Positions 1-64,000 of a DNA stretch of 64,000 bases are shown here, in pieces. The notes below the pieces were generated by a model. It was not told the DNA's origin. It did not search any database and saw only the letters and a program-made list of their open reading frames with translations. Within the stretch, counting starts at the first letter, position 1. Every line of letters begins with the position of its first letter. The translations under genes and the position numbers were made by a program. The DNA lies in assembly GCA_032128875.1 (NCBI GenBank), contig JAVLKG010000007.1, forward strand, positions 192,001 through 256,000, written 5' to 3'. Origin of the DNA: Candidatus Melainabacteria bacterium 17Bon1m (lineage in GTDB: Bacteria; Cyanobacteriota; Vampirovibrionia; Obscuribacterales; Obscuribacteraceae).

Positions 1-1
1 T

Positions 2-655
2 CAGGTGTGGATGATCGACCACAACTACAATCTCTGGGGCCGCGCGATTGCGACTCTGGAGGATCCGGAAGTGCGCAAGTACTGCACGGCGATCGCGTGG
101 CACGGCTACGTGGGCGATGCTCATCGCATGTCGACTGTGCACGACGCTTTCCCGTCAGTCGACTGCTACTGGACCGAAGGCGGTCCGGACGTGACGAACA
201 AGGACTACGGCACCGACTGGTCGAAGTGGTCTCGCACGTTCACCGGCAATCTGCGCAACTGGTGCCGCGGCATCACTGCGTGGAACTTCGCGCTCGACCA
301 CGAAGGCAAGCCGAACATCGGTCCCTTCCCGTGCGGTGGTCTCGTGACCATTCACGGCGACACGAAGGAAATTACGCCGAGCGGTCAGTACTTCGCGATT
401 GCGCAGTTCTCCAAGTTCGTGAAGCGCGATGCCGTTCGCATCGGGTCTGAAGGCGCTGCCAAAGACCTGGAGCACGTTGCGTTCGAAAACCCGATTGCCG
501 TTGATATGTTCGGCAAGAAGGTCACGGACAAGAGCGAGAAAGTGCTCGTCATCACCAACAGCGGTCCGACCCGGATTGTCGAGGTGAAGATGGGCGACCG
601 CATCACCTCGATTCCGCTGGAAGGCGACTCGGTCACTACGCTGCGCTTCGAGTAA
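2..655 (+). CDS. Glycoside hydrolase family 30 (glucosylceramidase/beta-1,6-glucanase-like), 5' truncated by window edge
   Basis: DHNY, AWHGY, WTEGG nucleophile region, WNFALD..GKPN, FSKFV and C-terminal beta-domain (VAFENP...VLVITN...SVTTL). Confidence 0.8.
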   Translation, partial: QVWMIDHNYNLWGRAIATLEDPEVRKYCTAIAWHGYVGDAHRMSTVHDAFPSVDCYWTEGGPDVTNKDYGTDWSKWSRTFTGNLRNWCRGITAWNFALDHEGKPNIGPFPCGGLVTIHGDTKEITPSGQYFAIAQFSKFVKRDAVRIGSEGAAKDLEHVAFENPIAVDMFGKKVTDKSEKVLVITNSGPTRIVEVKMGDRITSIPLEGDSVTTLRFE

Positions 656-663
656 TCGGAGCA

Positions 664-699
664 GGTAGCGTCGGCGGGCGGTATTTATGCCGCCCCTAC
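664..699. repeat. REP-like palindrome (GTAG...GGGCGG TATTTA TGCCGCCCCTAC)
   Basis: GC-rich imperfect palindrome ending CCCCTAC just after the GH30 stop. Confidence 0.5.
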
Positions 700-937
700 A
701 CGATCACGAAACGATTTAACTGTTGACCGTGTGTCTGGCATAGTGCCACCACACGGTTTGTTTCAATACGCACGGTCGTCGTTTGACGGCTAAATTCACC
801 CAGGGATCGAAAACGGCATCGCGAGGCAATTGGAATGCGTTCCTGTGTGAGCGCTATTGCAATTCCTCGCGTGCATCGGCGGCGCTTACCCGCCGGTGTC
901 CGTCAGCCGTTTTCGCTCTCCAACTGGAACTAGGGTC

Positions 938-2647
938 ATGAAAAATGCCCTCACCTCTCTACCCTGGAAGCGGTTATACAGAATAGGAAAACCCTTTTGG
1001 GTCTCGGAGAAGCGGACCTCAGCAATCCTGCACCTCGTGGCTGTGCTTGGTCTTCTCTCTGCGAACGCGTGGGTAATGGTGTACATGAACTCGACTGCCG
1101 GTCACTTTATGACCGCCATCGAGCAGCGCAATGACGCTGATTTTCGCCATTACCTGATGATGTCAGCTTTGCTGATTCTTGCCGTGACACCGTTGCAGGT
1201 GTTCTACGGCTACTTGCGCACGCGATTGGCGTTGATGTGGCGAACCTGGCTTTCCTCAAGCCTTTTCGCCGGCTACTTCGCCAACAATGCGTACTACAAG
1301 TTGCTGCGCAACAAGGATGTGGACAATCCAGATCAACGCATGACGCAGGACGTTGACTCGTTCTGCAACTCGTCGGTAGGTTTGTTCATCTCCATTCTCG
1401 ACTCTGTCGTCAACGTGACCATGATGTTCGGCGTGCTCTGGGCTATTAGTCCGATGCTCACCGGCGGCGTGATCGCGTACTCCATAATCGGCTCGCTGAT
1501 TGTGGTTTGGATTGGTCGCGCGTTGGTGCGGCTGCAGTTTCAACAGTCTAAGACCGAAGCCGACTTGCGCTTCGGTCTTGCCGAAGTGCGTCGAGAAGCT
1601 GAGGCAATCGCCTTCTACCGTGGTGAGCAAATCGCTCGAACTCAGTCGAACGGTCGGCTGGGCAAAGTAATTGCTACGTTGCTCGAAGTTGCCGGTGTTT
1701 ACCGCAACATCCAGCTGTTCACCACGCCTTACAACATGCTCGTCGGGCTCATCCCCGCCGCCATCATGGCTCCGATTTATTTCCAGCACGAGATTTCCTT
1801 CGGCACCATCACAATGGCGACGATGGCTTTCGGTGCGATATTTAACGGAGCGACTCTGCTCATCGGGCAGTTCGGTGGCATTACCAACTACACCGCAGTA
1901 ATCAATCGCCTCGGCTCGTTCATCGAATCGCTCGATGCAGCAGGTGTAGAGCAGCTTCCGCCCGGCAAGTACATCGAGGTACACGACGGTGACACCATCA
2001 CCTTCGATAAAGCGACCGTGATGACGCCGGATCTGGCAAAGCTACTGGTCTATGAGCTCTCTGTGAGCGTTCCGCCCGGACACAGCCTGCTGGTTACGGG
2101 TCCTGACGGTGCGGGAAAAACTGCGCTCTTGCGCGTCATCGCTGGCATGTGGAATGCTGGTTCTGGGAGGCTGATTCGTCCGCCAACCGAGCATCTGATG
2201 TTCCTCACGCAAAATCCGTACTTGCCGCCGACCACTCTGCGCGAAGCGATTTGTTATCCGGGCATCGATCTTTGCCCTGATGACGAGCGCATCATGCAGG
2301 TTTTGCGCATGGTCAATCTCAACGACCTTGCTCAGCGCTCTGGTGGATTGGATACCGTGCAAAATTGGCACGACATGCTGTCTCTTAGCGAGCAGCAGCG
2401 CTTGTGCATTGCGCGGATCATCCAGCAAAACCCGAAGTATGTGGTCATAGACGAAGCAACGTCTGCGCTCGAGCCGGAAGCAGAACACTTGTTTTACACG
2501 CTTCTGCGCACGCTGGGCACGACGACCGTCAGCGCCGGGAATGGCGTTGCGCTCGCCAAGTACCACACGCAGATTCTTGAACTGGCTGGCGACGGCTCCT
2601 GGCGGACCTACCCGGCTTCGAACTACAAACCACGCGAATTCAAGTGA
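938..2647 (+). CDS. ABC transporter, fused permease/ATPase, ABCD/YddA (SbmA/BacA-like) family
   Basis: DNPDQR..DV motif, EAIAFYRGE loop, Walker A GPDGAGKT, signature LSLSEQQR, Walker B VIDEATSAL; ATG 938 chosen over the longer ORF start. Confidence 0.85.
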   Translation: MKNALTSLPWKRLYRIGKPFWVSEKRTSAILHLVAVLGLLSANAWVMVYMNSTAGHFMTAIEQRNDADFRHYLMMSALLILAVTPLQVFYGYLRTRLALMWRTWLSSSLFAGYFANNAYYKLLRNKDVDNPDQRMTQDVDSFCNSSVGLFISILDSVVNVTMMFGVLWAISPMLTGGVIAYSIIGSLIVVWIGRALVRLQFQQSKTEADLRFGLAEVRREAEAIAFYRGEQIARTQSNGRLGKVIATLLEVAGVYRNIQLFTTPYNMLVGLIPAAIMAPIYFQHEISFGTITMATMAFGAIFNGATLLIGQFGGITNYTAVINRLGSFIESLDAAGVEQLPPGKYIEVHDGDTITFDKATVMTPDLAKLLVYELSVSVPPGHSLLVTGPDGAGKTALLRVIAGMWNAGSGRLIRPPTEHLMFLTQNPYLPPTTLREAICYPGIDLCPDDERIMQVLRMVNLNDLAQRSGGLDTVQNWHDMLSLSEQQRLCIARIIQQNPKYVVIDEATSALEPEAEHLFYTLLRTLGTTTVSAGNGVALAKYHTQILELAGDGSWRTYPASNYKPREFK

Positions 2648-2658
2648 GGAGGCAACAC

Positions 2659-4212
2659 ATGATTCGCACCATACGTGAAGTCATGAGTTATCTCCGTTCG
2701 CTGGCTTGTAAAATCTTTGACTGTGGCAGTGTGCGAAACACCGGGAGCTCGCAAGAAACTCCCGAGAGTGATTCGCAGAATACTGCCGACAATCAGGGAC
2801 AAGTGGAGCCCAGCAATCAGAGTGAGCGCGTAGTGTCAAAAGAAGCGGTGCAAACAACTGCGCCAGAACCGCAGAAAAACGATGACGATTTCGTCTTCCC
2901 GAAAGACTTTGTCTGGGGCACCGGGACTTCCTCCTATCAGGTCGAAGGCGCTTGGAACGTCGATGGAAAGGGCGAATCCATTTGGGATCGCTTCAGCCAT
3001 ACTCCCGGCAAAGTGAAAAACGGGGACACGGGCGACGTCGCCTGCGACCACTACAATCGCTTTGCGGAGGACATTCTTCTGGCGAAGCGGCTGAATCTGA
3101 ACAGCTATCGCTTCTCCATCGCCTGGCCGCGTTTGCAACCAAACGGTCGCGGTGAGTTCAATCAACACGGGTTGGATTTTTACGACCGCATTGTCGACGC
3201 CTGCTTGCAGAATGGCATCACGCCGTTCATCACCCTGTACCACTGGGATTTGCCGCAGGCGCTTGAAGATGAGGGTGGATGGGGAAATCGCGAAGTGTGC
3301 GAGCTTTTCGCCGCCTACGCTGCTAAGTGCGTGGAGCGCTACGGCGACCGCGTTAAGCACTGGACCACTTTCAACGAGCCGTGGTGCACGTCGTATCTCG
3401 GCTACGAGAACGGCTACCACGCGCCCGGCAAGAAGGACCCGAAGCTGGCTGCACAAGTCGCCCACAACCTGCTTGTCGCTCACGGATTGGCTGCTCAGGC
3501 GATGCGAGAATCTGCTAATAAGGCGAAGAAACCAATCGAGGTGGGCATCGTGCTCAACCTTTCCATCACCGAACCGTTCCATGCGGACGACCCGGAAGAT
3601 GTGAAACTGGCGGAAGCGGCTTGGCGACGAGATTGCGGAGCCTATCTCGACCCGTTGTATCGAGGCACGTATCCGGCTGATCACGCGGCGAAGATTGGTG
3701 ACCTGCGCGAAGGCGACCTGAAGATCATCAGCCAGAAGCTGGATTTCCTCGGGATCAACTTCTACTCGCGCGGCATCGCTTGCAAGAGCGAATTGCCGTA
3801 TCCGATTCCCGGCTCGACGTATACGGCGATGGGTTGGGAAGTGTCGCCCTGGGCGCTGCGCGGTCTTCTGACGCGCATCTACAACGAGTACGGGCATCCA
3901 ACACTGTACGTGACGGAGAATGGCGCGTCTTTCGACGACGTCATCGACGGCGAAACAGTCGCAGACACGAAGCGTCTCGACTACATTCGCGAGCACGTGC
4001 GGCAAGTCGCGCTTACCATCAAGTCCGGCGTGCCCATTCAGGGCTACTTCGCCTGGTCTTTGATGGACAATTTCGAATGGGCTGAGGGTTACTCTCGGCG
4101 CTTCGGCATTGTCTACGTCGACTTCGAGACCCAGAAGCGCACAATCAAAGACAGTGGTTACTGGTTTGCCAATGCGGCAAAGCAGAACCGCGTGTCATTG
4201 ACGAAGGCGTAA
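2659..4212 (+). CDS. Beta-glucosidase, glycoside hydrolase family 1, with polar N-terminal extension
   Basis: FPKDFVWGTGTSSYQVEGA, TFNEP and VTENG catalytic motifs, WSLMDNFEW; AGGAGG RBS before ATG 2659. Confidence 0.93.
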   Translation: MIRTIREVMSYLRSLACKIFDCGSVRNTGSSQETPESDSQNTADNQGQVEPSNQSERVVSKEAVQTTAPEPQKNDDDFVFPKDFVWGTGTSSYQVEGAWNVDGKGESIWDRFSHTPGKVKNGDTGDVACDHYNRFAEDILLAKRLNLNSYRFSIAWPRLQPNGRGEFNQHGLDFYDRIVDACLQNGITPFITLYHWDLPQALEDEGGWGNREVCELFAAYAAKCVERYGDRVKHWTTFNEPWCTSYLGYENGYHAPGKKDPKLAAQVAHNLLVAHGLAAQAMRESANKAKKPIEVGIVLNLSITEPFHADDPEDVKLAEAAWRRDCGAYLDPLYRGTYPADHAAKIGDLREGDLKIISQKLDFLGINFYSRGIACKSELPYPIPGSTYTAMGWEVSPWALRGLLTRIYNEYGHPTLYVTENGASFDDVIDGETVADTKRLDYIREHVRQVALTIKSGVPIQGYFAWSLMDNFEWAEGYSRRFGIVYVDFETQKRTIKDSGYWFANAAKQNRVSLTKA

Positions 4213-4215
4213 CCA

Positions 4216-4327
4216 GCGTGGGGGTGCGTTGCACGCGCCCTTTTCTGTAGGGTCGACGCCGTGCGTCGACCGGCCTGGGAGCGCCGGCTTTCTCAACCCC
4301 CTGGGAGCACGGGCGGTTCGCCCGCTT
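4216..4327. repeat. Cluster of REP-like GC palindromes after the GH1 gene
   Basis: GGGGGTGCGTTGCACGCGCCC, GTAGGGTCGACGCCGTGCGTCGACC and two CCTGGGAGC-headed units. Confidence 0.45.
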
Positions 4328-4508
4328 TTCCAAACCAAACTGCGATGCGTTCGCTGCGCATTACTATTGGAGTTGGCGGCAGCAGTGTATCGGTTTCGAC
4401 CGGTAGCTGCGGCCGCTTCTCCAATTTCTTATCCCTGTACTTCATCGCCTCGTTGCGGTGAATTGAAAAACGCGCAAGATGTGTCAAACGTTATGAAAGG
4501 CACACACC

Positions 4509-4646
4509 ATGAGACAATACATCATCATCGCTGTGAAACTTCTGGCAATCTTTGTCGCCATCGTAGGTACCTTTTGGTTGGTCAATCCGCCAAAGAATGG
4601 ACCCATTATCAGCGGCATTGAAAGCCAATCTCCTACCGAAAAGTGA
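4509..4646 (+). CDS. Small single-pass membrane protein (45 aa), not in ORF track
   Basis: MRQYIIIAVKLLAIFVAIVGTFWLVNPPKNGPIISGIESQSPTEK*, GAAAGG upstream. Confidence 0.55.
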   Translation: MRQYIIIAVKLLAIFVAIVGTFWLVNPPKNGPIISGIESQSPTEK

Positions 4647-4781
4647 CCGACCCAATTCCGATCGACTTCACATCAAACATCCGACGATCTGAGCGCGAAT
4701 GCTCAGAACGCCGATTTCTTTCGTTTTTGAAACCAATATACTATAAGATGCCGTAACGCTAGGGCATGGCGCTAATGTGGT

Positions 4782-6563
4782 ATGTCTAATCCGAATCAGT
4801 TTTGCGTTCTGCGGTCTATTTCGAGAAACTCTGTGAAAAAAAGAACTAGGAAAATTGCGAATCTTGTTCGTTGCGGTGCAGAGTTTGTGGCTTGTTTTTT
4901 GACCGTTTACTTTGCGGGTGGACCATGCGCCGCGCGTGACATGATGGGAGTTTTTGATTTCCAAAATAAGGCTGTAATTTCATGCACGTATAAGAACATT
5001 CAGTACATTGGTTGTGGTATTTACCTCTGTGAAGGATTTGAAAACGGTCCGGGCGCCAAGCGAGATAAACTGAATTTCGTCCCCTTTTCTGCGTTACCGG
5101 AGTCAGTGCGGACTGAAGCAGAACGTTTCGGTTCAAAAGCTCCGAAGACTGTTCGAGACAAGTACGGAAACTTAGTTAAGGTCAACTTGCCACGAGAGAC
5201 AGCTTTGATCGACGTCTTTATTCCCGAGAGAACTAGATTTGCTTATCTCCGCGACCAGAATAAGGCGATACAAGCGGGTTTGCCTCAAGATGCATTCTTT
5301 GCTATTGCAGGTGTCTCCGGAATAGGAGTGTGTGACGTTCAAGGAAATCTTCTAGTTGAACCGAAGTATCCTTCTCTCGTTATCGGTGGCGCTGATTCTG
5401 GCAAGGTATCTGGGATGGAGTGGGATGAAGCGAAGAAAAAACTTGTACAAGTTCAAGTTTCTTTTCCTTTGAATAAGGTCATTGGTGTCAGTAATGCCGC
5501 GAAGAAACCACCACAGCAACCAGAATCTGCGAAGAAGCTTTATGAGGGCCTGACCGCGTTCCGAAGTCCCGATGGACTGTATGGCTATGAGAATGAGAAA
5601 GGAGACATTGTCATTCCAGCTAAGTATTTTTCGGCAGGACATTTTTCGGGCGGCGTCGCTGCTGTCAGGCTAAATCCGTGGCAAGGGCCTGAGAAAGGGC
5701 AGCACTGTTTCATCGACAAGACAGGCAAGATTGCGTCACCTATTTTTTGGAGAATATGGGGCTTTTATGGGGACTATGCGCTTGTTTGCGAAAGAGGTGG
5801 AGAGCCTTCATTAAGGGGGCAATATCGTCGGGATAATTACGGAATTATTGATAGAAACTACGAGTATGTCGTGCCATTGGCACCGCAAACAATCAAATAC
5901 CTTCCAGATGGATATTGGGCAATTGGCAACGGCGGTGGTCCAACAGTTATTTTGGATCGGCATCTCAAAGAGATTTTTCGCACTCCTGAACGCGCAAGTT
6001 TGTGCAATGAATCTGGAGACACTCATATATTCATGACCACTGGTGCTGGCAAGAGAAAGCTGCTTTATTACGACAAGGACTGGAAACTGGTAAATGAAGT
6101 TGAAGGTGACCCAGGCCAACGTAGTTCGCAACCATCAATAATCACTAAGGGTCTTACTTTCGGATATGAAGTGCAAAGTGCTGTTGTAGACGAGAAGGGC
6201 AACTTTTCAATTCCCTACGAAAACGCAAAGTTTTTGTACGCAGAGTCAGATCGTTTCATCAAAACAGAATTCGGCACTACCTTTGTGAAGGAAGACTGGG
6301 ATATTCCAAATCGCGGTCGCTCGCGCGAATTTCAGTTGTTCGTCAAACAGTACAAACTTGTAGGAATGAAGCGTCGTGAGGTTGAAAGTCTGCTGGGTCC
6401 AGGCAATTCCCGTAACGGTAATTCGAATGCGTATTACACGATTTCTGGGTTCGGTGCATCTTGCGGAAATGCAGTGACAAGCGTCGAAATTGAATACGAT
6501 AACGACGTTGTGTCACGCTGGCGATATAGAAATATTGGTAGTCGCAATGAGTGGAACCAGTGA
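4782..6563 (+). CDS. Exported WG-repeat protein with C-terminal SmpA/OmlA-like motif (start uncertain)
   Basis: YGYENEKGDIVIPAKYFSAGHFSGGVAAV WG-type repeat; VGMKRREVESLLG motif. Confidence 0.7.
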   Translation: MSNPNQFCVLRSISRNSVKKRTRKIANLVRCGAEFVACFLTVYFAGGPCAARDMMGVFDFQNKAVISCTYKNIQYIGCGIYLCEGFENGPGAKRDKLNFVPFSALPESVRTEAERFGSKAPKTVRDKYGNLVKVNLPRETALIDVFIPERTRFAYLRDQNKAIQAGLPQDAFFAIAGVSGIGVCDVQGNLLVEPKYPSLVIGGADSGKVSGMEWDEAKKKLVQVQVSFPLNKVIGVSNAAKKPPQQPESAKKLYEGLTAFRSPDGLYGYENEKGDIVIPAKYFSAGHFSGGVAAVRLNPWQGPEKGQHCFIDKTGKIASPIFWRIWGFYGDYALVCERGGEPSLRGQYRRDNYGIIDRNYEYVVPLAPQTIKYLPDGYWAIGNGGGPTVILDRHLKEIFRTPERASLCNESGDTHIFMTTGAGKRKLLYYDKDWKLVNEVEGDPGQRSSQPSIITKGLTFGYEVQSAVVDEKGNFSIPYENAKFLYAESDRFIKTEFGTTFVKEDWDIPNRGRSREFQLFVKQYKLVGMKRREVESLLGPGNSRNGNSNAYYTISGFGASCGNAVTSVEIEYDNDVVSRWRYRNIGSRNEWNQ

Positions 6564-8302
6564 TTTCGAAAATCCTTGCCTTGCTAACTTTGTTTTATTC
6601 GTTGTCTACACCAAGTGCAAAGGCGTTAGATAGAGTAGGTTTGATTGACTTTCGAGGCGACGAAGTCATTCCTTGTAGGTACAAAAGCGTCAAATATTTG
6701 AAACAAGGCTTCTATCTTGCCGAGGAATGGCCGGATGGCGCGTCCAATGCTATTTTGTCCGCGCTGAAAAGTGATTCTCTGTCGGACGCTTTCAACAGCA
6801 TTGAGAATCATGAGCTATTCGCTCCAAAAATTCTTCTTACTCGTAATGGAAAACGCGTACACGTACAGCTTCCCAAAGATGCATACTTAACGGATGTGAT
6901 GCTGCCTCCAACGGAATCGGACTATTTTCAAGGGACGGAATTACGAGCAGCCTATTCGAAAAATGCGCTCAGCTTGCCGAGCGACGCAGTTCTATTTTTT
7001 GTTTGCAGAAGTGGATTTGGCATCTGCGACGTAAGAGGACGTGTCTTTGAAGTCAAAAAGCCTTCTAATAAATGCGTCCTTTCGCTAGATGTTTATCCGG
7101 ATGCGCGTAGGTATGTTGATGATTACGTTGCCAGATTTGAATCGAAACGAGCGGAATGGCAGGTTCGCTATCAGAAGGAACTTGAGATAATTACTCGACA
7201 AAGAAAACTGCCTTACAGATCCGAAAGTGACACGGTTGTGCTCAATCTACGGAGGTTCTCGCGTGAGAAAGAGAGTTTCTCGCGCTTTGGCAAATTTGTT
7301 ATTACTAACGACTTAGGTCAAAAGATATCCCCTTCTCTGGAGTATGTTTCTGGGTTTTCCGATGGAATCAGTCTCGTTGCAACCAGAGAAAAATACTTTC
7401 CGGCGGGAACATCTCGATATCCTGGCGATGCTTATTTCATCGGAAAAGACGGTAAGCAGATTTCTTCAACATATGAAATGGCTGCACCTTTTCATGGAAA
7501 TTACGCTCTAGTCACACTGAAAGGGGCTGACAAAAAAGAGATAGGATTTGTAGATAGGCATTTCAACTACACTTTCTTGTGTTTCGGCGATAGACCCTAT
7601 TTTTATCGAAATGGTTGTTGGGTAATTATGGGAAGGAGCACACCAACAATAGTTCTAGACTCAAACTGCAAAAAACTATTCGAAACTCCAGAACCTGTGA
7701 CGTCTTTCGGGGATGTTCCGTTTTCGTTTCAGTCTACGAAGCTCGACAAATTGTATTTTTACAGTCGTTACGGTGAGCATTTTGCTGAAAAGTCAGGAGT
7801 ATCTGACTTTTGGACTGCACGTGAATTACCAGTTGTTTTGAGAACTGGAGGAGCTGAATGGGATGGGCTTCACGGCGTTCTTGGAAGAGATATGAGTTGG
7901 ATTGTGACGCCACAAAAGGCTAATTTTCAAATTACTGAAAGCGATCGAGCGGTAAAAATTGAATATGGAAAATTCAACAGAGAATGTTGGTTAAATCAGG
8001 ACGACTCGCGCTTGAGAGAGTTTTACGCATTCTTGCGTGAACATAAGCCGATCGGAATGACTAAAGTGCAGGTTGAAGCTTTACTAGGCTCTGGAAAAGC
8101 ACAGGAAGGCGATTCGCTTACTAGGCGCAATTTGGATATTCCACCTGATCCCCACGTTGTTTCCTATCAGCTGAACTGGTTTGGTGCTTGGTGCGCTAGT
8201 TCAACTTGGTTTGCAGAGTTTCGCTATGAGAATGAGACAGTCAAAGAATGGCGCATCTATAAACGAACTGACAGGGATGCCAGTTTTTGGATTCGCTCCT
8301 AG
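6551..8302 (+). CDS. Exported WG-repeat protein, paralog of 4782..6563
   Basis: Signal-like N-terminus, GLIDFRGDEVIPCRY, GFSDGISLV, IGMTKVQVEALLG; collinear similarity to the upstream gene. Confidence 0.7.
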   Translation: MEPVISKILALLTLFYSLSTPSAKALDRVGLIDFRGDEVIPCRYKSVKYLKQGFYLAEEWPDGASNAILSALKSDSLSDAFNSIENHELFAPKILLTRNGKRVHVQLPKDAYLTDVMLPPTESDYFQGTELRAAYSKNALSLPSDAVLFFVCRSGFGICDVRGRVFEVKKPSNKCVLSLDVYPDARRYVDDYVARFESKRAEWQVRYQKELEIITRQRKLPYRSESDTVVLNLRRFSREKESFSRFGKFVITNDLGQKISPSLEYVSGFSDGISLVATREKYFPAGTSRYPGDAYFIGKDGKQISSTYEMAAPFHGNYALVTLKGADKKEIGFVDRHFNYTFLCFGDRPYFYRNGCWVIMGRSTPTIVLDSNCKKLFETPEPVTSFGDVPFSFQSTKLDKLYFYSRYGEHFAEKSGVSDFWTARELPVVLRTGGAEWDGLHGVLGRDMSWIVTPQKANFQITESDRAVKIEYGKFNRECWLNQDDSRLREFYAFLREHKPIGMTKVQVEALLGSGKAQEGDSLTRRNLDIPPDPHVVSYQLNWFGAWCASSTWFAEFRYENETVKEWRIYKRTDRDASFWIRS

Positions 8303-8313
8303 TAAGCTCGATT

Positions 8314-8625
8314 CTATCGATCTGCAACGCGATGTGCTGGTGCTGTGTAGTAATGCGATTCAATGTTGCTTGCATCAATTGGCATCAACATTAGCATTGT
8401 GTCTTTCCCAATACGTGCTGGTTGAGCGGTTGATGCAAGCGGAGCAGTCAGGAATATACGCGTTTCCTGGCTTTCCACGTACTGAGGAAACAGCATGTGC
8501 CAAACGCCATTCATGCCGCGTGCGGCAGGAATGCAAGCCATTCCTCCGAGGATTGAGCAAACGATGCAAACCGCTGCGACTATTGTGAGACTGCCTTTTG
8601 TTTTCAGTTCTTTCATCGTGCGCAC
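8314..8625 (-). CDS. Small hypothetical membrane-anchored protein
   Basis: 103-aa ORF 12 bp downstream of 8638..11475, hydrophobic N-terminal stretch. Confidence 0.45.
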   Translation of the reverse strand: MRTMKELKTKGSLTIVAAVCIVCSILGGMACIPAARGMNGVWHMLFPQYVESQETRIFLTAPLASTAQPARIGKDTMLMLMPIDASNIESHYYTAPAHRVADR

Positions 8626-8637
8626 TCCGAATGCCGC

Positions 8638-11475
8638 CTATCGGTCTGTCAAAAGGCGGTGAACAATCCTGATGGCTTCCGGTTCTCCCTTTTCATAGCC
8701 TTCTACAAGTTTGTTGACTGTAGGATTCGTCTCAGCGAATATCGACAGTGATAGTGCTACTCTTTCGTCCATTACACCAGGCTTCAGCTCAATCACGCCC
8801 CACTCAGAGCTGATTGCAGCGTTCAATTCTTTTGCTGTTCCGGCAGACACGCCTGCTTCTTCAAACGGCTTGAGAGGGCGCTCTCCGTTGAGAATGCTGC
8901 GGAATAGAAAATCCTCTGGCTTGTGCGTTAGGTTGTTGCGCAATAATGTCTCTAATGGACCAGGCTTGCTCGCGTCCACTAGACCGACTCTTCCACCGTT
9001 GCGTATCGCAGCTTGATCGCGCATTAAGAAGCCCTCGAATTCGCTGATGGTCTTGCCGTTTTTCTTGATGCGCTGGATAATCGAATTTTCCGGCGCCCAC
9101 TGCTTGAGCTTCGCGACTGAGCCCGCATGGTCTTCTCGCGCGATTTGAAGTTCGGCATTCAGCGAGGTCAGCTCGTCCCAAGACTGCGCGCGCTGCCGTT
9201 TTTCCTGAATGGATTCGATTACCGCTTCTTTCATTTTAACTTCAGCGCGCAGCCCTTCCATTGCTGTTTCAACTTGTTTTGCGCGAGCTGAACTGAGCGG
9301 AAGCAACTCTTTGCGTGCTTGTTCGAATATCGATTCGACTTTTCCGATAACAACCCGATCTCCGTGCGTTGATCGGAAGCGCAACTCATTCTTTTCCGGC
9401 GACACGTTATTGTGCTTGACGTAAACGTCCGTTTCTCCGTAGTTCGTATGGACGTGCTGCTTACCGTTGAGGAAGTACTCAACGATAGAATCCTTCGCGA
9501 CATCGACCGCTGACCGGGTTACTTCCCTGTTGGAAGACCCATGCACCGCCCATTCCAGGTGATCCAGCGTCGTCTCTTTCAAGTTCTTCGCGTAATCTTG
9601 CACCATAGATTTGTTACCGCGGAAATTTAAGTCGCTGGGTAAACGCTCTAGTTCATGCACGAATTGGCGCAACTCGGTGAGTTTTTCAACGTCCGCTCCT
9701 GCTTTTATGCTGGGCAATTGAACGTCGCGCAAATTCAGTGTAGGTTTGAAACCACCAACTTCGCCCGTTGCTCTGAGCAGGATTTGTCCAACTTCGGAAG
9801 GGAAGGAATCTGGCATGTCCGGACCGTGGCTGTTTGCGCGGAACCAACTCTTCTGAATTTCTATGATGCCCATAGACCTGATGGCAGGCGGGTTTTTGGT
9901 TTGTTCTGTGCAATCGAGCATGTACATTTGCCCGGTTTTTTCGTTGAAGATAACAATGTCGGCGCCGATCATATCCATAGCTGAGCCTTGCTCGGTGACG
10001 GTTGATTTCCAGCCTTTCGCCTCTAATCCGGTCTGTTTCAGCTGTTGACGAACGATATCATTTACACTGGATTCTTCAGCAGTGTTGTGCGCAATGCGGC
10101 GAAGATTTTGCATGTTGTTGCCGAAATTTTGCGCCTGATCGCCAAGCGGAATCGGCTTGGAATAACCTTCTTTGACTTCCTGCGGTTCGGACGAAACGCG
10201 AATTCTGTCTTTGCCTACCACCATTGAAACGTCTTTTCCGACGACCGCAGATTTGCCTTGCATTGCCGCATCTAGATTACAGATTGCGAGTACATCAGCC
10301 ATGCGTGCGGCATCGTAATTGATGCCCTTCGTGGCGTCGTTATGCTGGATGAACAAGTCTTTTTGCGGACCGTACTCTTGCAAGCCAAGCACACGCTTCC
10401 ACCCTCCGCCGGCGCCCAGATGCTCGCGCACTTTGACCATTGCGCCTTCGCCGTCGCGGAGTTTTGCAACGGCTTCTGTGAGCGCTTTCTCGCCTCCCAC
10501 AAGCTTGAATTCTGCTGTGGTTGGACCATTCTCAGTCTGTTCTTTTGAAGACCATTCGAAGTTCTGCCTGCCACTCTCGTGGCGTCCTCGGAACTGTTGA
10601 TGCGCGCCCAAACCCATACCAATCACGCCCATTGTGGTGATTGCCTCGAAGTTTTCGCGTCCTGTAGCCAGCCTGCGCTCTGCGAGATATGTGTGCATGT
10701 TTGTACTTACAAGACCAGCCGGAATTGCAGATATTCCCCCGGCGGCAATTTCACTTTTCAGCAGTGGCGCTGCAACGTTGAGCCGGAGTTTGTCCGCGGT
10801 CGACGAGAACATTCTGCTTGCCGCACTCTCTCCCACAGGCAGAAGGGCAGAGCGCTCAACACTAGCCATTCCCCCGAGGTGTTTCAATCCAACACCTGTT
10901 CCTGCGAGTGTAAGCATGGTGGCGCCGCCGGTGGCACCTTGTGCTAGGCGTGCCATGAAATAATTTCGCTTGTCGCCTTCTTCCACAGGGCGCAAGGCGA
11001 AATCGTGTGCAAAACCGGTTATGGTCGCTTCTTTCAATGTCAGACCAATCTGGCTCTGTTTTGAAAGGGTATTGGCCAGTGCAACTTCAGTCTGTCCGGC
11101 GCGCATTACTCCCTTCACGCCTTTGCCGACAGCCCAAAACGTACCCAGCATTCCAATCGCGCTGCCGCTCTGTTGCGCCCAATAGTTGGCTGTGCCAAAT
11201 TCGGCGTGGTTGGGAGCATCAATTACTTGAACGCTCGGCAAGTAGTTGGTGCCGAAAGTTTTGTCGATTGGCTGTACTAGAGCGTTGACAGGATTCTGCG
11301 CTACGGTGTGCAGAAGCGACCGTCCAAAGTCCTCCAGCAGGCTCGCGTCTTTGTGCGGCTCTTTCTTGTTTTCCCCGCTGTCCGCACCGTTCTGATTTTG
11401 CGCGTCAGCCGCCTCCGCTTGCGAGAAGCGCGAGAGATACGGACGATACGAGAGTGACTCGGAATTTTCGGTCAT
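8638..11475 (-). CDS. Large hypothetical protein (945 aa): Gly/Ala-rich hydrophobic N-half, possible restriction-endonuclease-fold segment, coiled coil
   Basis: Long ORF; SAMDMIGADIVIF...YMLDCT..K segment; heptad-like C-terminal region. Confidence 0.7.
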   Translation of the reverse strand: MTENSESLSYRPYLSRFSQAEAADAQNQNGADSGENKKEPHKDASLLEDFGRSLLHTVAQNPVNALVQPIDKTFGTNYLPSVQVIDAPNHAEFGTANYWAQQSGSAIGMLGTFWAVGKGVKGVMRAGQTEVALANTLSKQSQIGLTLKEATITGFAHDFALRPVEEGDKRNYFMARLAQGATGGATMLTLAGTGVGLKHLGGMASVERSALLPVGESAASRMFSSTADKLRLNVAAPLLKSEIAAGGISAIPAGLVSTNMHTYLAERRLATGRENFEAITTMGVIGMGLGAHQQFRGRHESGRQNFEWSSKEQTENGPTTAEFKLVGGEKALTEAVAKLRDGEGAMVKVREHLGAGGGWKRVLGLQEYGPQKDLFIQHNDATKGINYDAARMADVLAICNLDAAMQGKSAVVGKDVSMVVGKDRIRVSSEPQEVKEGYSKPIPLGDQAQNFGNNMQNLRRIAHNTAEESSVNDIVRQQLKQTGLEAKGWKSTVTEQGSAMDMIGADIVIFNEKTGQMYMLDCTEQTKNPPAIRSMGIIEIQKSWFRANSHGPDMPDSFPSEVGQILLRATGEVGGFKPTLNLRDVQLPSIKAGADVEKLTELRQFVHELERLPSDLNFRGNKSMVQDYAKNLKETTLDHLEWAVHGSSNREVTRSAVDVAKDSIVEYFLNGKQHVHTNYGETDVYVKHNNVSPEKNELRFRSTHGDRVVIGKVESIFEQARKELLPLSSARAKQVETAMEGLRAEVKMKEAVIESIQEKRQRAQSWDELTSLNAELQIAREDHAGSVAKLKQWAPENSIIQRIKKNGKTISEFEGFLMRDQAAIRNGGRVGLVDASKPGPLETLLRNNLTHKPEDFLFRSILNGERPLKPFEEAGVSAGTAKELNAAISSEWGVIELKPGVMDERVALSLSIFAETNPTVNKLVEGYEKGEPEAIRIVHRLLTDR

Positions 11476-11722
11476 ATTGTGAGTTAGGGGCCTTTGGCTT
11501 GCCTAAATTGAAGACAAGCTATTAGTTTTTACCCGTATTTCCTGGTTCTTGGACACTTTAAGCTCGTTTCTAATGTTCTTATGAGCAGTGGAATGTTCTC
11601 AAACGTACACGGGCGCGCATTTGACGCTTTACAGTCATCAGCGTCCGCATCTGTCACACGAATGTCAGATGGTTCGGTTAGGCTCTACTCGTCGCTTACT
11701 ACGCCCCCCCCCGAGTATCCCC

Positions 11723-13543
11723 ATGTTCCGATCTGAAGAGATTGGCGATAGCGCGATTGCATCGCCGCGAGTAAACAACGCTTTGTCCCTGGAATCTGCA
11801 CAACTGCTGGCTGAGTTCAAGCCGCCGGTTCTTCCCGCGCACACCGGTGACTTCCTCGACCTGACCAATCCGTATGGTGACAGCGAGTCAATGGACTGGA
11901 ACTCTGACACTGGTTCAATAGGCTTGGTTTCTGAGAACCAGGCACCGGAAAAGAAGTCTCTGGCTTTTCAGCCAGACGCGCCGAGGACCGTGAGCGTTGA
12001 TGAAACGGACGCACCCGACTCCCCTCGAAATTGGACTATGGCGATCGATCTGACCTCTGGCGGGGACGTCGAATACAACGGCGAAAGAATTCCGACCGGC
12101 GCTGCCGGAAAGTTGTCTGAAATTTTGGAATTGGCGGAGAAAACTCGCGATCAGCCGGTCACTCTCTACGTGCAAGCGACGCTGCCGCTGCCGCAGATTG
12201 TTAGAGAGGACGGCTCGATACGCACCAACAGAAACGATCAGGAGGTCGCGACCTACAGGTTGGAAGACGGGCAAATCACCCTGGTCGATCGAGGTCCGTC
12301 TAGAGGTTTTGAACATGATCTTGTCGAGCTGCTGAAGCGAGCTTCTGAACGTGCGGGCGACGGCAATCTCGGATTGATCATTCAATCTCACGGATATGCC
12401 GCAAAAGGACTTGGTGGGGACAGCGGCGAAGTGAGCCTAGCAGAGCTGGAGCAGGCGATCACCAGCGGTTTGGACGGTAGTGGGAAAACTTCGCTCGACC
12501 TTTTGAATTTTGATTCTTGCTTGATGGGAAATCTCAACGTAATCCAGGCTATGCAAGGGAATGCCGAGCACATCGTGGCTTCAGCAGAAGTCGAGTCGGC
12601 TGTTGCTGACGCAGATGGACAAAACATGCGTACCACACTCGGTGCATTGCTGGACAATCCAGATTTGACTCCGGAAGAGTATGCAGCCGTTTCGATTGAA
12701 CTGGCAAGCGCAGGACACAACGATGAGACAGGAAACACCGATCTCAATTCGACGGGGACCTATACCCTCGCGCATGTTGATGTGGATCAATATCCACAAC
12801 TGGAAGCAGGCATTAACGAGCTTGGCGAGGAGTTGTCCGAACTAATTGCCGATCCGGCGCAACGTCACACTCTCGTTGAACTGATGAATGAAATTCAACC
12901 GTTTTCTGAAGGAGGAGCTATGTTGAGTGGCTCTTTCGCGCCGGCTAATCGAGACTTGGGGCTCTTTTTGGCCGAACTCGAGCAGGCTGTAAGCAATGGC
13001 GATTTGAAAGATTCCGACGGTTCGCTTTCAGCAACAGTAGGAGAAGTGCGCGATGCATTGAGTGATGTTGTTCCTCAATACCACGGCGAAAACTTCGGGC
13101 AATACGAGGAAATGTCCGGGCTTTCTTTGTTTCTTCCAAATTACGAGCACATTGATGTAACTTCGCTTTTGCAGGATGCTTCACCGCTACGGCACATGAT
13201 TTCATCAGTGAATAATGCCAAGTTGGCTGACTTTAACAGTCGCGAAAATTTGGTAAGGTCGTTGACGTTCAATTTGGAATCGCTGAGTAGCTATGGTGAT
13301 GCTTCCTCTCTTGCCTCAGCAATTGAAAACTTACGCGCTGCTGAGGATCAAGCGCAAACGGATATTGCGATGGCAAACCTTCAATCAATGTTGGTTGACG
13401 CGAACTCAGGAGATTTAGGCGCTGCGTGGATGAACGCAAATCGATCGGAGTACGACGAAAGGCGCGATCAGATTTTTGCTCAAGAACTCGAACAGCTGCC
13501 GCCGGCCTGGAGTGACTTCATAAATTCCCTACGAGTACAATAG
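11723..13543 (+). CDS. Clostripain-family (peptidase C11) cysteine protease (start uncertain)
   Basis: LIIQSHG (His), LDLLNFDSCLMG (Cys), IVASAEVE, SGLSLFLP. Confidence 0.82.
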   Translation: MFRSEEIGDSAIASPRVNNALSLESAQLLAEFKPPVLPAHTGDFLDLTNPYGDSESMDWNSDTGSIGLVSENQAPEKKSLAFQPDAPRTVSVDETDAPDSPRNWTMAIDLTSGGDVEYNGERIPTGAAGKLSEILELAEKTRDQPVTLYVQATLPLPQIVREDGSIRTNRNDQEVATYRLEDGQITLVDRGPSRGFEHDLVELLKRASERAGDGNLGLIIQSHGYAAKGLGGDSGEVSLAELEQAITSGLDGSGKTSLDLLNFDSCLMGNLNVIQAMQGNAEHIVASAEVESAVADADGQNMRTTLGALLDNPDLTPEEYAAVSIELASAGHNDETGNTDLNSTGTYTLAHVDVDQYPQLEAGINELGEELSELIADPAQRHTLVELMNEIQPFSEGGAMLSGSFAPANRDLGLFLAELEQAVSNGDLKDSDGSLSATVGEVRDALSDVVPQYHGENFGQYEEMSGLSLFLPNYEHIDVTSLLQDASPLRHMISSVNNAKLADFNSRENLVRSLTFNLESLSSYGDASSLASAIENLRAAEDQAQTDIAMANLQSMLVDANSGDLGAAWMNANRSEYDERRDQIFAQELEQLPPAWSDFINSLRVQ

Positions 13544-13702
13544 CTCTATCTCGGTAGCTGAACGCTGTAGCTCAGTACCAAGCGTTCTGTAGTTTCTACC
13601 GTAGGGCGACATACCTGCCGCCCGAGCCTCTCTCCATGTGAAAAGAGCGCCCTTAGTAGGACGCTCTTCTCGGACACCAGGCTTCCGGTTAAAACTTGTC
13701 GC

Positions 13703-14113
13703 TTATCTCATTTCGATTGGGAGGACCTTACGCGGTGTGGCTTCGGATTCGGCATGAGGTGTGAATCCTTTGCGGCCAGAGTGGTCTTCATTGATTACGA
13801 GCGATGGAGCCAAGTAGCGCGAACCGCCGATTTCAAAACCTTTGCTGCTGTCCACGAGTGTGAGGGATGGCAGACCGTCGCTGTTTGATTTCACTTGAAC
13901 GTCCCAGCCAGTGCCTTTCTTATCGCTGTAGTTCATGTTAGCTACGATTTGTTTCCAGCGCTCGACCCCGTCGGTGCCTTGGCTCATGCAGTCTACGAAG
14001 TCGGCTCTCAATCTATCGGCAACTTGTTCGGCTTGTTGTTGAGTCTTTGCATTGTCGAGGCTGTTTGCCATTTGGTCAGCGCCGGTTCTTACGTTTGCTT
14101 CGTTGATAGACAT
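13703..14113 (-). CDS. Hypothetical protein
   Basis: ATG 14113 with GAGGAC RBS; hairpin at 13641-13670 between convergent genes. Confidence 0.6.
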   Translation of the reverse strand: MSINEANVRTGADQMANSLDNAKTQQQAEQVADRLRADFVDCMSQGTDGVERWKQIVANMNYSDKKGTGWDVQVKSNSDGLPSLTLVDSSKGFEIGGSRYLAPSLVINEDHSGRKGFTPHAESEATPRKVLPIEMR

Positions 14114-14394
14114 GATGGTGGTCCTCGTATTGTTTAGCCTTGGTGTGGGGGAGGTGCGTTGCCCTCGATGCACTCACAATACGGACGGCTTGGGAGCATT
14201 CCGGGTCATATACCGGGCGTTTTTGGGTCATGGGATTAAACGTGCCGGGTAGGGGCTGAAACGCCCACAGGCGCGTGAAATCACTCTGGGCGACTGCAAT
14301 TGGCGCCGAAACCTTACACCCACGCTATGCTTGGGCGCGGTATGGAGTGCGTGATCACGGAACTCTGTGCGAAAGGTCCGCCGGCACCTAGTCT

Positions 14395-14688
14395 TTAGGC
14401 TATACCGGCAAGTCTCTTTACGGCTTTGTGTTTTTGTTGAGCGCGCCAAATATCAACCGACATCTGAAGATTGAGCCAGAATTCTGGTGATGTGTTTAAT
14501 GCGTCTGCTAAAACCATTGCCGTTTCTGGTGTGACACCGCGTTTTCCCGTGATGATTTCGTTTACTTTGGGCTGAGTCCAACCAATATGTCGAGCGAAGG
14601 CGCTCTGACTAACCCCCAGCGGCACCAGGAATTCTTCGAGGAGAATTTCCCCGGGTGATGTTGGTTGTCGTTTCATTTTCTTGTACAT
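14395..14688 (-). CDS. higA: HigA family antitoxin (HTH)
   Basis: PTSPGEILLEEFLVPLGVSQ...EIITGKRGVTPETA...SPEFWLNLQ. Confidence 0.92.
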   Translation of the reverse strand: MYKKMKRQPTSPGEILLEEFLVPLGVSQSAFARHIGWTQPKVNEIITGKRGVTPETAMVLADALNTSPEFWLNLQMSVDIWRAQQKHKAVKRLAGIA

Positions 14689-14735
14689 TGATGCCTCAAT
14701 TAAACGAGATATCGAGTTATTGGCCGGTCTCGAAC

Positions 14736-15029
14736 TCAGTGATAGTCGGTGATCTTAACTTCATGTGGTCCGTTGGAAAGCCATTTGAAGATGATTCTCC
14801 ATTGGTCGTTTACGCGGATGCTCCAGTAGCCTCTCATGTTACCCTTCAGTTTTTCCAGTCGGTTGGCAGGCGGGGATGCCAAATCCTGAAGTTCTGCTGC
14901 TGCTTCGAGCATATCGAGTTTGCGCTCTACGACTCGTAAAATGTTTGGTGGAAGTTTAGAAGTTTGTTTGTCGTTGACTCCCCAAAAGATCTTCTCTGTT
15001 CGAAAGTCGCCAAACGATTGAATTGTCAC
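14736..15029 (-). CDS. higB: HigB family (RelE/ParE) mRNA interferase toxin
   Basis: IQSFGD, DLASPPANRLEKLKG, WSIRVNDQWRIIFKW, ITDYH; toxin-first order. Confidence 0.92.
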   Translation of the reverse strand: MTIQSFGDFRTEKIFWGVNDKQTSKLPPNILRVVERKLDMLEAAAELQDLASPPANRLEKLKGNMRGYWSIRVNDQWRIIFKWLSNGPHEVKITDYH

Positions 15030-15030
15030 T

Positions 15031-15060
15031 TGGTTATACCGTTATACCATATACCAGTAT
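15031..15060 (-). promoter_or_regulatory. Probable higBA promoter/operator; leaderless or short-leader start
   Basis: Three GGTATA repeats including two TATAAC -10-like hexamers directly before the GTG; no SD. Confidence 0.4.
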
Positions 15061-15086
15061 GAATCAGAATAGAAACACCTAAAAGG

Positions 15087-15650
15087 TCAAGTAGAACGAA
15101 TCGCTTTGCTCTTTTCGTAGAGTGCGAGCGCTTGATCTGTGTCTCCGAATTCGGAGAAAACCGACGCGAGCTTCAGCAGGATTTTTGCACGTTTGTCTTT
15201 TTGCTCAGGTGTGTGGATTTCCCTCAGGCTCAACGCGCGTGTCAGATGCCGTTTGGCAAGACGCAATTGCCCCTGTTCTAGCCTGATATCTGCGAGTGTT
15301 TCCAAAAGCATGATCTCGAATTCTTTAGGCGTGTTTTTCACGTTTCTCGTAATTGCGAGCGCGCGCAAGTAGCTGTTGGCGGCTTGTGGAAATTCTCCTT
15401 GTGAGAATTGAGTGTGACCAACGTGTGCGAAACTCACTGCTAGTCGATAGTCGAGAAGCTCTTCTTTTCTGGCTTCCGCAAGTGCTTCGGTAAACATCAG
15501 TTTTGCTAGTGTGATGTCGCCGCAGTTCATCGCGCGGGTTCCGACGTCAGTGTAGTTTTGCCATACGGAGTGGCGGAAATGTCTGTATCTTTGGGGCAAG
15601 ATACGAATTCTGGCGGATATTACTTCCCATTCTGTAGAAACGACTGGCAT
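15087..15650 (-). CDS. Tetratricopeptide repeat protein
   Basis: Helical repeats GEFPQAANSYLRAL, GQLRLAKRHLTRAL, GDTDQALALYEKS. Confidence 0.75.
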   Translation of the reverse strand: MPVVSTEWEVISARIRILPQRYRHFRHSVWQNYTDVGTRAMNCGDITLAKLMFTEALAEARKEELLDYRLAVSFAHVGHTQFSQGEFPQAANSYLRALAITRNVKNTPKEFEIMLLETLADIRLEQGQLRLAKRHLTRALSLREIHTPEQKDKRAKILLKLASVFSEFGDTDQALALYEKSKAIRST

Positions 15651-16289
15651 GGAAAACTCCTTTGGTTAAAGCCGTTCAACCTGTGGAGAGAATATTCGTT
15701 TTGAAAAACCCAGTTAATGTGGAATTGAACAGGTGTGCGGGAAACCGCCACAATATCTATTTGCGCTCTGTGAAACTGTGCAAGCTGGAAGACACTGTCA
15801 GCAATCGCATGTGTTGCGGGAATTGCGCATTGAGATTTGCAAAGCGAAGATCTTCTTGCAAGAACTCTGATAGCCTCTCATTTTGCTCGTCGGCGAGGTT
15901 TTTACGTATCGATTTGCTAGCGTCGCTACGTTGTACACAATCATTTAGTTTCGTAGGCGCACCACAGCGCAAACGTTTGACTAGGTTTCGCATCCGTTCC
16001 TGAAAACAGTGAAAGACCGTCACCGGCCTGCTTCGCGGCGTGTTTTGGAAAGTTTTCACCGCATCCAGTAAATAGGTCGCAAATCAGCGGCTGCGAATGT
16101 AGGGTCGAAATATATTCGTCGAACAGATTTCCACCGGAGTTGCACGCAAACCCTGAAGCCATTGCCAATGCACTAAACAAGCGGACTTTCAAAACCCACT
16201 GCGTGTGAGGCGTGGAAGCTTCTTTTCGAATACACACATAAGCAGCTGTCGCGATTCGCGATGGTTGCTTTCATATTTTAGGAGCTTAT

Positions 16290-16547
16290 ATGACAGATAG
16301 AAATACACAGCTTGTTGTTATGAACGACAACCTCAACGAATACGAATTCGCGCGAGCGTTGGACCTTCTCGTTCTAACTGATGAAGAAAGAAAAGGCTTT
16401 GACATGATGGGCGAGTTCGACGCGATGGACAAAATTGATGCCGAGATAAATGCGCATGAACAAGAAGGATTCTATGTTCCTACGCGCGAAGAGTTGATCG
16501 AAACAACAGGCGAATTCTTTGTTCATCTCATGTTGGAACGCGAATAG
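16290..16547 (+). CDS. Small acidic hypothetical protein
   Basis: AGGAG RBS, followed by a terminator hairpin. Confidence 0.65.
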   Translation: MTDRNTQLVVMNDNLNEYEFARALDLLVLTDEERKGFDMMGEFDAMDKIDAEINAHEQEGFYVPTREELIETTGEFFVHLMLERE

Positions 16548-16590
16548 ACCATTTCGCGAATTGAACTGACTCGCATAGATAGACACACAC

Positions 16591-16628
16591 GAACAAGAGA
16601 GCTGGCGAGAGCCGGCTCTTGTTCTTTT
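16591..16628 (+). terminator. Intrinsic terminator
   Basis: GAACAAGAG(A)GCTGGC-GAGA-GCCGGCTCTTGTTC followed by a T run. Confidence 0.6.
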
Positions 16629-16634
16629 ATAGAG

Positions 16635-17237
16635 GTGATTATGGCTGATACTTATAGAGGCTTAGCTAAAACCATTGAATGTCCGAAGACGAAAAAGGAT
16701 CTGCAACGGATCGTCGACGCGGATCACGAGATTATCAATAAAGATGTTTGTCGGACTCTTCGCACGGCAATCAATCAGTGGCGCTCCAACAATCTCAATG
16801 CTTACAAGCCCAGGTATTTTGGGGAGTGCAACATCAATGCACTTTTTCACCAACGCAAAATGCCATGCTTGAAGCAGGTGGTTAAAATCGCACGTAAGCT
16901 CAACTTGAGGTTAGTCCTGAAGACTTATCCATATGCTGAATCTTTCGTTGAGCCATGGCGGCAATACGCATTCGATGACGAATTCGAGCATGCCGAGTTT
17001 GTAGCATTTCTTTGGGGGCTTTCAGCCTACCGCTCGAAGCGCGGAGACACAGAAGAGATGAAATTAGAGCGCGAGCAGATCCTGTCTGAAATAGGTAATC
17101 CGAATTTTGCCCTGTATTGGACGAAATTGATTCGCTACTTTGCCGCATGTGGCTACCAACTCTCTGTTCGATTCGTTGAGAGAGACAACAAAGAGGATGA
17201 AGCAGCACTGCTCCGAAGGCTGAATTACCCGGCTTAG
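16635..17237 (+). CDS. Hypothetical protein
   Basis: 200-aa ORF, GAGGTG near the start. Confidence 0.6.
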   Translation: MIMADTYRGLAKTIECPKTKKDLQRIVDADHEIINKDVCRTLRTAINQWRSNNLNAYKPRYFGECNINALFHQRKMPCLKQVVKIARKLNLRLVLKTYPYAESFVEPWRQYAFDDEFEHAEFVAFLWGLSAYRSKRGDTEEMKLEREQILSEIGNPNFALYWTKLIRYFAACGYQLSVRFVERDNKEDEAALLRRLNYPA

Positions 17238-17250
17238 CCTAGCTCTAATT

Positions 17251-17306
17251 CATCAATAAAAGTAAAAGCCGTCGGATTGTTCCACGGCTTTTTGCTTTTA
17301 TTGATG
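17251..17306. terminator. Bidirectional terminator
   Basis: CATCAATAAAAG..AAAAGCCGT / ACGGCTTTTT..CTTTTATTGATG long inverted repeat between convergent genes. Confidence 0.7.
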
Positions 17307-17442
17307 TAATACTAAAACATATAAAAGAAAGCCGGAAAAGAAGAACTGGGGCGGAAATCGCTTTCTCGCCCCAGTTCAAGAAGTTGCAGTTATGGCACTG
17401 CGCGAAGGTCCATAATGCGCGACGCTTGAGTAGGAAAACTCG

Positions 17443-20400
17443 TTATAGTTTGGAGCTTTTCAGCACCATAAGTTTTTCCTGACTCATTTCGTGCGCACTG
17501 TATGCGATACCACCCATGCCAACACCGGAATCGGCGCGTCCACCGAACGGCATCCAGTCCACGCGGAAAGCAGTGTGGTCGTTGACCATTACTGCGGTTG
17601 CGTTGAGCTGTTTGACAGCGTGCATGGCGACATCAATGTCTTTGGCGAACACCGCTGCCTGAAAGGCGAACGGCAAGCTGTTGGCGATTTTGATCGCATC
17701 GTCGATGTTGTCGTACGAATACAAGCAAACGACCGGTCCGAAGATCTCGTCGCTGCTCACTTTCGTGTCAAGCGGCGGATTAACCAGAACAGTCGGCTCG
17801 TAGTACGTGGGTGCAATCACGTTGCCGCCGCACATGAGCTTCGCTCCGGCTGCAACCGCGTCTTTAACCCACTGGTCGATACGTGTCACTTCGCCTGCGC
17901 GAATGAGCGGACCGACTTCCGTGTCTTGCGACTTCGGATCGCCGACCTTCAACGCCTTTGCCTTTTCGGTGATGAGCTTTGCGAACTCGTCCAGGCGAGA
18001 CGCTGGGACGAAGATGCGCTTGCTGCTGACGCAGACCTGTCCGGCGTGATAGAACGCCCCTTTGACCAGAGGGGCAATCACATCTTTGATGTCAGCTGAG
18101 GCGTCGATGATGACCGGTGCGCTGCCGCCGTGTTCGAGGGCGACGCGGGTTCCGGATGCGAGCTTCGAGCGCAGGTACCAGCCAACTTTGGCAGAACCGA
18201 TGAAGGAAAGGTAGCCGACTCGTTTGTCGGTAGCCAGTCTCTCGGAATGCTTGTTGTTGACGAGCAGCACCTGGCACCACTCCTTCGGCAGACCCGCCTC
18301 GTGAAGCAGCTTCACGAAAGCGACGCAGGAGCGTGGTGTGTTGAGCGCAGGTTTTACAATCACCGGGCAGCCCGCGGCAATAGCCGGAATCACCTGGTGG
18401 ACGATGAGGTTGATCGGGTGATTGAACGCCGAGAGCGACACGACGACGCCAATGGGTTCACGGAAAGTGAACGCCTTGCGATTGGTCGAAGCCGCTGTCA
18501 ACCCCATCGGAATTTCGGTGCCATGCAAGTGGTTGATGGCGTCGATGCCGAGTTTTACACCCTGCACCGCCCGGTCGATTTCAACAACAGTGTCGTTATA
18601 GGGTTTCCCACCTTCCTCGACGGCCGTATCGATGAGGCTCTGGCGGTCGCGCTTGAGCAGCTCGGCGAGCCGCTCGAAGATGGCGATACGCTGATGCGGC
18701 GGCAGCCACTTGCTCTGGTCTTTGTAGAGCGCATGGGCAGTCGCTAACGCCTTTTCCACGTTATCGGCTCCATCGAGTTCGATACCTTCAATCAGGCTCC
18801 CATCATGCGGAGAGCGCACCTCCAGCCGCTCGCGGGCCGGTTGCTTGTCCTTAGGCGCTTTCAGATACGCGACGTCCAGGTCGACAAGTTTGAGCTTCTC
18901 GCCAGACGTGTAGTCGATCGGCACATCGATGATGTGCACGCCCTTCGCGTTGAGGCATTCCTTTAGCTTGGGCAAAAGCTCTTCAGTGCGCTCGATGCGA
19001 TGACCGTGCGCGCCGTAAGACGAAGCGAGCGTAACGAAGTCCGGGTTGTTGAAGTCCAGCCCGAAATTCTCCTGCTTGTTCTCCGTCTGTTTCCACTTGA
19101 TCATGCCATAGGCATTGTCGTTGAGGATGACGACGACGAGGTCGAGCTTGAGGCGAATTGCGGTCTCCAGCTCTTGCGAATTCATCATGAATCCGCCGTC
19201 GCCGCAGACAGTGATCACCTTCTGGTTGGGTGCGATGAGCTTCGCCGCAATTGCCGATGGCAAGCCGGCGCCCATCGTGGCGAGCGCATTGTCGAGCAGC
19301 AGTGTGTTCGGACCGTGAGCCCGATAGTTGCGAGCGAACCACAGCTTGTAGAGCCCGTTGTCGAGCGTGACGATGCCATCGGAAGGCATCGCGGCACGGA
19401 CATCGGAGACGAGACGCGAGGGAACGACAGGGAAGCTCTTCGCCGACGACTGCAGCTCTATGAGCTTGTCGCCGTAGGCTTTCACTTCCATGAAGGGCTC
19501 GAAATCCCAGCTCTTCGAGGGCTCGCAATTCTTCGTCAGTTCGTAGAAGGTGTTGGCGATGTCGCCGATCACCTCATGCTGCGGGAAGTATACGTCGTCT
19601 ACTCGCGCCGAGAAGAAGTTGACGTGCAAAACTTTTGCACCGCCGCGTTCCATGAAGAAGGGCGGCTTCTCCACCACGTCGTGACCTACGTTGATGATCA
19701 GGTCAGCTTTGGCAATCGCGTGGTGAACGAGGTCATCGTTCGAAAGCGCTGCAGTGCCGATGTACAGCGGATTACGCTCGTCGACGACACCGACGCCCAT
19801 TTGCGTGTTGACGAAAGGAATGCCGAGCTTGGTGACGAAATCGAGCAGGGCTTTGCGGGTGCGCTTGCGATTGGCGCCGGCTCCGATGAGCACGAGCGGA
19901 TGCTTTGCGGCAGACATCATCGCGCAGGCGGTGGCGATTGAGGTGGGATCTGGATAGGGGCGCATTGCCTGGTGGATAGCGAACGGCTGGTCGCAGTCAC
20001 TGATTTCCTCGGCGGCAATGTCCTCCGGAAACTCGATGTGCACTGCGCCTGGACGCTCCTCGGCGGCGAGGCGGAACGCTTCGCGGACGATGGAGGGAAT
20101 GCGCGAGCCATCGACAATCTGATGCGTAAACTTCGTCAGCGGGCGCATCATGCCGACCACGTCGACGATCTGGAATTGCCCTTGCTTGCTCTTCTTGATC
20201 GGCTTCTGCCCGGTGATCATCACCAGAGGCATGCCGCCGAGATTCGCATAAGCAGCGGCAGTGACGAGATTGGTAGCGCCGGGTCCGAGTGTGGAGAGGC
20301 AGACTCCGGGCTTGCCGGTGAGGCGTCCGTAAGTGGCGGCCATGAAGCCTGCCGCTTGCTCGTGCCTCGTCAGGATCAGTTTGATCTTCGATGTTCTCAG

Positions 20401-20499
20401 TGCTTCCAGGAAGTCGAGATTCTCTTCTCCCGGAATGCCGAAGATGTACTCAACGCCCTCGTTTTCGAGAGCTTTGACTAGGAGTGTTGACGATTTCAT
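17443..20499 (-). CDS. Fusion: ThDP-dependent acetolactate-synthase-like decarboxylase + NAD(P)-dependent aldehyde dehydrogenase
   Basis: N-half FGIPGEEN, TRHEQ, GPGATN, GDGGFMMN...NDN; C-half AFNHP, FIGSAKVG, LEHGG, AGQVCVS, EIFGPV, PFGG; AAGGAG RBS before ATG 20499. Confidence 0.88.
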   Translation of the reverse strand: MKSSTLLVKALENEGVEYIFGIPGEENLDFLEALRTSKIKLILTRHEQAAGFMAATYGRLTGKPGVCLSTLGPGATNLVTAAAYANLGGMPLVMITGQKPIKKSKQGQFQIVDVVGMMRPLTKFTHQIVDGSRIPSIVREAFRLAAEERPGAVHIEFPEDIAAEEISDCDQPFAIHQAMRPYPDPTSIATACAMMSAAKHPLVLIGAGANRKRTRKALLDFVTKLGIPFVNTQMGVGVVDERNPLYIGTAALSNDDLVHHAIAKADLIINVGHDVVEKPPFFMERGGAKVLHVNFFSARVDDVYFPQHEVIGDIANTFYELTKNCEPSKSWDFEPFMEVKAYGDKLIELQSSAKSFPVVPSRLVSDVRAAMPSDGIVTLDNGLYKLWFARNYRAHGPNTLLLDNALATMGAGLPSAIAAKLIAPNQKVITVCGDGGFMMNSQELETAIRLKLDLVVVILNDNAYGMIKWKQTENKQENFGLDFNNPDFVTLASSYGAHGHRIERTEELLPKLKECLNAKGVHIIDVPIDYTSGEKLKLVDLDVAYLKAPKDKQPARERLEVRSPHDGSLIEGIELDGADNVEKALATAHALYKDQSKWLPPHQRIAIFERLAELLKRDRQSLIDTAVEEGGKPYNDTVVEIDRAVQGVKLGIDAINHLHGTEIPMGLTAASTNRKAFTFREPIGVVVSLSAFNHPINLIVHQVIPAIAAGCPVIVKPALNTPRSCVAFVKLLHEAGLPKEWCQVLLVNNKHSERLATDKRVGYLSFIGSAKVGWYLRSKLASGTRVALEHGGSAPVIIDASADIKDVIAPLVKGAFYHAGQVCVSSKRIFVPASRLDEFAKLITEKAKALKVGDPKSQDTEVGPLIRAGEVTRIDQWVKDAVAAGAKLMCGGNVIAPTYYEPTVLVNPPLDTKVSSDEIFGPVVCLYSYDNIDDAIKIANSLPFAFQAAVFAKDIDVAMHAVKQLNATAVMVNDHTAFRVDWMPFGGRADSGVGMGGIAYSAHEMSQEKLMVLKSSKL

Positions 20500-20964
20500 G
20501 CGGTCTCCTTGCGATTTCGAAAGAGCGCTCGGTGAAACTGACTCGCAGTTTTTGTGTATCTCGGTCATGGTTTCGCTGAGTTCTCCTTCGTGAAACGGCT
20601 TGAGAGTCGTTCCTTGGTTGGACTTAGTAAGCTGCAGTTCTACTGCGCGGGATTGTGCGGGTCGTTGGGTTGCGAAAAAAGACTGGTTCTTCGATGAGGT
20701 TTGTTCTTGTTGTTGAACTGCAATCTTTCAAAGCCTGTGGGCTTATATCAAGCTGCAAGCCGTAATTGTATTTCACCGTAAAGCTCTATGACCTGTTTCA
20801 CATATTCCCTAAATTTCTGCGCAAGCACGCGTATAAAAGGCGCACGTGCAAAGCGGTTGTCAAACGTGTGAGCGGTTCGCATCGTTTGTGCGGTTGGCGC
20901 GAGCGCTTGGCATGTGGGGCTCAGTGTGTTGGGTAAAGTGCAGGCGAACTGCAACATTCCTTTC

Positions 20965-21609
20965 CTATCTGGCGGTCAGTTCAAAGCCCGCATCCGTCTT
21001 TGTCAGCGGCAGAAATTCTTCGGCAATCGGATCGTAGATGTAGACCTGTCCCGTTTCAATTTCGTAGGTCCATGCGTGCAATTCGAGTTCTCGCTGCATT
21101 ATTCGTTTAGAAATGCAGGGCAAGGTGCGCAGATGCTCGATTTGAACAAGAACGTTTTCTTGAATGGCAATGTTCAAAACTCTTTCGAAATCTTGCTCAT
21201 GATAGTTGTCATCCAAAATTCTTTTAGTGTCTTCAGCATGTCTCAGCCAATGTGCCACCGCGGGCAGTTCCCCTAATGAATCTGGCTTCAAAAGGCCCTT
21301 AATTGCACCGCATTGAGAATGTCCGCAAATTATGATGTCTTTTACTTGTAACTCTCGCAATGCGTATTCAATCGAAGCCTCTTCGCCGCTCCATTCTCCA
21401 TAAGGCGGGACGATATTTCCCGCGTTGCGGATGACAAAAAGTTGTCCGGGCTCGCTTGTAGTAATGAGATTTGGCACGACGCGGGAGTCTGAACATGTGA
21501 TGAAGATGGCATCCGGGCTTTGACCCTTTGCCAGATGTTCGAAAAACTCTTGATTGATAGAGTGAATCTCTGACTGAAATTGATGCAAGCCGTGTAGAAG
21601 TTTTTCCAC
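20965..21609 (-). CDS. Beta-class carbonic anhydrase
   Basis: ITCSDSRV, RNAGN and GHSQCGA zinc ligands. Confidence 0.93.
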   Translation of the reverse strand: MEKLLHGLHQFQSEIHSINQEFFEHLAKGQSPDAIFITCSDSRVVPNLITTSEPGQLFVIRNAGNIVPPYGEWSGEEASIEYALRELQVKDIIICGHSQCGAIKGLLKPDSLGELPAVAHWLRHAEDTKRILDDNYHEQDFERVLNIAIQENVLVQIEHLRTLPCISKRIMQRELELHAWTYEIETGQVYIYDPIAEEFLPLTKTDAGFELTAR

Positions 21610-21931
21610 TGGAAACCTTTGTCTTTCGTAGATGCTGGACCGACATAATCATACAGGTGAAGCAAGAAACTTACTGTTTGTTTGACTGTGTTTGGCTGGC
21701 GGCCTTTGTGAAAAACGTACGGGTTTGCATTAAACGGGAGCGGAACGAGGCAGCATCAGGGTTTGCTGTAAGCGTACTGAATCGCTTTGTGACACTACAT
21801 CGGCTAGTAATGATGGTTCCAAGTGAAAACCTGATGGAGTGGGCATTTCACCCCATCAGGCTGAGTTTCGTCGCCATTTGCAGCGAAGTAAATTTTTAAC
21901 TTAGAGCTTCAATCGCTTACTTCTTCGCCAT

Positions 21932-22744
21932 TTACTTCAGCGCTTCAGTCGAGTGAAGCACCCCTGGCTCTTGTCCAACGGTCCACTTCAAGATTCGGAA
22001 GGTACCGTCGTATTCTTCGACCAGGGCGGTGCAGTTTTCCACCCAGTCGCCATCGTTCAGATAGAAGATGCCGCCTTTGTCTTTCATCGCCGGATAGTGA
22101 ATGTGGCCGCAAACAACTGCATCGGCGGCTTCGTTGCGTCCGTGTTTGACCACTGCATCTTCAAAGTTGGTGATGAACTGCATGGCGCCCTTGACCTGAC
22201 GCTTCATATAAGAGGCGAGCGACCAGTAAGGCAGACCGAGCTTTCTGCGCGCCATGTTCAGCCAACGGTTGAGGATGACTGTCATGTCGTAAGCCCAGCT
22301 GCCGAAGTGAGCCAGCCATTTCCCGTAGCGAACGACACCGTCGAATTCGTCACCATGAATGATTAGAATCCGTTTGCCGCCCGCGGTGATGTGCCGTTCG
22401 TGATTGCGTACCGGAATTTGGCCAACGATGATGCCGTTGTAGTCGCGCGCAAATTCGTCGTGGTTGCCGGGTATGAAAACCACGTTCGTTCCCTTTCGCG
22501 CCTTGCGCAAGAGCTTCTGCACAACATCGTTGTGAGCTTGCGGCCAATACCAGCGTTGTTTCAAGCGCCAGCCATCGATGATGTCGCCAACAAGATAGAG
22601 ATTATCGCTTTCCGTTCGCTTTAAGAAATCGAGAAGAGTGTCCGCCTGGCAGCCGTAGGTGCCAAGGTGAACGTCGGAGATGAAGATGCTGCGAAAACGC
22701 AGACGCATATCTTCATTGATCGGTGATATCTGCGGAGCATTCAT
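21932..22744 (-). CDS. UDP-2,3-diacylglucosamine diphosphatase-like (LpxH-like) metallophosphoesterase
   Basis: ISDVHLG, VGDIIDGW, PGNHD, HGD, CGHIH, NDGDWVE. Confidence 0.85.
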   Translation of the reverse strand: MNAPQISPINEDMRLRFRSIFISDVHLGTYGCQADTLLDFLKRTESDNLYLVGDIIDGWRLKQRWYWPQAHNDVVQKLLRKARKGTNVVFIPGNHDEFARDYNGIIVGQIPVRNHERHITAGGKRILIIHGDEFDGVVRYGKWLAHFGSWAYDMTVILNRWLNMARRKLGLPYWSLASYMKRQVKGAMQFITNFEDAVVKHGRNEAADAVVCGHIHYPAMKDKGGIFYLNDGDWVENCTALVEEYDGTFRILKWTVGQEPGVLHSTEALK

Positions 22745-23232
22745 AAGACTTCTCCTGTTTTGAGAACTGCGCTAGCCGCTCTGGTCAACACCTGGAGGCA
22801 CCCAGTCCCGGGGGGAGACTTGAGTGAATGAAGCAGTAGAAGGAAGAAATGCTGGTTTGGTAAGAGATTCCAGATGAATGAAAATGAGCGGATGATTAAA
22901 CCTAACAATCAGCCAATTTAGAGTCGCGTTTTTGTATCGGAGTTTGTTTGATGTGTGTGTGCCAAAAGTGCTACCAAAAGCCACTCTGCTAGTGATCGAA
23001 CTTTGCAGTTGATCAAATCTTTCTATTTATTTTTGATTGATTGGGGTGGCCCAGTTTGCGCATGCCACCGTATATAGAGGCATCATGTTTTGGTTATGGT
23101 TGGGTTAAGAGGCGCGTAACGATTGCCTTTACGCTGTTTCTTCACATTCGCAATCATTGAATGCATAGTCAGCGCAGACAATGCTTGTATGGTGCGCGAT
23201 GTAGCGCGACCACCTTGCAGCCATGGAAAGAG

Positions 23233-23274
23233 AAAAAGTAGCAAGGGCATTGTTAGCGGACAATGCCCTTGCTA
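23233..23274 (-). terminator. Intrinsic terminator
   Basis: TAGCAAGGGCATTGT/ACAATGCCCTTGCTA stem with A-run on the + strand. Confidence 0.7.
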
Positions 23275-23312
23275 GACCGTGATCGGGTTGGAGTTTCAGG
23301 GTGTAGAGCAGA

Positions 23313-23675
23313 TCACTGGTCAGATGAAACTTCCTGGTTGGAATCTAATTCTGCGAGTATTTCTTCTTTGACTGAAAGGATCTCGTCAGGAGACAAACCG
23401 GCCGTGTAATGGACGGCTGCAGAAAGTCTGTCTTTGTCATCTTTTGATAATTCGGTCCGTGCGGCTTGTTGAAGGTCTGAAGTCTCGTAAAGGTCGACCA
23501 ATTCAAAGCCGTTTCCTTCATCAATCAAGATTGCTAGAAGACCTTCTTCCGGAGCAATTTCAGCCACGTCTGAAATTGGGCCGACAAACTCATAGTTGCC
23601 GACCAGTATGGATAGGAGTTCGGCGCTGTCCAGTGTGGATTCAGCCGATTCAAATTCTTCCGCAGTTAGATTCAT
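23313..23675 (-). CDS. Acidic hypothetical protein, possibly a degenerate GIY-YIG-like fold
   Basis: YEFVGP...EGLLAIL...VDLYET pattern; terminator downstream. Confidence 0.55.
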   Translation of the reverse strand: MNLTAEEFESAESTLDSAELLSILVGNYEFVGPISDVAEIAPEEGLLAILIDEGNGFELVDLYETSDLQQAARTELSKDDKDRLSAAVHYTAGLSPDEILSVKEEILAELDSNQEVSSDQ

Positions 23676-24076
23676 GTCGATTGAACAAAGCTACTTTCTA
23701 GGTAAGTTGTTGCGGGTATTTTCCGCTGTGCTTACTAAGGTGAGGTTAAGAGCTTTGAACGCGTAACAAAAACTGTAAAGTGCCGACGAATACTTGCTTC
23801 ACACCGAGCCGTGTAAAGCGTTAAATACTCTTGCTTCGTACTTGCCGTTTTTCGTTTGGTTATGCTCGACGGCAACTCTGGCGGCGTGCGGGTTGTTTTT
23901 CATAACTGGAAATCGAGTGCTTTAATTTGGTGAGAAACTCAATTGAGCGCCGGTGGTTTTGCTCGCAATTGTCCGTGATAGTAAAAGATATTAGCTGTGA
24001 TAGTAGAATGGTGCCCGAAAGGAAAAGGGCTAGCGCGATTGGACGCGATAGCCCTCTCCAGTAAAGGTGTCACCGC

Positions 24077-24244
24077 TTAGCGGTGAGGACGTCCGTTGAT
24101 GCGGTTGTCAAATGCACGGCGCTGCTCTTCTTCGGTGAGCTCTGTCCGTCGCTTCACTGCCAAACTGGCAATGTGTTTCACGCCCAAGATGAGCGAAATT
24201 GCGAGGAAAAGGAAGAGTAGGATAACGGGGATCGCCGGGTTCAT
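24077..24244 (-). CDS. Small membrane protein (55 aa), not in ORF track
   Basis: MNPAIPVILLFLFLAISLILGVKHIASLAVKRRTELTEEEQRRAFDNRINGRPHR*, GGAGA RBS, hairpin at 24023-24056. Confidence 0.6.
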   Translation of the reverse strand: MNPAIPVILLFLFLAISLILGVKHIASLAVKRRTELTEEEQRRAFDNRINGRPHR

Positions 24245-24443
24245 TGGACGATCTCCACGTTTGCAGTTGTACGAACTGCCAGTGACATTCTTTTATTCCT
24301 TCGATGACACGGGGCGTTTTCCTTTTTGCCCCGCGTGCTTCTGTTCTGTGCGGGCTAAAAGTCGAGAACGGCTGCCTCAATCAGGTGCGAGGTGTTTGAC
24401 TCCCTCGAACCTGTTGAGACAACCGTTTCAACTTCTTCCGCCG

Positions 24444-25115
24444 TTAGATCTGAACGATAGTTGCCGTGCGGGTCTCGGTGTCGATATCGACAACGATTAC
24501 CGTGGGCACGCGCTTGTAGCCTTCGTCAGTGCTGGCCGCGTTGATGCAGAGAGTGTCATTGACCATCTCTTCACCACGCATGCCGTGCACGTGACCGAAT
24601 ACATGGAGGATCGGTGAGATCTCTTCCATGCGCCAACGCAGCTGCGCGCAACCGACCTGCTCGCCACGCGGCAAGACCATGTCGCGCACCGTGTTTGGTG
24701 GCGTGTGGGTGATCAGCACGTCGACGTCATTCGGAATGGCAGACCACTTTGCCTTCAGCTCGAGAGAGCCGCGAGGCAGGTTGAATGCCCAATTTCGGTA
24801 TTCCGGCTGCCAGGGGCTGCCGTAGAATTTCACGCCTTCGATGACGATTTCCCTGTCTTCCAGGTACGTCGCTGCTGTCAGTTCAGCGATTGCCTCCTCG
24901 CGCTGGCGCTCGAAAGGCCAGTCGTGATTGCCGGGGACAACCAGTTTGTGCTTGTGCGGCAACTTCTGCAGTTCGGCATTGAAAGCGGTGATCGCCTTCA
25001 GTTTTTTGCCGCGCATCATGTCCCCGCTGTGGATGAAGACGTCTCCGTCCGGAATCACCCACTTTGAGAGCGGGTGATGATGTGTATCGCTCATCAGCAC
25101 GAGTCTCAGTTTCAT
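24444..25115 (-). CDS. Calcineurin-like metallophosphoesterase (MPPED/239FB-like)
   Basis: SDTH, HSGD, PGNHD, YGSPWQP, LITHTPP, HVFGHVH. Confidence 0.88.
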   Translation of the reverse strand: MKLRLVLMSDTHHHPLSKWVIPDGDVFIHSGDMMRGKKLKAITAFNAELQKLPHKHKLVVPGNHDWPFERQREEAIAELTAATYLEDREIVIEGVKFYGSPWQPEYRNWAFNLPRGSLELKAKWSAIPNDVDVLITHTPPNTVRDMVLPRGEQVGCAQLRWRMEEISPILHVFGHVHGMRGEEMVNDTLCINAASTDEGYKRVPTVIVVDIDTETRTATIVQI

Positions 25116-25311
25116 AGGTGGTACCTCAGTCTAATTTCTTACTCCGACAGCAAGAGCGCTGTCGGAGGGAGAGGGCGGCACGAATGTCGCCCCTCGTTTT
25201 GTTCGAACGAGTAACAACGCTCGTCGTTTTGCGACAGCGCTCTTGTTCGAATGAAGTCTGATGCGGCGCGGATGTAATCCGGTGGAACCGAACCCAGCCG
25301 CTTACATCAGA

Positions 25312-25890
25312 TTACTTGCTGCCGGTCGTCCACTGGAAGCCGAAGCCGTAATGGGCATCGCAGTCCTGGTGACCGCGGAAGTATTGCTCTTCCTTGGTCA
25401 GCGAGATCTGCCCGTCCTTGACGGAGACCTGCGCCAGAGCGCAGAAGGTCTTGCCGCTGGTGGAGTTGTTCAGGTCGATCGTCACGGTGTCGGCGCCGGT
25501 CACTGCCATGGTCACGCGCGTCTTCAGCTTGGCGAAGTCGGACGAGCCCTCGTAGAAGTAGGCGAAGAGGACCAGGCGCTTGATGCGGTCGGGGCGCAGG
25601 ATCTCGAGATTCTCGCCGTCGGCGGAAGCGCCGCTGCGGTCGTCCTTGTCCAGCGCGATGAAGGGGTCGGCGGTGCGGGAGCCGAAGAGGTTGCCCAGCG
25701 CCTGGATGACGCCCTTGCTGCCGTCGACCAGCTCGTACATGCAGCCCAGGTCGAGGTCCTGATTGCCGCCGCCGCCGAACCAGCCCTTCTTCGCGGCCTC
25801 CCACTTGAGGTTGACCTTGATGTTTTGCGGGGCTTCCTTCTTGAGGCTGACCTTGTGTGAGTCACCGGATTTTGCGAGGCTGATAGCCAT
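25312..25890 (-). CDS. Ter stress-response protein (TerA/TerD family)
   Basis: MAISLAK, KVNLKW, DLDLGCMYEL..GSKGVIQALGNLFG, LDKDDRSG..DGENL, YGFGFQWTTGSK; AAGGAG RBS. Confidence 0.85.
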   Translation of the reverse strand: MAISLAKSGDSHKVSLKKEAPQNIKVNLKWEAAKKGWFGGGGNQDLDLGCMYELVDGSKGVIQALGNLFGSRTADPFIALDKDDRSGASADGENLEILRPDRIKRLVLFAYFYEGSSDFAKLKTRVTMAVTGADTVTIDLNNSTSGKTFCALAQVSVKDGQISLTKEEQYFRGHQDCDAHYGFGFQWTTGSK

Positions 25891-26100
25891 GTGAATTCTC
25901 CTTGGTTTTGGAAACGAGAACTGTGCGTGGGAATGTCGGTGTGACATCATCGGCAAGGCGCAAGAAAACTCACGCCTCGCCGGTGAACGAGTGATGATTC
26001 GATTGACTGGAGCGCTGCCATCTTCGCGGCTCGAAATGCCGGCGAAGCCGGCGCTGCGGCCGATCAGAAGCCCATGCTCTCGCTTGCTAGAGTCCGCGAC

Positions 26101-27327
26101 TTAGTAGTGCGGCTCCGGGTCGGGCACCTTGGTGATCGGCGCCGGGTCCGGAATTTCTTTCATCAGGTCGAGCGGCAGCGCCAGCGTGGAGCAGCCGCGG
26201 TCCTGCGGGAATTCCGTCTTCTCGATGGCGTCGCCGAATTGTGCGTTCTGCAGGACTTTCACCTTGAGGCAGCCGGCTTCGGTGTAAGTGTTGACTTCGA
26301 CGAGCTTCGAGTCTTCAGTGGGCAAGCCGTCCTTTGACTCGTAGCTGAAGTTGGGAACCGTCTTGCCGGCGTGCTTTGCGTCGGTGTAGAACCACAGCTT
26401 CCAGTACGGCTTTTCATTGGCGTCGATACGCGCGACGCTGTAGAGCTGCCAGACGCTCTCGGCGCCCTTCTTGGCGTCGTAAGGATTCATGCGCTGCCAG
26501 AACTGCTGGTACTTCGGCACGCCGTTCTCGTAGACGAAAACGTCCATGCCGCCGAAGCCGATGACGCGCTTCTGAGTCGGCTTGCCGTCGGGTCCGAAGT
26601 AGACGACTGTGAACTTGGTGGATTCCATGGTCACATCCATCTTCGGCTTGCCGGTGTCGCCGTAGTACTCGACCTTCTTCGTTCGGAAAATCGAGCGAAG
26701 CACGTACTTCACCGGATTTCCGTTCTCGGCGAAAGTCTTTTCCTCGATGCCGTCTTTGGTCTTCTCCCCGATGTAGAGAAGGAGCCCATTTTCCGTTGTG
26801 ACACGGTGATACAGCGCAGAACCATCTGTCGCGAGCAGTGTGCGCTCGTTTTCCGTCGTGCCGTCCTTGAAATACGTCACGATGGAATAAGTGCCATCCG
26901 CCAGCCGTTCGCCGACGCGCTTGCGCGTGCCGTCGCCCCAGAAGGCAGAGTCGCTGGTGTACGTGACTCCATCGAGTCCTATGGTGGCGCGCCACTTGAG
27001 CTGCATTGGCATGTAGGGCATCGATTTGTAGAAAACTTCGATGCGCTCGATGGTACCGTCGTCGCGATGATATTCACGTCCGGTGTCGCCGTTCTTGAAG
27101 TCGACGCTGGCGTCCTTCGGGAACAGGCGATCGGGCGAAAGTTCCGTGACGCGGAGCTCAACACCCACCTTGCTGTCAGGCAAGTCGATGGAGTGAGGCA
27201 GACGGCCAGGGAACGCGCCCGCGGTCAAATCAGCAGTGCTTGTGCTCTGCCCGTTCAACCCAACTGCTGCAATGCCTGCAATGAGCAGTGCCGCGGCAGC
27301 AGCAGTGATTAGTGATTTGGTATTCAT
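26101..27327 (-). CDS. Exported beta-hairpin-repeat (MORN/YwqK-like) protein
   Basis: Signal/TM N-terminus; repeated FWGDGT, YFKDGT, FAENGN, YFGPDGK, YENGV turns; AGGAG RBS. Confidence 0.65.
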   Translation of the reverse strand: MNTKSLITAAAAALLIAGIAAVGLNGQSTSTADLTAGAFPGRLPHSIDLPDSKVGVELRVTELSPDRLFPKDASVDFKNGDTGREYHRDDGTIERIEVFYKSMPYMPMQLKWRATIGLDGVTYTSDSAFWGDGTRKRVGERLADGTYSIVTYFKDGTTENERTLLATDGSALYHRVTTENGLLLYIGEKTKDGIEEKTFAENGNPVKYVLRSIFRTKKVEYYGDTGKPKMDVTMESTKFTVVYFGPDGKPTQKRVIGFGGMDVFVYENGVPKYQQFWQRMNPYDAKKGAESVWQLYSVARIDANEKPYWKLWFYTDAKHAGKTVPNFSYESKDGLPTEDSKLVEVNTYTEAGCLKVKVLQNAQFGDAIEKTEFPQDRGCSTLALPLDLMKEIPDPAPITKVPDPEPHY

Positions 27328-27906
27328 GCGAGACTCCTGTGAGTCCGGTTGCATTTAGCGGGCACCTAGCTCTCGCCTAGCGTCCGCTGGTTTACTTGAA
27401 ACAGGTGGCAAGATGGCGCCCCCTCGTGGATTCGGCTATGCGCGAAAGTACCCATTCCCGACAAAAACTTGATTCGCGCGTTTCAATCCGACGCCGTCTG
27501 ACTCGCGTGTGCGAGCTTTCATGCGTGACGTGCGTGCGGAGTGTTCCTGGTTTTGGGCTTATGAGAAGAATTGGGGATGGGGCATAGGATCTAGAACCTA
27601 CTCTTCGAAATACCTGATAAAAAGCATGTGTTCGTTGATGTAAAGATATAAATTAACGAGTTGAATTAAAAACTGATGGGCAAAAGCAGTGATTACTAAC
27701 TACTACTTATTTTGCTAGCAAAAGCTTTTACAAGAACTAATTACATAGTCGCTCGTACAGCTTGCGCTGGACTGAGCGATCGGTATTTGAGTGGGTGCGT
27801 TGCCGATTTGTTGCTGCGAATGTTTTCTGCAGCAACCTTTGCGCAACTTCGCAGGCATAAAGTTAAGCAGCGTTATAAAACGCAGCGATTGAGGAAAAAA
27901 GCAGTG

Positions 27907-28482
27907 ATGAAAACCCCTAACCATCAGCAATTTGGTGAGCCCAATCTCACAATCACTCCGGCTCAATATGTTTGTGCAGAACCAGACGACAGAGGTCCAC
28001 TGGCAATAAAACCGTCATACAAGCGAACGAACAAACAAAGGGTTCGCGCACTGACAGAATTGATAGTCCAACTTCCTGAGGGCGGAACCCGCGAAATTGT
28101 CAGCGAAGCATCCACTGCCATCATCAATGGAGAAGGCGATATAAAGCACTTGCGCGCGCTCACCATGTCCGCTGCCAGGCAATTGCGCACTATGTATTTG
28201 TCCGGTGGAGAAAGAGCTTCGCTTGCTGATATGAGATGGAAAATACGCGATTTTGTCTGGACGAGTTTTGGACTGCAACTGTCGATCGGTCCTCGCGGCC
28301 TGCATTTAGGCGAAGGGAAGGGACCGGATGAGCTGAATGCTTTTCTTCGCATTGAATCAAACGGTCAAATTTGGGCCGGTGAAACATATGAAGATGCGCC
28401 TGTCCAGTCGAATACGTATCCGCTAACGACGGAAGAAGTCTTTCAACGTTTGAGCGAAAAGCTGCTCACGTTTCTCTATTGA
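27907..28482 (+). CDS. Hypothetical protein (start uncertain)
   Basis: Open frame 27712..28482; first ATG with coding-like sequence taken as 27907. Confidence 0.55.
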   Translation: MKTPNHQQFGEPNLTITPAQYVCAEPDDRGPLAIKPSYKRTNKQRVRALTELIVQLPEGGTREIVSEASTAIINGEGDIKHLRALTMSAARQLRTMYLSGGERASLADMRWKIRDFVWTSFGLQLSIGPRGLHLGEGKGPDELNAFLRIESNGQIWAGETYEDAPVQSNTYPLTTEEVFQRLSEKLLTFLY

Positions 28483-28557
28483 ACTATAACAATCGAGCTT
28501 ATACTCGATCGCAGCGCATCGGATTCCGTTGTCGCATGCTATCAGCTTTTCGGCGAT

Positions 28558-29418
28558 TTAGTCGCAATCGAAATCTTCCGGAGAATAGTTGAGAATTGCC
28601 ACTTCGGCTACTCTTCCGCGCTTGTCGGCTTTACTGTTGATTGCTCGATTTGCATAAACGGTCTCAATGTTGAACGCGTCATAGAGTTCGCGAATGAAAG
28701 GCGTATCCGAATTGCTGAGCATTGCGTAACAGCCTTTATCCGTAAGCTTCTTGAACACGTCTCTGAGTCGTTCTTGATCTGACTCACCAAACGAATTTCG
28801 AGTGTATCCGGTGAAGCTCGACGTTGTGCTCAGCGGCTGGTAGGGCGGATCTAAGTAAATAAAGTCGCCGCGTTTTGCTTGTGATAATACAGCCTCAAAA
28901 TTGGCTGTATTGATCTTGGCATTGCACAATGCTCTCTCGGCTGCGCGTAAGTTTACTTCATCGCAGATCTTGGGATTTTCGTATCTGCCGAAAGGTACAT
29001 TGAATTGCCCTTTGCGGTTGACTCTGTACAAGCCGTTGAAACAAGTTTTGTTCAAAAATATCAGACGCGCGGCGCGCTCTGCGGGTGATAGATCCGCAAC
29101 ATCCATCGCCCGTACCTTGTAGAAATGCTCGCTGTCATTCTTATGCTTTTTGAGATAGCGGATGACGGAAGGCAGTTCGTTTTTCACCATGTTGTAGCAA
29201 TTGATTAGCTCAACATTTTGGTCAGATAAAGTTGCGCGCAAGTTCGGGTTTTTTGCCACCATGTGGAAAAACACCGCACCACCGCCTAAGAATGGCTCGA
29301 AATATCGATTGAATTCAGCCGGGAAAAGTCTTGTGTAATGCTTGAGCAACTGGGTTTTGCCGCCCGCCCATTTAACGATTGGAGACGCGACCGGATAAAT
29401 GCCACGCTGCCCTGCCAT
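28558..29418 (-). CDS. Dam/DpnM-type N6-adenine DNA methyltransferase (orphan)
   Basis: KWAGGKTQL, EPFLGGGAVF, NKTCFNGLYRVN, YLDPPY, MLSNS. Confidence 0.92.
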   Translation of the reverse strand: MAGQRGIYPVASPIVKWAGGKTQLLKHYTRLFPAEFNRYFEPFLGGGAVFFHMVAKNPNLRATLSDQNVELINCYNMVKNELPSVIRYLKKHKNDSEHFYKVRAMDVADLSPAERAARLIFLNKTCFNGLYRVNRKGQFNVPFGRYENPKICDEVNLRAAERALCNAKINTANFEAVLSQAKRGDFIYLDPPYQPLSTTSSFTGYTRNSFGESDQERLRDVFKKLTDKGCYAMLSNSDTPFIRELYDAFNIETVYANRAINSKADKRGRVAEVAILNYSPEDFDCD

Positions 29419-29449
29419 AAAGCCGGCACGCTGGCGTGCCGTAGCAGCG

Positions 29450-30412
29450 CTAGCAGCAGGAATAGGTTTTGCCAAAACTAAAACCGCTTCTTTCTAGTAA
29501 TCTTCGTGTTGATAAATAGTGTACCTCCCAAACGTCTGGGCCGTAACCACCAGCGAACACTGAAGCGAAAGAAATTCCCAAATCTGCAAAGGTGTCAATC
29601 ACCAATTCATCGCGTGCTTTCATCACCGATAGAGGCAGCCGAAAGTAGCTTGTGCCGGGCAATACGTCTTTTTCATATGGGTCGCTTCCGCCGACATAAA
29701 TCACCATATCCGGTGCAAATTTTGAAAGGGAAAGTTTCAAACCGGCTTCGGTTTTTTGCAGATATTTCTCTTTCTCGATTTCTTTTATCGGTATGTCGAG
29801 GTCGCTTTTCTGCTTGATTTCCGGCCATCCTTCCTCTGAATGAACCGAAAATGTAAAAACGCTATCGTCGTTTTGAAAGGTGACCGCGTTGCCATCTCCC
29901 TGATGAAAATCGAGATCGACGATCATCGCTTTTTTGATCTTTCCGATTTTTTGCAGGTGCCTAATAGCGATTGCAATGTCGTTGATCGCGCAGTAGCCTC
30001 GCCCTTGATCCGGAAATGCGTGGTGGTATCCACCGCCAAGATTGGCTGCCAGTCCGGTTTCTAAACTAATCTCGCAGGCTGCAAGTGTGCCACCGCTTTT
30101 CAGTTTGAAATCATCGATTATTGTTGGAAGCGGACGGATCGCTTTTTCCGGGAAGTATTCGCTTTCGCGAAACTCGAAAAGATCGATCCATGTTTTCGGG
30201 ATTTTGAGCGTTTCTAGATACTCGGGAGTGTGCACAAGACGAAGCTGTTCGTCGGTGATTGGTTGAGGTTCTAGATATGGCACGGGTGCGCCAATGTCCT
30301 CACCCAGCTTCTTGAGAACCATCTCTCCGCGATCTAGCGCGAATGGCTTATCAAAGCCGAAGTCGGACAGAGGAGTCTTATACCTGGGAGAGAATACTAG
30401 ATTGGTTTTCAT
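29450..30412 (-). CDS. Histone deacetylase family (Zn-dependent) protein
   Basis: GGGYHHA, GYCAIND, DLDFHQGDG, GSDPYEKD, AGGY. Confidence 0.9.
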   Translation of the reverse strand: MKTNLVFSPRYKTPLSDFGFDKPFALDRGEMVLKKLGEDIGAPVPYLEPQPITDEQLRLVHTPEYLETLKIPKTWIDLFEFRESEYFPEKAIRPLPTIIDDFKLKSGGTLAACEISLETGLAANLGGGYHHAFPDQGRGYCAINDIAIAIRHLQKIGKIKKAMIVDLDFHQGDGNAVTFQNDDSVFTFSVHSEEGWPEIKQKSDLDIPIKEIEKEKYLQKTEAGLKLSLSKFAPDMVIYVGGSDPYEKDVLPGTSYFRLPLSVMKARDELVIDTFADLGISFASVFAGGYGPDVWEVHYLSTRRLLERSGFSFGKTYSCC

Positions 30413-30847
30413 GACTTCGGAAGTATAACAAGAGTCTCTATATTAAATGTCAAGATAAGCTAACTGAATGAGCTTTGAAGAGTATTTCCTCATGATCTTA
30501 GTCAGGTATTAGAGCAGGACAAGAGGAGCAGATTGAACCTGACTAGTGTTCTCTTCTAGATTCGATCGCACTTATTTCTTCTACAACTGACGCTTGGTAC
30601 GAAAACCAAACGAATCCCAAAGTCTCTACACGACCCCCTGCACACCCTACTTGAAGGTCACACTCTCCCTGAGTCTGCCTTTCGTGGATGGACGCGCTGC
30701 TGAAGAAGTCGCTTTGATTTCTTGCAGGTTTCGGTGAACTGTCGAGCATCCTGAAAAATGTGTCTCCGTCTGTAGAAGCCCTGTGCGTCCCGATTATGGC
30801 GACGATCTCACAACATGCTTCCAGCGGTAATCTGTGGAGGTAACACA

Positions 30848-32293
30848 ATGTCATTCGGCCCACTTTTGCTTGGGCTTGCGCTTCTCTTTGCCTTCCTCAT
30901 CCTCAACGGTCTCTTCGTGGCGTTCGAATTCGCCATCATCGCGCTCCGCAAGAGCCGACTCGAAGAGCTGGTGAAGAATGGCAAATCGGGAGCGGAACGT
31001 GTGCAGAAGCTGCATAAGCAATTGGATAGAACCATTGCTGGCGCGCAGCTCGGCATCACGTTGGCTAGTCTTGCCCTGGGCTGGTTGGGTGACCACTCAA
31101 TCTTGCCCCTGATCCAGTCTGCGATGTCTTCCATTCCGGGAATTGCTGAATTGCAGCTTCCGGCTGGTCTGGGCGTCGCTATCTCGTTTATCATCCTCAG
31201 CCTCTTGCACGTAGTCGTCGGCGAACAGGTGCCGAAGACGATGGGTCTCAGGGCTCCGGAGAAGATGTCCTTCTTGCTGTCCGGCCCGTTCCGCATCTTC
31301 TGCTTCGTCACTGCGCCTCTGGTGTGGTTGATGAACGCGTTCACGTGGATTTTGCTCAAGCCTTTCGGCATGACGAAAGCGCACCACGAGGAAGGACACC
31401 TGCCTTCGCCGGCGGAGTTCCAGATTTTGTTTGAAGAGAGTGTCAAAGCTGGTACGCTCGGAAAGCAGGAGTCTGATTTCCTCAAGCGCGCTCTCGAGCT
31501 AAAGGCCGTTACCTTGAAAGAGGTGATGATCCCGCGTACGCGAGTGGACTACGTTGAAGACGGTGCCAGTCTTGTCGACATGATGGCCGTGGCTTCGCGC
31601 ACAAAGCACTCGAAGTTGCCTGTGTTCCGAAATTCGCGCGACAACGTGATCGGCATTCTCAACACCCGCGACCTGCATGACCTGTTCTACGCGCACCTGA
31701 AGGCGCGCGCCCAGACTGGCTCCGGCGCGGCTACCGGCTCGGCTCAGACCGGCTCCGCGCAGATCACGCCCAAGCCCTTCCGTCTCTCGGACTACGTGCG
31801 CAAGGCTTACTTCGTGCCCGACACGATGCTTGCCAGCACGCTGCTCGAGCAGATGAAGGAGCGCAAGCTGCAGATGGCTGTCGTCATCGACGAGTTCGGT
31901 GCGACGGTCGGTATCGTCACCCTGGAAGACTTGCTTGAACAGCTGGTCGGCGAAATCTGGGATGAGTACGATTCGCCGGGCGCGGGTATCGAGCAGGTGA
32001 GCGAAAACGCCTGGCACATCCCGGGCGACCTCACCATCTTCGAGTTCAACAAGTTCTTCGGCTCCGGGCTCAGTTGCGAAACGCACTGCGTGACGGTGGC
32101 GGGGCTTGTCATCGAAGCGCTCGATCGCCAGCCTGATGGTGGCGAAAGCATTCAGGTCAACGGCTACACGTTCACCATTCTCGAGATCAAGAATCGCGCC
32201 GTCTTCCGGCTTGCGGTTCAGCGTCCCGATGGTGCGCCGCCGCTCGCCTTCCCGCCCGGCGGAGAGCACGGGCAAGCTGACGTCGTTTCCTGA
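30848..32293 (+). CDS. HlyC/CorC (CNNM + CBS) family transporter
   Basis: NGLFVAFEFA, QLGITLASLALGW, GEQVPK, MIPR, IDEFG..GIVTLEDLLEQLVGEIWDEYD; GGAGG RBS. Confidence 0.92.
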   Translation: MSFGPLLLGLALLFAFLILNGLFVAFEFAIIALRKSRLEELVKNGKSGAERVQKLHKQLDRTIAGAQLGITLASLALGWLGDHSILPLIQSAMSSIPGIAELQLPAGLGVAISFIILSLLHVVVGEQVPKTMGLRAPEKMSFLLSGPFRIFCFVTAPLVWLMNAFTWILLKPFGMTKAHHEEGHLPSPAEFQILFEESVKAGTLGKQESDFLKRALELKAVTLKEVMIPRTRVDYVEDGASLVDMMAVASRTKHSKLPVFRNSRDNVIGILNTRDLHDLFYAHLKARAQTGSGAATGSAQTGSAQITPKPFRLSDYVRKAYFVPDTMLASTLLEQMKERKLQMAVVIDEFGATVGIVTLEDLLEQLVGEIWDEYDSPGAGIEQVSENAWHIPGDLTIFEFNKFFGSGLSCETHCVTVAGLVIEALDRQPDGGESIQVNGYTFTILEIKNRAVFRLAVQRPDGAPPLAFPPGGEHGQADVVS

Positions 32294-32397
32294 TTCGCCC
32301 AGGAGTGCGTTGGCACAATTCGCTTGCTCTGAGGCGTGCACCAGATCCGGTGCATGCCTCGGGGCGTTGTTAGCTGCATTGTTCACCCAAATTTTCC

Positions 32398-32452
32398 CGT
32401 AGGGGAGCCGCATGCGGCTCCCTGACAGGGAAGCGCATGCGCTTCCCCTACG
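32398..32452. repeat. REP doublet-like element
   Basis: CGTAGGGGAGCCGCATGCGGCTCCC-TGACA-GGGAAGCGCATGCGCTTCCCCTACG. Confidence 0.7.
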
Positions 32453-32511
32453 AATCAGAGCGGAAGCGATGCAGCCCAAATGAGAGCCGCCGTCACGTTT
32501 GACGCGGCTGA

Positions 32512-34032
32512 ATGGAGACCCCGATGATTACTCTACTTGCTATTGTTGCCGCGGCTCTTGCTGTGGTGACTTGTATCGCGATTATCCGGCGGGGCTCCGC
32601 GCGGCTTCGAGAAGAGGCACGTGACCCCGCTGTGAATACCTCGCCGTTCGTCGTCAAGCCGATGATTCAGCTTGGCGCACGTGACGGCAAGGCGATGTTC
32701 GAAATCGTCTTTGCTGGCGCAGGCGTTGCAGCAGACTACAAGCTGCGCGTCTACGCCGACCGCTCGGGCACTTTGGATTTCACTCCCACTGTGTCGTACC
32801 CGGTCAACCTGCCAGAAGCTCAGCCCAAGATCCCAGTGCACAAGGTCTTCCGCGTGCCGGTCAGTGGGCTAGAGCCTGGTGAGCGCTTTTCCTATCGCAT
32901 CAATTACGCTGGCAATCAGGTCTTCGCGGCAACCGCGCAGGCTCCGACGGCGGAAGGCGAGAAGACGCGTATTGTCGTCACCGGCGACATCGCAAAATGG
33001 GGAGCGGATGAGCGACGCATCGCCAACCGCGCCTATCAGGAAAAGCCCAACATGATTGTCTTGGTTGGCGACATCGCCTACGACGACGGTCGAATCATCG
33101 AATATTTCGAGAAATTCCTCCCGGCGTACAACGCTGACCAGGCTGCCGATGCGCTCGGTGCGCCGATTCTGCGCTCGATAATGACGGTTGCTGTCGCAGG
33201 CAACCACTGCGTCGGGCGCCCGGAGACTATGGCTGTCCCGGATTTCAACGAGTTCGCGGATCACTTCGCGTACTTCGTCTACTGGGCTCAGCCGCTCAAC
33301 GCGCCTGTTCCCGCCGCCGCCGCTGCTGCCTACGGCAAGGACCTGATTGGTCCCAAGTCGCGCAAAGACGCTGTCTTTGCAGCAGCCGGTGAGCGCGCAC
33401 CCGCCATGCTCAACTTCTCTTTTGACCATGGCGATGCACATTGGGTCGTGCTCGATTCCAATCGCTACATGGACTGGACCGATCCGGTTCTGCGCGAGTG
33501 GCTCGAAAAGGACCTGATGTCCACCACAAAGACGTGGAAGTTCGTGACCTTCCACCACTCCTGTTTCCACTCCAGCCGCAAACACCAGGACGGTGTGCGC
33601 ATGAGGCTGGTCGCGGACATCTTCCAGAAGTGCGGTGTCGACATCGTCTTCACTGGTCATGTCCACACCTATGAGCGGACTTTCCCGCTCACGTTCAACC
33701 TCAAGCGGAAGCTCGCAGACCTCGGCAAGACCGAAGCCAACGACCTTGTCGCAGAGTCCACTAAGTACGAGGGCGACCTCGTTCTGGACAAGGAATACGA
33801 TGGTGTCACGAACACGCGACCCAAGGGCGTCATCTACCTCACCACTGGTGCCGGTGGCGCTCCGCTTCACTCCGAGGCAATGCCGGAAGAGCTGAAGTGG
33901 CAGCCGCAGACCTGTGTTGCGAAAGCCGGAAGGCACTCGCTCACGGTGCTCGACATGATTGGTCCGAAACTCGTCGCGCGCCAGCTCACCGCCCAGGGCG
34001 AAGAGTTGGATCGCTTCGAAATCACCAAGTAA
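32512..34032 (+). CDS. Purple-acid-phosphatase-like metallophosphoesterase with N-terminal TM and FN3-like domain
   Basis: TGD, VGDIAY, AGNH, FHH, GHVHTYER, TGAGG. Confidence 0.85.
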   Translation: METPMITLLAIVAAALAVVTCIAIIRRGSARLREEARDPAVNTSPFVVKPMIQLGARDGKAMFEIVFAGAGVAADYKLRVYADRSGTLDFTPTVSYPVNLPEAQPKIPVHKVFRVPVSGLEPGERFSYRINYAGNQVFAATAQAPTAEGEKTRIVVTGDIAKWGADERRIANRAYQEKPNMIVLVGDIAYDDGRIIEYFEKFLPAYNADQAADALGAPILRSIMTVAVAGNHCVGRPETMAVPDFNEFADHFAYFVYWAQPLNAPVPAAAAAAYGKDLIGPKSRKDAVFAAAGERAPAMLNFSFDHGDAHWVVLDSNRYMDWTDPVLREWLEKDLMSTTKTWKFVTFHHSCFHSSRKHQDGVRMRLVADIFQKCGVDIVFTGHVHTYERTFPLTFNLKRKLADLGKTEANDLVAESTKYEGDLVLDKEYDGVTNTRPKGVIYLTTGAGGAPLHSEAMPEELKWQPQTCVAKAGRHSLTVLDMIGPKLVARQLTAQGEELDRFEITK

Positions 34033-34038
34033 CAGACC

Positions 34039-34096
34039 CTCTGTAGGGCCGCATGCGGCTCCCTGACAGGCAGGCACATGTGCCTCCCGTACAGAG
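34039..34096. repeat. REP doublet-like element, second copy
   Basis: Shares GCCGCATGCGGCTCCCTGACAGG with 32398..32452; CTCTGTA/TACAGAG ends. Confidence 0.65.
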
Positions 34097-34249
34097 TTCT
34101 CGGCGCGGGGGTGGGTTTCATTGCCTTGCAGTGAAGCTCACTCCCGTGTTTCCTTCTCTCGTTTCTCGCTTCATCGAAGAAACACAACCCTCAAAAAAAA
34201 GACTCACGTCCTTGGAGGACTACAAGAATCTCCAGGGAGAAGGTGCTAT

Positions 34250-35266
34250 ATGACCCGTACAAGGACCGTTGCGGTCAATCTTGACGCAAGTCACTCGAAC
34301 GAAATTTACCTTGCAGCTCTGAAGCCCAAAGCTGGATTTTTCAGCAAGCTGCTCTCAACCCTCTGGCTGTTTGTCGGACTCGGCGCACTCATCTGGTTCG
34401 CTTGGTCTGAGCCGTTTTCAGGCATGTTCTTCAACTGGTTGCAAAACCACGGCGTGGCACCGTGGGTGGTGACCTATGTCCTCACCCCTCTCGTCATGTT
34501 CGTGCGTGCTGTCATCGCAGTCGAATCGATTGGATACGGTTACCACCGCTTCTTCCAGCATGTCGGCTACTTCACCCGCAAGGCACAGGTGTTTCGGCGG
34601 AACCAGCGTTTTCACTGGATCCACCACATGATCATCTATCCGATCGGGCGTCTCTACAAGCACGGCAAGCGCTACCACACTTCTGAGAAGGGCTTCGGTC
34701 TGAGCTGGGTTCTGCCCGGTCTCATGGCTGCCGGACTCTTTCTCTACACCCACGGCTTCAACATGGTGAGCTTCGCGTTCATCTTCGGGCTGTGGTATTA
34801 CGCCAAAATGGTAGTCGACCTGACGCACGCGCGTTTTCACTTCGACAATCATCCGTGGGTTGGTAAGCCGTATTTCCTGTGGTTGGAGGAGATTCATCTC
34901 CTGCATCACTGGGACCAGCGGTACAACTTCACCATCGTGCATCCGCTCATGGACAGGCTCTTCGGCACCTATCTGGACCCTGCGACTCATCGCAAGGAGC
35001 TTCAGATTTCGCTCGAAGACAATGACGTGACGGTGTCCGATTTGATCAATTGGCGATACCTGCTTACCGAAGCGAGCCCCACTGAGTATGCGGCTTTCGT
35101 GTCGGCGGCGCAGCGCTATCCCAAGTCGCTTCGCAAGGTCAAGCATTTGCTGACCGTGTTGAAGCATCGAACCGACAGTCATCCTGAGGACGCAGAGGCT
35201 GCAGAGTTGCATGCCCGAGCCCTCAATTTGGTCACCGCCGTTGGAAAGACGCCGGAGACCGTTTAG
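34250..35266 (+). CDS. Membrane di-iron desaturase/hydroxylase (fatty acid hydroxylase/sterol desaturase superfamily)
   Basis: His boxes HRFFQH, HWIHH, HARFH, HLLHH with TM segments; DRLFGT. Confidence 0.8.
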   Translation: MTRTRTVAVNLDASHSNEIYLAALKPKAGFFSKLLSTLWLFVGLGALIWFAWSEPFSGMFFNWLQNHGVAPWVVTYVLTPLVMFVRAVIAVESIGYGYHRFFQHVGYFTRKAQVFRRNQRFHWIHHMIIYPIGRLYKHGKRYHTSEKGFGLSWVLPGLMAAGLFLYTHGFNMVSFAFIFGLWYYAKMVVDLTHARFHFDNHPWVGKPYFLWLEEIHLLHHWDQRYNFTIVHPLMDRLFGTYLDPATHRKELQISLEDNDVTVSDLINWRYLLTEASPTEYAAFVSAAQRYPKSLRKVKHLLTVLKHRTDSHPEDAEAAELHARALNLVTAVGKTPETV

Positions 35267-35761
35267 TTTGAAATTCAGGTTGTGATTTAGGTTGATTCTG
35301 GAGACGCCGAAACGTCTTCTGACCAACCGCCTGACTGACTGTCACCGATTAACGCTGTTTCCCGAGAAGGGGGCGTATTTTGGTCTGGTGTTACTGGAGA
35401 AAGACCCGAGCCCAGATGTTTTTGAGCTCCGGTCTTTCTCTCTTGGCCAGCTGCCTACTAGGCTGAGTGGTATGCGCGGTTACTTTACCCGTGAGGCATT
35501 TTCTCCCGCGGGTTGTGAAAGCAGTGCTAGGTGCAAACCGACGCATTAGAGGTTTCGCTCTATGTAAACGCTTGGAAACCGGGCGTGCCCGCACGTAGGC
35601 TGGGGTTATCGCTTCTAGAACTTTTCTTTCCGAGACAACTACCCTCCTTCTTCGTCAACCTTGCACCAAACAGGCTTTCGCCTAACTCCGCGCGCACGCA
35701 CGCAGAGTCGGCCCCTGTCGCAATTGAGTCTCTGGAAGCGATTAGCTGAAAGGTCAGTACC

Positions 35762-36925
35762 ATGTATCACTTGAAGAATAAGACAACTATCATCAACGTT
35801 GGCGTGGAGCGGCTCGGTGTGGTCGCTTCGCCCCAGAGCGTCTTTCAGGAGGAAGGCGTTCTTAACCCTGCCGTGTATCAGGACCGTGCCGGAAACCTCG
35901 TCGTGATGATGCGTTCGGTTGCGAAAGGCAATCAATCGCGTCTCGAGATGATTCGGCAGCCCTGGGAAAACGGCAAGCCGTGCACGGATGCAGCCGGCAA
36001 TGAAGCGCCGTTCGAACGGATCGGATTCGCACTTGTTCCGCAGGCTTCTTACGAACGCCGGCGTCGCATCGGCGAGTCTGGCAAGGTCGAGTTCATCGGT
36101 GGCGAAGGCTGCGAAGATGCGCGCGTGACGTTCATCAAGCAGCTCGACCGCTACCTGATGTGCTACACGGCTTTCGGTCCAGAAGGTCCGCGCATCGCGC
36201 TCGCCTGGTCGCAAGACGGCTACAAATGGCACCGCATCGGACTTCTGCAATTCCCTGAGGAATTCGGACTGCATCCTGACGACAAGGATGCCGCTTTCTT
36301 CCCCGAACCCGTGCTTTCGCCGAAGGGCGTTCTGAGCATCGCGCTGTATCATCGCCCGATGGTCAACATTCCTGCCTCCGACGGCATGGATGTTGTGCAG
36401 TCGACGCTCTCGGCGCGTCCCGACAAGCGCCAGTGCATTCGCATCGCCTATATTCCGCTGGACAAGGTGATGAAGAACATCCGCAACGTGCTCAAAGTCA
36501 GCGAATCGAAGCTCGTCTTCGAGCCACTCGCTGAGTGGGGCTCGTTCAAGTGCGGTGCAGGAACGGCGCCGGTGCGCATCGGTAGCGGCTGGCTGGAAAT
36601 CTTCCACGGCGTGGATCAGTTTCCCTCCGCCTCGCGCCCCTCTGGCTACCAGGGTCGCTACGCGGCGGGGATCATCGTTCACGACATCGATCGCCCGGAC
36701 AAGATCCTCTACTACTCGACGGAGCCTGTCATCAAGCCGGAAACGAAGGACGAGCTGGAAGGCATCGTCAACAATGTCGTCTTCCCGACCGGCATTGTCG
36801 AGCGCACGGACCTGCGTTTCTCGCATCGCGCATTCGGTTACACCGACCGCGTCTTCGATGTCTATTACGGCATGGCTGATCGCCTGATTGGGCGTTTCCG
36901 CCTGACCGTGCGCGAAGAAGCCTAG
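35762..36925 (+). CDS. Glycoside hydrolase family 130 glycosidase/phosphorylase
   Basis: GVLNPA, GCEDARVT, DKDAAFFP, YHRP, NVVFPTG, YYGMAD. Confidence 0.85.
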   Translation: MYHLKNKTTIINVGVERLGVVASPQSVFQEEGVLNPAVYQDRAGNLVVMMRSVAKGNQSRLEMIRQPWENGKPCTDAAGNEAPFERIGFALVPQASYERRRRIGESGKVEFIGGEGCEDARVTFIKQLDRYLMCYTAFGPEGPRIALAWSQDGYKWHRIGLLQFPEEFGLHPDDKDAAFFPEPVLSPKGVLSIALYHRPMVNIPASDGMDVVQSTLSARPDKRQCIRIAYIPLDKVMKNIRNVLKVSESKLVFEPLAEWGSFKCGAGTAPVRIGSGWLEIFHGVDQFPSASRPSGYQGRYAAGIIVHDIDRPDKILYYSTEPVIKPETKDELEGIVNNVVFPTGIVERTDLRFSHRAFGYTDRVFDVYYGMADRLIGRFRLTVREEA

Positions 36926-37098
36926 CGGTTTTCGCATAAAGAACGGCTACCTAAATCAGATCGGTAAATGCTGCCAGCCGTTATGGATTGGAGCATTTGC
37001 CGATCTGATTTGTTTTTGGCGGTGGCTATACGATATAAGATAGTGTATTCTGCTTTTGGTTTGGATGGAAGGACGGCGCTGATGCTGCACTTGCTGCT

Positions 37099-37650
37099 CT
37101 ACATGTCTTTGCCGATCAGGTTTTTGATTACTCCGGTTTTTGTGGCGAGAACAAGTACGCTGCCACAAAGGCCTGGAACAATGCAGAAAGTTAGAAATGT
37201 CAAAACGCACAAATAATCGATCTTATTTTGAGTTGATGCTTCATAGGTGTTTCCAAAAACAACGCACGTCGAAGACATAGACGCGAAGACCGTTAGGCTG
37301 AGTTTTGAAACAACCGGCAATTTTGATTTATCCAAGCAAGCCCACATGATGTGCGTGACGATTGCGGACAACGCGCCGAAAATTCCCAGGGTTGGCGAGT
37401 AGAGCAGCGCCTTTTCAAAAGTACAAAGTCCTACCAAAAACGGCAAAGCGACTGCAAGAAGAACTCCCGATGCGACGAAGGAAAATACTACTGCAGAAAA
37501 ACCTGTGAACACGCGCCAATCTTTGCTGTACTGTTTTTGCAAGCGTTCATAAGCGCGATAAGGATCAATCTCGTACAAAGCCTCTGGCCCGGCGTTTTCC
37601 AACAGCCGCTGCCTTGCTTCGTGCAGGTTCTCCCTCTGCTTTGTTTGCAT
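37099..37650 (-). CDS. Hypothetical integral membrane protein
   Basis: About four hydrophobic segments. Confidence 0.6.
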   Translation of the reverse strand: MQTKQRENLHEARQRLLENAGPEALYEIDPYRAYERLQKQYSKDWRVFTGFSAVVFSFVASGVLLAVALPFLVGLCTFEKALLYSPTLGIFGALSAIVTHIMWACLDKSKLPVVSKLSLTVFASMSSTCVVFGNTYEASTQNKIDYLCVLTFLTFCIVPGLCGSVLVLATKTGVIKNLIGKDM

Positions 37651-38282
37651 CGCAACAGTCTACTATGATCAACACTGATCCGTTTCCACTTCGCTCAAAT
37701 CTAGTCCCTAAGCCGTTGTTTCGAAAAGCAGCGCAGTCCACTGAAGAGACTTTCGAGAGCAGCTTTTCAGCATAACTCGTAATTTTGATCGAACGTCGAT
37801 GAGAGCCCCTTAGCAAAAAGGGCTCTCAAAGCGTTATTCGCATTCGAAACGTGTGTGGTGCTACAGGAACATCTCAGGTCTCATGCCGTTTCCGCAAGAG
37901 TTCCTGTCGCTGTTCTAATGACGCCTAGTTATCTATTGTTTTGACGATTGTAGTGGTTGAAGCCACGGAAGGTTCCCCATACCGGGGTGTCTTCGAAATA
38001 AGCAACATCAGAAACGGTTCTTTCAACTTCATCTACTTGTTGTTGCTTTTGAGCTTCGGCGGTTTGATTTGCAAGGATTTGATATTCAGGCATGAGAAAG
38101 ACACCTCGGGGTGGAGGGAGAATCGATGGGGTTGGTCAAAGGGTGGGGCGTCGAATTGCTTTCGACAAAATCATTGTCAAGCAAGGTACGTGAAAAACAC
38201 GTGAATCACGTATTCACTTTAAAAAATCCCCATTTTCTGGGAAAATTCGGGGGTCGTCCCCTGTCCGGACCACCCAAAAAGG

Positions 38283-39359
38283 GTGAAAAAGGGAGTAAAT
38301 ATTCACGTGAGCGTGAAAAATTGGCCGCCTGAAGCCGCCAAATTAATGTGCTTATTGAACGGCGCCTGCAAATTTGACGTCACGGACCTGGCTGAGCGTG
38401 CACTGACGCCGGAAATTCTCCAGTCTGTAAGTTATTTGGATTCCGACGAGGCTGTCGATAGTCTTCACGCTGACCCGTACTGGCCCAAATGGGATAGTCC
38501 CTGGTGGCACATGACCCTTCTTTATGAGATGGGGCTGGCGGACAAAATTCCCGACCGCGCTCTCGATGCGTTTCAATCCGTGGCGCGCAAGCACTATATA
38601 GATGTTTTTCCGCTTAAAGAGGAAGAGATTCCGGAAGGCTGCGACACGACGCGGAATATTTGCTGCTTCTGTGCGCTAGGCACAGCGATGCAAATTTTTG
38701 AATCACGGGGAATTCGCAGTGATGAGGTAATGCCTTGGGCGCGTTCGTGGTTTGAGCGCTATCAAATAAATGATGGCGGCTATAACTGCGCGGAAGAGGT
38801 TTATCTGAGGGACACGCCGCGATCATCGATCGTTTCCACCGTACCGATGTTGGAAGCTCTTTTGAAACTATCTGATCGCGGGCTTAGTGATGAAGAGTCG
38901 CAATTCTTGGATCGCGGCATTCAATATTTGTTGGAGCGGCGCCTCTTCAAATCGTTGAGCAAGCAAGATGCAGTAATCGACCCGGATTTTCTCAAGCTTA
39001 CCTTCCCGCGCTTCTATGAATATGATGTGCTGCGGGGGTTGAAACTCGTCACAGATTGGGCGATTAAGCGCAATAAAAAACTGCCCTGGCCGGCGGTTGA
39101 AGAGGCATTTGCAATCGTTGGCTCCAAGGTGAACGCGCAGGAAGCCACGATTAATTTAGAGCGACAGTTTTACGCCGATAAGAGAACACTCGCAAAAGAC
39201 GAAAATGGTGATTGGACGCGCGGTCACGACGCTTCTGTTTTTCCGCTATTGGAGGCTACGGGCGCCTTAGGTCCGTCGCCTTTCCTTTTCCGCCAGTTCA
39301 TGCACATGTACGAAAACGTCTACAAACTGACTTACTCCGGTTGCCTTGAGCTACAATGA
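38283..39359 (+). CDS. Hypothetical alpha/alpha-toroid (prenyltransferase/squalene-cyclase-repeat-like) protein, start uncertain
   Basis: YQINDGGYNC, YLLERRLFKS, LTFPRFYEYDVLRGL. Confidence 0.65.
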   Translation: MKKGVNIHVSVKNWPPEAAKLMCLLNGACKFDVTDLAERALTPEILQSVSYLDSDEAVDSLHADPYWPKWDSPWWHMTLLYEMGLADKIPDRALDAFQSVARKHYIDVFPLKEEEIPEGCDTTRNICCFCALGTAMQIFESRGIRSDEVMPWARSWFERYQINDGGYNCAEEVYLRDTPRSSIVSTVPMLEALLKLSDRGLSDEESQFLDRGIQYLLERRLFKSLSKQDAVIDPDFLKLTFPRFYEYDVLRGLKLVTDWAIKRNKKLPWPAVEEAFAIVGSKVNAQEATINLERQFYADKRTLAKDENGDWTRGHDASVFPLLEATGALGPSPFLFRQFMHMYENVYKLTYSGCLELQ

Positions 39360-39380
39360 TGCGACCTTTAGGAGTCGGGC

Positions 39381-40598
39381 ATGGCTGAGCATGAACGCTA
39401 TGACGTCATTGTTGTTGGGATGGGCGCTGCTGGAAGCTCTGCTGTGTATCAGCTCGCGCGGCGTGGTTCGAAGGTGCTCGGCATTGATCAGTTTGAGCCG
39501 CCCCATACACTAGGTTCCACTCATGGCGAAACACGTATAACTCGCCAGGCAATCGGCGAGGGCGATCACTACACACCTCTTTCGTTGCGTTCGTATGAAA
39601 TTTTTCGCGAACTCGAAGAGCTCACCGGCGAGCATTTGCTTGATGTGACCGGCGGATTGATGATTTCCAGCCCTGGCGCTACTGGCGTCAACAATGTTTC
39701 CAATTTTTTTGAAACGACACTTGCAGCCGCGAAGAAGCATTCTATCCCGCATGAAGTATTGAACGTTGATCAGATGCGCCGGCGGTTTCCGCAGTTTCAT
39801 GTGCAGGATAACGAGATTGGTTATTACGAAGTTGAATCCGGCATACTCCGTCCAGAAGCCTGTGTTAGAGCCACTTTGTCTATGGCTGCAAAGCACGGTG
39901 CGACTTTGAAAGTAAACGAAAAAATGACGGAGTATAGGGAAGACGCTTCGGGCGTAATTGTGAAAACAGACAAAGGCGAATATCATGCAGATAAGCTCGC
40001 TTTGACTGTTGGTCCGTGGCTTCCGCAAATAGTTGGCGAGCAGCTCAAGGGGCGCTTCAAAGTCTATCGGCAGGTGCTTTTCTGGTTCGACATTAGCGAC
40101 AACTATGATCGTTTTAAACTCGGCAACTTTCCAATCTTCATTTGGGATGGGCAAGGAGAGCGAGATTCTATCTATGGTTTTCCCGCGGTGGACGGACAGG
40201 AAGGCGGCATAAAGATTGCGTCTGAAGAATATGTGGTGGAAGTGACACCGGAGACTGTAGATCGCTCTGTGTCGCAAGATGAAATCGACAAGATGTATGA
40301 AACGCAGATTGTGCCTTGTTTCCCGGGTGTCGGAAAAGAGTGCGTCAAGTCTGCCGTTTGCATGTACACGATGACTCCTGACTCTGGTTTTGTCATAGAT
40401 TTTATGCCTGGCTCGTCGCGCACAATTGTTTGCTCGCCTTGTTCTGGTCATGGGTTTAAACATTCGGCAGCCGTGGGAGAATGCGTTGCGGAGTTGGCTC
40501 GTGACGGAAAGACGACATTGAATATTGAACCTTTGAGAATTGATCGAAAAGCATTAGTTCCATCTACAATTGAGAACCCCGCGCGCTTCCCTGCTTAG
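39381..40598 (+). CDS. solA: N-methyl-L-tryptophan oxidase / monomeric sarcosine oxidase
   Basis: VVGMGAAG FAD motif, GSTHGETRITR, CMYTMTPD, CSGHGFKH. Confidence 0.88.
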   Translation: MAEHERYDVIVVGMGAAGSSAVYQLARRGSKVLGIDQFEPPHTLGSTHGETRITRQAIGEGDHYTPLSLRSYEIFRELEELTGEHLLDVTGGLMISSPGATGVNNVSNFFETTLAAAKKHSIPHEVLNVDQMRRRFPQFHVQDNEIGYYEVESGILRPEACVRATLSMAAKHGATLKVNEKMTEYREDASGVIVKTDKGEYHADKLALTVGPWLPQIVGEQLKGRFKVYRQVLFWFDISDNYDRFKLGNFPIFIWDGQGERDSIYGFPAVDGQEGGIKIASEEYVVEVTPETVDRSVSQDEIDKMYETQIVPCFPGVGKECVKSAVCMYTMTPDSGFVIDFMPGSSRTIVCSPCSGHGFKHSAAVGECVAELARDGKTTLNIEPLRIDRKALVPSTIENPARFPA

Positions 40599-40660
40599 GA
40601 CGCTGCAGGGAGCGACACCGTATAGAGCAGTTAAATCAGAAGTCAGCGGCCAAAAGTTCG

Positions 40661-40737
40661 GTCAAACGACACTCAAACGTCAGTCAAACGTCAGTCAAAC
40701 GTCAGTCAAACGTCAATCAAATGACAATCAAAAGTCA
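40661..40737. repeat. 11-bp tandem repeat (GTCAAACGTCA) x about 7
   Basis: Direct reading; three central units perfect, flanks degenerate. Confidence 0.85.
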
Positions 40738-40762
40738 GGAGTCAAATGTGTCAGAAGTTGCG

Positions 40763-41269
40763 ATGAAACCAGAAATACGAGTGATTGAAGAGGCTGATGC
40801 ACAGGACTTTTGGAATTTGCGTCTGCGCGGATTGAAGGAAGATGCGGAAGCGTTTGGTGCGAGCTACAACGACTCGGTAAATATGGCGATAGAAGATATT
40901 CGCAAACGTTTGGCACCCACTGAAGATGCTTTCGTTCTTGGTGCGTTCAATCCAAAACCTTGCGGCATGCTCGGTTTTTTTCGTCGAGTTGGCGAGCGTG
41001 CGCGTCACAAAGGTTTTATCTGGGGCGTCTATGTTGCTCCAGAAGGCAGAGGTTGTGGGCTCGCGCGCAGACTGATGAATGAATGCATAGAGCGCGCGAA
41101 AAAGATGGACGGGCTGGAGGAGGTCATTCTCACTGTCAGCACGACGCAAGACGTGGCGATGAAACTCTACGAATCGATGGGCTTCAAAGAATACGGTCAC
41201 GAAGTTCAAGCGCTCAAACAGGGCGATATCTACATCGACGAAAAGATGATGGGACTGCGCCTACTTTAG
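40763..41269 (+). CDS. GNAT family N-acetyltransferase
   Basis: LRLRGL...EAFG, HKGFIWGVYVAPEGRGCGLA, AMKLYESMGF. Confidence 0.88.
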   Translation: MKPEIRVIEEADAQDFWNLRLRGLKEDAEAFGASYNDSVNMAIEDIRKRLAPTEDAFVLGAFNPKPCGMLGFFRRVGERARHKGFIWGVYVAPEGRGCGLARRLMNECIERAKKMDGLEEVILTVSTTQDVAMKLYESMGFKEYGHEVQALKQGDIYIDEKMMGLRLL

Positions 41270-41845
41270 GGTGAGGGAGTCGATGATTTCGCTGAACGTC
41301 TTTTCGTAGTTGGAAAAGTTGTCGATGTAGGCTGCGCAAGAGACTATGTAGTATTTGCCGTTATTGGCGGCGAATGCTTTGAGCACTTTTGTCTGTTGGA
41401 CTTTGTGTTCTGAGCCAAATGAAAGCGGGATAGTTTGAACCAAAACGAGTCGTCGGGTGGGGGTTTTTCCTTCCTTTGAATGAACATCCGACTCGACCTT
41501 CCAGATGGCTCCCCACTGTTTTACCGCGGTATCAGATATGGTGTCAAGGGTGTGTCCGTCTGGAATGGGTCTCACGACTACTTTAACGTTCGGAATTGGA
41601 TTGGGACTCTTGAAACTTTCCAAGGGCGCCGCAACGAGGTTTACTATCGGGTCTTTCTGGGTTTTCCATCCTGCTGGAAATTCGAGGCTGTATCCGTTTT
41701 CTTCGTCGCTAAATTGCGTTTTGTCCTGGCTAACTTGAACATCCGCAGTTGTTTCTTCCGGTTTGTCTTTCGCTATTGCCTCTGTTGAAGCAGAACTGCA
41801 GATCAAACAGAAAAATAGCAAAGGTGCCAGAAAGTTGCTGTTCAT
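41261..41845 (-). CDS. Exported PsbP/DcrB-like protein
   Basis: Signal peptide, GYSLEFPAGW, PNVKVV, KYYIVSC, FSEIIDSL. Confidence 0.6.
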   Translation of the reverse strand: MNSNFLAPLLFFCLICSSASTEAIAKDKPEETTADVQVSQDKTQFSDEENGYSLEFPAGWKTQKDPIVNLVAAPLESFKSPNPIPNVKVVVRPIPDGHTLDTISDTAVKQWGAIWKVESDVHSKEGKTPTRRLVLVQTIPLSFGSEHKVQQTKVLKAFAANNGKYYIVSCAAYIDNFSNYEKTFSEIIDSLTLK

Positions 41846-42318
41846 GGCTAATTTCAAAACGCGGTCCTCGCGAAATCTGAGAGCGTGATCATGTGAATTG
41901 TGATTGTATCGCTTTGTTTGTTGGCTAGCTTGTGGCACTAGCTAGCGCAACAAAAGAGAGCTGCTGAAGAGCTTGTGTGATCGCCTGCTCATTTACAGTT
42001 ATTCTTTACAACCAGCTAAGAAACCGTGTGATTGCATCTTGGTGGCTCTTTGCAGCTTCTTTCTTCTGGAGTGAGTCTTAATACGCACGATAGGTATTTT
42101 TGACTCAGTTGAAAGCCTGAATCTAATCTCAGATCACTCCCGTTATTTCGCTCTTCTCAAACAGACACCTCTTCTAGATCATCATCCCGCTAAGTTCAGT
42201 CCCAAAGCCCAGCACCCTTCGGTGTTGGTCGTGGATCGTGCTTGGCGATTTGTCTGTTGGAGTTAGCGAAAGTCGGTTCAACTTTCCGCGACCACACTTG
42301 GTCAGAAGGAGAAACGAA

Positions 42319-43563
42319 ATGAGTCAACAACTCGCTGCTGGTGGCAACGCTCCGCTTCCTACGGAGAAGGTCACCGTCAAGTGCATCCACATGGGACCCG
42401 ACGCGGACCTCTCCGCGCTTCTGCTCACCGCCGCCGGCAAGGTTCGCTCTGATGCGGATTTCGTCTTCTATGGTCAGCCCGCGTCCACCTGTGGCTCGGT
42501 GACTTACCAGGACAAGAAGAAGACCGGCGACGCCACCGAGCAAGCCATCATCATCGACCTCTCGAAGGTGCCCGCCGCCATCGAGAAGCTTGCCATCACG
42601 CTGACCATCGATCCCGAGACGCCGAAGACATTCGCCGACCTCGGCGGCGCCGCTCTCTCTGTCTGCAATGCCGCCGGCACCTCGCTCGTCGAGATGGAGC
42701 CGAACGGCAACAAGGAGAACGCGTTCGTCATCGCCGAGATCTACAAGCGCAACGGCGCCTGGAAGGTTCGCAACTTCAACCAGGGCTTCCTCAACGGTCT
42801 GGCCGGCATCGCCACCGCATATGGTGTCGACGTCGGTGACAGCGCTCCTGCGCAAGCGGCTCCTGCTCCTGCTCCTGCGCCCGCTCCTGCTCCCGCACCG
42901 ACCCCCGCCCCGGCCCCGGTGAAGGCTGCTCCGCCGCCGCCTCCTCCCGCGCCTGCCGCCGCTCCGAAGGTAAACCTGACCAAGCCCGCACCGACCGGCA
43001 AGGTCAACCTGAAGAAGGGCAGCGCCATCAAGATCGAGAAGACCGCGACCATCGTTGCCACCGGCGAGTGGGGCAACAAGGGCTGGAAGAAGCTCGACTA
43101 TGACCTCTTCTGCCACATTGCGTACAAGGACGGCAAAACCGAAGTCGTCAACTTCGACAATCTCGTCAGCCGCAATGGCTCGGTGCGTCACCACGGCGAC
43201 CTCAAGGTAGGCGGCGTCGGCACCATCGAGAAGGTCTCCGTTAACATGACGGACGACATCGCGGCGGTCGGCTTCTCGTTCTACTCCGCGCGTGAGAATG
43301 GCACCGGCTCCTTCGCCGACGCCAAGGCGCGCGTGTCCATCGACAACGGCGCCGGCTCGACCATAACCATCGAGGTGGCGAACATGAGTGTCGACTCGAA
43401 TCGCTACACGCTCTACTTCGGCACTTGCATCAACAAGGACGAAGCGGCAGTCGAGATCGTGGCGCACGAGGACTACTCGGCGAAGCACTCGGAGAACCAG
43501 GCGGTTCTGTACAAGGACGGCACCCACAAGATGGACGCCGGCCGGGAGAACCGCACCAAGTAA
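42319..43563 (+). CDS. TerD-family protein: TerD domain + Pro/Ala linker + second Ter-like domain
   Basis: DADLSALLL..GKVRSDADFVFYGQP, AEIYKRNGAWK, QGFLNGLAGIATAYGVDV, (AP)n linker, RHHGD; AAGGAG RBS. Confidence 0.88.
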   Translation: MSQQLAAGGNAPLPTEKVTVKCIHMGPDADLSALLLTAAGKVRSDADFVFYGQPASTCGSVTYQDKKKTGDATEQAIIIDLSKVPAAIEKLAITLTIDPETPKTFADLGGAALSVCNAAGTSLVEMEPNGNKENAFVIAEIYKRNGAWKVRNFNQGFLNGLAGIATAYGVDVGDSAPAQAAPAPAPAPAPAPAPTPAPAPVKAAPPPPPPAPAAAPKVNLTKPAPTGKVNLKKGSAIKIEKTATIVATGEWGNKGWKKLDYDLFCHIAYKDGKTEVVNFDNLVSRNGSVRHHGDLKVGGVGTIEKVSVNMTDDIAAVGFSFYSARENGTGSFADAKARVSIDNGAGSTITIEVANMSVDSNRYTLYFGTCINKDEAAVEIVAHEDYSAKHSENQAVLYKDGTHKMDAGRENRTK

Positions 43564-43743
43564 GGGCGGAAGCTCTGCCGCCACAGGCGAAGTTAGGTAG
43601 AGCGAGCGCTATCGCTCTACCGACTTCAACTCCGCACTTGGCGCAAGGTGAATCCGGCAAACCGGCCGCCTGCGCCTAACGGGGGTAACAACGTATCGGA
43701 TACGCGATAGGCCTGCGAGGCATTGCGTATCCAGGAGAAAGCA

Positions 43744-44220
43744 ATGACTCAATTGGAAAAGGAAGCCCAGGCGCGTAATTGGGGTGCGCTGCCGCTCACC
43801 ACGGGCTTCTACATGACCGACATGATCCGCTCGGTGCTTCAGTTCGCCGACACCGACGAACGTTGCATCGCCATGTCCCGCGTGGTCGACCTGCTCGAAT
43901 CGGGCAGCACGGACGAGACGAAGTGGCGCTTCGCCATCAACGAGTTGCAGGGGCTCCTGACGGCGCATCCCGATGCGCATAAGGAGTCCGGCACCTGGTA
44001 CGACGGTGACTCGACCATCCTTGCCCTGGCAGTGGCGAAGGAGGCGGCGTGCCATGCGTTGTACATGCTCTTCCCGCGCTCGTATTATCGCGGAGAAGAG
44101 CGTGGCGCTGCTTACAAGGTGCTCAAGTACACCATCCGCGCGCTCATGCAAAAGCCGGAAACGGCTGTCGACGCGCTGAAGTGGGTGGAGCGCAGCATCA
44201 ATCTGATGCAGCGCTACTAA
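43744..44220 (+). CDS. Hypothetical helical protein
   Basis: AGGAG RBS, same C-ending codon bias as the upstream ter gene. Confidence 0.7.
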   Translation: MTQLEKEAQARNWGALPLTTGFYMTDMIRSVLQFADTDERCIAMSRVVDLLESGSTDETKWRFAINELQGLLTAHPDAHKESGTWYDGDSTILALAVAKEAACHALYMLFPRSYYRGEERGAAYKVLKYTIRALMQKPETAVDALKWVERSINLMQRY

Positions 44221-44260
44221 GCTCACGGCTGCACTTTCGCAGCTGGATTGAGGCTTGGGA

Positions 44261-44313
44261 AACAGCGGAGGAGCTCTTTAATAGGGGTTCTCTCGCTGTT
44301 TTCCTTTTTTTTT
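44261..44313 (+). terminator. Intrinsic terminator
   Basis: AAACAGCG..GAGCTC / GGGTTC..CGCTGTTT plus long T run. Confidence 0.65.
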
Positions 44314-44396
44314 GGGAGGTGCTAATACGTATAGTAAAGGTTGTTTTTCAATTCGGCAAGAAGTGTGATGGAAACACGATTTTCAGCTGAGCTGAT

Positions 44397-45932
44397 ATGA
44401 CTTATGCTGGAGAAATGCGAATCTATCTAACTTTTTTTATTGTTTCGCTTGTCTCCGGTCTTATCGTTGGAGGCACCGTTGAATTTTGGTCCGACAAAAT
44501 ACCTTCTGCCATGCTGGGAAAGGATGCAAGAAAGTTTTTAATCGACATGAATATAAATTTGTGCCGAAAACGTCTGCATTACGGTGACTACCTTGGGACA
44601 ATCAGAGCTTGCGAGGCTGTTTTAGACTTGGATTGCGATAATGTGATCGCTCTCTGCAATCGTGGACTTGCACTTTCTAACTTGAAACAATTCAACGGCG
44701 CGATGGATGACTTCAACCATTGCTTAGCTATCGCTCCAGATGATGCAATTGTTTGGAATGCGCGCGGCACCTTGTTCGCGAAAATGGATCGGACCAACGA
44801 GGCTGTAGGTGATTTTCGCCACGCAATTGCATGTGATCCCAAATATACGATCGCTCAGGTTAACATCCTGAAGTGGGAATTTGATAATAAAAAGATCTCG
44901 AGAGAAGAGGCTTTATCGCGTGTTAAGAAATTGGTTGAAGTCGATCCTGAATCTGATTTTGCCTGGTTTTATAGCGGGTGGCTAAAGTTTCTGGCCAAGG
45001 ATTATGCGAGTGCTGTTTCCGACTCGACAAGGGCGATTTCAATTGACGCTTCTGCTGATGTATATAGGGTACGAGCATATGCAAAATCTGCTAAAGGACA
45101 GCATTTTGAAGCGATAGAGGATTTAACGCAAAGTATTCGCCTGAATTCATGGAGCGCTTGCGCGTATAGTGATCGCGCGTATGAACGATCTCTTCTTAGA
45201 GACCAAGGGGGCGCGTTGCGAGATTACAGCACAGCCCTTTCTTTTGATCCAAAAGATGCTTGGGTCTGGAAATCGAGAGGGCGTAATCAGTTTGATACCG
45301 AATGTGCAATAAGGGACTTTACGATGGCCTTATCTCTCAAACCCAATGATTCTGAGATTTTAGAAGATCGAGGATATAGCTATCTTGGTTGTGGAAAGTA
45401 TTCTGAATCGATCTCTGATTTAAGTAAGGCAATTGAACTGAAGCCGAGTGGTTGGAGTTTTGCTTGGCGAGGAATGGCTTACAACGCACGCGGTCAACGA
45501 GATCAAGCGATTAAAGATTGCACCGAAGCAATTGGGCTCAATCCTGGCACACCAGCCCACTACATGAATCGCGCTATAGTTTATCTTGATTTGGGGAAGT
45601 ACGAGAAATCAGTCCAGGATCTTGATAAAGCAATTGAACTCAAGACTTCCGATGAAAGAGCTTATGATTTACGTGGATATGTGCGCAGGCAGATGGGCGA
45701 TGCGGCAGGAGCTTTTGCAGACTATAAGAAAGCACTTAGCCTTGAACCTCGTATGTTTTACCTACCTCGTCACCATGCTTGGGACAAAGGAAAGCCCTTG
45801 CAGTACGCTCAGGGTGTCTCTGATTATTTGATTGTTTCAATTACGAATCCCATGTGTTTCGTGAATACATTCGGTATTTTGATTGGGGATATGTACAATT
45901 CATTCAGAGCGGAGCGCGCTTCCGTCCCGTAG
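44397..45932 (+). CDS. Membrane-anchored TPR repeat protein
   Basis: Many NRG...A..DF..A TPR units. Confidence 0.88.
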   Translation: MTYAGEMRIYLTFFIVSLVSGLIVGGTVEFWSDKIPSAMLGKDARKFLIDMNINLCRKRLHYGDYLGTIRACEAVLDLDCDNVIALCNRGLALSNLKQFNGAMDDFNHCLAIAPDDAIVWNARGTLFAKMDRTNEAVGDFRHAIACDPKYTIAQVNILKWEFDNKKISREEALSRVKKLVEVDPESDFAWFYSGWLKFLAKDYASAVSDSTRAISIDASADVYRVRAYAKSAKGQHFEAIEDLTQSIRLNSWSACAYSDRAYERSLLRDQGGALRDYSTALSFDPKDAWVWKSRGRNQFDTECAIRDFTMALSLKPNDSEILEDRGYSYLGCGKYSESISDLSKAIELKPSGWSFAWRGMAYNARGQRDQAIKDCTEAIGLNPGTPAHYMNRAIVYLDLGKYEKSVQDLDKAIELKTSDERAYDLRGYVRRQMGDAAGAFADYKKALSLEPRMFYLPRHHAWDKGKPLQYAQGVSDYLIVSITNPMCFVNTFGILIGDMYNSFRAERASVP

Positions 45933-46168
45933 TTTCAACTATTTTTTTGAACGCGCTTTTGGTTTATTGCTAGACGGCCATACACAAAAAATACACAGAC
46001 TGTTCCGGTTTTGTTTCCAGACCAGCAATTATCGTGATTGCAGTCGACCGCTGAATGCGTTTCCTCAAACGCCGAAGAACGTTACAGCAATCGCCGAACA
46101 ACGTTGCACAAATCGCTGAACAACGCTGCAGCTGTCGCCCGTTTCTCCCCAAGCCCGGATTTACTAAT

Positions 46169-47074
46169 ATGCCCGACCTTATCGACACGATAGTGCAAGA
46201 CGCTATTGCTGCACAAAACAATACAGATAAAGGATCTGCTTTTCAGAAGATTCATGATGAAATCACCGAGTTGCAAAAACAGGGTGGTGGCGCAAATGGT
46301 GCGCAATTTCAAGCGGATCTGCGCACTCTCAATCAAAAATTGCATGAGAATGGCATCCTGGCAAACATGGAGATCAGAGGAATAGAAGAAGGTGATCCGC
46401 CAAGCGACAAGCTCTTTCAAAAACGGGACAGGATTATTTTGTCGGATGGACAGGTCAAAGGTGACCTGGTCAAAGACGAGTATTTGGCGGGTTCCAGATG
46501 GTTCTCGGAAGGTCAGCTCAGCCCCACACAAACAAACATTCTCAATCAATCTAAGGATGCAGTGGGGCAGCAAGTGTGGGCGACGCGCCACCCATCGCCT
46601 GGTTTAGCTGACAGTCCTGACCCACCGGGACCTCCGCATTATGGCGGTCCAGGCGGCTATGGATGCGCACCTTCAGTGTCTGAAATCCTGCGACGCTCTG
46701 GTGTTTTTTCACAAGACGAAGATCCGTTGAATGTTCAAAGCGTTCAAAACGTATTGCAAGACAATCATGGCTGGAAGCCGATTCCAGGCACATCTGGCGA
46801 GCCTGATCCAAATCTAAAACCTGCTGAGTTGAACTTACGTCCGGGCGATGTTATTTGCGGCTATCGCAAAGGAGATGATCCGACATTCAGTGGAGCCGGT
46901 GCACACGTCGGGATTGTCGGAGAGGATGGAAAAATTTACGGACACGGACTGACATTGGATCCTGCAAATCCTGGTCGAAAGCACGAAGAGTGGACGGCCA
47001 AGGACATCACCAACTGGACCACATTCGACTACGACGCGGGCATTGTTATATTGCGTGCACCGGACGCTCAGTAA
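46169..47074 (+). CDS. NlpC/P60 (CHAP-like) papain-fold amidase with helical N-terminal domain
   Basis: GCAPSVSEIL (Cys), RPGDVI, AHVGIVG (His). Confidence 0.7.
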   Translation: MPDLIDTIVQDAIAAQNNTDKGSAFQKIHDEITELQKQGGGANGAQFQADLRTLNQKLHENGILANMEIRGIEEGDPPSDKLFQKRDRIILSDGQVKGDLVKDEYLAGSRWFSEGQLSPTQTNILNQSKDAVGQQVWATRHPSPGLADSPDPPGPPHYGGPGGYGCAPSVSEILRRSGVFSQDEDPLNVQSVQNVLQDNHGWKPIPGTSGEPDPNLKPAELNLRPGDVICGYRKGDDPTFSGAGAHVGIVGEDGKIYGHGLTLDPANPGRKHEEWTAKDITNWTTFDYDAGIVILRAPDAQ

Positions 47075-47224
47075 AACGAGTTTTGGGAGAAAGAGGAGGA
47101 AAGGGGCTTTTGGTCCCTTTTCTTTTTGATTGAATTGCCTTCTTCTTTGTTTGGCATCACGTTTTTTGTTTGGATTTTCGTGCTGGAATTCGAGAAACTA
47201 AAAGATATAGTGGAAAATGGGGTT

Positions 47225-47278
47225 AAAAAGAAACCGCGCACAGCAAGCCTTGTTTAAGGGCTCCCCATGCGCGGTTTC
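47225..47278 (-). terminator. Terminator closing the ubiquitin-like operon
   Basis: GAAACCGCGCA/TGCGCGGTTTC stem with AAAAA on the + strand. Confidence 0.6.
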
Positions 47279-47354
47279 GAAATCTGATACGCCGGACGCA
47301 ACCAACCTAACCTTTGCTTTTGGCTTGGTTACGAAGGTCGCGTGCGGTTAGGCG

Positions 47355-49820
47355 TCAGTTCTTCTTCAGCGAAGCTGCGGCTCCGTTGTCTGCCGGTCCG
47401 TCCTTCTTGAGAGAGACGGTGGCGTCGCCTTTGCCTTCAGCGTTGCCTTCGCCGGCGGTTTCCACAGTGGCAACCTTTTCCAGCGACACCGGCTTGGCCA
47501 GCGAGATCTTCTCTTCCGGAGGATTTTCCGCAGAGAGCACGAGCGTGTTGCCATCGGCACCAACGTTGACCTTGGCGCCGTGCTTGACGGACCCGTCGAT
47601 GATCTTTTCGGCCATCGGGTCTTCGATGAGCGCACGAACGGCGCGCTTCATCGGACGTGCACCGAACTGCGGATCGTAACCCGCCTCCAGCAGCACAGCG
47701 CGAGCGGCATCGTCGGCGTCGAGCGTGATGCTCTTCTCGTTGAGCTTCTTCTCCAGTGCCTTCAGCTGCAGCTTCAGCACTTCGCGCAGCTCGTCCTTGG
47801 ACAGCTGACCGAAGCAAACGATTTCGTCCAGCCGGTTGAGGAATTCCGGGCGGAACATCAGCTTGACGATCGGCATCACCTCGTTGAGAAGGTCCTGGTG
47901 CGAGCAGTCGACGCCGAGCTTTTCGAGCAAGGCCATGATCTGCTGCGCGCCGATGTTCGACGTCATGATGATGATCGTGTTCTTGAAGCTGACCGTGCGA
48001 CCCTGACCGTCGGTCAAGCGACCGTCGTCCAGAACCTGCAGCAGCACGTTGAACACGTCGGGGTGCGCCTTCTCGATTTCGTCGAGCAAGATGACGCTGT
48101 AGGGCTTGCGCCGCACAGCTTCCGTCAGCGTGCCGCCTTCTTCGTAACCGACGTAGCCCGGAGGCGCGCCGATCATGCGCGAAACGCTGTGCTTCTCCAT
48201 GTATTCGCTCATGTCGAGACGAACGATGTTGCGCTCCTCGTCGAAGAGGAACGACTGGAGAGCCTTGGAGAGTTCGGTCTTGCCCACGCCGGTCGGGCCG
48301 AGGAACATGAAGCTGCCGATCGGAGTGTTCGGGTCTTTCAACCCTGCACGCGAACGACGCACCGCACGCGACACGGCGGAGATCGCCATGTGCTGGCCGA
48401 TGACGCGCTTGTGCAGCTCATCTTCCATCTTCGAGAGGCGGGCGGCTTCATCGATGGTCAGCTTGTCCAGCTTGATGCCGGTCATCTGGCTGATCTTTGC
48501 TTCGATGTGCTCCTTGCTGAGTTCGGTGCCCGGGAAGTCGATAGCAAGCGCGCTACCGGCTTCGTCGATGACGTCGATGGCCTTGTCGGGCAGGAAACGG
48601 TCGGTAATGTACCGGTCCGCCATGTGCGCTGCCGTGACCACCGCTTCGTCAGAGATGGTGATGGCGTGGTGATCTTCCAGCGACTTCTTGCGGCCGCGCA
48701 GAATCTCGATGGTGTCTTGCACGGACGAGGGGTCCACCGTCACCGGCTGGAAGCGACGCTCGAGAGCGCCGTCCTTTTCGATGTGGCGGTATTCGTCCAG
48801 CGTGGTGGCACCAATGGCGGTGATCTCTCCGCGGGCAAGTGCCGGCTTGAGCGTGTTGCTCGCGTCCATTGCACCCTGCGCAGCGCCGGCTCCGATCAGG
48901 GTATGCAGTTCATCGATAAAGATGATGCAATCCTTCGTTGCCTGGAGTTCGGCGAGAAGCTGCTTCATGCGCTCCTCGAACTCACCGCGGAATTTCGTAC
49001 CGGCGACAAGAGCGACCAGGTCAAGGCGCAAGATGCGCTTTCCCTTCAGGCTCTTGGGCACGCGATCGAATGCAATCTCAACGGCAAGCCCTTCGGCGAT
49101 GGCAGTTTTGCCGACGCCGGGCTCGCCGATGAACACCGGGTTGTTCTTGGTCTGACGACCGAGAATTTCGACAGCCCGGCGGATTTCCTTCTTGCGCCCG
49201 ATGATGGGCTGGATCTTGTTCTCGCGAGCCAGCTTCGTCAGGTCGACCGTCATCTGGTCGAGCATGGAAGTCATGGCGCCTTCGCCTTCGGGCAGACCGT
49301 TGACGTTAGTCTTCACGGCTGCATCGAGGAAAGACGTCAGATTCTTCAGACGCTGTTCGGGAGTGAGATTGCCGTCGACTTGAGCGCCGCCCGGCAAGAC
49401 GATCGGAGGCTGATTCCGGCGTTCGATCGTCAGGAACGCGGATTTGATTACTCGCTGACCATCCGGGTGTTTCACCAGTTGGTGCAGCAAGTGAGTGGGA
49501 GTCGTGCAAATGTGCTTGTTCTTTTCGGCGACTTCGCCGGCTTTCACAAGCATTTCTTGGGCGTCGCGCCCAACTTCTGGTGCTGCGACTGTCGTCGTTC
49601 CACCTCCGGCCTGCGGCGAACCAAAGAGGTTTCGCGCAGTGCGCTCCAGGATGTCGGCCGTGAGACCGGCTTCCAAAAGGAGCTTGTGACCCAGAGATGA
49701 ACTTTCAGCTGCCACAGCCACCACAAGACACGCTACGTTTACATCTTTGGTGCCGATCGCAGCAGCCTTGAGGCCGGCGAGCGTCAGCACTTTGTCGAGT
49801 GATTGCGAGTTTTGCGGCAT
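47355..49820 (-). CDS. Class I Clp/Hsp100 AAA+ ATPase (ClpA/B/C family) lacking a middle domain
   Basis: Clp-N repeats, [65 protein letters not shown]. Confidence 0.93.
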
Positions 49821-49953
49821 GGTGTCCGTCCTCCGTTAGAGGATCACCTCGTTACTAAAGACCAGGTGAGCATATTGAGGGGATGAGTTGTGAGACAAAA
49901 GAGGTCAACACAAGTCACCAGGGCGAGACACCGAGGCAACTTTGTCCGAGTGA

Positions 49954-49991
49954 CGCAGACCGGTCCGGTGTGGACCCTTGACCGGTCTGCG
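49954..49991. other. Intergenic hairpin without U-tail between E1 and Clp
   Basis: CGCAGACCGGTC/GACCGGTCTGCG 12-bp stem. Confidence 0.6.
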
Positions 49992-50021
49992 ATTTAGCCA
50001 TTTCGGCGCAGGTTTCGACGG

Positions 50022-50711
50022 TTAGTCGAAATTCCGCGTCATCGTGTACAGCGGACGGAGACCGAAGATGATCTCGTTGTCCAGGGTGTCTTCCTTGCCG
50101 CCCTCGATTGCCTGGTAGCGGATGAACTGCCAGACAGCCAGACCGGAGACGGTCTCGGCGGTGGGACCCACGGTGATCGACGTGCCGCAAGCGGAAACTT
50201 CCGCCTTGGCGTCGTCATAGAGGGTCGCTTCCCAGCCCTTCACCTGAGCGGGCTTGGTGGGGTTGAGCGTGTAGATGCGGCCCTCGGTCGCGCCCATGCG
50301 GGTCTCGATCATGAGCTTGGTGCGCATCTTGTAGCGGATGCCCTTGTTCCAGATCTCCTTGCGCGAAGCCATCGTGTCCGTGAGCAGGAACACGACGTCA
50401 CCGAGAGTCTGCGAACCATCGACGCGCTCGTTGTGCGTGTGGATCTTCAGACCGGTGGCAGCCTTCACGACTTCCGCCAGCGCCTCGACCTTGAGCTTGC
50501 CGATGTGCGACTGGTCGTAGGCCTGGTTGGCGATGTTGTGGGCCTCGACGATGTCGAAGTCCCAGACGTGGATGTTTTCCAAACCCAGCTTGGCCAGGCT
50601 CAGAACGATGCGCGAACCAGTTGCACCGGCGCCGATGACGTCGATGCGCTTGTTGCCGAACGCGTCACGCGAAAAGATTTCGACGTGTCGAGTGATATCG
50701 ACATTGTTCAT
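50022..50711 (-). CDS. ThiF/E1-family ubiquitin-like activating enzyme
   Basis: VIGAGATGS, DFDIVEAHNIANQ, IGKLKVEA, TDT...R, single Cys in SACG; AAGGAG RBS. Confidence 0.9.
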   Translation of the reverse strand: MNNVDITRHVEIFSRDAFGNKRIDVIGAGATGSRIVLSLAKLGLENIHVWDFDIVEAHNIANQAYDQSHIGKLKVEALAEVVKAATGLKIHTHNERVDGSQTLGDVVFLLTDTMASRKEIWNKGIRYKMRTKLMIETRMGATEGRIYTLNPTKPAQVKGWEATLYDDAKAEVSACGTSITVGPTAETVSGLAVWQFIRYQAIEGGKEDTLDNEIIFGLRPLYTMTRNFD

Positions 50712-50808
50712 GGTGTGTTCTCCTTCGAAAGAACAGCCGGACAGGCCTACGCTCGAAGAGCGCAGATCCGTTCGCGGCTGGACTTGTTAGGTTGCAGGTG
50801 TGAGCCTG

Positions 50809-52575
50809 TTACTGAGCGTCGTCCGGGAGCCGGTCGGCGCGGTTGTTGGGATTGGACGGCTTCGGACCCTTGTAGTTGGTGCTCCAGGGGTGCGACGGAT
50901 CGTTGCAGTTCTGGGGCGTGCAGCGCTTCTTAGGGCGCTCGGAAGTCGTCGACTGATAGGGCTGGGGTGGGGTGGGACCGCTCTCGAAGAGGCTGCCCAA
51001 CCAAGCGAAGAAACCTTTCTTCTCCTCGACTTGAGGACCGGCACCGCCCTTGTAGGCGCCGGGCTGACCATTAAAAGGGGTGCCACCCGGACGAATGTCC
51101 TTGCCGGTGGGAATCAGCTCGCCATCGACCACCTGGCTGCCGACATCGTCGGGGCCCGCGGTGGCGCCGGGAGCGCTCGCGTCGCCGGTACCGGCGGCGT
51201 TGTCACCCTTCTCATTGGCGCCGGGCTTGCCGTCGCCGTTGTTGTCATCGCTCTTGCCGAACCAGTTCTTGAACACCGTGAACGTGCGCTCCTTCACCTT
51301 CGCCTTGTACTCGGCGGTGACTTCGGCGCGCAGCTCAGCGCTGATAGCGAGCGGGTCTTCCTTCTTCGGCGCGGGCTTTTCGGCCTCGTCGCGGTTGAGG
51401 AAATTGCTCAAGCCGGACTTCTCGTCCTGCTGGCGAGCTTGCTCTTCCTGGCGCTCCTTCCAGGTGCTCTGGTAGCCGCCCTGGCTGTAGCCGTAGCCCG
51501 AGGGACGCTCGTCGCTACGACCACCCTGCCACCACTTGCGAGTGACGGTGCCGCGCTCGAGGATGACCCTGCCGCTCTCCGGGTCCATCACTCCCCACGG
51601 CACGTCGAGAAGACGGTAGCCGAGCTGGAAGTAGTAGACGTCGAAGCAGCCGCGGCCGAGCTTGTTGAAGATGCCGCGGATGTAGTATTCGTGGCCTTCG
51701 CGAGCGAAGCGCTGCATGGTGCTCTCGTCGGTGCCGGACGGGCTGGTGCCCATACGCACGTGCGAGTGACCCCAGAAGTGCAGCTTGTTGGACTTGTCCA
51801 AGCCTGCGTCGCCGGCTTCCAGAAGCTCGAGGATGAGCTTCTCGGTGCCCTGCACGGACAGCTCCGTCTCGGTCGGAGTGACTTCCTGTTCGACCAGGAA
51901 AACCTCTTCGATGAGGAAGTCGCCGTTGGGGCGCTTGCTGACGGTGCCGAGCCAGCCGACTTCCTTGGGCGCCAGCTCGACGTACAGGCACATGCGCTTG
52001 TACGCGTCGGGCGTCATGTAGACGGTCGGAGCCGGCGGGTCGAAGATGAGCTCAGCGCGCGTGTGCGGGTAGTGCGGCTTGAAGGGGCCTTCCGGCTCGC
52101 GGTAGACGTAGGACTTCTTCTCTTCCTTCTTCTCGCCGGCCTTGTCACCGCCGGTGGTGTCGCCGGTCTTGGCGGCATCGCCTTCCTTGGCAGCACCTTC
52201 GGACACGGTCGCGCCCTCGGACACCGCCGCGCCTTCGCTCACCGAGTTCAAGGGAGCGCTGGACGTCGGCAGCGGGGGCGGGACATTCGTGCTGGACGTA
52301 CCCGTCGTTGCACCGGAGGTGCCGTTCGATGCCGGAACGCGCGGGACGCTCGTGCCGCTGGGCTTGTCGCCCTTATAGACGGGCTTGCCGTCGCCGGAAT
52401 TGGTGTCCTTCTTGGCCGCGCCGCCGTTCAGCGGGAAGCCGAACAGCTTCTCGAAGAAGCCGGGACCGGACTCGATGTTCTCTTCATTCGGATTCACCGG
52501 GCGATTGGAGCCGGCGCCGTCGGACTCGGTCGTGCGAATGACCGGCTTTGCCGACTTGTTGTCGTCGTTATTCAT
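50809..52575 (-). CDS. JAB/MPN+ (JAMM) metallopeptidase with long disordered termini
   Basis: KEVGWLG ... WGHSHVRMGTSPSGTD fits E-xn-HxH-x7-S-x2-D; AGGAG RBS. Confidence 0.88.
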   Translation of the reverse strand: MNNDDNKSAKPVIRTTESDGAGSNRPVNPNEENIESGPGFFEKLFGFPLNGGAAKKDTNSGDGKPVYKGDKPSGTSVPRVPASNGTSGATTGTSSTNVPPPLPTSSAPLNSVSEGAAVSEGATVSEGAAKEGDAAKTGDTTGGDKAGEKKEEKKSYVYREPEGPFKPHYPHTRAELIFDPPAPTVYMTPDAYKRMCLYVELAPKEVGWLGTVSKRPNGDFLIEEVFLVEQEVTPTETELSVQGTEKLILELLEAGDAGLDKSNKLHFWGHSHVRMGTSPSGTDESTMQRFAREGHEYYIRGIFNKLGRGCFDVYYFQLGYRLLDVPWGVMDPESGRVILERGTVTRKWWQGGRSDERPSGYGYSQGGYQSTWKERQEEQARQQDEKSGLSNFLNRDEAEKPAPKKEDPLAISAELRAEVTAEYKAKVKERTFTVFKNWFGKSDDNNGDGKPGANEKGDNAAGTGDASAPGATAGPDDVGSQVVDGELIPTGKDIRPGGTPFNGQPGAYKGGAGPQVEEKKGFFAWLGSLFESGPTPPQPYQSTTSERPKKRCTPQNCNDPSHPWSTNYKGPKPSNPNNRADRLPDDAQ

Positions 52576-52590
52576 TGTCTTCTCCTGGGC

Positions 52591-53451
52591 TCAGGCTCTT
52601 GCGAGCGGCCATTTGTCGATGAACTTGCTCATGTCGTCTTCGCCGACGCTCTCGACGAACTGGATAGCCAGCTCGGCGACGGTGGCGAATTCGAATTGCG
52701 CGATGAGCTCGAGGAGGGTTTCCTTGATTTCATCGATGCAAGCCGTGCCGTCCGGGTAGACGCGAGGCGCGTTCATTCCGGGCTGCACTGTGCGTACGCG
52801 GCGAGTGCTGTTGAACCATCTGACACCGTCATCCAGACCATCGGTGCGGATGACGATCATGTATTCACCCAGCTCATGCTGTTTGCCAGACTTGGGATGG
52901 GTGGCGACGAGAGTCTCGGTGAAGACCAGAAGCGCACCGTTGGTGACGCGAACGGCCTTCACTTTGTCGACCGCCATCAGGCGATCGTACTCGTCCGAGA
53001 AGCGCTGCTTGAGCGCGTCTTCAGGAAGGTTGGTGGAACCAACGAAGTGGTGCCGGGCATTCTTCACGAAGACTTCTTGCGCGGGACCAAGCTTCTGCTT
53101 GCGACTGTTGATCTTCGCAACTGCCTGCTTGGCCATGTCGCCGAGTCGCGCGGAACACAGCTCGATGTACCGCGCACGCGATGCCAGCATGGTCGCGTCA
53201 TATTGACGCCCGCGCAAATTGGTCGTCGTCACCACCGTGGGCGCGGGAGTGAATGCGAGCGTGAGCTGGTAAAAACCTTCGTACTCGGTTTCTTTCTCTG
53301 TGGCAGTGGCGCCCAGCAGCTTGAGTGCTTGCTGGAGATGCGCCTCGCCGATGATGATCGAGACGTCGTCCCACGGGTAGTACACCACACCGTGGTCGTG
53401 CAGCATCTGCTTATCGTTTGCGTCCAGGTTTGGAACGATATAGCTCTTCAT
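52591..53451 (-). CDS. Short E2/UBC-like protein (Cys retained, PHV changed to PRV)
   Basis: C-terminal domain homologous to that of 53467..55371; APRVYPDGTACI; GGAGGAG RBS. Confidence 0.65.
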   Translation of the reverse strand: MKSYIVPNLDANDKQMLHDHGVVYYPWDDVSIIIGEAHLQQALKLLGATATEKETEYEGFYQLTLAFTPAPTVVTTTNLRGRQYDATMLASRARYIELCSARLGDMAKQAVAKINSRKQKLGPAQEVFVKNARHHFVGSTNLPEDALKQRFSDEYDRLMAVDKVKAVRVTNGALLVFTETLVATHPKSGKQHELGEYMIVIRTDGLDDGVRWFNSTRRVRTVQPGMNAPRVYPDGTACIDEIKETLLELIAQFEFATVAELAIQFVESVGEDDMSKFIDKWPLARA

Positions 53452-53466
53452 AGCTTTTCTCCTCCC

Positions 53467-55371
53467 TTACCTGGCGACAGGCCAGCTGGTGATGTAGGCG
53501 CCCCAGTTGTCGGCGACGTTCACCGACTCGACAAAGGCGATGGCGAGCTGCACCGCAGAGGCGAGCTCACGCTTTTGAATGAGCGACGGGAAGAGATCCC
53601 GAGTATTGCCCATGCAAGCGTTGCCGTTGGGATCGACGTGCGGAGCGTTCATGTTGCCGTTGCCACCAGGGACCTTGCGGGTTTTGTTGAACCACTTGAT
53701 CATGTTGGTGGAGATGTCGATTTTGATGTCGAACGCGCCGATCTCGTGCTTCAGTCCCGTGTTCGGGTTGACGCAGTAGAGAACATCGGTGCTGACGACA
53801 ATCACGTTGCCGTCCACGCGAACGCCATTGACGTTCGCCAGCGTGGTCAGCTCATCGAACTCGCGGCCGATTTCCTCAGCCGGAGCAGCTTGCAGGCGTA
53901 GGAAATCGAACTCTTCCACAAGTGCACCACGCAGGTGCGCATGGAATGTCGCCTGCGAAGCGTTCAGATCAGCAGCGCTGATCTTTTTCGATTTGCCGGC
54001 ATTGAACTGACGCGTGCATTCCTGCACGTAGTGATCCGCGACTTTGCGCGTGATCACATTGTTGTCCGCGTCCACTGCGCCCTGCACTTCTTTGCGCACT
54101 TCCAGCAACAGTTTGGCAGCCAGAGCCGCTTCCATCTTTGCACCGAAGTGGACGTAGTGCATGTGCAGGTAGAGATTGCGTCCAACAATCTCGCCGACGA
54201 TAAAGCCGTTGTCGTCGATGAGTGGCATGCCGTGAGCCGAGGGTGCGAAGGCGGTTTCGCGCTTGAGCATGCGATGCCCCCAGACTCGCTCCGGTGCCGT
54301 GAGACACGGTGCACCGATGGGCGAGGAGTGCATGAAGATGCGGAAATTGCCGTCGTTGACAGGCGTCGCGTTGAGCCCGTTGCAATCGCGAATGATCACG
54401 TTGGAATTGACGACCGGCGTGAGGATCTCGCGCACAAGTGACGACAGCACAACCAGCCGTCGGCCGGTGATGCCTTCGCCTTCTACGCGGAAGTCAGTCG
54501 TGTCGGCATTCTCCACCGCCTGATTCTCAGCTTTAACCGAGGCGATCAGGTCTTCGAGGAACTTGTCGGCAGCCAGTTCGCCGTGCACCTGCTGCAGAAT
54601 TCTGAGCAGAAGACCGGCTCGCGCCTTCAAGTTCTTACGCGTGACCAGGTCGAGGTGGACATACAAGTTGCTGTCCACCAGCTCGCCGAGCGCGAAGTTG
54701 GTGTTGGGCTCGATGATCGGCACGCCCGTTCCGGAAGCGCCGAACACCGTATGACCGGTGCTCATCTGCGCTCCGAGCAGCCTCTGCGGCGGAGTCACAC
54801 CACCTGCCAGATTCTGTGGCGTGCTGAAAAGATACAGATGGAATTTCCCGTCTGTTGCGGGAGCTGCGGCTTGACCGTTCTTCAGGTGAACGACGATGTC
54901 CTTCTTCACGCTGGGCATGAGAGCATCGTTCACCAGAGCTGCAAGGCGGCGGCGATTGAGCCGGCCTCTGAGGTCGTACCACTTGAGAGATCCAGCGACT
55001 TCGGTCTTGAAGCCGCTTAACGCGGGGTCGCGCCTTTCAGGGAAAGCGAGAACCGCTTCCTCGAATGCCCGACCGCTTGATGGGAAGACTTCGACCACGC
55101 GCGCTTTGAGCAGTCGCTTTGCCCTTGCAAATGACTGTGGGGAAAACGAGATACCGTCTTCTCCAGCTCCAGCGCTTGTTTGAGTGTAGGGGATCGAAGC
55201 CAGACGCAGCTTCTCCTTTTGCTCTTCGGTGAGCCAACGAACAAACACCTGAGAAGGTGTTCCTGGGCGACCAAAGAACAGGTGGAGATAATGCTGCGCA
55301 AAGGCGAGCAACCCGGCGACTATGAAGACGCCTGTGCCAGCCAACGCGAGAGTTTGCTGAAACTCGTTCAT
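53467..55371 (-). CDS. Membrane-anchored multidomain protein with C-terminal E2/UBC-like domain
   Basis: N-terminal hydrophobic helix; APHVDPNGNACMG matches E2 HPNIxxxGxICL spacing; Cys codon 53614-53616. Confidence 0.72.
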   Translation of the reverse strand: MNEFQQTLALAGTGVFIVAGLLAFAQHYLHLFFGRPGTPSQVFVRWLTEEQKEKLRLASIPYTQTSAGAGEDGISFSPQSFARAKRLLKARVVEVFPSSGRAFEEAVLAFPERRDPALSGFKTEVAGSLKWYDLRGRLNRRRLAALVNDALMPSVKKDIVVHLKNGQAAAPATDGKFHLYLFSTPQNLAGGVTPPQRLLGAQMSTGHTVFGASGTGVPIIEPNTNFALGELVDSNLYVHLDLVTRKNLKARAGLLLRILQQVHGELAADKFLEDLIASVKAENQAVENADTTDFRVEGEGITGRRLVVLSSLVREILTPVVNSNVIIRDCNGLNATPVNDGNFRIFMHSSPIGAPCLTAPERVWGHRMLKRETAFAPSAHGMPLIDDNGFIVGEIVGRNLYLHMHYVHFGAKMEAALAAKLLLEVRKEVQGAVDADNNVITRKVADHYVQECTRQFNAGKSKKISAADLNASQATFHAHLRGALVEEFDFLRLQAAPAEEIGREFDELTTLANVNGVRVDGNVIVVSTDVLYCVNPNTGLKHEIGAFDIKIDISTNMIKWFNKTRKVPGGNGNMNAPHVDPNGNACMGNTRDLFPSLIQKRELASAVQLAIAFVESVNVADNWGAYITSWPVAR

Positions 55372-55424
55372 ATGGGGTCCACCTATTAACGGCGACGCAC
55401 GGCCTCATAGAGAGACACTAAAGA

Positions 55425-55453
55425 GAAGTGGCTCCCCAAGCGGGAGCCACTTC
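55425..55453 (-). terminator. Stem-loop after the Ubl gene (weak terminator or mRNA stabiliser)
   Basis: GAAGTGGCTCCC-CAAGC-GGGAGCCACTTC perfect 12-bp stem, short UCUUU tail on the - strand. Confidence 0.6.
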
Positions 55454-55523
55454 GACCAACAATGTCACGTAGGAAGCCGTCGCACCTCAATGCCTTGAGA
55501 TAGCGACTGACGAGTTGACGGTC

Positions 55524-56285
55524 TTAGTTGCCGCGGACGGGGCGGAGCAAAAGAACCGTCTGGCCGTCGGTGACCGCAGTGGTCAGCGAAGCCGGCTGGC
55601 CGCTGACACGGATGTCGTAACCCGAAGCGTCGACCTCGGCCTGGCGCAGCACGGACTGGACGGTCCAGCTGTTGCCCTCGAGGACGAGCTTCTTGATGTT
55701 GCCGGGGACGCCGACGTTCACGGAGATCGTTCCGGTTGCGCCGCCGTTGTCCTTGTTCAGGTCGACGTTGCCGCGCACGGGGCGGAGCAAAAGAACCGTC
55801 TGACCGTCGGTGACCGCGGTGGTGAGCGAAGCCGGCTGACCGCTGACGCGGATGTCGTAGCCGGAAGCGTCGACCTCGGCCTGGCGCAGCACGGACTGGA
55901 CGGTCCAGCTGTTGCCTTCGAGAACGAGCTTCTTGATGTTGCCGGGAACACCGACGTTCACCGAGATGGTGCCGCCGTTGTTCTCGTTCTTGCCCAGGTC
56001 GACGTTGCCGCGAACGGGGCGGAGCAGAAGGACGGTCTGGCCGTCGGTGACAGGCGTATCGGCGTTGGACGGCTGACCGCTGACGCGGATGTCGTAGCCG
56101 TTGGCGTCGATTTCGGCGTACTTCAGGACGTCCTTGACGGTCCAGCCGTTGCCTTCGAGAACGAGCTTCTTGATGTTGCCGGGAACGCCGACATTCACGG
56201 AGATGGTGCCGACGGCAGCGGTATTGTTGGTGCCGGTGGCGGAATCGGTGGTCGTGGCCGTTTCGGGCTTGTTCAGGTTTGCCAT
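55524..56285 (-). CDS. Tandem tri-ubiquitin-like (beta-grasp) protein
   Basis: Three 68-aa units with beta-beta-alpha-beta pattern (ISVNV, KKLVL, TVxxVL, IRVSG, VTDGQTVLLL), each ending RPVRGN; AAGGAG RBS. Confidence 0.85.
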   Translation of the reverse strand: MANLNKPETATTTDSATGTNNTAAVGTISVNVGVPGNIKKLVLEGNGWTVKDVLKYAEIDANGYDIRVSGQPSNADTPVTDGQTVLLLRPVRGNVDLGKNENNGGTISVNVGVPGNIKKLVLEGNSWTVQSVLRQAEVDASGYDIRVSGQPASLTTAVTDGQTVLLLRPVRGNVDLNKDNGGATGTISVNVGVPGNIKKLVLEGNSWTVQSVLRQAEVDASGYDIRVSGQPASLTTAVTDGQTVLLLRPVRGN

Positions 56286-56464
56286 GATGTTTAGCTCCTT
56301 TGACTTCGTACGAGAGTGAGACCGTGATCAGGTCTCGGGGTTGGTGTGTTTCCTGCTCTGTCCACAGCAATCAAAAAACCCAAGCGCGCGCTACCCCGCA
56401 GCGGTACCGCTGGTGGTGACAACAAACTATCGAACGCGAATGGGGTTGAGAGGTGGGTGAAAGA

Positions 56465-56576
56465 GCGAAGGGAAAAACGAGGAAACACAGGATCATGTAA
56501 CTAGCAAAGAGGCTCTTGCTATTACAACGCGCGTATATGCATGCATGTTACCTGTTATGAAAAACTCTCGCGCGCA
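56465..56576 (-). promoter_or_regulatory. Probable promoter region of the Ubl operon, homologous to 60537..60640
   Basis: Collinear shared blocks GCGAA(A)GGGAAA, ACAGGATC(A)TGTA.CTA.CAA, GCATGT, CTCGCGCGC. Confidence 0.5.
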
Positions 56577-57035
56577 CAAACGTAGTTCTAATGAGCTTCT
56601 TGAGGTGCTGTCAAGAAATAGACTCTCGAAGATATACATATGCTTTCGAATGCTTTAACAGATTCAAAGCAGACTAGAGATTCGCGCAGTTAGATACGGG
56701 CGTGCGGAACCTTGATCTCTTGGCATTTTGTTGTTAATAGTTGTCAGTTGTTGGTGTTGCCTGTGGCGACAAGCATTTGATTGGTTTTCAAGAAAGTGGC
56801 TGTCAATAGATGTTTGGTGTGGTTTGTTTTCAAGTGCTAGCGCTGCTTTCCAAAGGTTGAAGGTCGCCGGACTGCTGCTTGACTAGTGGTTTCTCTATTC
56901 ATTTCTATATGACATCGCGAGCCAAAATTGGATTTGCCGTAACTTATTTCGTGCGCCTGAGGTATTGCTGATAGATATGCGGCTTCCTAAATAAGCAATC
57001 GCTACAGCTTTGGAGATGTCGGCTTCAATGACTGC

Positions 57036-57111
57036 TCTGCTCTTGTTACTGCTCTAATGACTCTTCTGCTCTTGTTATTGCTCTAATAACTCTTCTGCTC
57101 TTGTTACTGCT
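57036..57111. repeat. 29-bp tandem repeat x about 2.6
   Basis: TCTGCTCTTGTTAYTGCTCTAATRACTCT starting at 57036, 57065, 57094. Confidence 0.8.
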
Positions 57112-57132
57112 TGAATTACTGCTCGCCATGTA

Positions 57133-57304
57133 CTCCGAAATCCCGGGATTTTTCGGAGTACATGAAGAGCAGTTGCACAGCAAGCGTTTCCGGGTTTTTA
57201 GCCGTTTTGCGTAGCATCGAGATGAGATTTTGAGTCATGGTTTTATGGCCATTTCGGGACTTCTGAGGGTGTTTTCTCCTCCGAAAAATTCCGAGTTTTC
57301 GGAG
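57133..57304. promoter_or_regulatory. Two copies of palindrome CTCCGAAA-N10-TTTCGGAG
   Basis: 57133..57158 and 57279..57304: same arms and spacer length, different spacer sequence. Confidence 0.55.
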
Positions 57305-57459
57305 TGGATGGGCGAGTTGAAATTTCAGAATGGACTCAGGGAAAAACTCGAAGTCTCCGCAAATTTTGGTCGGGCACCGTATATGGTGCCAGGTTGATCA
57401 AATTTTTTTTGGGAAGTAATTCCGGTTAGGCGCTTAAAACGAAAAAGCAATAAAAGTGC

Positions 57460-57518
57460 AAAAAATGGAAGCCATGAGTACGAGTTTGCAAAACAAACTT
57501 GGTGTACTCATGGCTTCC
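57460..57518 (-). terminator. Intrinsic terminator after the second E2 pair
   Basis: GGAAGCCATGAGTAC/GTACTCATGGCTTCC 15-bp stem, A-rich run on the + strand. Confidence 0.75.
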
Positions 57519-57554
57519 CGAATTGATCAGATTTGGTTTGCTGTGACTCTCAGC

Positions 57555-58418
57555 TCACAGCAAAGGCCACTTACTCACGTACTTGCCGTACTCGTTGGCT
57601 TCCGGGTTCTCGATGAACTGGATAGCCAGCTCGGCTACCGTAGACAGTTCCAGGCGCGCGATCAGCTCCATGATTGTGGCATGGATTTCAGCGGCGCCTG
57701 CTCTGCCGTCGGAGAACACAGTCGGCGCCTGCATGCGCTCACGCACGCCGTCGACGCGGCGGGAGTTGTTCTGCCAGCGGATGCCGTCCTCACTGCCGTC
57801 CAGATAGACGGTGATGAGAAACTGGCCAATTTCATGGCGGAAGCCGCTCTCCGGGTCTGTAGCGCAGAGAATCTCAGTCGAGATGAGGAGCCTGTTTGGC
57901 ACCACATGCACCGCCTGAACACCCTGCACCATGCGGACACGCTCCAGTTCTGCGACCAGCGTCTGTCCCGCGTTTTCGTTGCCGGCAATCTTGCTCGAGC
58001 CGAAGACTTCCGTCCGCTTGCTCGTCACAAAGCGCTGCTTGGCTGCAGAGAGCTTCTTGCGATTGCCGGAGGCGGTACTGGCAGCGGCGTCGAGAATCGA
58101 CTTCGTGCGCGACTCACAGGCCTTGATGTACCGCTTGCGATACTCCAGGCGTTCGGCTTCGCGACGCAGTGTTTCCGCATCAACTTCGTCGTTCTTGCCC
58201 TGCTCTTTTCTCTTCTTCTTGAAGGTGAGCTTGAGCTTGTAGACGTTTTCGTACTTCGATTTGCTCTTGGCGCCGGTGGCGTTCAGGACAGCCAGCACGA
58301 TGTCCAATTGCGTTTCCTCGAACATGATGCCCGAGTCCCACGGATAGTGCTGCACGCCTGCATTGGTCAGCAAGCTCAGCTGCTCATCCGTGAGGTCTTT
58401 CACTAGATAGCTTTTCAT
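57555..58418 (-). CDS. Short E2-variant (UEV-like, no catalytic Cys), paralog of 52591..53451
   Basis: MKSYLV start with AGGAG RBS; APTVFSDGRAGA aligned to APRVYPDGTACI; TVAELAIQF...KWPL shared. Confidence 0.65.
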   Translation of the reverse strand: MKSYLVKDLTDEQLSLLTNAGVQHYPWDSGIMFEETQLDIVLAVLNATGAKSKSKYENVYKLKLTFKKKRKEQGKNDEVDAETLRREAERLEYRKRYIKACESRTKSILDAAASTASGNRKKLSAAKQRFVTSKRTEVFGSSKIAGNENAGQTLVAELERVRMVQGVQAVHVVPNRLLISTEILCATDPESGFRHEIGQFLITVYLDGSEDGIRWQNNSRRVDGVRERMQAPTVFSDGRAGAAEIHATIMELIARLELSTVAELAIQFIENPEANEYGKYVSKWPLL

Positions 58419-58439
58419 TTTGCTTCTCCTGGGCATGCA

Positions 58440-60302
58440 TTACACCTCGCCTACGGCTTCGGGAAACAGCGAGATTCCCTTGCCCCAGGCATCCGAGGTG
58501 TTGACCGATTCGACGAAAGCAATAGCCAGCTGCACTGCTGAAGCGTATTCGCGCTTCTTGATGAGCATCGGGAAGAGGTCCTGCGTGTTCCCGAAGCACG
58601 CCTTGCCGCGGCTGGAAACATGCGGAGCATGCATTGTGCGGCTCTCCATTTGGATGGTCCTGGTCTGGTTAAGCCAGGTCACCTCCGAGTTGGAATCCAT
58701 CGGGATGGTGATCTTGAACTCGCCGATTTCATGCCGCTTGCCCGAGCGAGGATCAACGCAGTAGAGCATGTCGGTCATGATCACGATCGACTTCTGCTTC
58801 ACTTCCACCGACCGCACTTTGTACACTCGGCAGAGTTCATCGAACTCGCGCCCCAGCTCTTCAGCTCCGGAGTGCTCGAGCCGGAAGACTTCGGCGTCTG
58901 CGATCACAGCGTCGCGCAGAGCCTTGCTCAGTTCTTGCTCGCTTACAGGCTTGTCGTTCTTGCCGGCTTTGACGCTCGCTGCAATCAGTGCCGCTTCTTC
59001 TTTGAGGTCTTCCTCCGTGAAGCGCGGACCACCTGCGCGTGCAGCCTGTTTTTCCACCAGCTTGCCTGCTTGGACAAACAGTCGAGCAAGCAGCTTCGCT
59101 TCCGCTTTGGAGGCGTGCGTGAGCAGGTACTGGTGAATGTACAAGTTGTTGCCGACGAGTTCTGCGTAGATGAAGCCGCTGGCTTCGAAGAGCGGGATGC
59201 CCAGACCGGTGGGACCGAACGCCTTATCCTGGCGAATCAAGTCACAACCGAGCAGCTTCTTGGGCACGTCTTCGCCTGCGCGTCCGGCGACGGCAGAGTT
59301 GAAGAAGACGTGAAACATGCCGTCGTTGAGCGGGCGCTGCGTCTGTCCATGGCAGTTCTTCACGTGGATTTCTTGCCGCAGGTAGGGGCTGAGGAACTTG
59401 TGGATGGTGGCGCGCACAACGGCACGCTCTCCCGCTTCCTCGAAGCCCTCGTCAGCGATCGTCTGGCGACCAGCCGCTGGTGGTATCCCTTCGCCTTCCT
59501 CGGCGTAAACTTCCTGAAGGAATTGTGCCGGGTCGCGCTCTATGAGCACCCGTTGCAAAACCCGCGTCAAAAGCGCATAGCGCTGCTCTTCGCCGAGCTG
59601 CCAGAAGTCAGCGTAAATATAAAGCGCGCCCTTCGTCAGTTCGCCGACGATGTAGCCGGTGGCCGGATCGATAACCGGAGAGCCGGTCACGGAGTAGACA
59701 TACGAGTGCTGCGGCGCAACCTCGATGTCGAACACTCGCGGGGGCAATTGTTCGCGCGTGCTTGTGCGCGGAACCGTGCCGAAGAGGATGTGGAAGTTGT
59801 GGTCGTATTCGCGATCAACGCGCCCGTTGGCGTCGAGCGTCACTTTGATGCGCTTGTCCAGGCGACCGGCTAAGACCGCATGAACAACCTGTTGCACTCG
59901 CGGCGCGGTTGTTTTGTCACGCTTGTTGACCCAAACTGTAATCTGCTCGAGGTTATGGGCGTTTGCATTCTCGTGGGGGAAAGCGAGAACCGCCTCGTGC
60001 AGCTCTTTGCCGTTGAGCATCAAGGACGCTGTGTGCGTCGCATTCAGCGCGGCTAGAGCTCGGGGAAGATGGTCGTACTTGACGATGATACCGGCAGTAG
60101 CGTCCGGTGCGTTGCCGGTCTCAAACTGAACACCAGCAGCCCGTAGAGCCTCTTTGTGCGTATCTTGCAGATAGCGCATGAAGTAATTCTTCGGACGTGC
60201 CAGGTATTTCTGAAGCAGCCGCCAGGCTTTCCATCCGCCGTAACCGAGCAGAGAGATACCAGCAGCAGCTAGAGATACATAGATAATCATTTGCCAGGGC
60301 AT
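58440..60302 (-). CDS. Membrane-anchored multidomain E2/UBC-like protein, paralog of 53467..55371
   Basis: N-terminal TM; APHVSSRGKACFGNTQDLFP; ASAVQLAIAFVESVN identical in both paralogs; Cys codon 58596-58598. Confidence 0.72.
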   Translation of the reverse strand: MPWQMIIYVSLAAAGISLLGYGGWKAWRLLQKYLARPKNYFMRYLQDTHKEALRAAGVQFETGNAPDATAGIIVKYDHLPRALAALNATHTASLMLNGKELHEAVLAFPHENANAHNLEQITVWVNKRDKTTAPRVQQVVHAVLAGRLDKRIKVTLDANGRVDREYDHNFHILFGTVPRTSTREQLPPRVFDIEVAPQHSYVYSVTGSPVIDPATGYIVGELTKGALYIYADFWQLGEEQRYALLTRVLQRVLIERDPAQFLQEVYAEEGEGIPPAAGRQTIADEGFEEAGERAVVRATIHKFLSPYLRQEIHVKNCHGQTQRPLNDGMFHVFFNSAVAGRAGEDVPKKLLGCDLIRQDKAFGPTGLGIPLFEASGFIYAELVGNNLYIHQYLLTHASKAEAKLLARLFVQAGKLVEKQAARAGGPRFTEEDLKEEAALIAASVKAGKNDKPVSEQELSKALRDAVIADAEVFRLEHSGAEELGREFDELCRVYKVRSVEVKQKSIVIMTDMLYCVDPRSGKRHEIGEFKITIPMDSNSEVTWLNQTRTIQMESRTMHAPHVSSRGKACFGNTQDLFPMLIKKREYASAVQLAIAFVESVNTSDAWGKGISLFPEAVGEV

Positions 60303-60323
60303 GGCTGATATTCCTTCGGTTTT

Positions 60324-60387
60324 ACTCTCTATGGGCAGCGCACGTGATGCTTTGTTGAAGCAGTCTCATGCGGCGCCCATAGAGAGT
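60324..60387. other. Long hairpin in the 5' leader of the second E2 pair
   Basis: ACTCTCTATGGGC/GCCCATAGAGAGT 13-bp stem plus inner TGCTT/AAGCA. Confidence 0.55.
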
Positions 60388-61245
60388 TTTGCGTTAGAGT
60401 CAGAAACTCGTTCCGCGCAGCAGACCCCCACCACTCTTGTCACCACATGCAGTGCCGTGATCCCGAAATTCAGGATCGGCACAAGATGCACTTGAGTAAG
60501 GTGAGATTAGTGGGGGACTGCTGAGGGAGCGGTAGTGCGAAAGGGAAAGTAAAAGAACAGGATCTGTAGCTATCAAGCTCGCACTTAGCAAAGTATTAGA
60601 GCATGTATATTTCGTGAGCTAAGAAAACACTCGCGCGCGCCTGCGGAATCTGGCGAAAGCGGCAACCGGTTTGAGTTTTTCTCTGACGCCGAAAGAAGAA
60701 CTATATGAACGCTGCGCTCATTATTTGCGCCGTTTAAGGACTTAACAGTGAGCGCGCGTTGGCCTAGGTGTTTCTAAAACCGTGTCAAAAAAATACCGGA
60801 ATTCGGTAACAATACCGGTTTACAATGTGCTTTACATCCAGCAAAAGAAGCGTTCTTAATCCGCAAACTCTTGGCCCACTTATAGTCTCTAATAACTACT
60901 TTGCTGAAAGCTCTTTGAACTTCCGATTGACTTATTTTCTTTGCTCTTACTAGAGTGATGTTCTTCCCTCCTCAGTCATCCTTCGTCGAGAAAAACCAGA
61001 ACTAGCCGCTTTCGTGTTTACACAAGCATCGAATCAGCACCAAAGCAGGTGTTCGTTCGAGCGCGCCGGTCGTTTTTTTCTGGGCAACTGATGCTGAGAT
61101 TTGTTGTCGGCTCTTCTGAAAGTTTGAGTCGAAACTCTTCGGGCGAGTGTTCTTGCGGTTGATGCCAAAAAGAGCGCACGCACTTATGCCTCCTCTACGA
61201 GGTCCACAGCCGCCACTACATGCGGTGCAACTTAATGGGTGCAGC

Positions 61246-61713
61246 ATGACCCAATCTTCCGATACAATCGCCTCAATCCGCAAGCAAATCTACGACGCGC
61301 TTCCGGACGGCGTTACCGTCAAATGGCCTGATCTCCTCGCCAAAGCCGGCGATCTGCGCGCTCACGTCGAATCACTCGCTTTCGGAAAACCCGACAGCGT
61401 TACTCGTCGCGGCGATCGCTTCCTCTGCTCGGGCAAAGTCCCGGCGCAGATGCCTCCGCGCTTCGGCTTCACTGCCTTCGCCGATAAGGAAGTTCGCTTC
61501 ACTGTGCGCGGTACGGGTGAACGGCTGATCATCAGCGACATCTCCGGTGTCAAAGTGCAGCCGCCTGTCGGCTTCAAGTTTTCCGTCACCGAGGTGATCA
61601 TCAGCACCGACGGCAAGGGCAACTTCACGCTCGGAACTTCCAAGTTCGGCGTGCCTCTCACCGTCACGCTCGACCCCAACGGCGATTTCGTCGGCTGGCG
61701 GTTCGGCAAATAA
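61246..61713 (+). CDS. Hypothetical beta-rich protein
   Basis: C-ending codon bias, ATG 61246. Confidence 0.65.
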   Translation: MTQSSDTIASIRKQIYDALPDGVTVKWPDLLAKAGDLRAHVESLAFGKPDSVTRRGDRFLCSGKVPAQMPPRFGFTAFADKEVRFTVRGTGERLIISDISGVKVQPPVGFKFSVTEVIISTDGKGNFTLGTSKFGVPLTVTLDPNGDFVGWRFGK

Positions 61714-61765
61714 TTTCGGCAAGTAAATCCGGCAAGTAAATCCGGCAAATAAATCCGGCAAGTAA
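61711..61765. repeat. 13-bp tandem repeat (TAAATCCGGCAAG) x4
   Basis: Direct reading, begins at the stop codon of the upstream gene. Confidence 0.8.
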
Positions 61766-62117
61766 AGTTGGCGTGAGCCAGGGCGGGGCGATGGTGAAAA
61801 CACTGTCGTCCTGCCGCTCTTGCGACGCGCACTACGGCTTCACAATCAAATCCACACGCACACCAGGAGTCACAAAATGCTCGATGTTGTTTTCGCGCAA
61901 ATCGGTAAGTTCCGCATGAGATCTGGTTCTTTGTGTTTTTTGGTGGTGACACTATGTGTGATAGTAAGATGCGTGCAAAAGGGAAAGAACAGAGGGTTTT
62001 TGGCCCTCCGTTCTTCCCAGAATCACTAGATGCCGTGAGGCATTCCGGGGAGCGTTCTAAGCTGGAGTTCTAGGCAAGTCCTCGCACATTCACGCTTGAA
62101 CCCTAGAACTCTTTCGC

Positions 62118-63101
62118 TTAGATGAACTCCTTGGTGGCAGCCTGCGGCGCGCCCGGAGGCAGCGCACGCAAGCCCCGCACGACGCCAGACTCCAAGTCAC
62201 TGCACTTGAAGACGACGTCGCCGTTGCGGTACGAACCGCTGACGACTTTGCCCATCACCTTGCGCGGAAGCAGCTCGGCGACGCCGAGTTCGATCGTCGG
62301 GTCGGAGTAGAACACGGTCATGCTGTGCGCATCCGACATGTCCGGAGTGGCGACGAAGATCGTGTGATCGACGTCGACCTTGGCGTTCAGGTCGGGCGCC
62401 TTGCCGTCGTGAGCGTCCAGCGTGGGGACGAACAGGTAGTCCTTGTCGTCCTGCTTGGTCGGCTCGTACGAGAAGAGCAGCGGCTTGGCGCGCTGGGCAT
62501 CGGTGTTGCTGAAGCAGCACACGGCGATCGCCCAGTTGGGGTACCACTTGGCGTAGGCCTTGAAGATCTCGTCGTTCAGCGCCGGGCGACGATCGTTGGA
62601 GATGGCATCGCTCTTGATGGCCTTGGCGAGGTCCTTGGCGCTCTTGGCGATGACGATGGTGTAGACGTCGAATTCGATGATGCGAACCGACTTGGAGTCG
62701 GCGCCGAAGGAGGCACCGCGGCGGCCGGCGCTGCGAGAGCGTGGCGTGAGCGCGGAGCGGATGTCCTTCAGGAAGTTCGGGCACGAGGTCGTGTCGATGA
62801 CCTCGATGTTGCCGACTGCGTCGGGAATGGGCAGAATCATCGCGTTGCCGGTTGAGGCAGCGGTGGTTTTGCCGGTCGCCTTGGGGGTCACCGCTTCCTC
62901 GAAGGACCAGTTGCCGCTGCGACGAGTGCCGCGACGAACGGGTTTGCGAGTGGTGGTCTCCTTCGGAGTCGCCACTGCGGGCGCGCCGGAAGCGAGATTG
63001 GACGCGGTGTTCTGATAGGCGAGGTAGCGACGACCGTCAGCCCCAACGAAAGCGCCGACGATCGTATCCGAGAAGTGAGCCGGGTGCAGTGAAACGCACA
63101 T
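62118..63101 (-). CDS. Conserved-looking hypothetical protein
   Basis: MCVS...YQNTA...NAMILPIP...PTLDAHDG..P..VDVDH; AGGAG RBS; strong codon bias. Confidence 0.75.
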   Translation of the reverse strand: MCVSLHPAHFSDTIVGAFVGADGRRYLAYQNTASNLASGAPAVATPKETTTRKPVRRGTRRSGNWSFEEAVTPKATGKTTAASTGNAMILPIPDAVGNIEVIDTTSCPNFLKDIRSALTPRSRSAGRRGASFGADSKSVRIIEFDVYTIVIAKSAKDLAKAIKSDAISNDRRPALNDEIFKAYAKWYPNWAIAVCCFSNTDAQRAKPLLFSYEPTKQDDKDYLFVPTLDAHDGKAPDLNAKVDVDHTIFVATPDMSDAHSMTVFYSDPTIELGVAELLPRKVMGKVVSGSYRNGDVVFKCSDLESGVVRGLRALPPGAPQAATKEFI

Positions 63102-64000
63102 ACGTTGAATTCTCCTGGTCTTGTTGCCGCTCTTTGAACGCATCGCAAACCGCATTGCAGGGTGCATTGCAGAACATCGAGCAGAGTTTGTTTCGACGGA
63201 GTTGAAGCCGTCTAAAATATCCGAGCGCAAATCTGTCGCCATCACCGCGCGCGAAAGCCACGCCAAAACCGCCATCTATGCCTCATCGATGCGCAATGCG
63301 CATTGATGAAATAGAGTCGATTGGGCTGGGCGGCGGGTGAGAAAAGGTGATTTGAACTTGGACAAGAGAAAAAAGAAGCGACAAAAAGAGCCTATCCAGT
63401 GAACTCTTGAGTCTTCAAGCAGTGTCAAAGAATAAAAACTGACTGAGCGAGCTGAGAGAAGAGACGCTAGGTTTAGTTAGCGGTGGATAAGCTAGAGGAG
63501 AGCCAGTGGATGATGGTATCTCCGGCTCGAGACAACTTTTGCCGGCTTGGTGGTTGCAAAGGTGTGTGAGCTGCGCAAGGCTTGGTCTTGCTGCTGAAAA
63601 GGGTTTGCTGGTGTGGCATTTCACGATTGTCTGTCGAGGAGAACTCGAGCTACTTTCAGAACTCCAATATTAGTTGTGGCTTAATGACAACTTTTGCGCT
63701 GTTGCGTGAGGCTGGAATCAGGCAATACGTGACGCTTTCGCTCGTCGCCCAAAAAGAATTTTGTCAAGCGTCAAAAGATGCCTTTACTTTGAGAGCTCTT
63801 CACGGTTGTCAGTTGTTCTTTTGTTTGTATTGTCAACAGAACCAGTTGCTGATCCGCGCGCCTGTAACGGTTTCTTCTGACCAGATTTGTACTTGAGCAA
63901 GAGATCTTCCTAACGTATGGCGCTTCTTCACTTCGTTTCTAAACAACTAAACCAGTCTCCCAAAAACCCTTGCACACTCTTTCAGTTCATCTGAGTCCGT

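What the first reader, a model, noticed from the sequence alone, without database searches (positions are those of the whole stretch)
47355..60640. Candidate undescribed bacterial ubiquitination system: poly-Ubl, paired E2s, JAB, E1 and a dedicated Clp ATPase
SEEN: six co-directional genes in the order tri-Ubl (55524-56285), TM-E2-like (53467-55371), short E2-like (52591-53451), JAB (50809-52575), ThiF/E1 (50022-50711) and Clp AAA+ (47355-49820). Gaps are 152, 15, 15, 97 and 201 bp, most genes have SD sites, and a terminator follows Clp. A second long+short E2 pair sits upstream. No rhodanese, ThiG, MoaE or cysteine synthase is nearby, and no RING/E3 was recognised. KNOWN: Ubl+E1+E2+JAB operons exist in bacteria (Bil antiphage systems, Bub operons, CBASS Cap2/Cap3, PRTRC cassettes). 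INFERENCE: this is a protein-conjugation pathway rather than sulfur transfer. I do not recognise the combination of a cleavable poly-Ubl, membrane-anchored E2s, four E2 paralogs and an in-operon unfoldase from those systems. It resembles a compact tag-and-extract pathway acting at the membrane.
Basis: partly seen in the sequence, partly recalled or inferred. Interest (0 to 1): 0.95.

Follow-up and report, generated by a model that had tools for sequence, protein, structure and literature searches.

The report
Bacterial ubiquitin-like tagging operon with unfoldase
An uncultured relative of cyanobacteria carries a real, conserved operon that joins a ubiquitin-like tag, its activating, conjugating and trimming enzymes to its own protein-unfolding motor, a combination I could not find described in print and whose function is still untested.

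Summary
All eight ORFs, the gaps, the ribosome-binding sites and a hairpin after Clp are there.

- The tag gene is three ThiS-like units, each ending in Gly-Asn.
- The 229-aa E1 has an invariant loop cysteine.
- The JAB core folds as an Rpn11-type JAMM peptidase with all catalytic residues.
- The shared C-terminal domain of the four "E2" proteins models as a UBC fold with moderate scores.

Two points are new here. E2s always come as a pair: a long, mostly membrane-anchored form that keeps His and Cys, and a short form that often lost them (UEV-like), and in four loci of the Clp-less layout the two are fused. The Clp lacks both the ClpB middle domain and a ClpP-docking loop. It follows E1 in 15 of 20 loci fetched from other Obscuribacterales genera and groups apart from the housekeeping Clps.

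The core set (E2, JAB, mini-E1, Gly-Asn tag) is a large family absent from Pfam, NCBIfam, PADLOC and PHROGs, also seen in Saccharibacteria and on a viral-labelled contig. Five literature searches found no description. Conjugation, targets and the Clp's role are inferred, not shown.

The parts
55524..56285 (-). Poly-Ubl precursor (P0001, 253 aa): an N-terminal tail plus three ThiS-like units, each ending ...RPVRG-N
   Evidence: Translation. Pfam ThiS 6e-07, 30.4 bits against a cut-off of 22.5. NCBIfam PRK06437 8e-14 in 3 stretches, below its cut-off. 240-nt repeat x2.9. Gly93 and Asn94 invariant in 20 aligned tags. The best PDB profile hits are weak but are beta-grasp modifiers: PF1061 at 0.051 and SAMP2 at 0.076. 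Not folded here.
55425..55453 (-). Strong hairpin (12-bp stem, 8 GC pairs) between the tag gene and the long E2 gene; possibly an attenuator or RNA-stabilising element
   Evidence: Listed first by the terminator scan. Its tail is T-poor. Its function is inferred.
53467..55371 (-). Long E2 (P0002, 634 aa): N-terminal hydrophobic helix (residues 7-25), two copies of an unknown ~100-aa domain, and a C-terminal UBC-like domain with His578 and Cys586
   Evidence: (KD19 2.11; internal repeat 37% identity, E 7e-21). The UBC fold is inferred from the model of its paralog P0003. Cys in 44 of 44 and His in 41 of 44 long/first-class domains.
52591..53451 (-). Short E2-like partner (P0003, 286 aa): small alpha/beta N-domain, long helix, and a UBC-like domain with Cys238 but Arg230 at the His position
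   Evidence: AF2 model with mean pLDDT 91.1. VIA-align top Z 6.7 to UBE2S, with mostly UBC/UEV-type chains among the top 30 rows. Foldseek best E 0.037, probability 0.93, UbcH5c.
50809..52575 (-). JAMM/MPN+ peptidase (P0004, 588 aa): catalytic core about residues 185-350 (Glu205, His270, His272, Ser280, Asp283) between long low-complexity tails
   Evidence: Motif residues invariant in 36 aligned homologs. AF2 pLDDT 88.9. Foldseek: 188 PDB chains at E<=0.001, top Rpn11 at 6.4e-08, followed by other proteasome and Caldiarchaeum Rpn11 chains, BRCC36-complex chains, PfJAMM1 and COP9 signalosome chains. No Pfam, NCBIfam or PADLOC hit.
50022..50711 (-). Minimal single-domain E1 (P0005, 229 aa) with Cys175 in the loop after the adenylation core
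   Evidence: Pfam ThiF 5.5e-22. Below the cut-off of the 25 NCBIfam E1/ThiF models shown, out of 29 matched. Cys175, Asp51, Asp53, Asn59, Lys74 and Asp112 at >=95% in 32 distinct relatives.
47355..49820 (-). Two-ring Clp/Hsp100 ATPase (P0006, 821 aa) with a divergent N-domain, no middle domain and no ClpP-docking loop
   Evidence: AAA_2 3.7e-72, AAA, AAA_lid_9 and ClpB_D2-small. Below the ClpB, ClpA and ClpV cut-offs. Alignment with the genome's own ClpB, ClpC-like and ClpA-like proteins. Walker and pore-loop motifs present. N-domain matches Clp_N at only 14.1 bits against a cut-off of 20.7.
47225..47278 (-). Hairpin (11-bp stem) plus T-run after the Clp gene: the likely operon end
   Evidence: Read by eye; not listed by the scan tool.
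58440..60302 (-). Second long E2 (P0007, 620 aa): N-terminal hydrophobic helix, His561 and Cys569
57555..58436 (-). Second short E2-like partner (P0008, 293 aa) lacking both His (Thr239) and Cys (Gly247): UEV-like
57459..57518 (-). Hairpin (15-bp stem) plus T-run after the second pair, which makes that pair a transcription unit of its own
   Evidence: Read by eye; its loop is too long for the scan tool.

Best explanation
This is a ubiquitin-like protein-conjugation operon of an undescribed family, which in Obscuribacterales has gained a paired E2 and a dedicated unfoldase.

Proposed course (every enzymatic step is inferred, none was assayed):
1. The JAMM peptidase cuts the three-unit precursor after the invariant Gly of each Gly-Asn, freeing tags that end in Gly.
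2. The small E1, probably a homodimer like ThiF/MoeB, adenylates that Gly and takes the tag onto its invariant Cys175.
3. The tag passes to the invariant Cys of the long E2. This protein is held at the inner membrane by an N-terminal helix, and its two unknown repeat domains probably choose the targets.
4. The short partner, which has often lost the His and Cys, acts as a non-catalytic or auxiliary E2 variant bound to the long one, as UEV proteins do.
5. The Clp ATPase has intact motors but no middle domain and no ClpP loop. It recognises tagged proteins through its divergent N-domain and unfolds or extracts them, while the Rpn11-like peptidase recovers the tag.

Shown here: the identity of the parts, their conserved residues, the pairing and fusion of the two E2 forms, and the conserved linkage with Clp.
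For: Parts:
- Tag: ThiS match and Gly-Asn invariant in 20 of 20 aligned tags, followed in the tag frames read by at most four residues before the stop in all but one, L044, whose frame runs on for about 170 residues, or by the next unit.
- E1: ThiF match and Cys175 plus the ATP/Mg residues conserved in 32 distinct relatives.
- JAB: Glu, His-x-His, Ser and Asp invariant in 36 sequences. Its model matches 188 PDB chains at E<=0.001, with Rpn11 first.
- E2: a confident model (pLDDT 91) whose residues 144-285 match E2 enzymes, with mostly UBC/UEV-type chains in the top 30 VIA rows (best Z 6.7, 117 aligned residues) and nearly all of the top 50 Foldseek rows being E2 or UEV chains. Cys238 sits just before helix 240-251, after the four-strand meander.

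Pairing:
- The E2 domain occurs in even numbers in 32 of 34 positive genomes.
- The long form keeps Cys in 44 of 44 and His in 41 of 44. The short form keeps Cys in 21 of 40 and His in 5 of 40.
- The two forms are fused in one frame in L029, L034, L036 and L044.

Clp link:
- The order tag, long E2, short E2, JAB, E1, Clp is seen in 15 of 20 loci fetched from other genera.
- Clp follows E1 in 9 of 19 genome-contig loci and in 11 of 80 metagenome loci.
- The 22 operon Clps lie on one side of a branch from the genome's own ClpA-like, ClpB and ClpC-like proteins (SH-aLRT 82).
- The genome already has ClpB, a ClpC-like and a ClpA-like protein.
- There is no [LIV]-G-F loop and no middle domain.

Membrane anchor: an N-terminal hydrophobic 19-mer in 29 of 41 long forms.
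Against: - No activity was tested, and no target or E3 is known.
- The UBC assignment rests on moderate scores: no Foldseek match at E<=0.001, and a best Z of 6.7, where the tool warns that Z under 8 can be a common arrangement. No sequence profile of any E2 family matches.
- The tag was not folded, and its PDB profile hits are not significant.
- Most members of the wider family lack Clp. In 42 of 80 metagenome loci the tag gene follows E1 directly, and two tag-first loci (L058, L064) have about 2 kb downstream without Clp. Clp is therefore an add-on.
- Support for one Clp clade is only 82, with just three outgroup rows.
- Loss of Cys need not mean inactivity, because Bub enzymes work through oxyesters (PMC11601596, abstract).
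- Contigs from RNA libraries cover genes and spacers alike at flat depth, so expression is not shown.
Confidence: 0.65

Rival explanations
1. The chemistry is the same, but the biological role is defence against phages or other mobile elements, as in Bil systems. The tag would be put on invader proteins and the Clp would unfold or disable them. This differs from the best explanation in purpose, not in mechanism.
For: Patchy spread: 34 of 101 genomes of the order and 13 of 35 genera, and 0 of 400 other genomes sampled from the phylum. Several copies per genome. Relatives occur in Saccharibacteria and on a 188-kb contig filed as viral. Bil and Bub operons are tied to antiphage immunity (PMC11601603 introduction; PMC11601596 abstract).
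Against: 14 of 15 flanking ORFs have no PADLOC hit; the one hit is a Dam-like methyltransferase 18 kb away. The system's own proteins match no PADLOC system model beyond the generic E1 core. No integrase or defence neighbour was seen in the window. Membrane-anchored E2s and extra E2 pairs fit housekeeping or quality control equally well.
Confidence: 0.3
2. The Clp gene is a neighbour with a separate job, a general chaperone, and is not part of the tagging pathway.
For: A 201-bp gap before Clp. All three RNA-library assemblies break near 49984, between E1 and Clp, but they come from one sample and also break inside Clp. Most relatives of the core system lack Clp.
Against: Clp sits in the same position and strand in 15 of 20 loci from other genera, while the long E2 has diverged to 28-40% identity. 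The operon Clps group apart from the genome's own ClpA-like, ClpB and ClpC-like proteins. The N-domain is divergent. Three ordinary Clp ATPases are already present.
Confidence: 0.12
3. A sulfur-carrier (thiocarboxylate) pathway of the ThiS/MoaD kind for a cofactor or natural product, with JAB only trimming the carrier.
For: The tag matches ThiS and the E1 matches ThiF/MoeB best. ThiS/MoaD + JAB + E1 operons of that kind are described (PMC1779556, Table 1 rows 4b-4e, passages seen).
Against: No rhodanese, cysteine synthase, ThiG or MoaE among 22 neighbours. Two UBC-like proteins with an invariant Cys always accompany the set. The precursor is multi-unit. There is an unfoldase partner.
Confidence: 0.04

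Closest known systems
Bil (BilABCD, Type I/II) bacterial ISG15-like ubiquitination operons
   Same: Separate genes for a Ubl, an E2, a JAMM peptidase and an E1. The Ubl has a conserved Gly that must be exposed by the peptidase. Some Ubls have up to three beta-grasp domains (10.1101/2023.09.26.559546, passages; PMC11601603, sections 3 and 5).
   Different: BilD is a large E1 with inactive and active adenylation domains and a CYS domain; here the E1 is one 229-aa domain. The residues after Gly are non-conserved in Bil, whereas here Asn is invariant. The three units here are near-identical repeats, each with its own cleavage site. Here the E2 comes as a long/short pair with a membrane helix. A Clp follows E1. 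'AAA' and 'Clp' do not occur in the Bil preprint's text. No profile match.
Bub (6E/DUF6527) operons
   Same: [quoted passage not shown] Iyer et al. 2006 noted an inactive E2/RWD-like partner in this class (PMC1779556, section 14).
   Different: Bub proteins are fusions (Ubl-E2, JAB-E1 or E2-E1), use oxyesters, have an E1 without a catalytic Cys, and include the DUF6527 serine protease (PMC11601596 abstract; PMC11601603 section 5). Here the genes are separate, the E1 Cys and the long-E2 Cys are invariant, and no DUF6527 match was found.
Eukaryotic and archaeal ubiquitin systems coupled to AAA+ unfoldases (Rpn11 on the 26S proteasome, Cdc48/p97; Caldiarchaeum Ub operon; SAMPs)
   Same: The JAB core's best structural matches are Rpn11, the Caldiarchaeum Rpn11 homolog and PfJAMM1 bound to SAMP2. 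The tag's nearest, though weak, PDB profile hits are SAMP2-type modifiers. A tag system is joined to an unfolding motor.
   Different: The motor is a Clp/Hsp100 two-ring ATPase, not a Cdc48 or Rpt type. No proteasome or ClpP link is seen. The tag ends in one Gly, not Gly-Gly. No RING E3 was found. That these systems work together in eukaryotes and archaea is recalled knowledge, apart from the PDB titles.
Ubc13-Mms2/Uev1a type pairs (active E2 plus catalytically dead E2 variant)
   Same: An adjacent, sometimes fused pair of one conserved and one degenerate UBC-like domain. Ubc13/Mms2/Uev chains are among the fold matches.
   Different: No sequence kinship was shown, and about half of the short partners keep a Cys. 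The role of UEVs in chain building is recalled, not tested here.
ClpV (TssH) and ClpB
   Same: Two AAA+ rings, no ClpP loop, and it acts without a protease. Like ClpV it lacks a long middle domain.
   Different: Scores fall below the curated cut-offs: ClpV1 661 against 884.95, ClpB 897.9 against 1232.1. The N-domain barely matches Clp_N. It sits in a Ubl operon, not a type VI secretion cluster.

Membership tests
UBC/E2 fold superfamily | alpha-beta(4)-alpha fold of E2 enzymes | tested here: met
   AF2 model of P0003 (pLDDT 91.1). Residues 144-285 match E2 chains at Z 5.0-6.7 over 107-124 residues, with mostly UBC/UEV-type chains in the top 30 rows. Foldseek best E 0.037, probability 0.93. The scores are moderate.
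UBC/E2 fold superfamily | Catalytic Cys after the beta-meander, preceded by an HPN-like loop (motif recalled) | tested here: met
   Long forms: Cys in 44 of 44 and His in 41 of 44 at fixed spacing (x-P-H ... G-x-x-C). Short forms: Cys in 21 of 40 and His in 5 of 40. The alignment to the canonical HPN-Cys spacing was made by eye.
UBC/E2 fold superfamily | Sequence match to any curated E2 profile (UQ_con, Prok-E2 families; names recalled) | tested here: not met
   No such family at E<=0.1 for the four window proteins and none at E<=0.001 for 19 homologs. PADLOC E2 0.051.
JAMM/MPN+ metallopeptidases | MPN fold with Glu ... His-x-His-x7-Ser-x2-Asp | tested here: met
   Glu205, His270, His272, Ser280 and Asp283 are invariant in 36 sequences. 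188 PDB matches at E<=0.001, Rpn11 first.
ThiF/MoeB/E1 adenylating enzymes | Rossmann-type adenylation domain with a Gly-rich loop and Mg/ATP Asp residues | tested here: met
   PF00899 78.5 bits against a cut-off of 28.1. Conserved Gly27/29/32, Asp51/53, Lys74 and Asp112.
ThiS/MoaD-type beta-grasp Ubl | Beta-grasp domain ending in a reactive Gly | tested here: inconclusive
   PF02597 30.4 bits against a cut-off of 22.5 for the whole three-unit protein, but no single unit passes alone. PRK06437 gives 3 stretches below its cut-off. PDB profile hits are 0.05-0.8. Gly is invariant.
Bil (BilABCD) | Separate Ubl, E2, JAB and E1 genes in one operon | tested here: met
Bil (BilABCD) | E1 with inactive plus active adenylation domains and a CYS domain (10.1101/2023.09.26.559546, figure legend passage) | tested here: not met
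   The E1 is 229 aa, one ThiF domain covering residues 19-199.
Bil (BilABCD) | Recognised by defence-system profiles or sequence kinship to Bil proteins | tested here: not met
   PADLOC gives only CBASS-type E1-E2 matches to the first ~85 residues of the E1, and nothing above noise for the E2 or JAB. I did not compare directly with Bil sequences.
Bub (6E) | Fused Ubl-E2 / JAB-E1 or E2-E1 proteins plus a DUF6527 protease; E1 without a catalytic Cys | tested here: not met
   Genes are separate. There is no DUF6527 match. The E1 Cys175 is invariant.
PRTRC system | PRTRC ThiF family protein (TIGR03736) | tested here: not met
   37.5 bits against a cut-off of 144.75.
ClpB disaggregase | TIGR03346 score and a long coiled-coil middle domain | tested here: not met
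   897.9 against 1232.1. The middle domain is absent in the alignment with the genome's true ClpB.
ClpA/ClpC (ClpP partners) | [LIV]-G-[FL] ClpP-docking loop in ring 2 (motif recalled) | tested here: not met
   The loop is present in the genome's ClpC-like and ClpA-like proteins and deleted in P0006. It is absent in the other operon Clps where the region could be read. ClpA scores 745.2 against 993.15.
ClpV (TssH) | TIGR03345 score and a type VI secretion context | tested here: not met
   661 against 884.95. No T6SS family among the neighbours scanned.

The most novel reading that the evidence does not exclude
A bacterial counterpart of the ubiquitin-Cdc48/Rpn11 logic. A membrane-anchored E2 with a UEV-like partner tags membrane or membrane-near proteins with a Gly-ended Ubl, possibly as chains. 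A protease-free Clp motor recognises the tag and pulls the proteins out or apart. An Rpn11-like JAMM peptidase strips and recycles the tag at the motor. If true, tag-directed unfolding arose independently of, or before, the eukaryotic ubiquitin-proteasome system in a sister lineage of the cyanobacteria.
Probability: 0.22. Interest if true: 0.9.

Novelty: new variant of a known kind. Interest (0 to 1): 0.74.

Why it matters
Bacterial ubiquitin-like conjugation is so far known from CBASS, Bil and Bub, all discussed as antiphage systems. In the Bil and Bub texts I searched, none is wired to an unfolding motor.

This operon offers three things:
- A compact and conserved set in which the link between tagging and ATP-driven unfolding could be rebuilt from six proteins.
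- A new E2 family with a natural active/variant pair.
- A true polyubiquitin-like precursor.

It would help to ask how the tag-unfoldase-deubiquitinase triad, which is central to eukaryotic protein quality control, can arise. The core family is large (2125 cluster representatives) and is invisible to Pfam, NCBIfam, PADLOC and PHROGs, so annotation pipelines that rely on these libraries miss it.

Tried and rejected
- Complex prediction (Clp N-domain with one tag unit) was not available, so nothing is known about binding.
- Sequence searches of the E2 profile and of JAB against PDB gave only noise.
- The ESM Atlas gave unnamed clusters for P0003 and nothing usable for the N-terminal part of P0002.
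- Pfam on the E2 N-terminal regions, the JAB tail and the Clp N-domain gave nothing above cut-off.
- Rfam found no RNA family in 46900-61100.
- The terminator scan found 19 sites against 17.4 expected, so as a count it says nothing.
- Contigs of three RNA libraries, all from one sample, cover 46500-61500 at flat depth. Their breaks near 49984 and at the 55425-55453 hairpin, and the break inside Clp, cannot be read as transcript ends. This is no evidence for or against expression.
- The listing of cluster members gave no informative names: only 'hypothetical protein', or none, for 10 diverse E2 relatives.
- I considered the Cys-rich membrane protein after the contig-19 system as an E3. It had no tblastn match in the 20 loci fetched from other genera, so I dropped it.
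- I rejected the two other long frames over the tag repeats (55465-56370 minus strand, 55515-56294 plus strand) as by-products of a GC-rich repeat, because only the P0001 frame has family matches and conserved relatives.


Full report
**Observation.** The gaps computed from those coordinates are 152, 15, 15, 97 and 201 bp. All eight starts are ATG preceded by a purine-rich SD-like motif; the one before the long E2 is weak. A hairpin with a T-run follows Clp at 47278-47225 (by eye). Another follows the upstream short E2 at 57518-57459 (by eye), so the upstream pair is a unit of its own. The scan tool missed both because their loops exceed its limit. It did list a strong 12-bp hairpin at 55453-55425, between the tag gene and the long E2. 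The tag gene is a 240-nt unit repeated 2.9 times. None of 22 neighbouring ORFs matches a sulfur-transfer family.

**The parts: tag, E1 and Clp.** The tag (P0001) matches Pfam ThiS (30.4 bits, cut-off 22.5) and, in three stretches, a ThiS-like NCBIfam model below its cut-off. The E1 (P0005, 229 aa) matches ThiF (78.5 bits) but stays below the cut-off of the 25 NCBIfam models shown, out of 29 matched, including PRTRC_ThiF. In 32 distinct relatives, Cys175 and the ATP/Mg residues are at least 95% conserved. The Clp (P0006) has both AAA+ rings but is below the ClpB, ClpA and ClpV cut-offs.

**The parts: E2 and JAB.** The four E2-like proteins and JAB match nothing in Pfam, NCBIfam or PADLOC, and nothing in PHROGs. 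I therefore spent the two structure jobs on them.
- The short E2 (P0003, 41-sequence alignment) gave a model with pLDDT 91.1. Its residues 144-285 match E2 enzymes. In the search that does not use Foldseek, the best Z is 6.7 (UBE2S, 117 residues, rmsd 4.0), and most of the first 30 rows are UBC/UEV-type chains. Foldseek gives a best E of 0.037 and none at 0.001 or better. These are moderate scores, and the tool warns that Z under 8 can be a common arrangement. What adds weight is the near-uniform list, and the conserved Cys placed between the fourth strand and the next helix.
- The JAB core (36-sequence alignment; Glu, His-x-His, Ser and Asp invariant) gave pLDDT 88.9. It has 188 PDB matches at E<=0.001, led by Rpn11 (6.4e-08), followed by other proteasome and Caldiarchaeum Rpn11 chains, BRCC36-complex chains, PfJAMM1 and COP9 signalosome chains.

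**The E2s are unlike pairs.** The four window proteins share a ~160-aa C-terminal domain. A profile of it finds eight copies in this 7.55-Mb genome, always as adjacent long+short pairs: two pairs in the window, one on contig 8 and one on contig 19. Across 90 domain instances in the window's genome and the fetched loci, I classed the distinct sequences by their place in the frame.

| Class | Distinct domains | Cys at the aligned column | His |
|---|---|---|---|
| Long/first | 44 | 44 | 41 |
| Short/second | 40 | 21 (24 within one column) | 5 |

The three long-class rows with Arg at the His column lack the Gly-Asn/Ser that follows the Cys in the other 41; by their motifs they look like short-type domains (L012, L031, L042) whose stop-to-stop frame runs on upstream. 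In the window, P0003 keeps the Cys but has Arg for His, and P0008 has neither. In four loci of the Clp-less layout the two domains lie in one frame (L029, L034, L036, L044), which argues that the two proteins work together physically. The long forms carry an N-terminal hydrophobic 19-mer (Kyte-Doolittle >=1.6) in 29 of 41 frames. P0002 holds two copies of an unknown ~100-aa domain (37% identity, E 7e-21). Because Bub enzymes use oxyesters (PMC11601596, abstract), a short form without Cys is not proven inactive.

**The tag ends in Gly-Asn.** In 20 aligned tags from the window and 16 loci, Gly93 and Asn94 are invariant. In the tag frames read, Asn is followed by at most four residues before the stop in all but one (L044, whose frame runs on for about 170 residues), or, in the window, by a short linker and the next unit. 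Most other genera have a one-unit tag, so the three-unit precursor is a feature of this genus. Di-unit and four-unit forms occur elsewhere: contig 19, L048, L097 and L098. Each window unit has its own Gly-Asn site. This is closer to eukaryotic polyubiquitin genes than, as I recall, to the three-domain Ubls of Bil and Bub, which PMC11601603 (section 5) describes as single proteins with three beta-grasp domains.

**Whose genome, and how widespread.** The near-identical public loci are titled Obscuribacterales or Melainabacteria: 16 of 19 loci, with 2 from Saccharibacteria and 1 labelled 'Cyanobacteria bacterium'.
- The E2 domain was found in 0 of 400 other genomes sampled from the phylum.
- It was found in 34 of 101 genomes of the order, in 13 of 35 genera, and in even numbers in 32 of the 34.
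- Against 1.84 billion cluster representatives the profile finds 2125 proteins at E<=0.001, 1126 at 1e-10 and 314 at 1e-30.
- Nineteen diverse members have no Pfam family, and ten have no informative name.
- A 188-kb contig filed as viral carries two E2-JAB-E1 sets, one with a two-unit tag.

**Clp linkage.** From the 33 other positive genomes I fetched 20 places in 18 genomes of other genera.
- Fifteen of the 20 show tag, long E2, short E2, JAB, E1, Clp on one strand. In one of them the contig ends before the tag.
- Four show long E2, short E2, JAB, E1, tag without Clp.
- One contig ends after the short E2.

Some of these are the same records as loci. Among 80 metagenome loci found with an E1 profile, Clp follows E1 in 11, follows the tag in 1, and lies 2.7 kb away in 1. 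In 42 the tag gene follows E1. Of 12 tag-first loci, 9 have Clp after E1, 2 have about 2 kb downstream without it, and 1 is too short to tell. Clp therefore goes with the tag-first layout.

The genome also has a true ClpB, a ClpC-like and a ClpA-like protein. In a quick maximum-likelihood tree the 22 operon Clps lie on one side of a branch from these three (SH-aLRT 82). P0006 lacks the middle domain and the [LIV]-G-F loop that the ClpC-like and ClpA-like paralogs carry. The other operon Clps lack the loop wherever the region matched my pattern. Walker and pore-loop motifs are intact. The N-domain barely matches Clp_N (14.1 bits against 20.7).

**A second system.** Contig 19 holds a full paralogous set in another order: two-unit tag, JAB, E1 (65% identical), long E2, short E2. 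It has no Clp. Contig 8 holds an orphan E2 pair.

**Mechanism.** The mechanism given under Best explanation follows from these parts and from the known chemistry of E1, E2 and JAMM enzymes. The Rpn11-like peptidase beside a protease-free motor suggests tag removal at the unfoldase, but this is inference only.

**Comparison with known systems.** By gene content the set is closest to Bil. It fails Bil's E1 architecture, has no profile match, and adds the E2 pair, the membrane helix, the repeat precursor and Clp. It is not Bub: the genes are separate, Cys is conserved and there is no DUF6527 match. It is not PRTRC. None of the five operon types of Iyer et al. 2006 (PMC1779556, section 14 read) fits.

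**Literature.** Five full-text searches returned no paper on this family or on a Ubl operon with a Clp. 'Clp' is absent from both the Bil and Bub preprints; 'AAA' is absent from the Bil preprint, and in the Bub preprint it occurs only in a reference title and a strain name. Subscription journals are not covered by the search.

**Earlier notes of this scan.** Searches returned AI notes that describe the same core family in ultra-small bacteria and large phages. They also describe other Ubl operons with unfoldases. My own calls reproduce the Gly-Asn ending, the absence from the libraries, and the Saccharibacteria and viral-contig occurrences. I did not test the other notes.

**Verdict.** This is a real, conserved and apparently unpublished variant of bacterial ubiquitin-like conjugation, with a built-in unfoldase. 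Its function and targets are unknown.

Noticed in passing
G000 contig 19, about 27223-34840 (locus L052): A second complete system in another gene order: two-unit tag, JAB, E1, long E2 with a membrane helix, short E2. It is followed by a 179-aa Cys-rich (B-box-like by eye) multi-pass membrane protein and a Ser/Thr kinase with a repeat domain. There is no Clp.
   Followed up: partly
G000 contig 8, about 45404-48311 (locus L053): An orphan long+short E2 pair without a tag, E1 or JAB. The short partner has Ser-Ser where Cys would be. It is flanked by a cation-efflux-like membrane protein and an 839-aa coiled-coil membrane protein (both read by eye).
   Followed up: no
window 55425-55453 (-): A 12-bp, GC-rich hairpin directly after the tag gene and before the long E2. 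Two of the three RNA-library assemblies break at this spot. It could set a high tag-to-enzyme ratio.
   Followed up: partly
window 56286-56500 and 60303-60640 (-): The leaders upstream of the tag gene and of the second E2 pair share a block of roughly 110 nt of similar sequence. This hints at common regulation. There is no Rfam match.
   Followed up: partly
window 57027-57111: A 29-nt tandem repeat, 2.9 copies at 91% matches, inside the 1.27-kb gene-poor, lower-GC spacer between the two units.
   Followed up: no
window 55465-56370 (-) and 55515-56294 (+): Two further long open frames overlap the tag repeats. They have no family match and are most likely by-products of the GC-rich repeat.
   Followed up: partly
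L048 (IMG/VR contig of 187,794 bases, 38% GC): A contig filed as viral carries two E2-JAB-E1 sets a few kb apart, one with a two-unit tag.
   Followed up: partly
L097 8782-9624 and L098 4673-5515: Metagenome relatives with four tag units in a row after E1.
   Followed up: no
window 28558-30412 (-): A D12-class adenine methyltransferase next to a histone-deacetylase-family gene. It is the only PADLOC-positive gene among the 15 ORFs scanned between about 26,100 and 63,900 on either side of the operon.
   Followed up: no
window 50809-51500 (-), JAB residues about 411-430: Within the long low-complexity C-terminal tail of JAB, one short helix-like segment is conserved in relatives, including the contig-19 paralog. 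It could be a docking site.
   Followed up: no

Follow-up and report, generated by a model that had tools for sequence, protein, structure and literature searches.

A gene of three tandem ThiS-like units with a polyubiquitin-like evolutionary signature in a Candidatus Melainabacteria genome

The gene at positions 55524 to 56285 of the window (the whole 64,000-nucleotide stretch of DNA analyzed here), designated poly-Ubl, is probably (at about 60%) a polyubiquitin-like precursor, in which three complete ThiS-like tags are joined in frame. Like all features described below, it lies on the minus strand. Its open reading frame (ORF) of 253 amino acids starts with a 26-residue leader and contains three 68-residue beta-grasp units, separated by two linkers. 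Unit 1 (56004 to 56207; amino acids 27 to 94) is of the U1 type, unit 2 (55767 to 55970; amino acids 106 to 173) is of the U2/3 type, and unit 3 (55527 to 55730; amino acids 186 to 253) has the same protein sequence as unit 2. All three units end in the C-terminal tail LLLRPVRGN, and the stop codon directly follows the last Gly-Asn. Tandem Repeats Finder reported the repeat at 55527 to 56211, with a period of 240, 2.9 copies, and 86% matches. Linker 1 (VDLGKNENNGG; 55971 to 56003) and linker 2 (VDLNKDNGGATG; 55731 to 55766) are 11 and 12 residues long, differ by replacements and one indel, and are both modelled as disordered, with pLDDT values below 50 at residues 94 to 103 and 176 to 183, respectively. 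The start of linker 1 is similar to the N terminus of the protein itself, and the leader sequence ANLNKPE resembles VDLNKDN and VDLGKNE of the linkers. The same likeness was found in proteins P0012, P0016, and P0018 (MNLTKP... at the N terminus versus GN-LDLTKP... in the linker). Since the linkers resemble the protein's own N terminus, each unit has the appearance of an entire gene copy.

Units 2 and 3 differ at 14 of 204 nucleotides in 14 codons, always at the third position and always synonymously (9 transitions and 5 transversions), so the count of the sequence-only reading, including its absence of amino acid changes, was reproduced exactly. The Nei-Gojobori method gave 14 synonymous (Sd) and 0 nonsynonymous (Nd) differences over 54.2 synonymous and 149.8 nonsynonymous sites, with a dS of 0.317 and a dN of 0. 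Only 27% to 33% of the possible single-base changes in unit 2 are synonymous; the chance of 14 out of 14 synonymous changes is 1.2e-8 to 1.8e-7, and none of 100,000 random draws was all synonymous. This is far beyond chance, which indicates that the strong purifying selection proposed in that reading is real, with a one-sided 95% bound on omega of approximately 0.09, obtained by arithmetic from the Nei-Gojobori site counts. The comparison of dN and dS was extended to other genomes, and in all five three-unit genomes the Nd between units 2 and 3 was at most 1 (Sd of 14, 11, 9, 3, and 9 with Nd of 0, 1, 0, 0, and 0). The within-genome Sd:Nd ratio of 26:0 differed from the 26:15 of deep orthologues (Fisher p = 2e-4) but not from the 12:1, 13:1, and 14:0 of close orthologues; an extra constraint within the genome is hence not claimed, as it holds against deep orthologues and fails against close ones. 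The repeat is also overlapped by long ORFs in the other frame and on the opposite strand, which were rejected as coding because all 14 differences fall at position 3 of the Ubl frame.

Unit 1 differs from unit 2 at 12 of 68 residues (36 nucleotides in 24 codons), at positions 21, 25, 26, 29, 30, 33, 36, 47 to 50, and 52, and the two are identical at positions 1 to 20 and 53 to 68. In the AlphaFold model, the differences map to the helix and its surroundings and to the loop that precedes the last strand, as had been read from the letters, and they coincide with the most variable columns of the family. The unit 1 protein is identical in genomes G000, G011, and G007 and carries one change in G008. 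In the phylogenetic tree, U1-type and U2/3-type rows are separate; the U2/3 clade has a support of 100/99, and a U1 clade was not rejected (p = 0.37). It is plausible that unit 1 represents a second tag type, although its differences lie in the columns that vary most across the family.

Silent drift with an unchanged protein is what the available text of PMC10457151 describes for polyubiquitin repeats, and the likeness to polyubiquitin drawn from the letters thus stands. The gene shares with UBB, UBC, and yeast UBI4 the head-to-tail arrangement of beta-grasp tags with full activation tails in one ORF, and the silent drift with the protein kept applies here to units 2 and 3 and not to unit 1. 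However, the curated match of the unit is ThiS, with no sequence membership in the ubiquitin family; spacers of 11 to 12 residues are present, so that the units do not abut; the tail is Gly-Asn and not Gly-Gly; two unit types occur in one gene; and the predicted processing enzyme, which would perform the cleavage, is an adjoining JAMM metallopeptidase.

The assignment of the unit is based on both sequence profiles and structure prediction. Poly-Ubl matches Pfam ThiS (PF02597) with 30.4 bits against a cutoff of 22.5 (E = 6e-7), and no Pfam multi-ubiquitin family matched at E values up to 0.1. AlphaFold2 predicts three beta-grasp domains with pLDDT values of about 90, linkers below 50, and a pTM of 0.33; as modelled, the protein resembles beads on a string. 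In Foldseek, the model was closest to linear tetra- and tri-ubiquitin, ISG15, and bacterial multi-ubiquitin proteins, the matches including linear poly-ubiquitin 7yui (E = 7.6e-9) and the Citrobacter and Escherichia coli Ubl3 structures 9d5a and 9cd2. Searches of PDB sequences with poly-Ubl, the E2-like protein X286, the JAB protein, and a JAB profile retrieved nothing relevant.

The units belong to a family of 642 representative proteins containing one to four units each. Among 171 family proteins, 40 have one unit, 99 have two, 26 have three, and 6 have four; some consist of two units followed by about 140 further residues, in which Pfam detected no domain. No description of this large, Gly-Asn-tailed tag family was found in the literature searched. 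A cluster look-up of 10 family proteins returned "sulfur carrier protein ThiS" as the sole source name. The family is common to phage contigs and one family of nonphotosynthetic cyanobacterial relatives, and its unit profile was not found at E values up to 1e-5 in a sample of 300 other genomes of the phylum. All 12 viral contigs encode a core of Ubl, E2-like protein, JAB, and E1, which is in this order in most of them and rearranged in L030 to L032. Among cultured phages, relatives of the E1 occur in 35 records, mainly of Flavobacterium and Xanthomonas phages; no match to the unit, E2, or JAB profile was obtained in the two regions fetched, those of FpV4 and PhiXhv-15. Among phage records, a single uncultured one matched the JAB core, and no plasmid record matched the E1 at 1e-6.

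Counting only units with a complete profile end, 304 of 324 family unit tails end in Gly-Asn, and the internal units (150 of 160) are as strict as the terminal ones (154 of 164). In total, 115 of 122 multi-unit proteins have the same last four residues in all of their units, and these shared tails persist in unit pairs that are otherwise 60% to 70% identical with a dS of >1. Units that share a protein usually differ in sequence: the identity of the best co-resident pair was 60% to 80% in 61 of 123 proteins and complete in only 4, and such differing pairs have omega values of 0.08 to 0.31. Identical unit products are therefore not a family rule. Relatives of the locus carry 1 to 3 units, with a single unit in L025, L026, and L027; in L028, the fusion is replaced by two single-unit genes that are separate.

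These tails bear directly on a serious but unlikely alternative, that poly-Ubl is an uncleaved multi-domain Ubl like ISG15, FAT10, or the Ubl3 of Bil and Bub, in which only the last tail is activated and the inner tails are duplication leftovers or have packing or binding roles. The known multi-domain bacterial Ubl tags are used whole, and the Ubl3 proteins of Bil and Bub form Ca-dependent filaments, according to the available text of PMC11601603; 9d5a and 9cd2 are among the structural matches of poly-Ubl; the 12 residue differences between units 1 and 2 are what specialized domains would show; and the cleavage of poly-Ubl itself is deduced. However, inner tails are as strict as terminal ones across the family, even at a dS of >1, and L028 encodes the units as two separate genes. 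The disordered linkers that repeat the N-terminal leader, the family members in which two units precede about 140 further residues, and the lack of a Pfam multi-ubiquitin match likewise argue against a protein used whole.

The order of genes downstream of poly-Ubl is a large E2-like protein (X634), a small E2/UEV-like protein (X286), a JAMM peptidase, a 229-residue E1, and a Clp/Hsp100 ATPase, and the order Ubl, E2-like, E2-like, JAB, E1, and AAA+ is complete in four of the five loci reaching far enough. L023 gave no tblastn match for JAB. X634 (53467 to 55371) has a hydrophobic N-terminal segment, probably a membrane anchor to judge from its sequence, and a large middle region; its C-terminal UBC/E2-like domain carries the motif MNAPHV..G.AC.GN, which is invariant in the alignments. 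The E2-like assignment of X634 is based on these alignments, on the E2-like fold predicted for the paralogous domain, and on a faint PADLOC E2 match (E = 0.051). In its paralogue X286 (52591 to 53451), an N-terminal alpha/beta domain is followed by a long helix and a UBC-like domain, and the AlphaFold2 model has a pLDDT of 74. The top 50 Foldseek matches of X286 were all E2 enzymes or E2-containing complexes, but at E values of 0.013 to 0.1, and its residues 144 to 285 gave a middling Z score of 7.4 with VIA and a root mean square deviation of 3.6 to 3.9 Å over 117 residues. In the protein Atlas, X286 fell in unnamed clusters only. The cysteine of X286 is present in this genus and lost in distant orthologues, which are UEV-like.

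A second E2-like pair is located upstream of poly-Ubl (57555 to 60302), with X620 at 58440 to 60302 and X293 at 57555 to 58436. X620 keeps the cysteine and a hydrophobic N terminus, and in X293 the cysteine is replaced, the sequence reading AGAA. The motif (N/H)APxV..G.AC is shared by X634, X620, and X286, and its cysteine is absent in X293. The second pair is also upstream in L018, L020, L022, and L021, and X293 alone is visible at the start of the L019 contig; in L023 and L028, the upstream 3.9 kb and 10 kb, respectively, yielded no such pair. None of the scanned proteins matched a Pfam E2 family, and beyond faint or subthreshold matches, X634, X286, X293, X620, and the JAB protein have no Pfam, NCBIfam, PADLOC, or PHROGs family.

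The putative JAMM/JAB metallopeptidase (50809 to 52575) has 588 amino acids, with a core at about residues 160 to 345 and low-complexity flanks. Its assignment is based on the JAMM motif E...HSHx7Sx2D, which is invariant in seven of seven aligned relatives, on subthreshold matches to Pfam Prok-JAB in five of seven members (best E = 0.016), and on language-model neighbors, the nearest named Atlas clusters being JAB (0.96). A search of PDB sequences with its profile found no JAB. The E1 (50022 to 50711) is a minimal ThiF-type adenylation domain of 229 amino acids that matches Pfam ThiF with 78.5 bits against a cutoff of 28.1 and phrog_15670 over nearly its full length (1.4e-19). Its GxGxxG motif, Asp112, Arg138, and Cys175 are invariant in seven of seven bacterial and viral relatives. 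The last gene of the conserved block encodes a two-ring Clp/Hsp100 AAA+ ATPase (47355 to 49820) of 821 amino acids with Pfam AAA_2, AAA_lid_9, and ClpB_D2-small domains. It is an extra paralogue, with three other Clp loci in the genome showing 46% to 55% identity to it; the ClpB and ClpA models matched it below their cutoffs. The ATPase is syntenic in L018, L020, L022, L023, and L028.

Between the Ubl stop codon and the next start codon, a terminator-like hairpin (55425 to 55453) was found, with a 12-bp stem including 8 G-C pairs and a z-score of -4.4 for the region. The structure is kept in seven genomes, with compensatory changes in 8 of 31 predicted pairs, and it may act as an attenuator, through which tag mRNA would exceed enzyme mRNA. 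A sigma-70 promoter scan of 55300 to 57600 found none. The organism is known from metagenome assemblies only. Contigs of an RNA library (run X2) cover the poly-Ubl gene; DNA may be present in the library, and the coverage is not counted as expression.

Complex modelling places the unit tail in the predicted active site of the peptidase. The JAB core with one unit scored 0.90 versus 0.53 for the best control; of solved complexes, 58 of 80 reach this mark, as do 2 of 110 mismatched pairs. Solved JAMM-ubiquitin complexes exist, and the pass may reflect likeness to them. Three runs agreed in 100% of contacts with partner pLDDT values of at least 93, and tail residues 62 to 68 touch residues 114, 116, and 126 to 129 of the HxH...S..D motif. 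The JAMM peptidase is predicted to cut poly-Ubl into single tags. The JAB peptidases of Bil and Bub cut just after the conserved Gly of the Ubl, also where a single residue caps E. aridi BilA and where the Ubl of Bub is fused to an E2, as described in the available texts of PMC10557695 and PMC11601596.

In the proposed mechanism, the JAMM peptidase of the operon would cut at the Gly-Asn tails, either after Gly or after Asn, to release single tags, and the 229-residue E1 would adenylate the tag C terminus, probably acting via its invariant Cys175. The tag would then pass to the cysteine of the putatively membrane-anchored E2-like protein with help from the small E2/UEV-like paralogue and be attached to targets, and the Clp/Hsp100 ATPase may act on the tagged proteins. 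Unequal crossing-over or gene conversion would supply new units. As all units have to be compatible with one and the same E1, peptidase, and E2, replacements would be purged and silent sites would drift; units 2 and 3 would thus be left identical in protein and 14 silent sites apart, and co-resident units would change together between species. Since the tail ends in Gly-Asn and not Gly-Gly, either the cut site or the chemistry is left unexplained by these steps.

Several bacterial systems resemble parts of this locus. The Bil operons (BilA Ubl, BilB E2, BilC JAB, and BilD E1; Types I and II) have the same order of Ubl, E2, JAB, and E1, and some BilA proteins contain up to three beta-grasp domains, according to the available texts of PMC10557695 and PMC11601603. 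However, the E1 here is a single 229-residue ThiF domain and does not show the feature that the available text of PMC11601596 gives for the Bil E1. In addition, the residues after Gly are not conserved in BilA, whereas Asn follows in 304 of 324 tails here, and the E2-like proteins are large, one with a hydrophobic N terminus, and are accompanied by an inactive-looking paralogue and a Clp/Hsp100 ATPase. The Bub/6E polyUbl systems share a minimal, homodimer-type E1 (available text of PMC11601596), and their Ubl3 structures 9d5a and 9cd2 match poly-Ubl. The same text describes for Bub a JAB fused to E1, a DUF6527 serine protease, and Ser/Tyr oxyester catalysis. In contrast, JAB and E1 are separate genes here, both the E1 and the large E2-like proteins have an invariant cysteine, and DUF6527 matched none of the 13 neighboring proteins scanned. 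Ubl3 is used whole and forms filaments, whereas each unit of poly-Ubl retains a tail of its own, with spacers that are disordered in the model.

PRTRC (ParB-related, ThiF-related) systems are small mobile cassettes with a minimal ThiF, a JAB, an E2-like protein, and a small Ubl. None of the PRTRC ThiF, A, B, and C models reached its cutoff here; the only match was that of the E1 to TIGR03736 (1.5e-9; 37.5 bits against a cutoff of 144.75). The PRTRC A, B, and C, Pfam Prok_Ub, and Prok-E2 models matched none of the Ubl, E2-like, and JAB proteins at E values up to 0.1.

All of the E1-activated protein tags described in the literature searched end in Gly, in contrast to the Gly-Asn here. MccB of the microcin C7 pathway is a ThiF-like adenylyltransferase that activates a C-terminal Asn, its acyl-adenylate leading to a succinimide (available text of PMC12250964), and no other precedent for an E1-like enzyme acting on a terminal Asn was found in the literature searched. 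However, the substrate of MccB is a peptide of 7 residues, which an RRE clamp absent from the 229-residue E1 holds in place; MccB forms no thioester, and its product is a nucleotide antibiotic and not a protein conjugate; the likeness between the two is put forward as an idea, by analogy. A further-reaching version of the precursor reading, which we regard as quite improbable, would take Gly-Asn as the mature tag end and the units as the first Ubl modifiers activated at a C-terminal Asn, with the minimal E1 adenylating Asn as MccB does, possibly through a succinimide, with two tag types delivered in a fixed ratio of 1:2, and with the Clp/Hsp100 ATPase reading the tags.

The age of the repeats was addressed by comparison with related genomes. 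Three-unit orthologues occur in four other species-level genomes, and unit 3 of G000 groups with unit 3 of the sister species G011 (support of 90/96). The dS of 0.32 between units 2 and 3 matches the divergence of neighboring genes from G011 (0.11 to 0.37). Both results support the claim that the repeat is not a fresh expansion. However, units 2 and 3 share replacements of their own relative to G000 at 7 residues in G002 and 2 in G008, and they cluster by genome in G002 (99/94) and G008 (91/66). A single clade of all unit 3 sequences was rejected (AU p = 7.7e-5), and silent sites are mosaic, the first 11 variable sites of G011 unit 2 resembling unit 3. The proposed old duplication is therefore borne out in that it is not fresh, but not as one ancient event cleanly inherited. 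On these sequence patterns, units 2 and 3 evolve by birth-and-death or concerted evolution, as in polyubiquitin, whose repeats, according to the available text of PMC10457151, are more alike within a genome than between species and vary in number.

The clustering by genome and the mosaic silent sites, along with Logan contigs that break inside the repeat, are also what would be expected if selection on the protein had no part in the identity of units 2 and 3, which would instead stem from very recent duplication, from conversion that is still ongoing, or from an assembly that is collapsed or chimeric. This is very improbable, since conversion or a recent copy would erase silent differences, and 14 remain at a dS of 0.32 with no replacement; moreover, unit 3 has its own orthologue in G011. 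An assembly artifact, already doubted in the sequence-only reading, is further opposed by the four other species-level assemblies with three units and by exact-match contigs from four public runs that tile 55300 to 56500 and bridge both unit junctions, none spanning the whole array and one run possibly being the window's own source. No joint in these contigs skips a unit, which supports the presence of three units, and the bridging contigs have zero to two differing letters; those two (run X9, 56325 and 56327) are outside the array.

A ThiS/MoaD-ThiF sulfur carrier serving a cofactor or thio-modification with no protein tagging is hardly credible: Pfam ThiS, whose profile cutoff is passed, and ThiF are the only curated matches, one source names the relatives as ThiS, and the E1 is a minimal ThiF-like enzyme, but the tail is Gly-Asn and not the Gly-Gly of a thiocarboxylate, the conserved partners are two to four E2-like proteins, a JAMM peptidase, and an AAA+ ATPase and not sulfur-transfer or cofactor genes, the 13 scanned neighbors include no thiamine or molybdopterin family besides ThiS and ThiF, and the ThiF and MoeB equivalog models score far below their cutoffs (e.g., 65.6 versus 159).

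Protein conjugation by Bil, Bub, and CBASS Cap2 is a young field. The locus described here represents a eukaryote-type solution, in which complete tags are repeated within one gene and show the marks of polyubiquitin evolution, namely, silent drift, protein identity, units changing together, and variable unit number. Its invariant Asn raises the question of whether this residue is a one-residue cap removed by the peptidase or the residue that the E1 activates. Tagging that feeds an unfoldase in bacteria is deemed unlikely by current reviews, as stated in the available text of PMC11601603, and the conserved Clp/Hsp100 partner would bear on whether bacterial tagging can do so. Activation at Asn together with a tag-reading ATPase, if true, would constitute a bacterial and phage counterpart of the ubiquitin-unfoldase axis.

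The poly-Ubl gene (positions 55524 to 56285, reverse strand) encodes a protein of 253 residues, which a script split into a 26-residue leader and three ubiquitin-like (Ubl) units, namely, unit 1 (residues 27 to 94, positions 56004 to 56207), unit 2 (residues 106 to 173, positions 55767 to 55970), and unit 3 (residues 186 to 253, positions 55527 to 55730), separated by linkers of 11 and 12 residues, all on the reverse strand. All three units end in LLLRPVRGN, and the stop codon directly follows the last Asn. The array was also detected by Tandem Repeats Finder (period of 240, 2.9 copies, 86% matches). Between units 2 and 3, 14 of the 204 bases differ, one in each of 14 codons, all at third positions and all silent, which reproduces the claim of the sequence-only reading that no amino acid is changed between them. 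Unit 1 differs from both at 12 of 68 residues (unit positions 21, 25, 26, 29, 30, 33, 36, 47 to 50, and 52), which map to the helix and the loop before the last strand, and the two invariant ends previously described are found at unit positions 1 to 20 and 53 to 68. The 1.27-kb region between the tag gene and the E2-like gene pair upstream of it (56286 to 57554) has no ORF longer than 72 amino acids and a lower G+C content, and it contains a 29-nt tandem repeat (57027 to 57111; 2.9 copies, 91% matches).

The Nei-Gojobori comparison of units 2 and 3 gave Sd of 14, Nd of 0, and dS of 0.317, and omega is at most about 0.09 (one-sided 95% bound computed from S of 54.2 and N of 149.8). Since only 27 to 33% of the possible single-base changes are silent, the probability that 14 of 14 are silent by chance is 1.2e-8 to 1.8e-7; in 100,000 random draws, 14 of 14 never occurred. 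Only purifying selection on the protein can account for replacements being removed and silent differences retained, and the strong selection proposed from the sequence is thus supported by the dN/dS check. In the wider family, omega between units of the same protein ranges from 0.08 to 0.31 (11 pairs), and of 123 proteins, 61 have a best unit pair with 60 to 80% identity and 4 have an identical one. Therefore, the protein identity of units 2 and 3 reflects a fairly young, strongly constrained pair and is not a family rule.

An assembly artifact, which the sequence-only reading had rejected, is contradicted by three-unit orthologues in the genomes of four other species-level members of the genus (G011, the sister species, and G007, G008, and G002) and by run contigs bridging both unit junctions (unit 3/unit 2, 55659 to 55862; unit 2/unit 1, 55920 to 56099). 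Two-unit forms occur in the relatives G004, G012, and G015, and one-unit forms occur in G020 and G024. Positions 55300 to 56500 are tiled by contigs from four public runs, each of a different study, and one of these runs may be the window's own source. The contigs differ from the window by 0 to 2 letters (the 2 being at 56325 and 56327, which fall outside the array), and no joint skipping a unit was found in them over this region. No single contig covers the whole array because the contigs break in a stretch of about 50 bases common to the units. Contigs of public run X2, whose library is recorded as RNA-Seq and possibly contains DNA, cover the whole tag gene at word depths of 31 to 99.

Neighboring genes have dS values of 0.11 to 0.37 with their orthologues in G011, 0.19 to 0.84 in G007, and 0.36 to 1.28 in G002, and the Ubl units evolve more slowly (0.04, 0.10, and 0.47, respectively, for unit 1). 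The distance of 0.32 between units 2 and 3 is therefore of species-split age or older, and unit 3 groups with that of G011 (tree support of 90/96), both of which speak against a fresh expansion, as had been claimed. The old duplication proposed with it stands as to age but not as a single event, since one clade of all five unit 3 sequences was rejected (AU test; log-likelihood 59.5 lower, p = 7.7e-5). A unit 3 clade of the four closest genomes, a group chosen after the tree was seen, gave an AU p value of 0.02. Relative to the window's genome, units 2 and 3 have seven common replacements in G002 (clade support of 99/94) and two in G008, and the silent sites of the units show mosaic-looking patterns. 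Across seven species, the unit 1 type and the unit 2/3 type are separate (unit 2/3 clade, 100/99; unit 1 clade not rejected, p = 0.37), and in the database relative P0002 the unit 1 type is duplicated instead. There are two lasting unit types, with repeated birth or homogenization within each type under purifying selection throughout. The earlier reading, including its comparison with polyubiquitin, was thus largely right, with a history of concerted change or birth and death in place of a single old event; the same pattern in polyubiquitin, silent drift with the protein kept, has long been debated between these two models (PMC10457151).

The genes downstream of the tag gene, on the same reverse strand, encode the E2-like protein X634 (named by length, as are the others), with a hydrophobic N terminus and a C-terminal domain carrying an invariant MNAPHV..G.AC.GN motif; X286, a small paralogue of X634; a JAB protein of 588 residues with an exact JAMM motif (HSHx7Sx2D); a ThiF-type E1 of 229 residues; and a Clp/Hsp100 ATPase of 821 residues, an extra paralogue in a genome with three other Clp loci. 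A second E2-like pair, X620 and X293 (the latter at 57555 to 58436), lies upstream on the same strand. Of the 5 related loci reaching far enough, 4 have the full order Ubl, X634, X286, JAB, E1, AAA+; at L023, tblastn found no match for JAB, though there is a 1.8-kb gap at its place. JAB was assigned from the JAMM motif, sub-threshold Pfam matches (5 of 7 members, best E value of 0.016), and Atlas neighbors named JAB (0.96). All 7 relatives compared with the E1, bacterial and viral, keep its nucleotide-binding motif and Cys175. For the AlphaFold2 model of X286 (pLDDT of 74), the top 50 Foldseek rows were all E2 enzymes or E2-containing complexes, at E values of only 0.013 to 0.1, and VIA gave a Z score of 7.4 for residues 144 to 285 (root mean square deviation of 3.6 to 3.9 Å over 117 residues); the fold of X286 is thus regarded as E2-like but unproven. 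The small paralogue X293 lacks the Cys, having Gly/Ala (AGAA) where its relatives have that residue, and the Cys of X286 is kept in this genus and lost in the related loci L027 and L028. This pattern resembles that of pairs of an active E2 and an inactive UEV. The tag gene is separated from the first enzyme gene by a 150-nt spacer (55372 to 55523, reverse strand), which folds well beyond shuffled controls (z = -4.4) and contains a 12-bp terminator-like hairpin (55425 to 55453, reverse strand). The structure is kept in 7 genomes, with compensatory changes in 8 of 31 predicted pairs, and an invariant AGGTGGA precedes the start codon of the next gene. The hairpin may be an attenuator setting the tag-to-enzyme ratio.

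A word-indexed search with the whole poly-Ubl protein found 26 relatives, and 11 loci came from a scan of genome contigs, every one of them in a record titled Candidatus Melainabacteria or Obscuribacterales. Of the 24 genomes of the window's family, 12 have a match, and there is none in the 16 genomes of other families among 40 relatives or in 300 further sampled genomes of the phylum. A single-unit profile matched 642 of 1.84 billion representatives at E values of ≤0.001 (202 at ≤1e-10), and 171 stored proteins contain one (40), two (99), three (26), or four (6) units. Among 324 units whose profile match has a complete end, the tail closes with Gly-Asn (304), Gly-Ala (15), or Gly-Gly (5), with Gly-Asn equally regular in internal (150 of 160) and terminal (154 of 164) units, and the last four residues are the same on all units in 115 of 122 multiunit proteins. 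The protein stops right after the tail in 80 of 164 cases and one residue later in 36. The profile matches P0032, a representative of 7,296 residues, in 16 stretches (E value of 1.3e-51). In a subgroup of the family (P0122, P0130, P0108, P0159, and similar proteins), two units carrying VAMKMIKGN tails precede a stretch of about 140 residues without a Pfam match; these proteins may be tags fused to a cargo or enzyme domain.

The case for a poly-Ubl precursor cut into single units is indirect. The protein may instead be used uncut, like the three-domain Ubl3 proteins of bacterial operons (PMC11601603), and the usual difference between units of one protein in the wider family is in line with such use. 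On the side of cutting, inner tails are as conserved as terminal ones, even in unit pairs of 60 to 70% identity with dS of >1. In L028 (10001 to 10632), from a more distant Obscuribacterales member, two single-unit tag genes in different frames, ending in RGNK and RGN, occupy the place of the fused gene, with the same E2-like, JAB, E1, and AAA+ genes lying downstream, and some other relatives encode one unit. In addition, the linkers start like the protein's own N terminus (e.g., MNLTKP versus GN-LDLTKP) and are modeled as disordered, the three domains are not fixed relative to one another (pTM of 0.33), and the best structural matches of the model are linear polyubiquitin. In the known Bil and Bub operons, the neighboring JAB cuts just after the conserved Gly (PMC10557695, PMC11601596). 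When the JAB core was modeled together with a single unit, the complex scored 0.90 versus 0.53 for the best control; the mark on this score was attained by 58 of 80 solved complexes and by 2 of 110 mismatched pairs. Three runs agreed in 100% of contacts, with a partner pLDDT of at least 93, and tail residues 62 to 68 touch metal-motif residues 114, 116, and 126 to 129. Since JAMM-ubiquitin complexes have already been solved, this pass may reflect only likeness to them.

The Gly-Asn end would have one of two meanings. The JAB may take off the Asn, whose invariance would then be a peptidase requirement on the far side of the cut; the removal of a single Ala after Gly97 by BilC is a precedent (PMC10557695). 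Alternatively, Asn may be the mature end of the tag, by analogy with other tags, in which the mature end is usually marked by an invariant dipeptide followed by a variable extension; half of the proteins stop exactly there. The only precedent noted for ThiF-like action on a terminal Asn is MccB, the microcin C7 adenylyltransferase, with which the adenylate collapses to a succinimide (PMC12250964).

The 12 differences of unit 1 are located in the most variable columns of the family (mean entropy of 1.84 versus 0.48 bits; Mann-Whitney p = 1.7e-7), which are those of the helix and the loop preceding the last strand, yet the unit 1 protein is identical in three species. Unit 1 may plausibly be a second tag type. 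The presence of two E2-like pairs does not track unit number, and neither L023 nor L028 showed the upstream pair.

In IMG/VR viral contigs, 12 of 12 relatives have the Ubl beside E2-like, JAB, and mini-E1 genes, and the E1 matches phrog_15670; therefore, the core cassette is phage borne. The cultured Flavobacterium phage FpV4 (L041) and Xanthomonas phage PhiXhv-15 (L042) encode a relative of the 229-amino-acid mini-E1, annotated as "thiamine biosynthesis protein," and a profile search of the 5 kb flanking it on each side revealed no gene for a tag, an E2-like protein, or a JAB. A second, simpler cassette occurs in the window's genome (L002, contig C19, 32858 to 36307), with a two-unit Ubl of 166 amino acids (LLLKPVQGN tails, then SVLGN after the last) directly followed by a 364-amino-acid JAB and then ThiF. 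No E2-like gene lies between them in the 3.4 kb covered, and one could be further off. This type also occurs in G007 (L015), G002 (L016), and G005 (L013). In full-text literature searches, neither a Gly-Asn-tailed Ubl family nor a Melainabacteria ubiquitin-like system was found to be described, and the supplementary operon tables for Bil and Bub may list such operons. The window locus is an enlarged chromosomal version of the phage-borne core cassette and, with putative cleavage, chemistry, and targets, is a variant bacterial ubiquitin-like system with a polyubiquitin-style tag gene.
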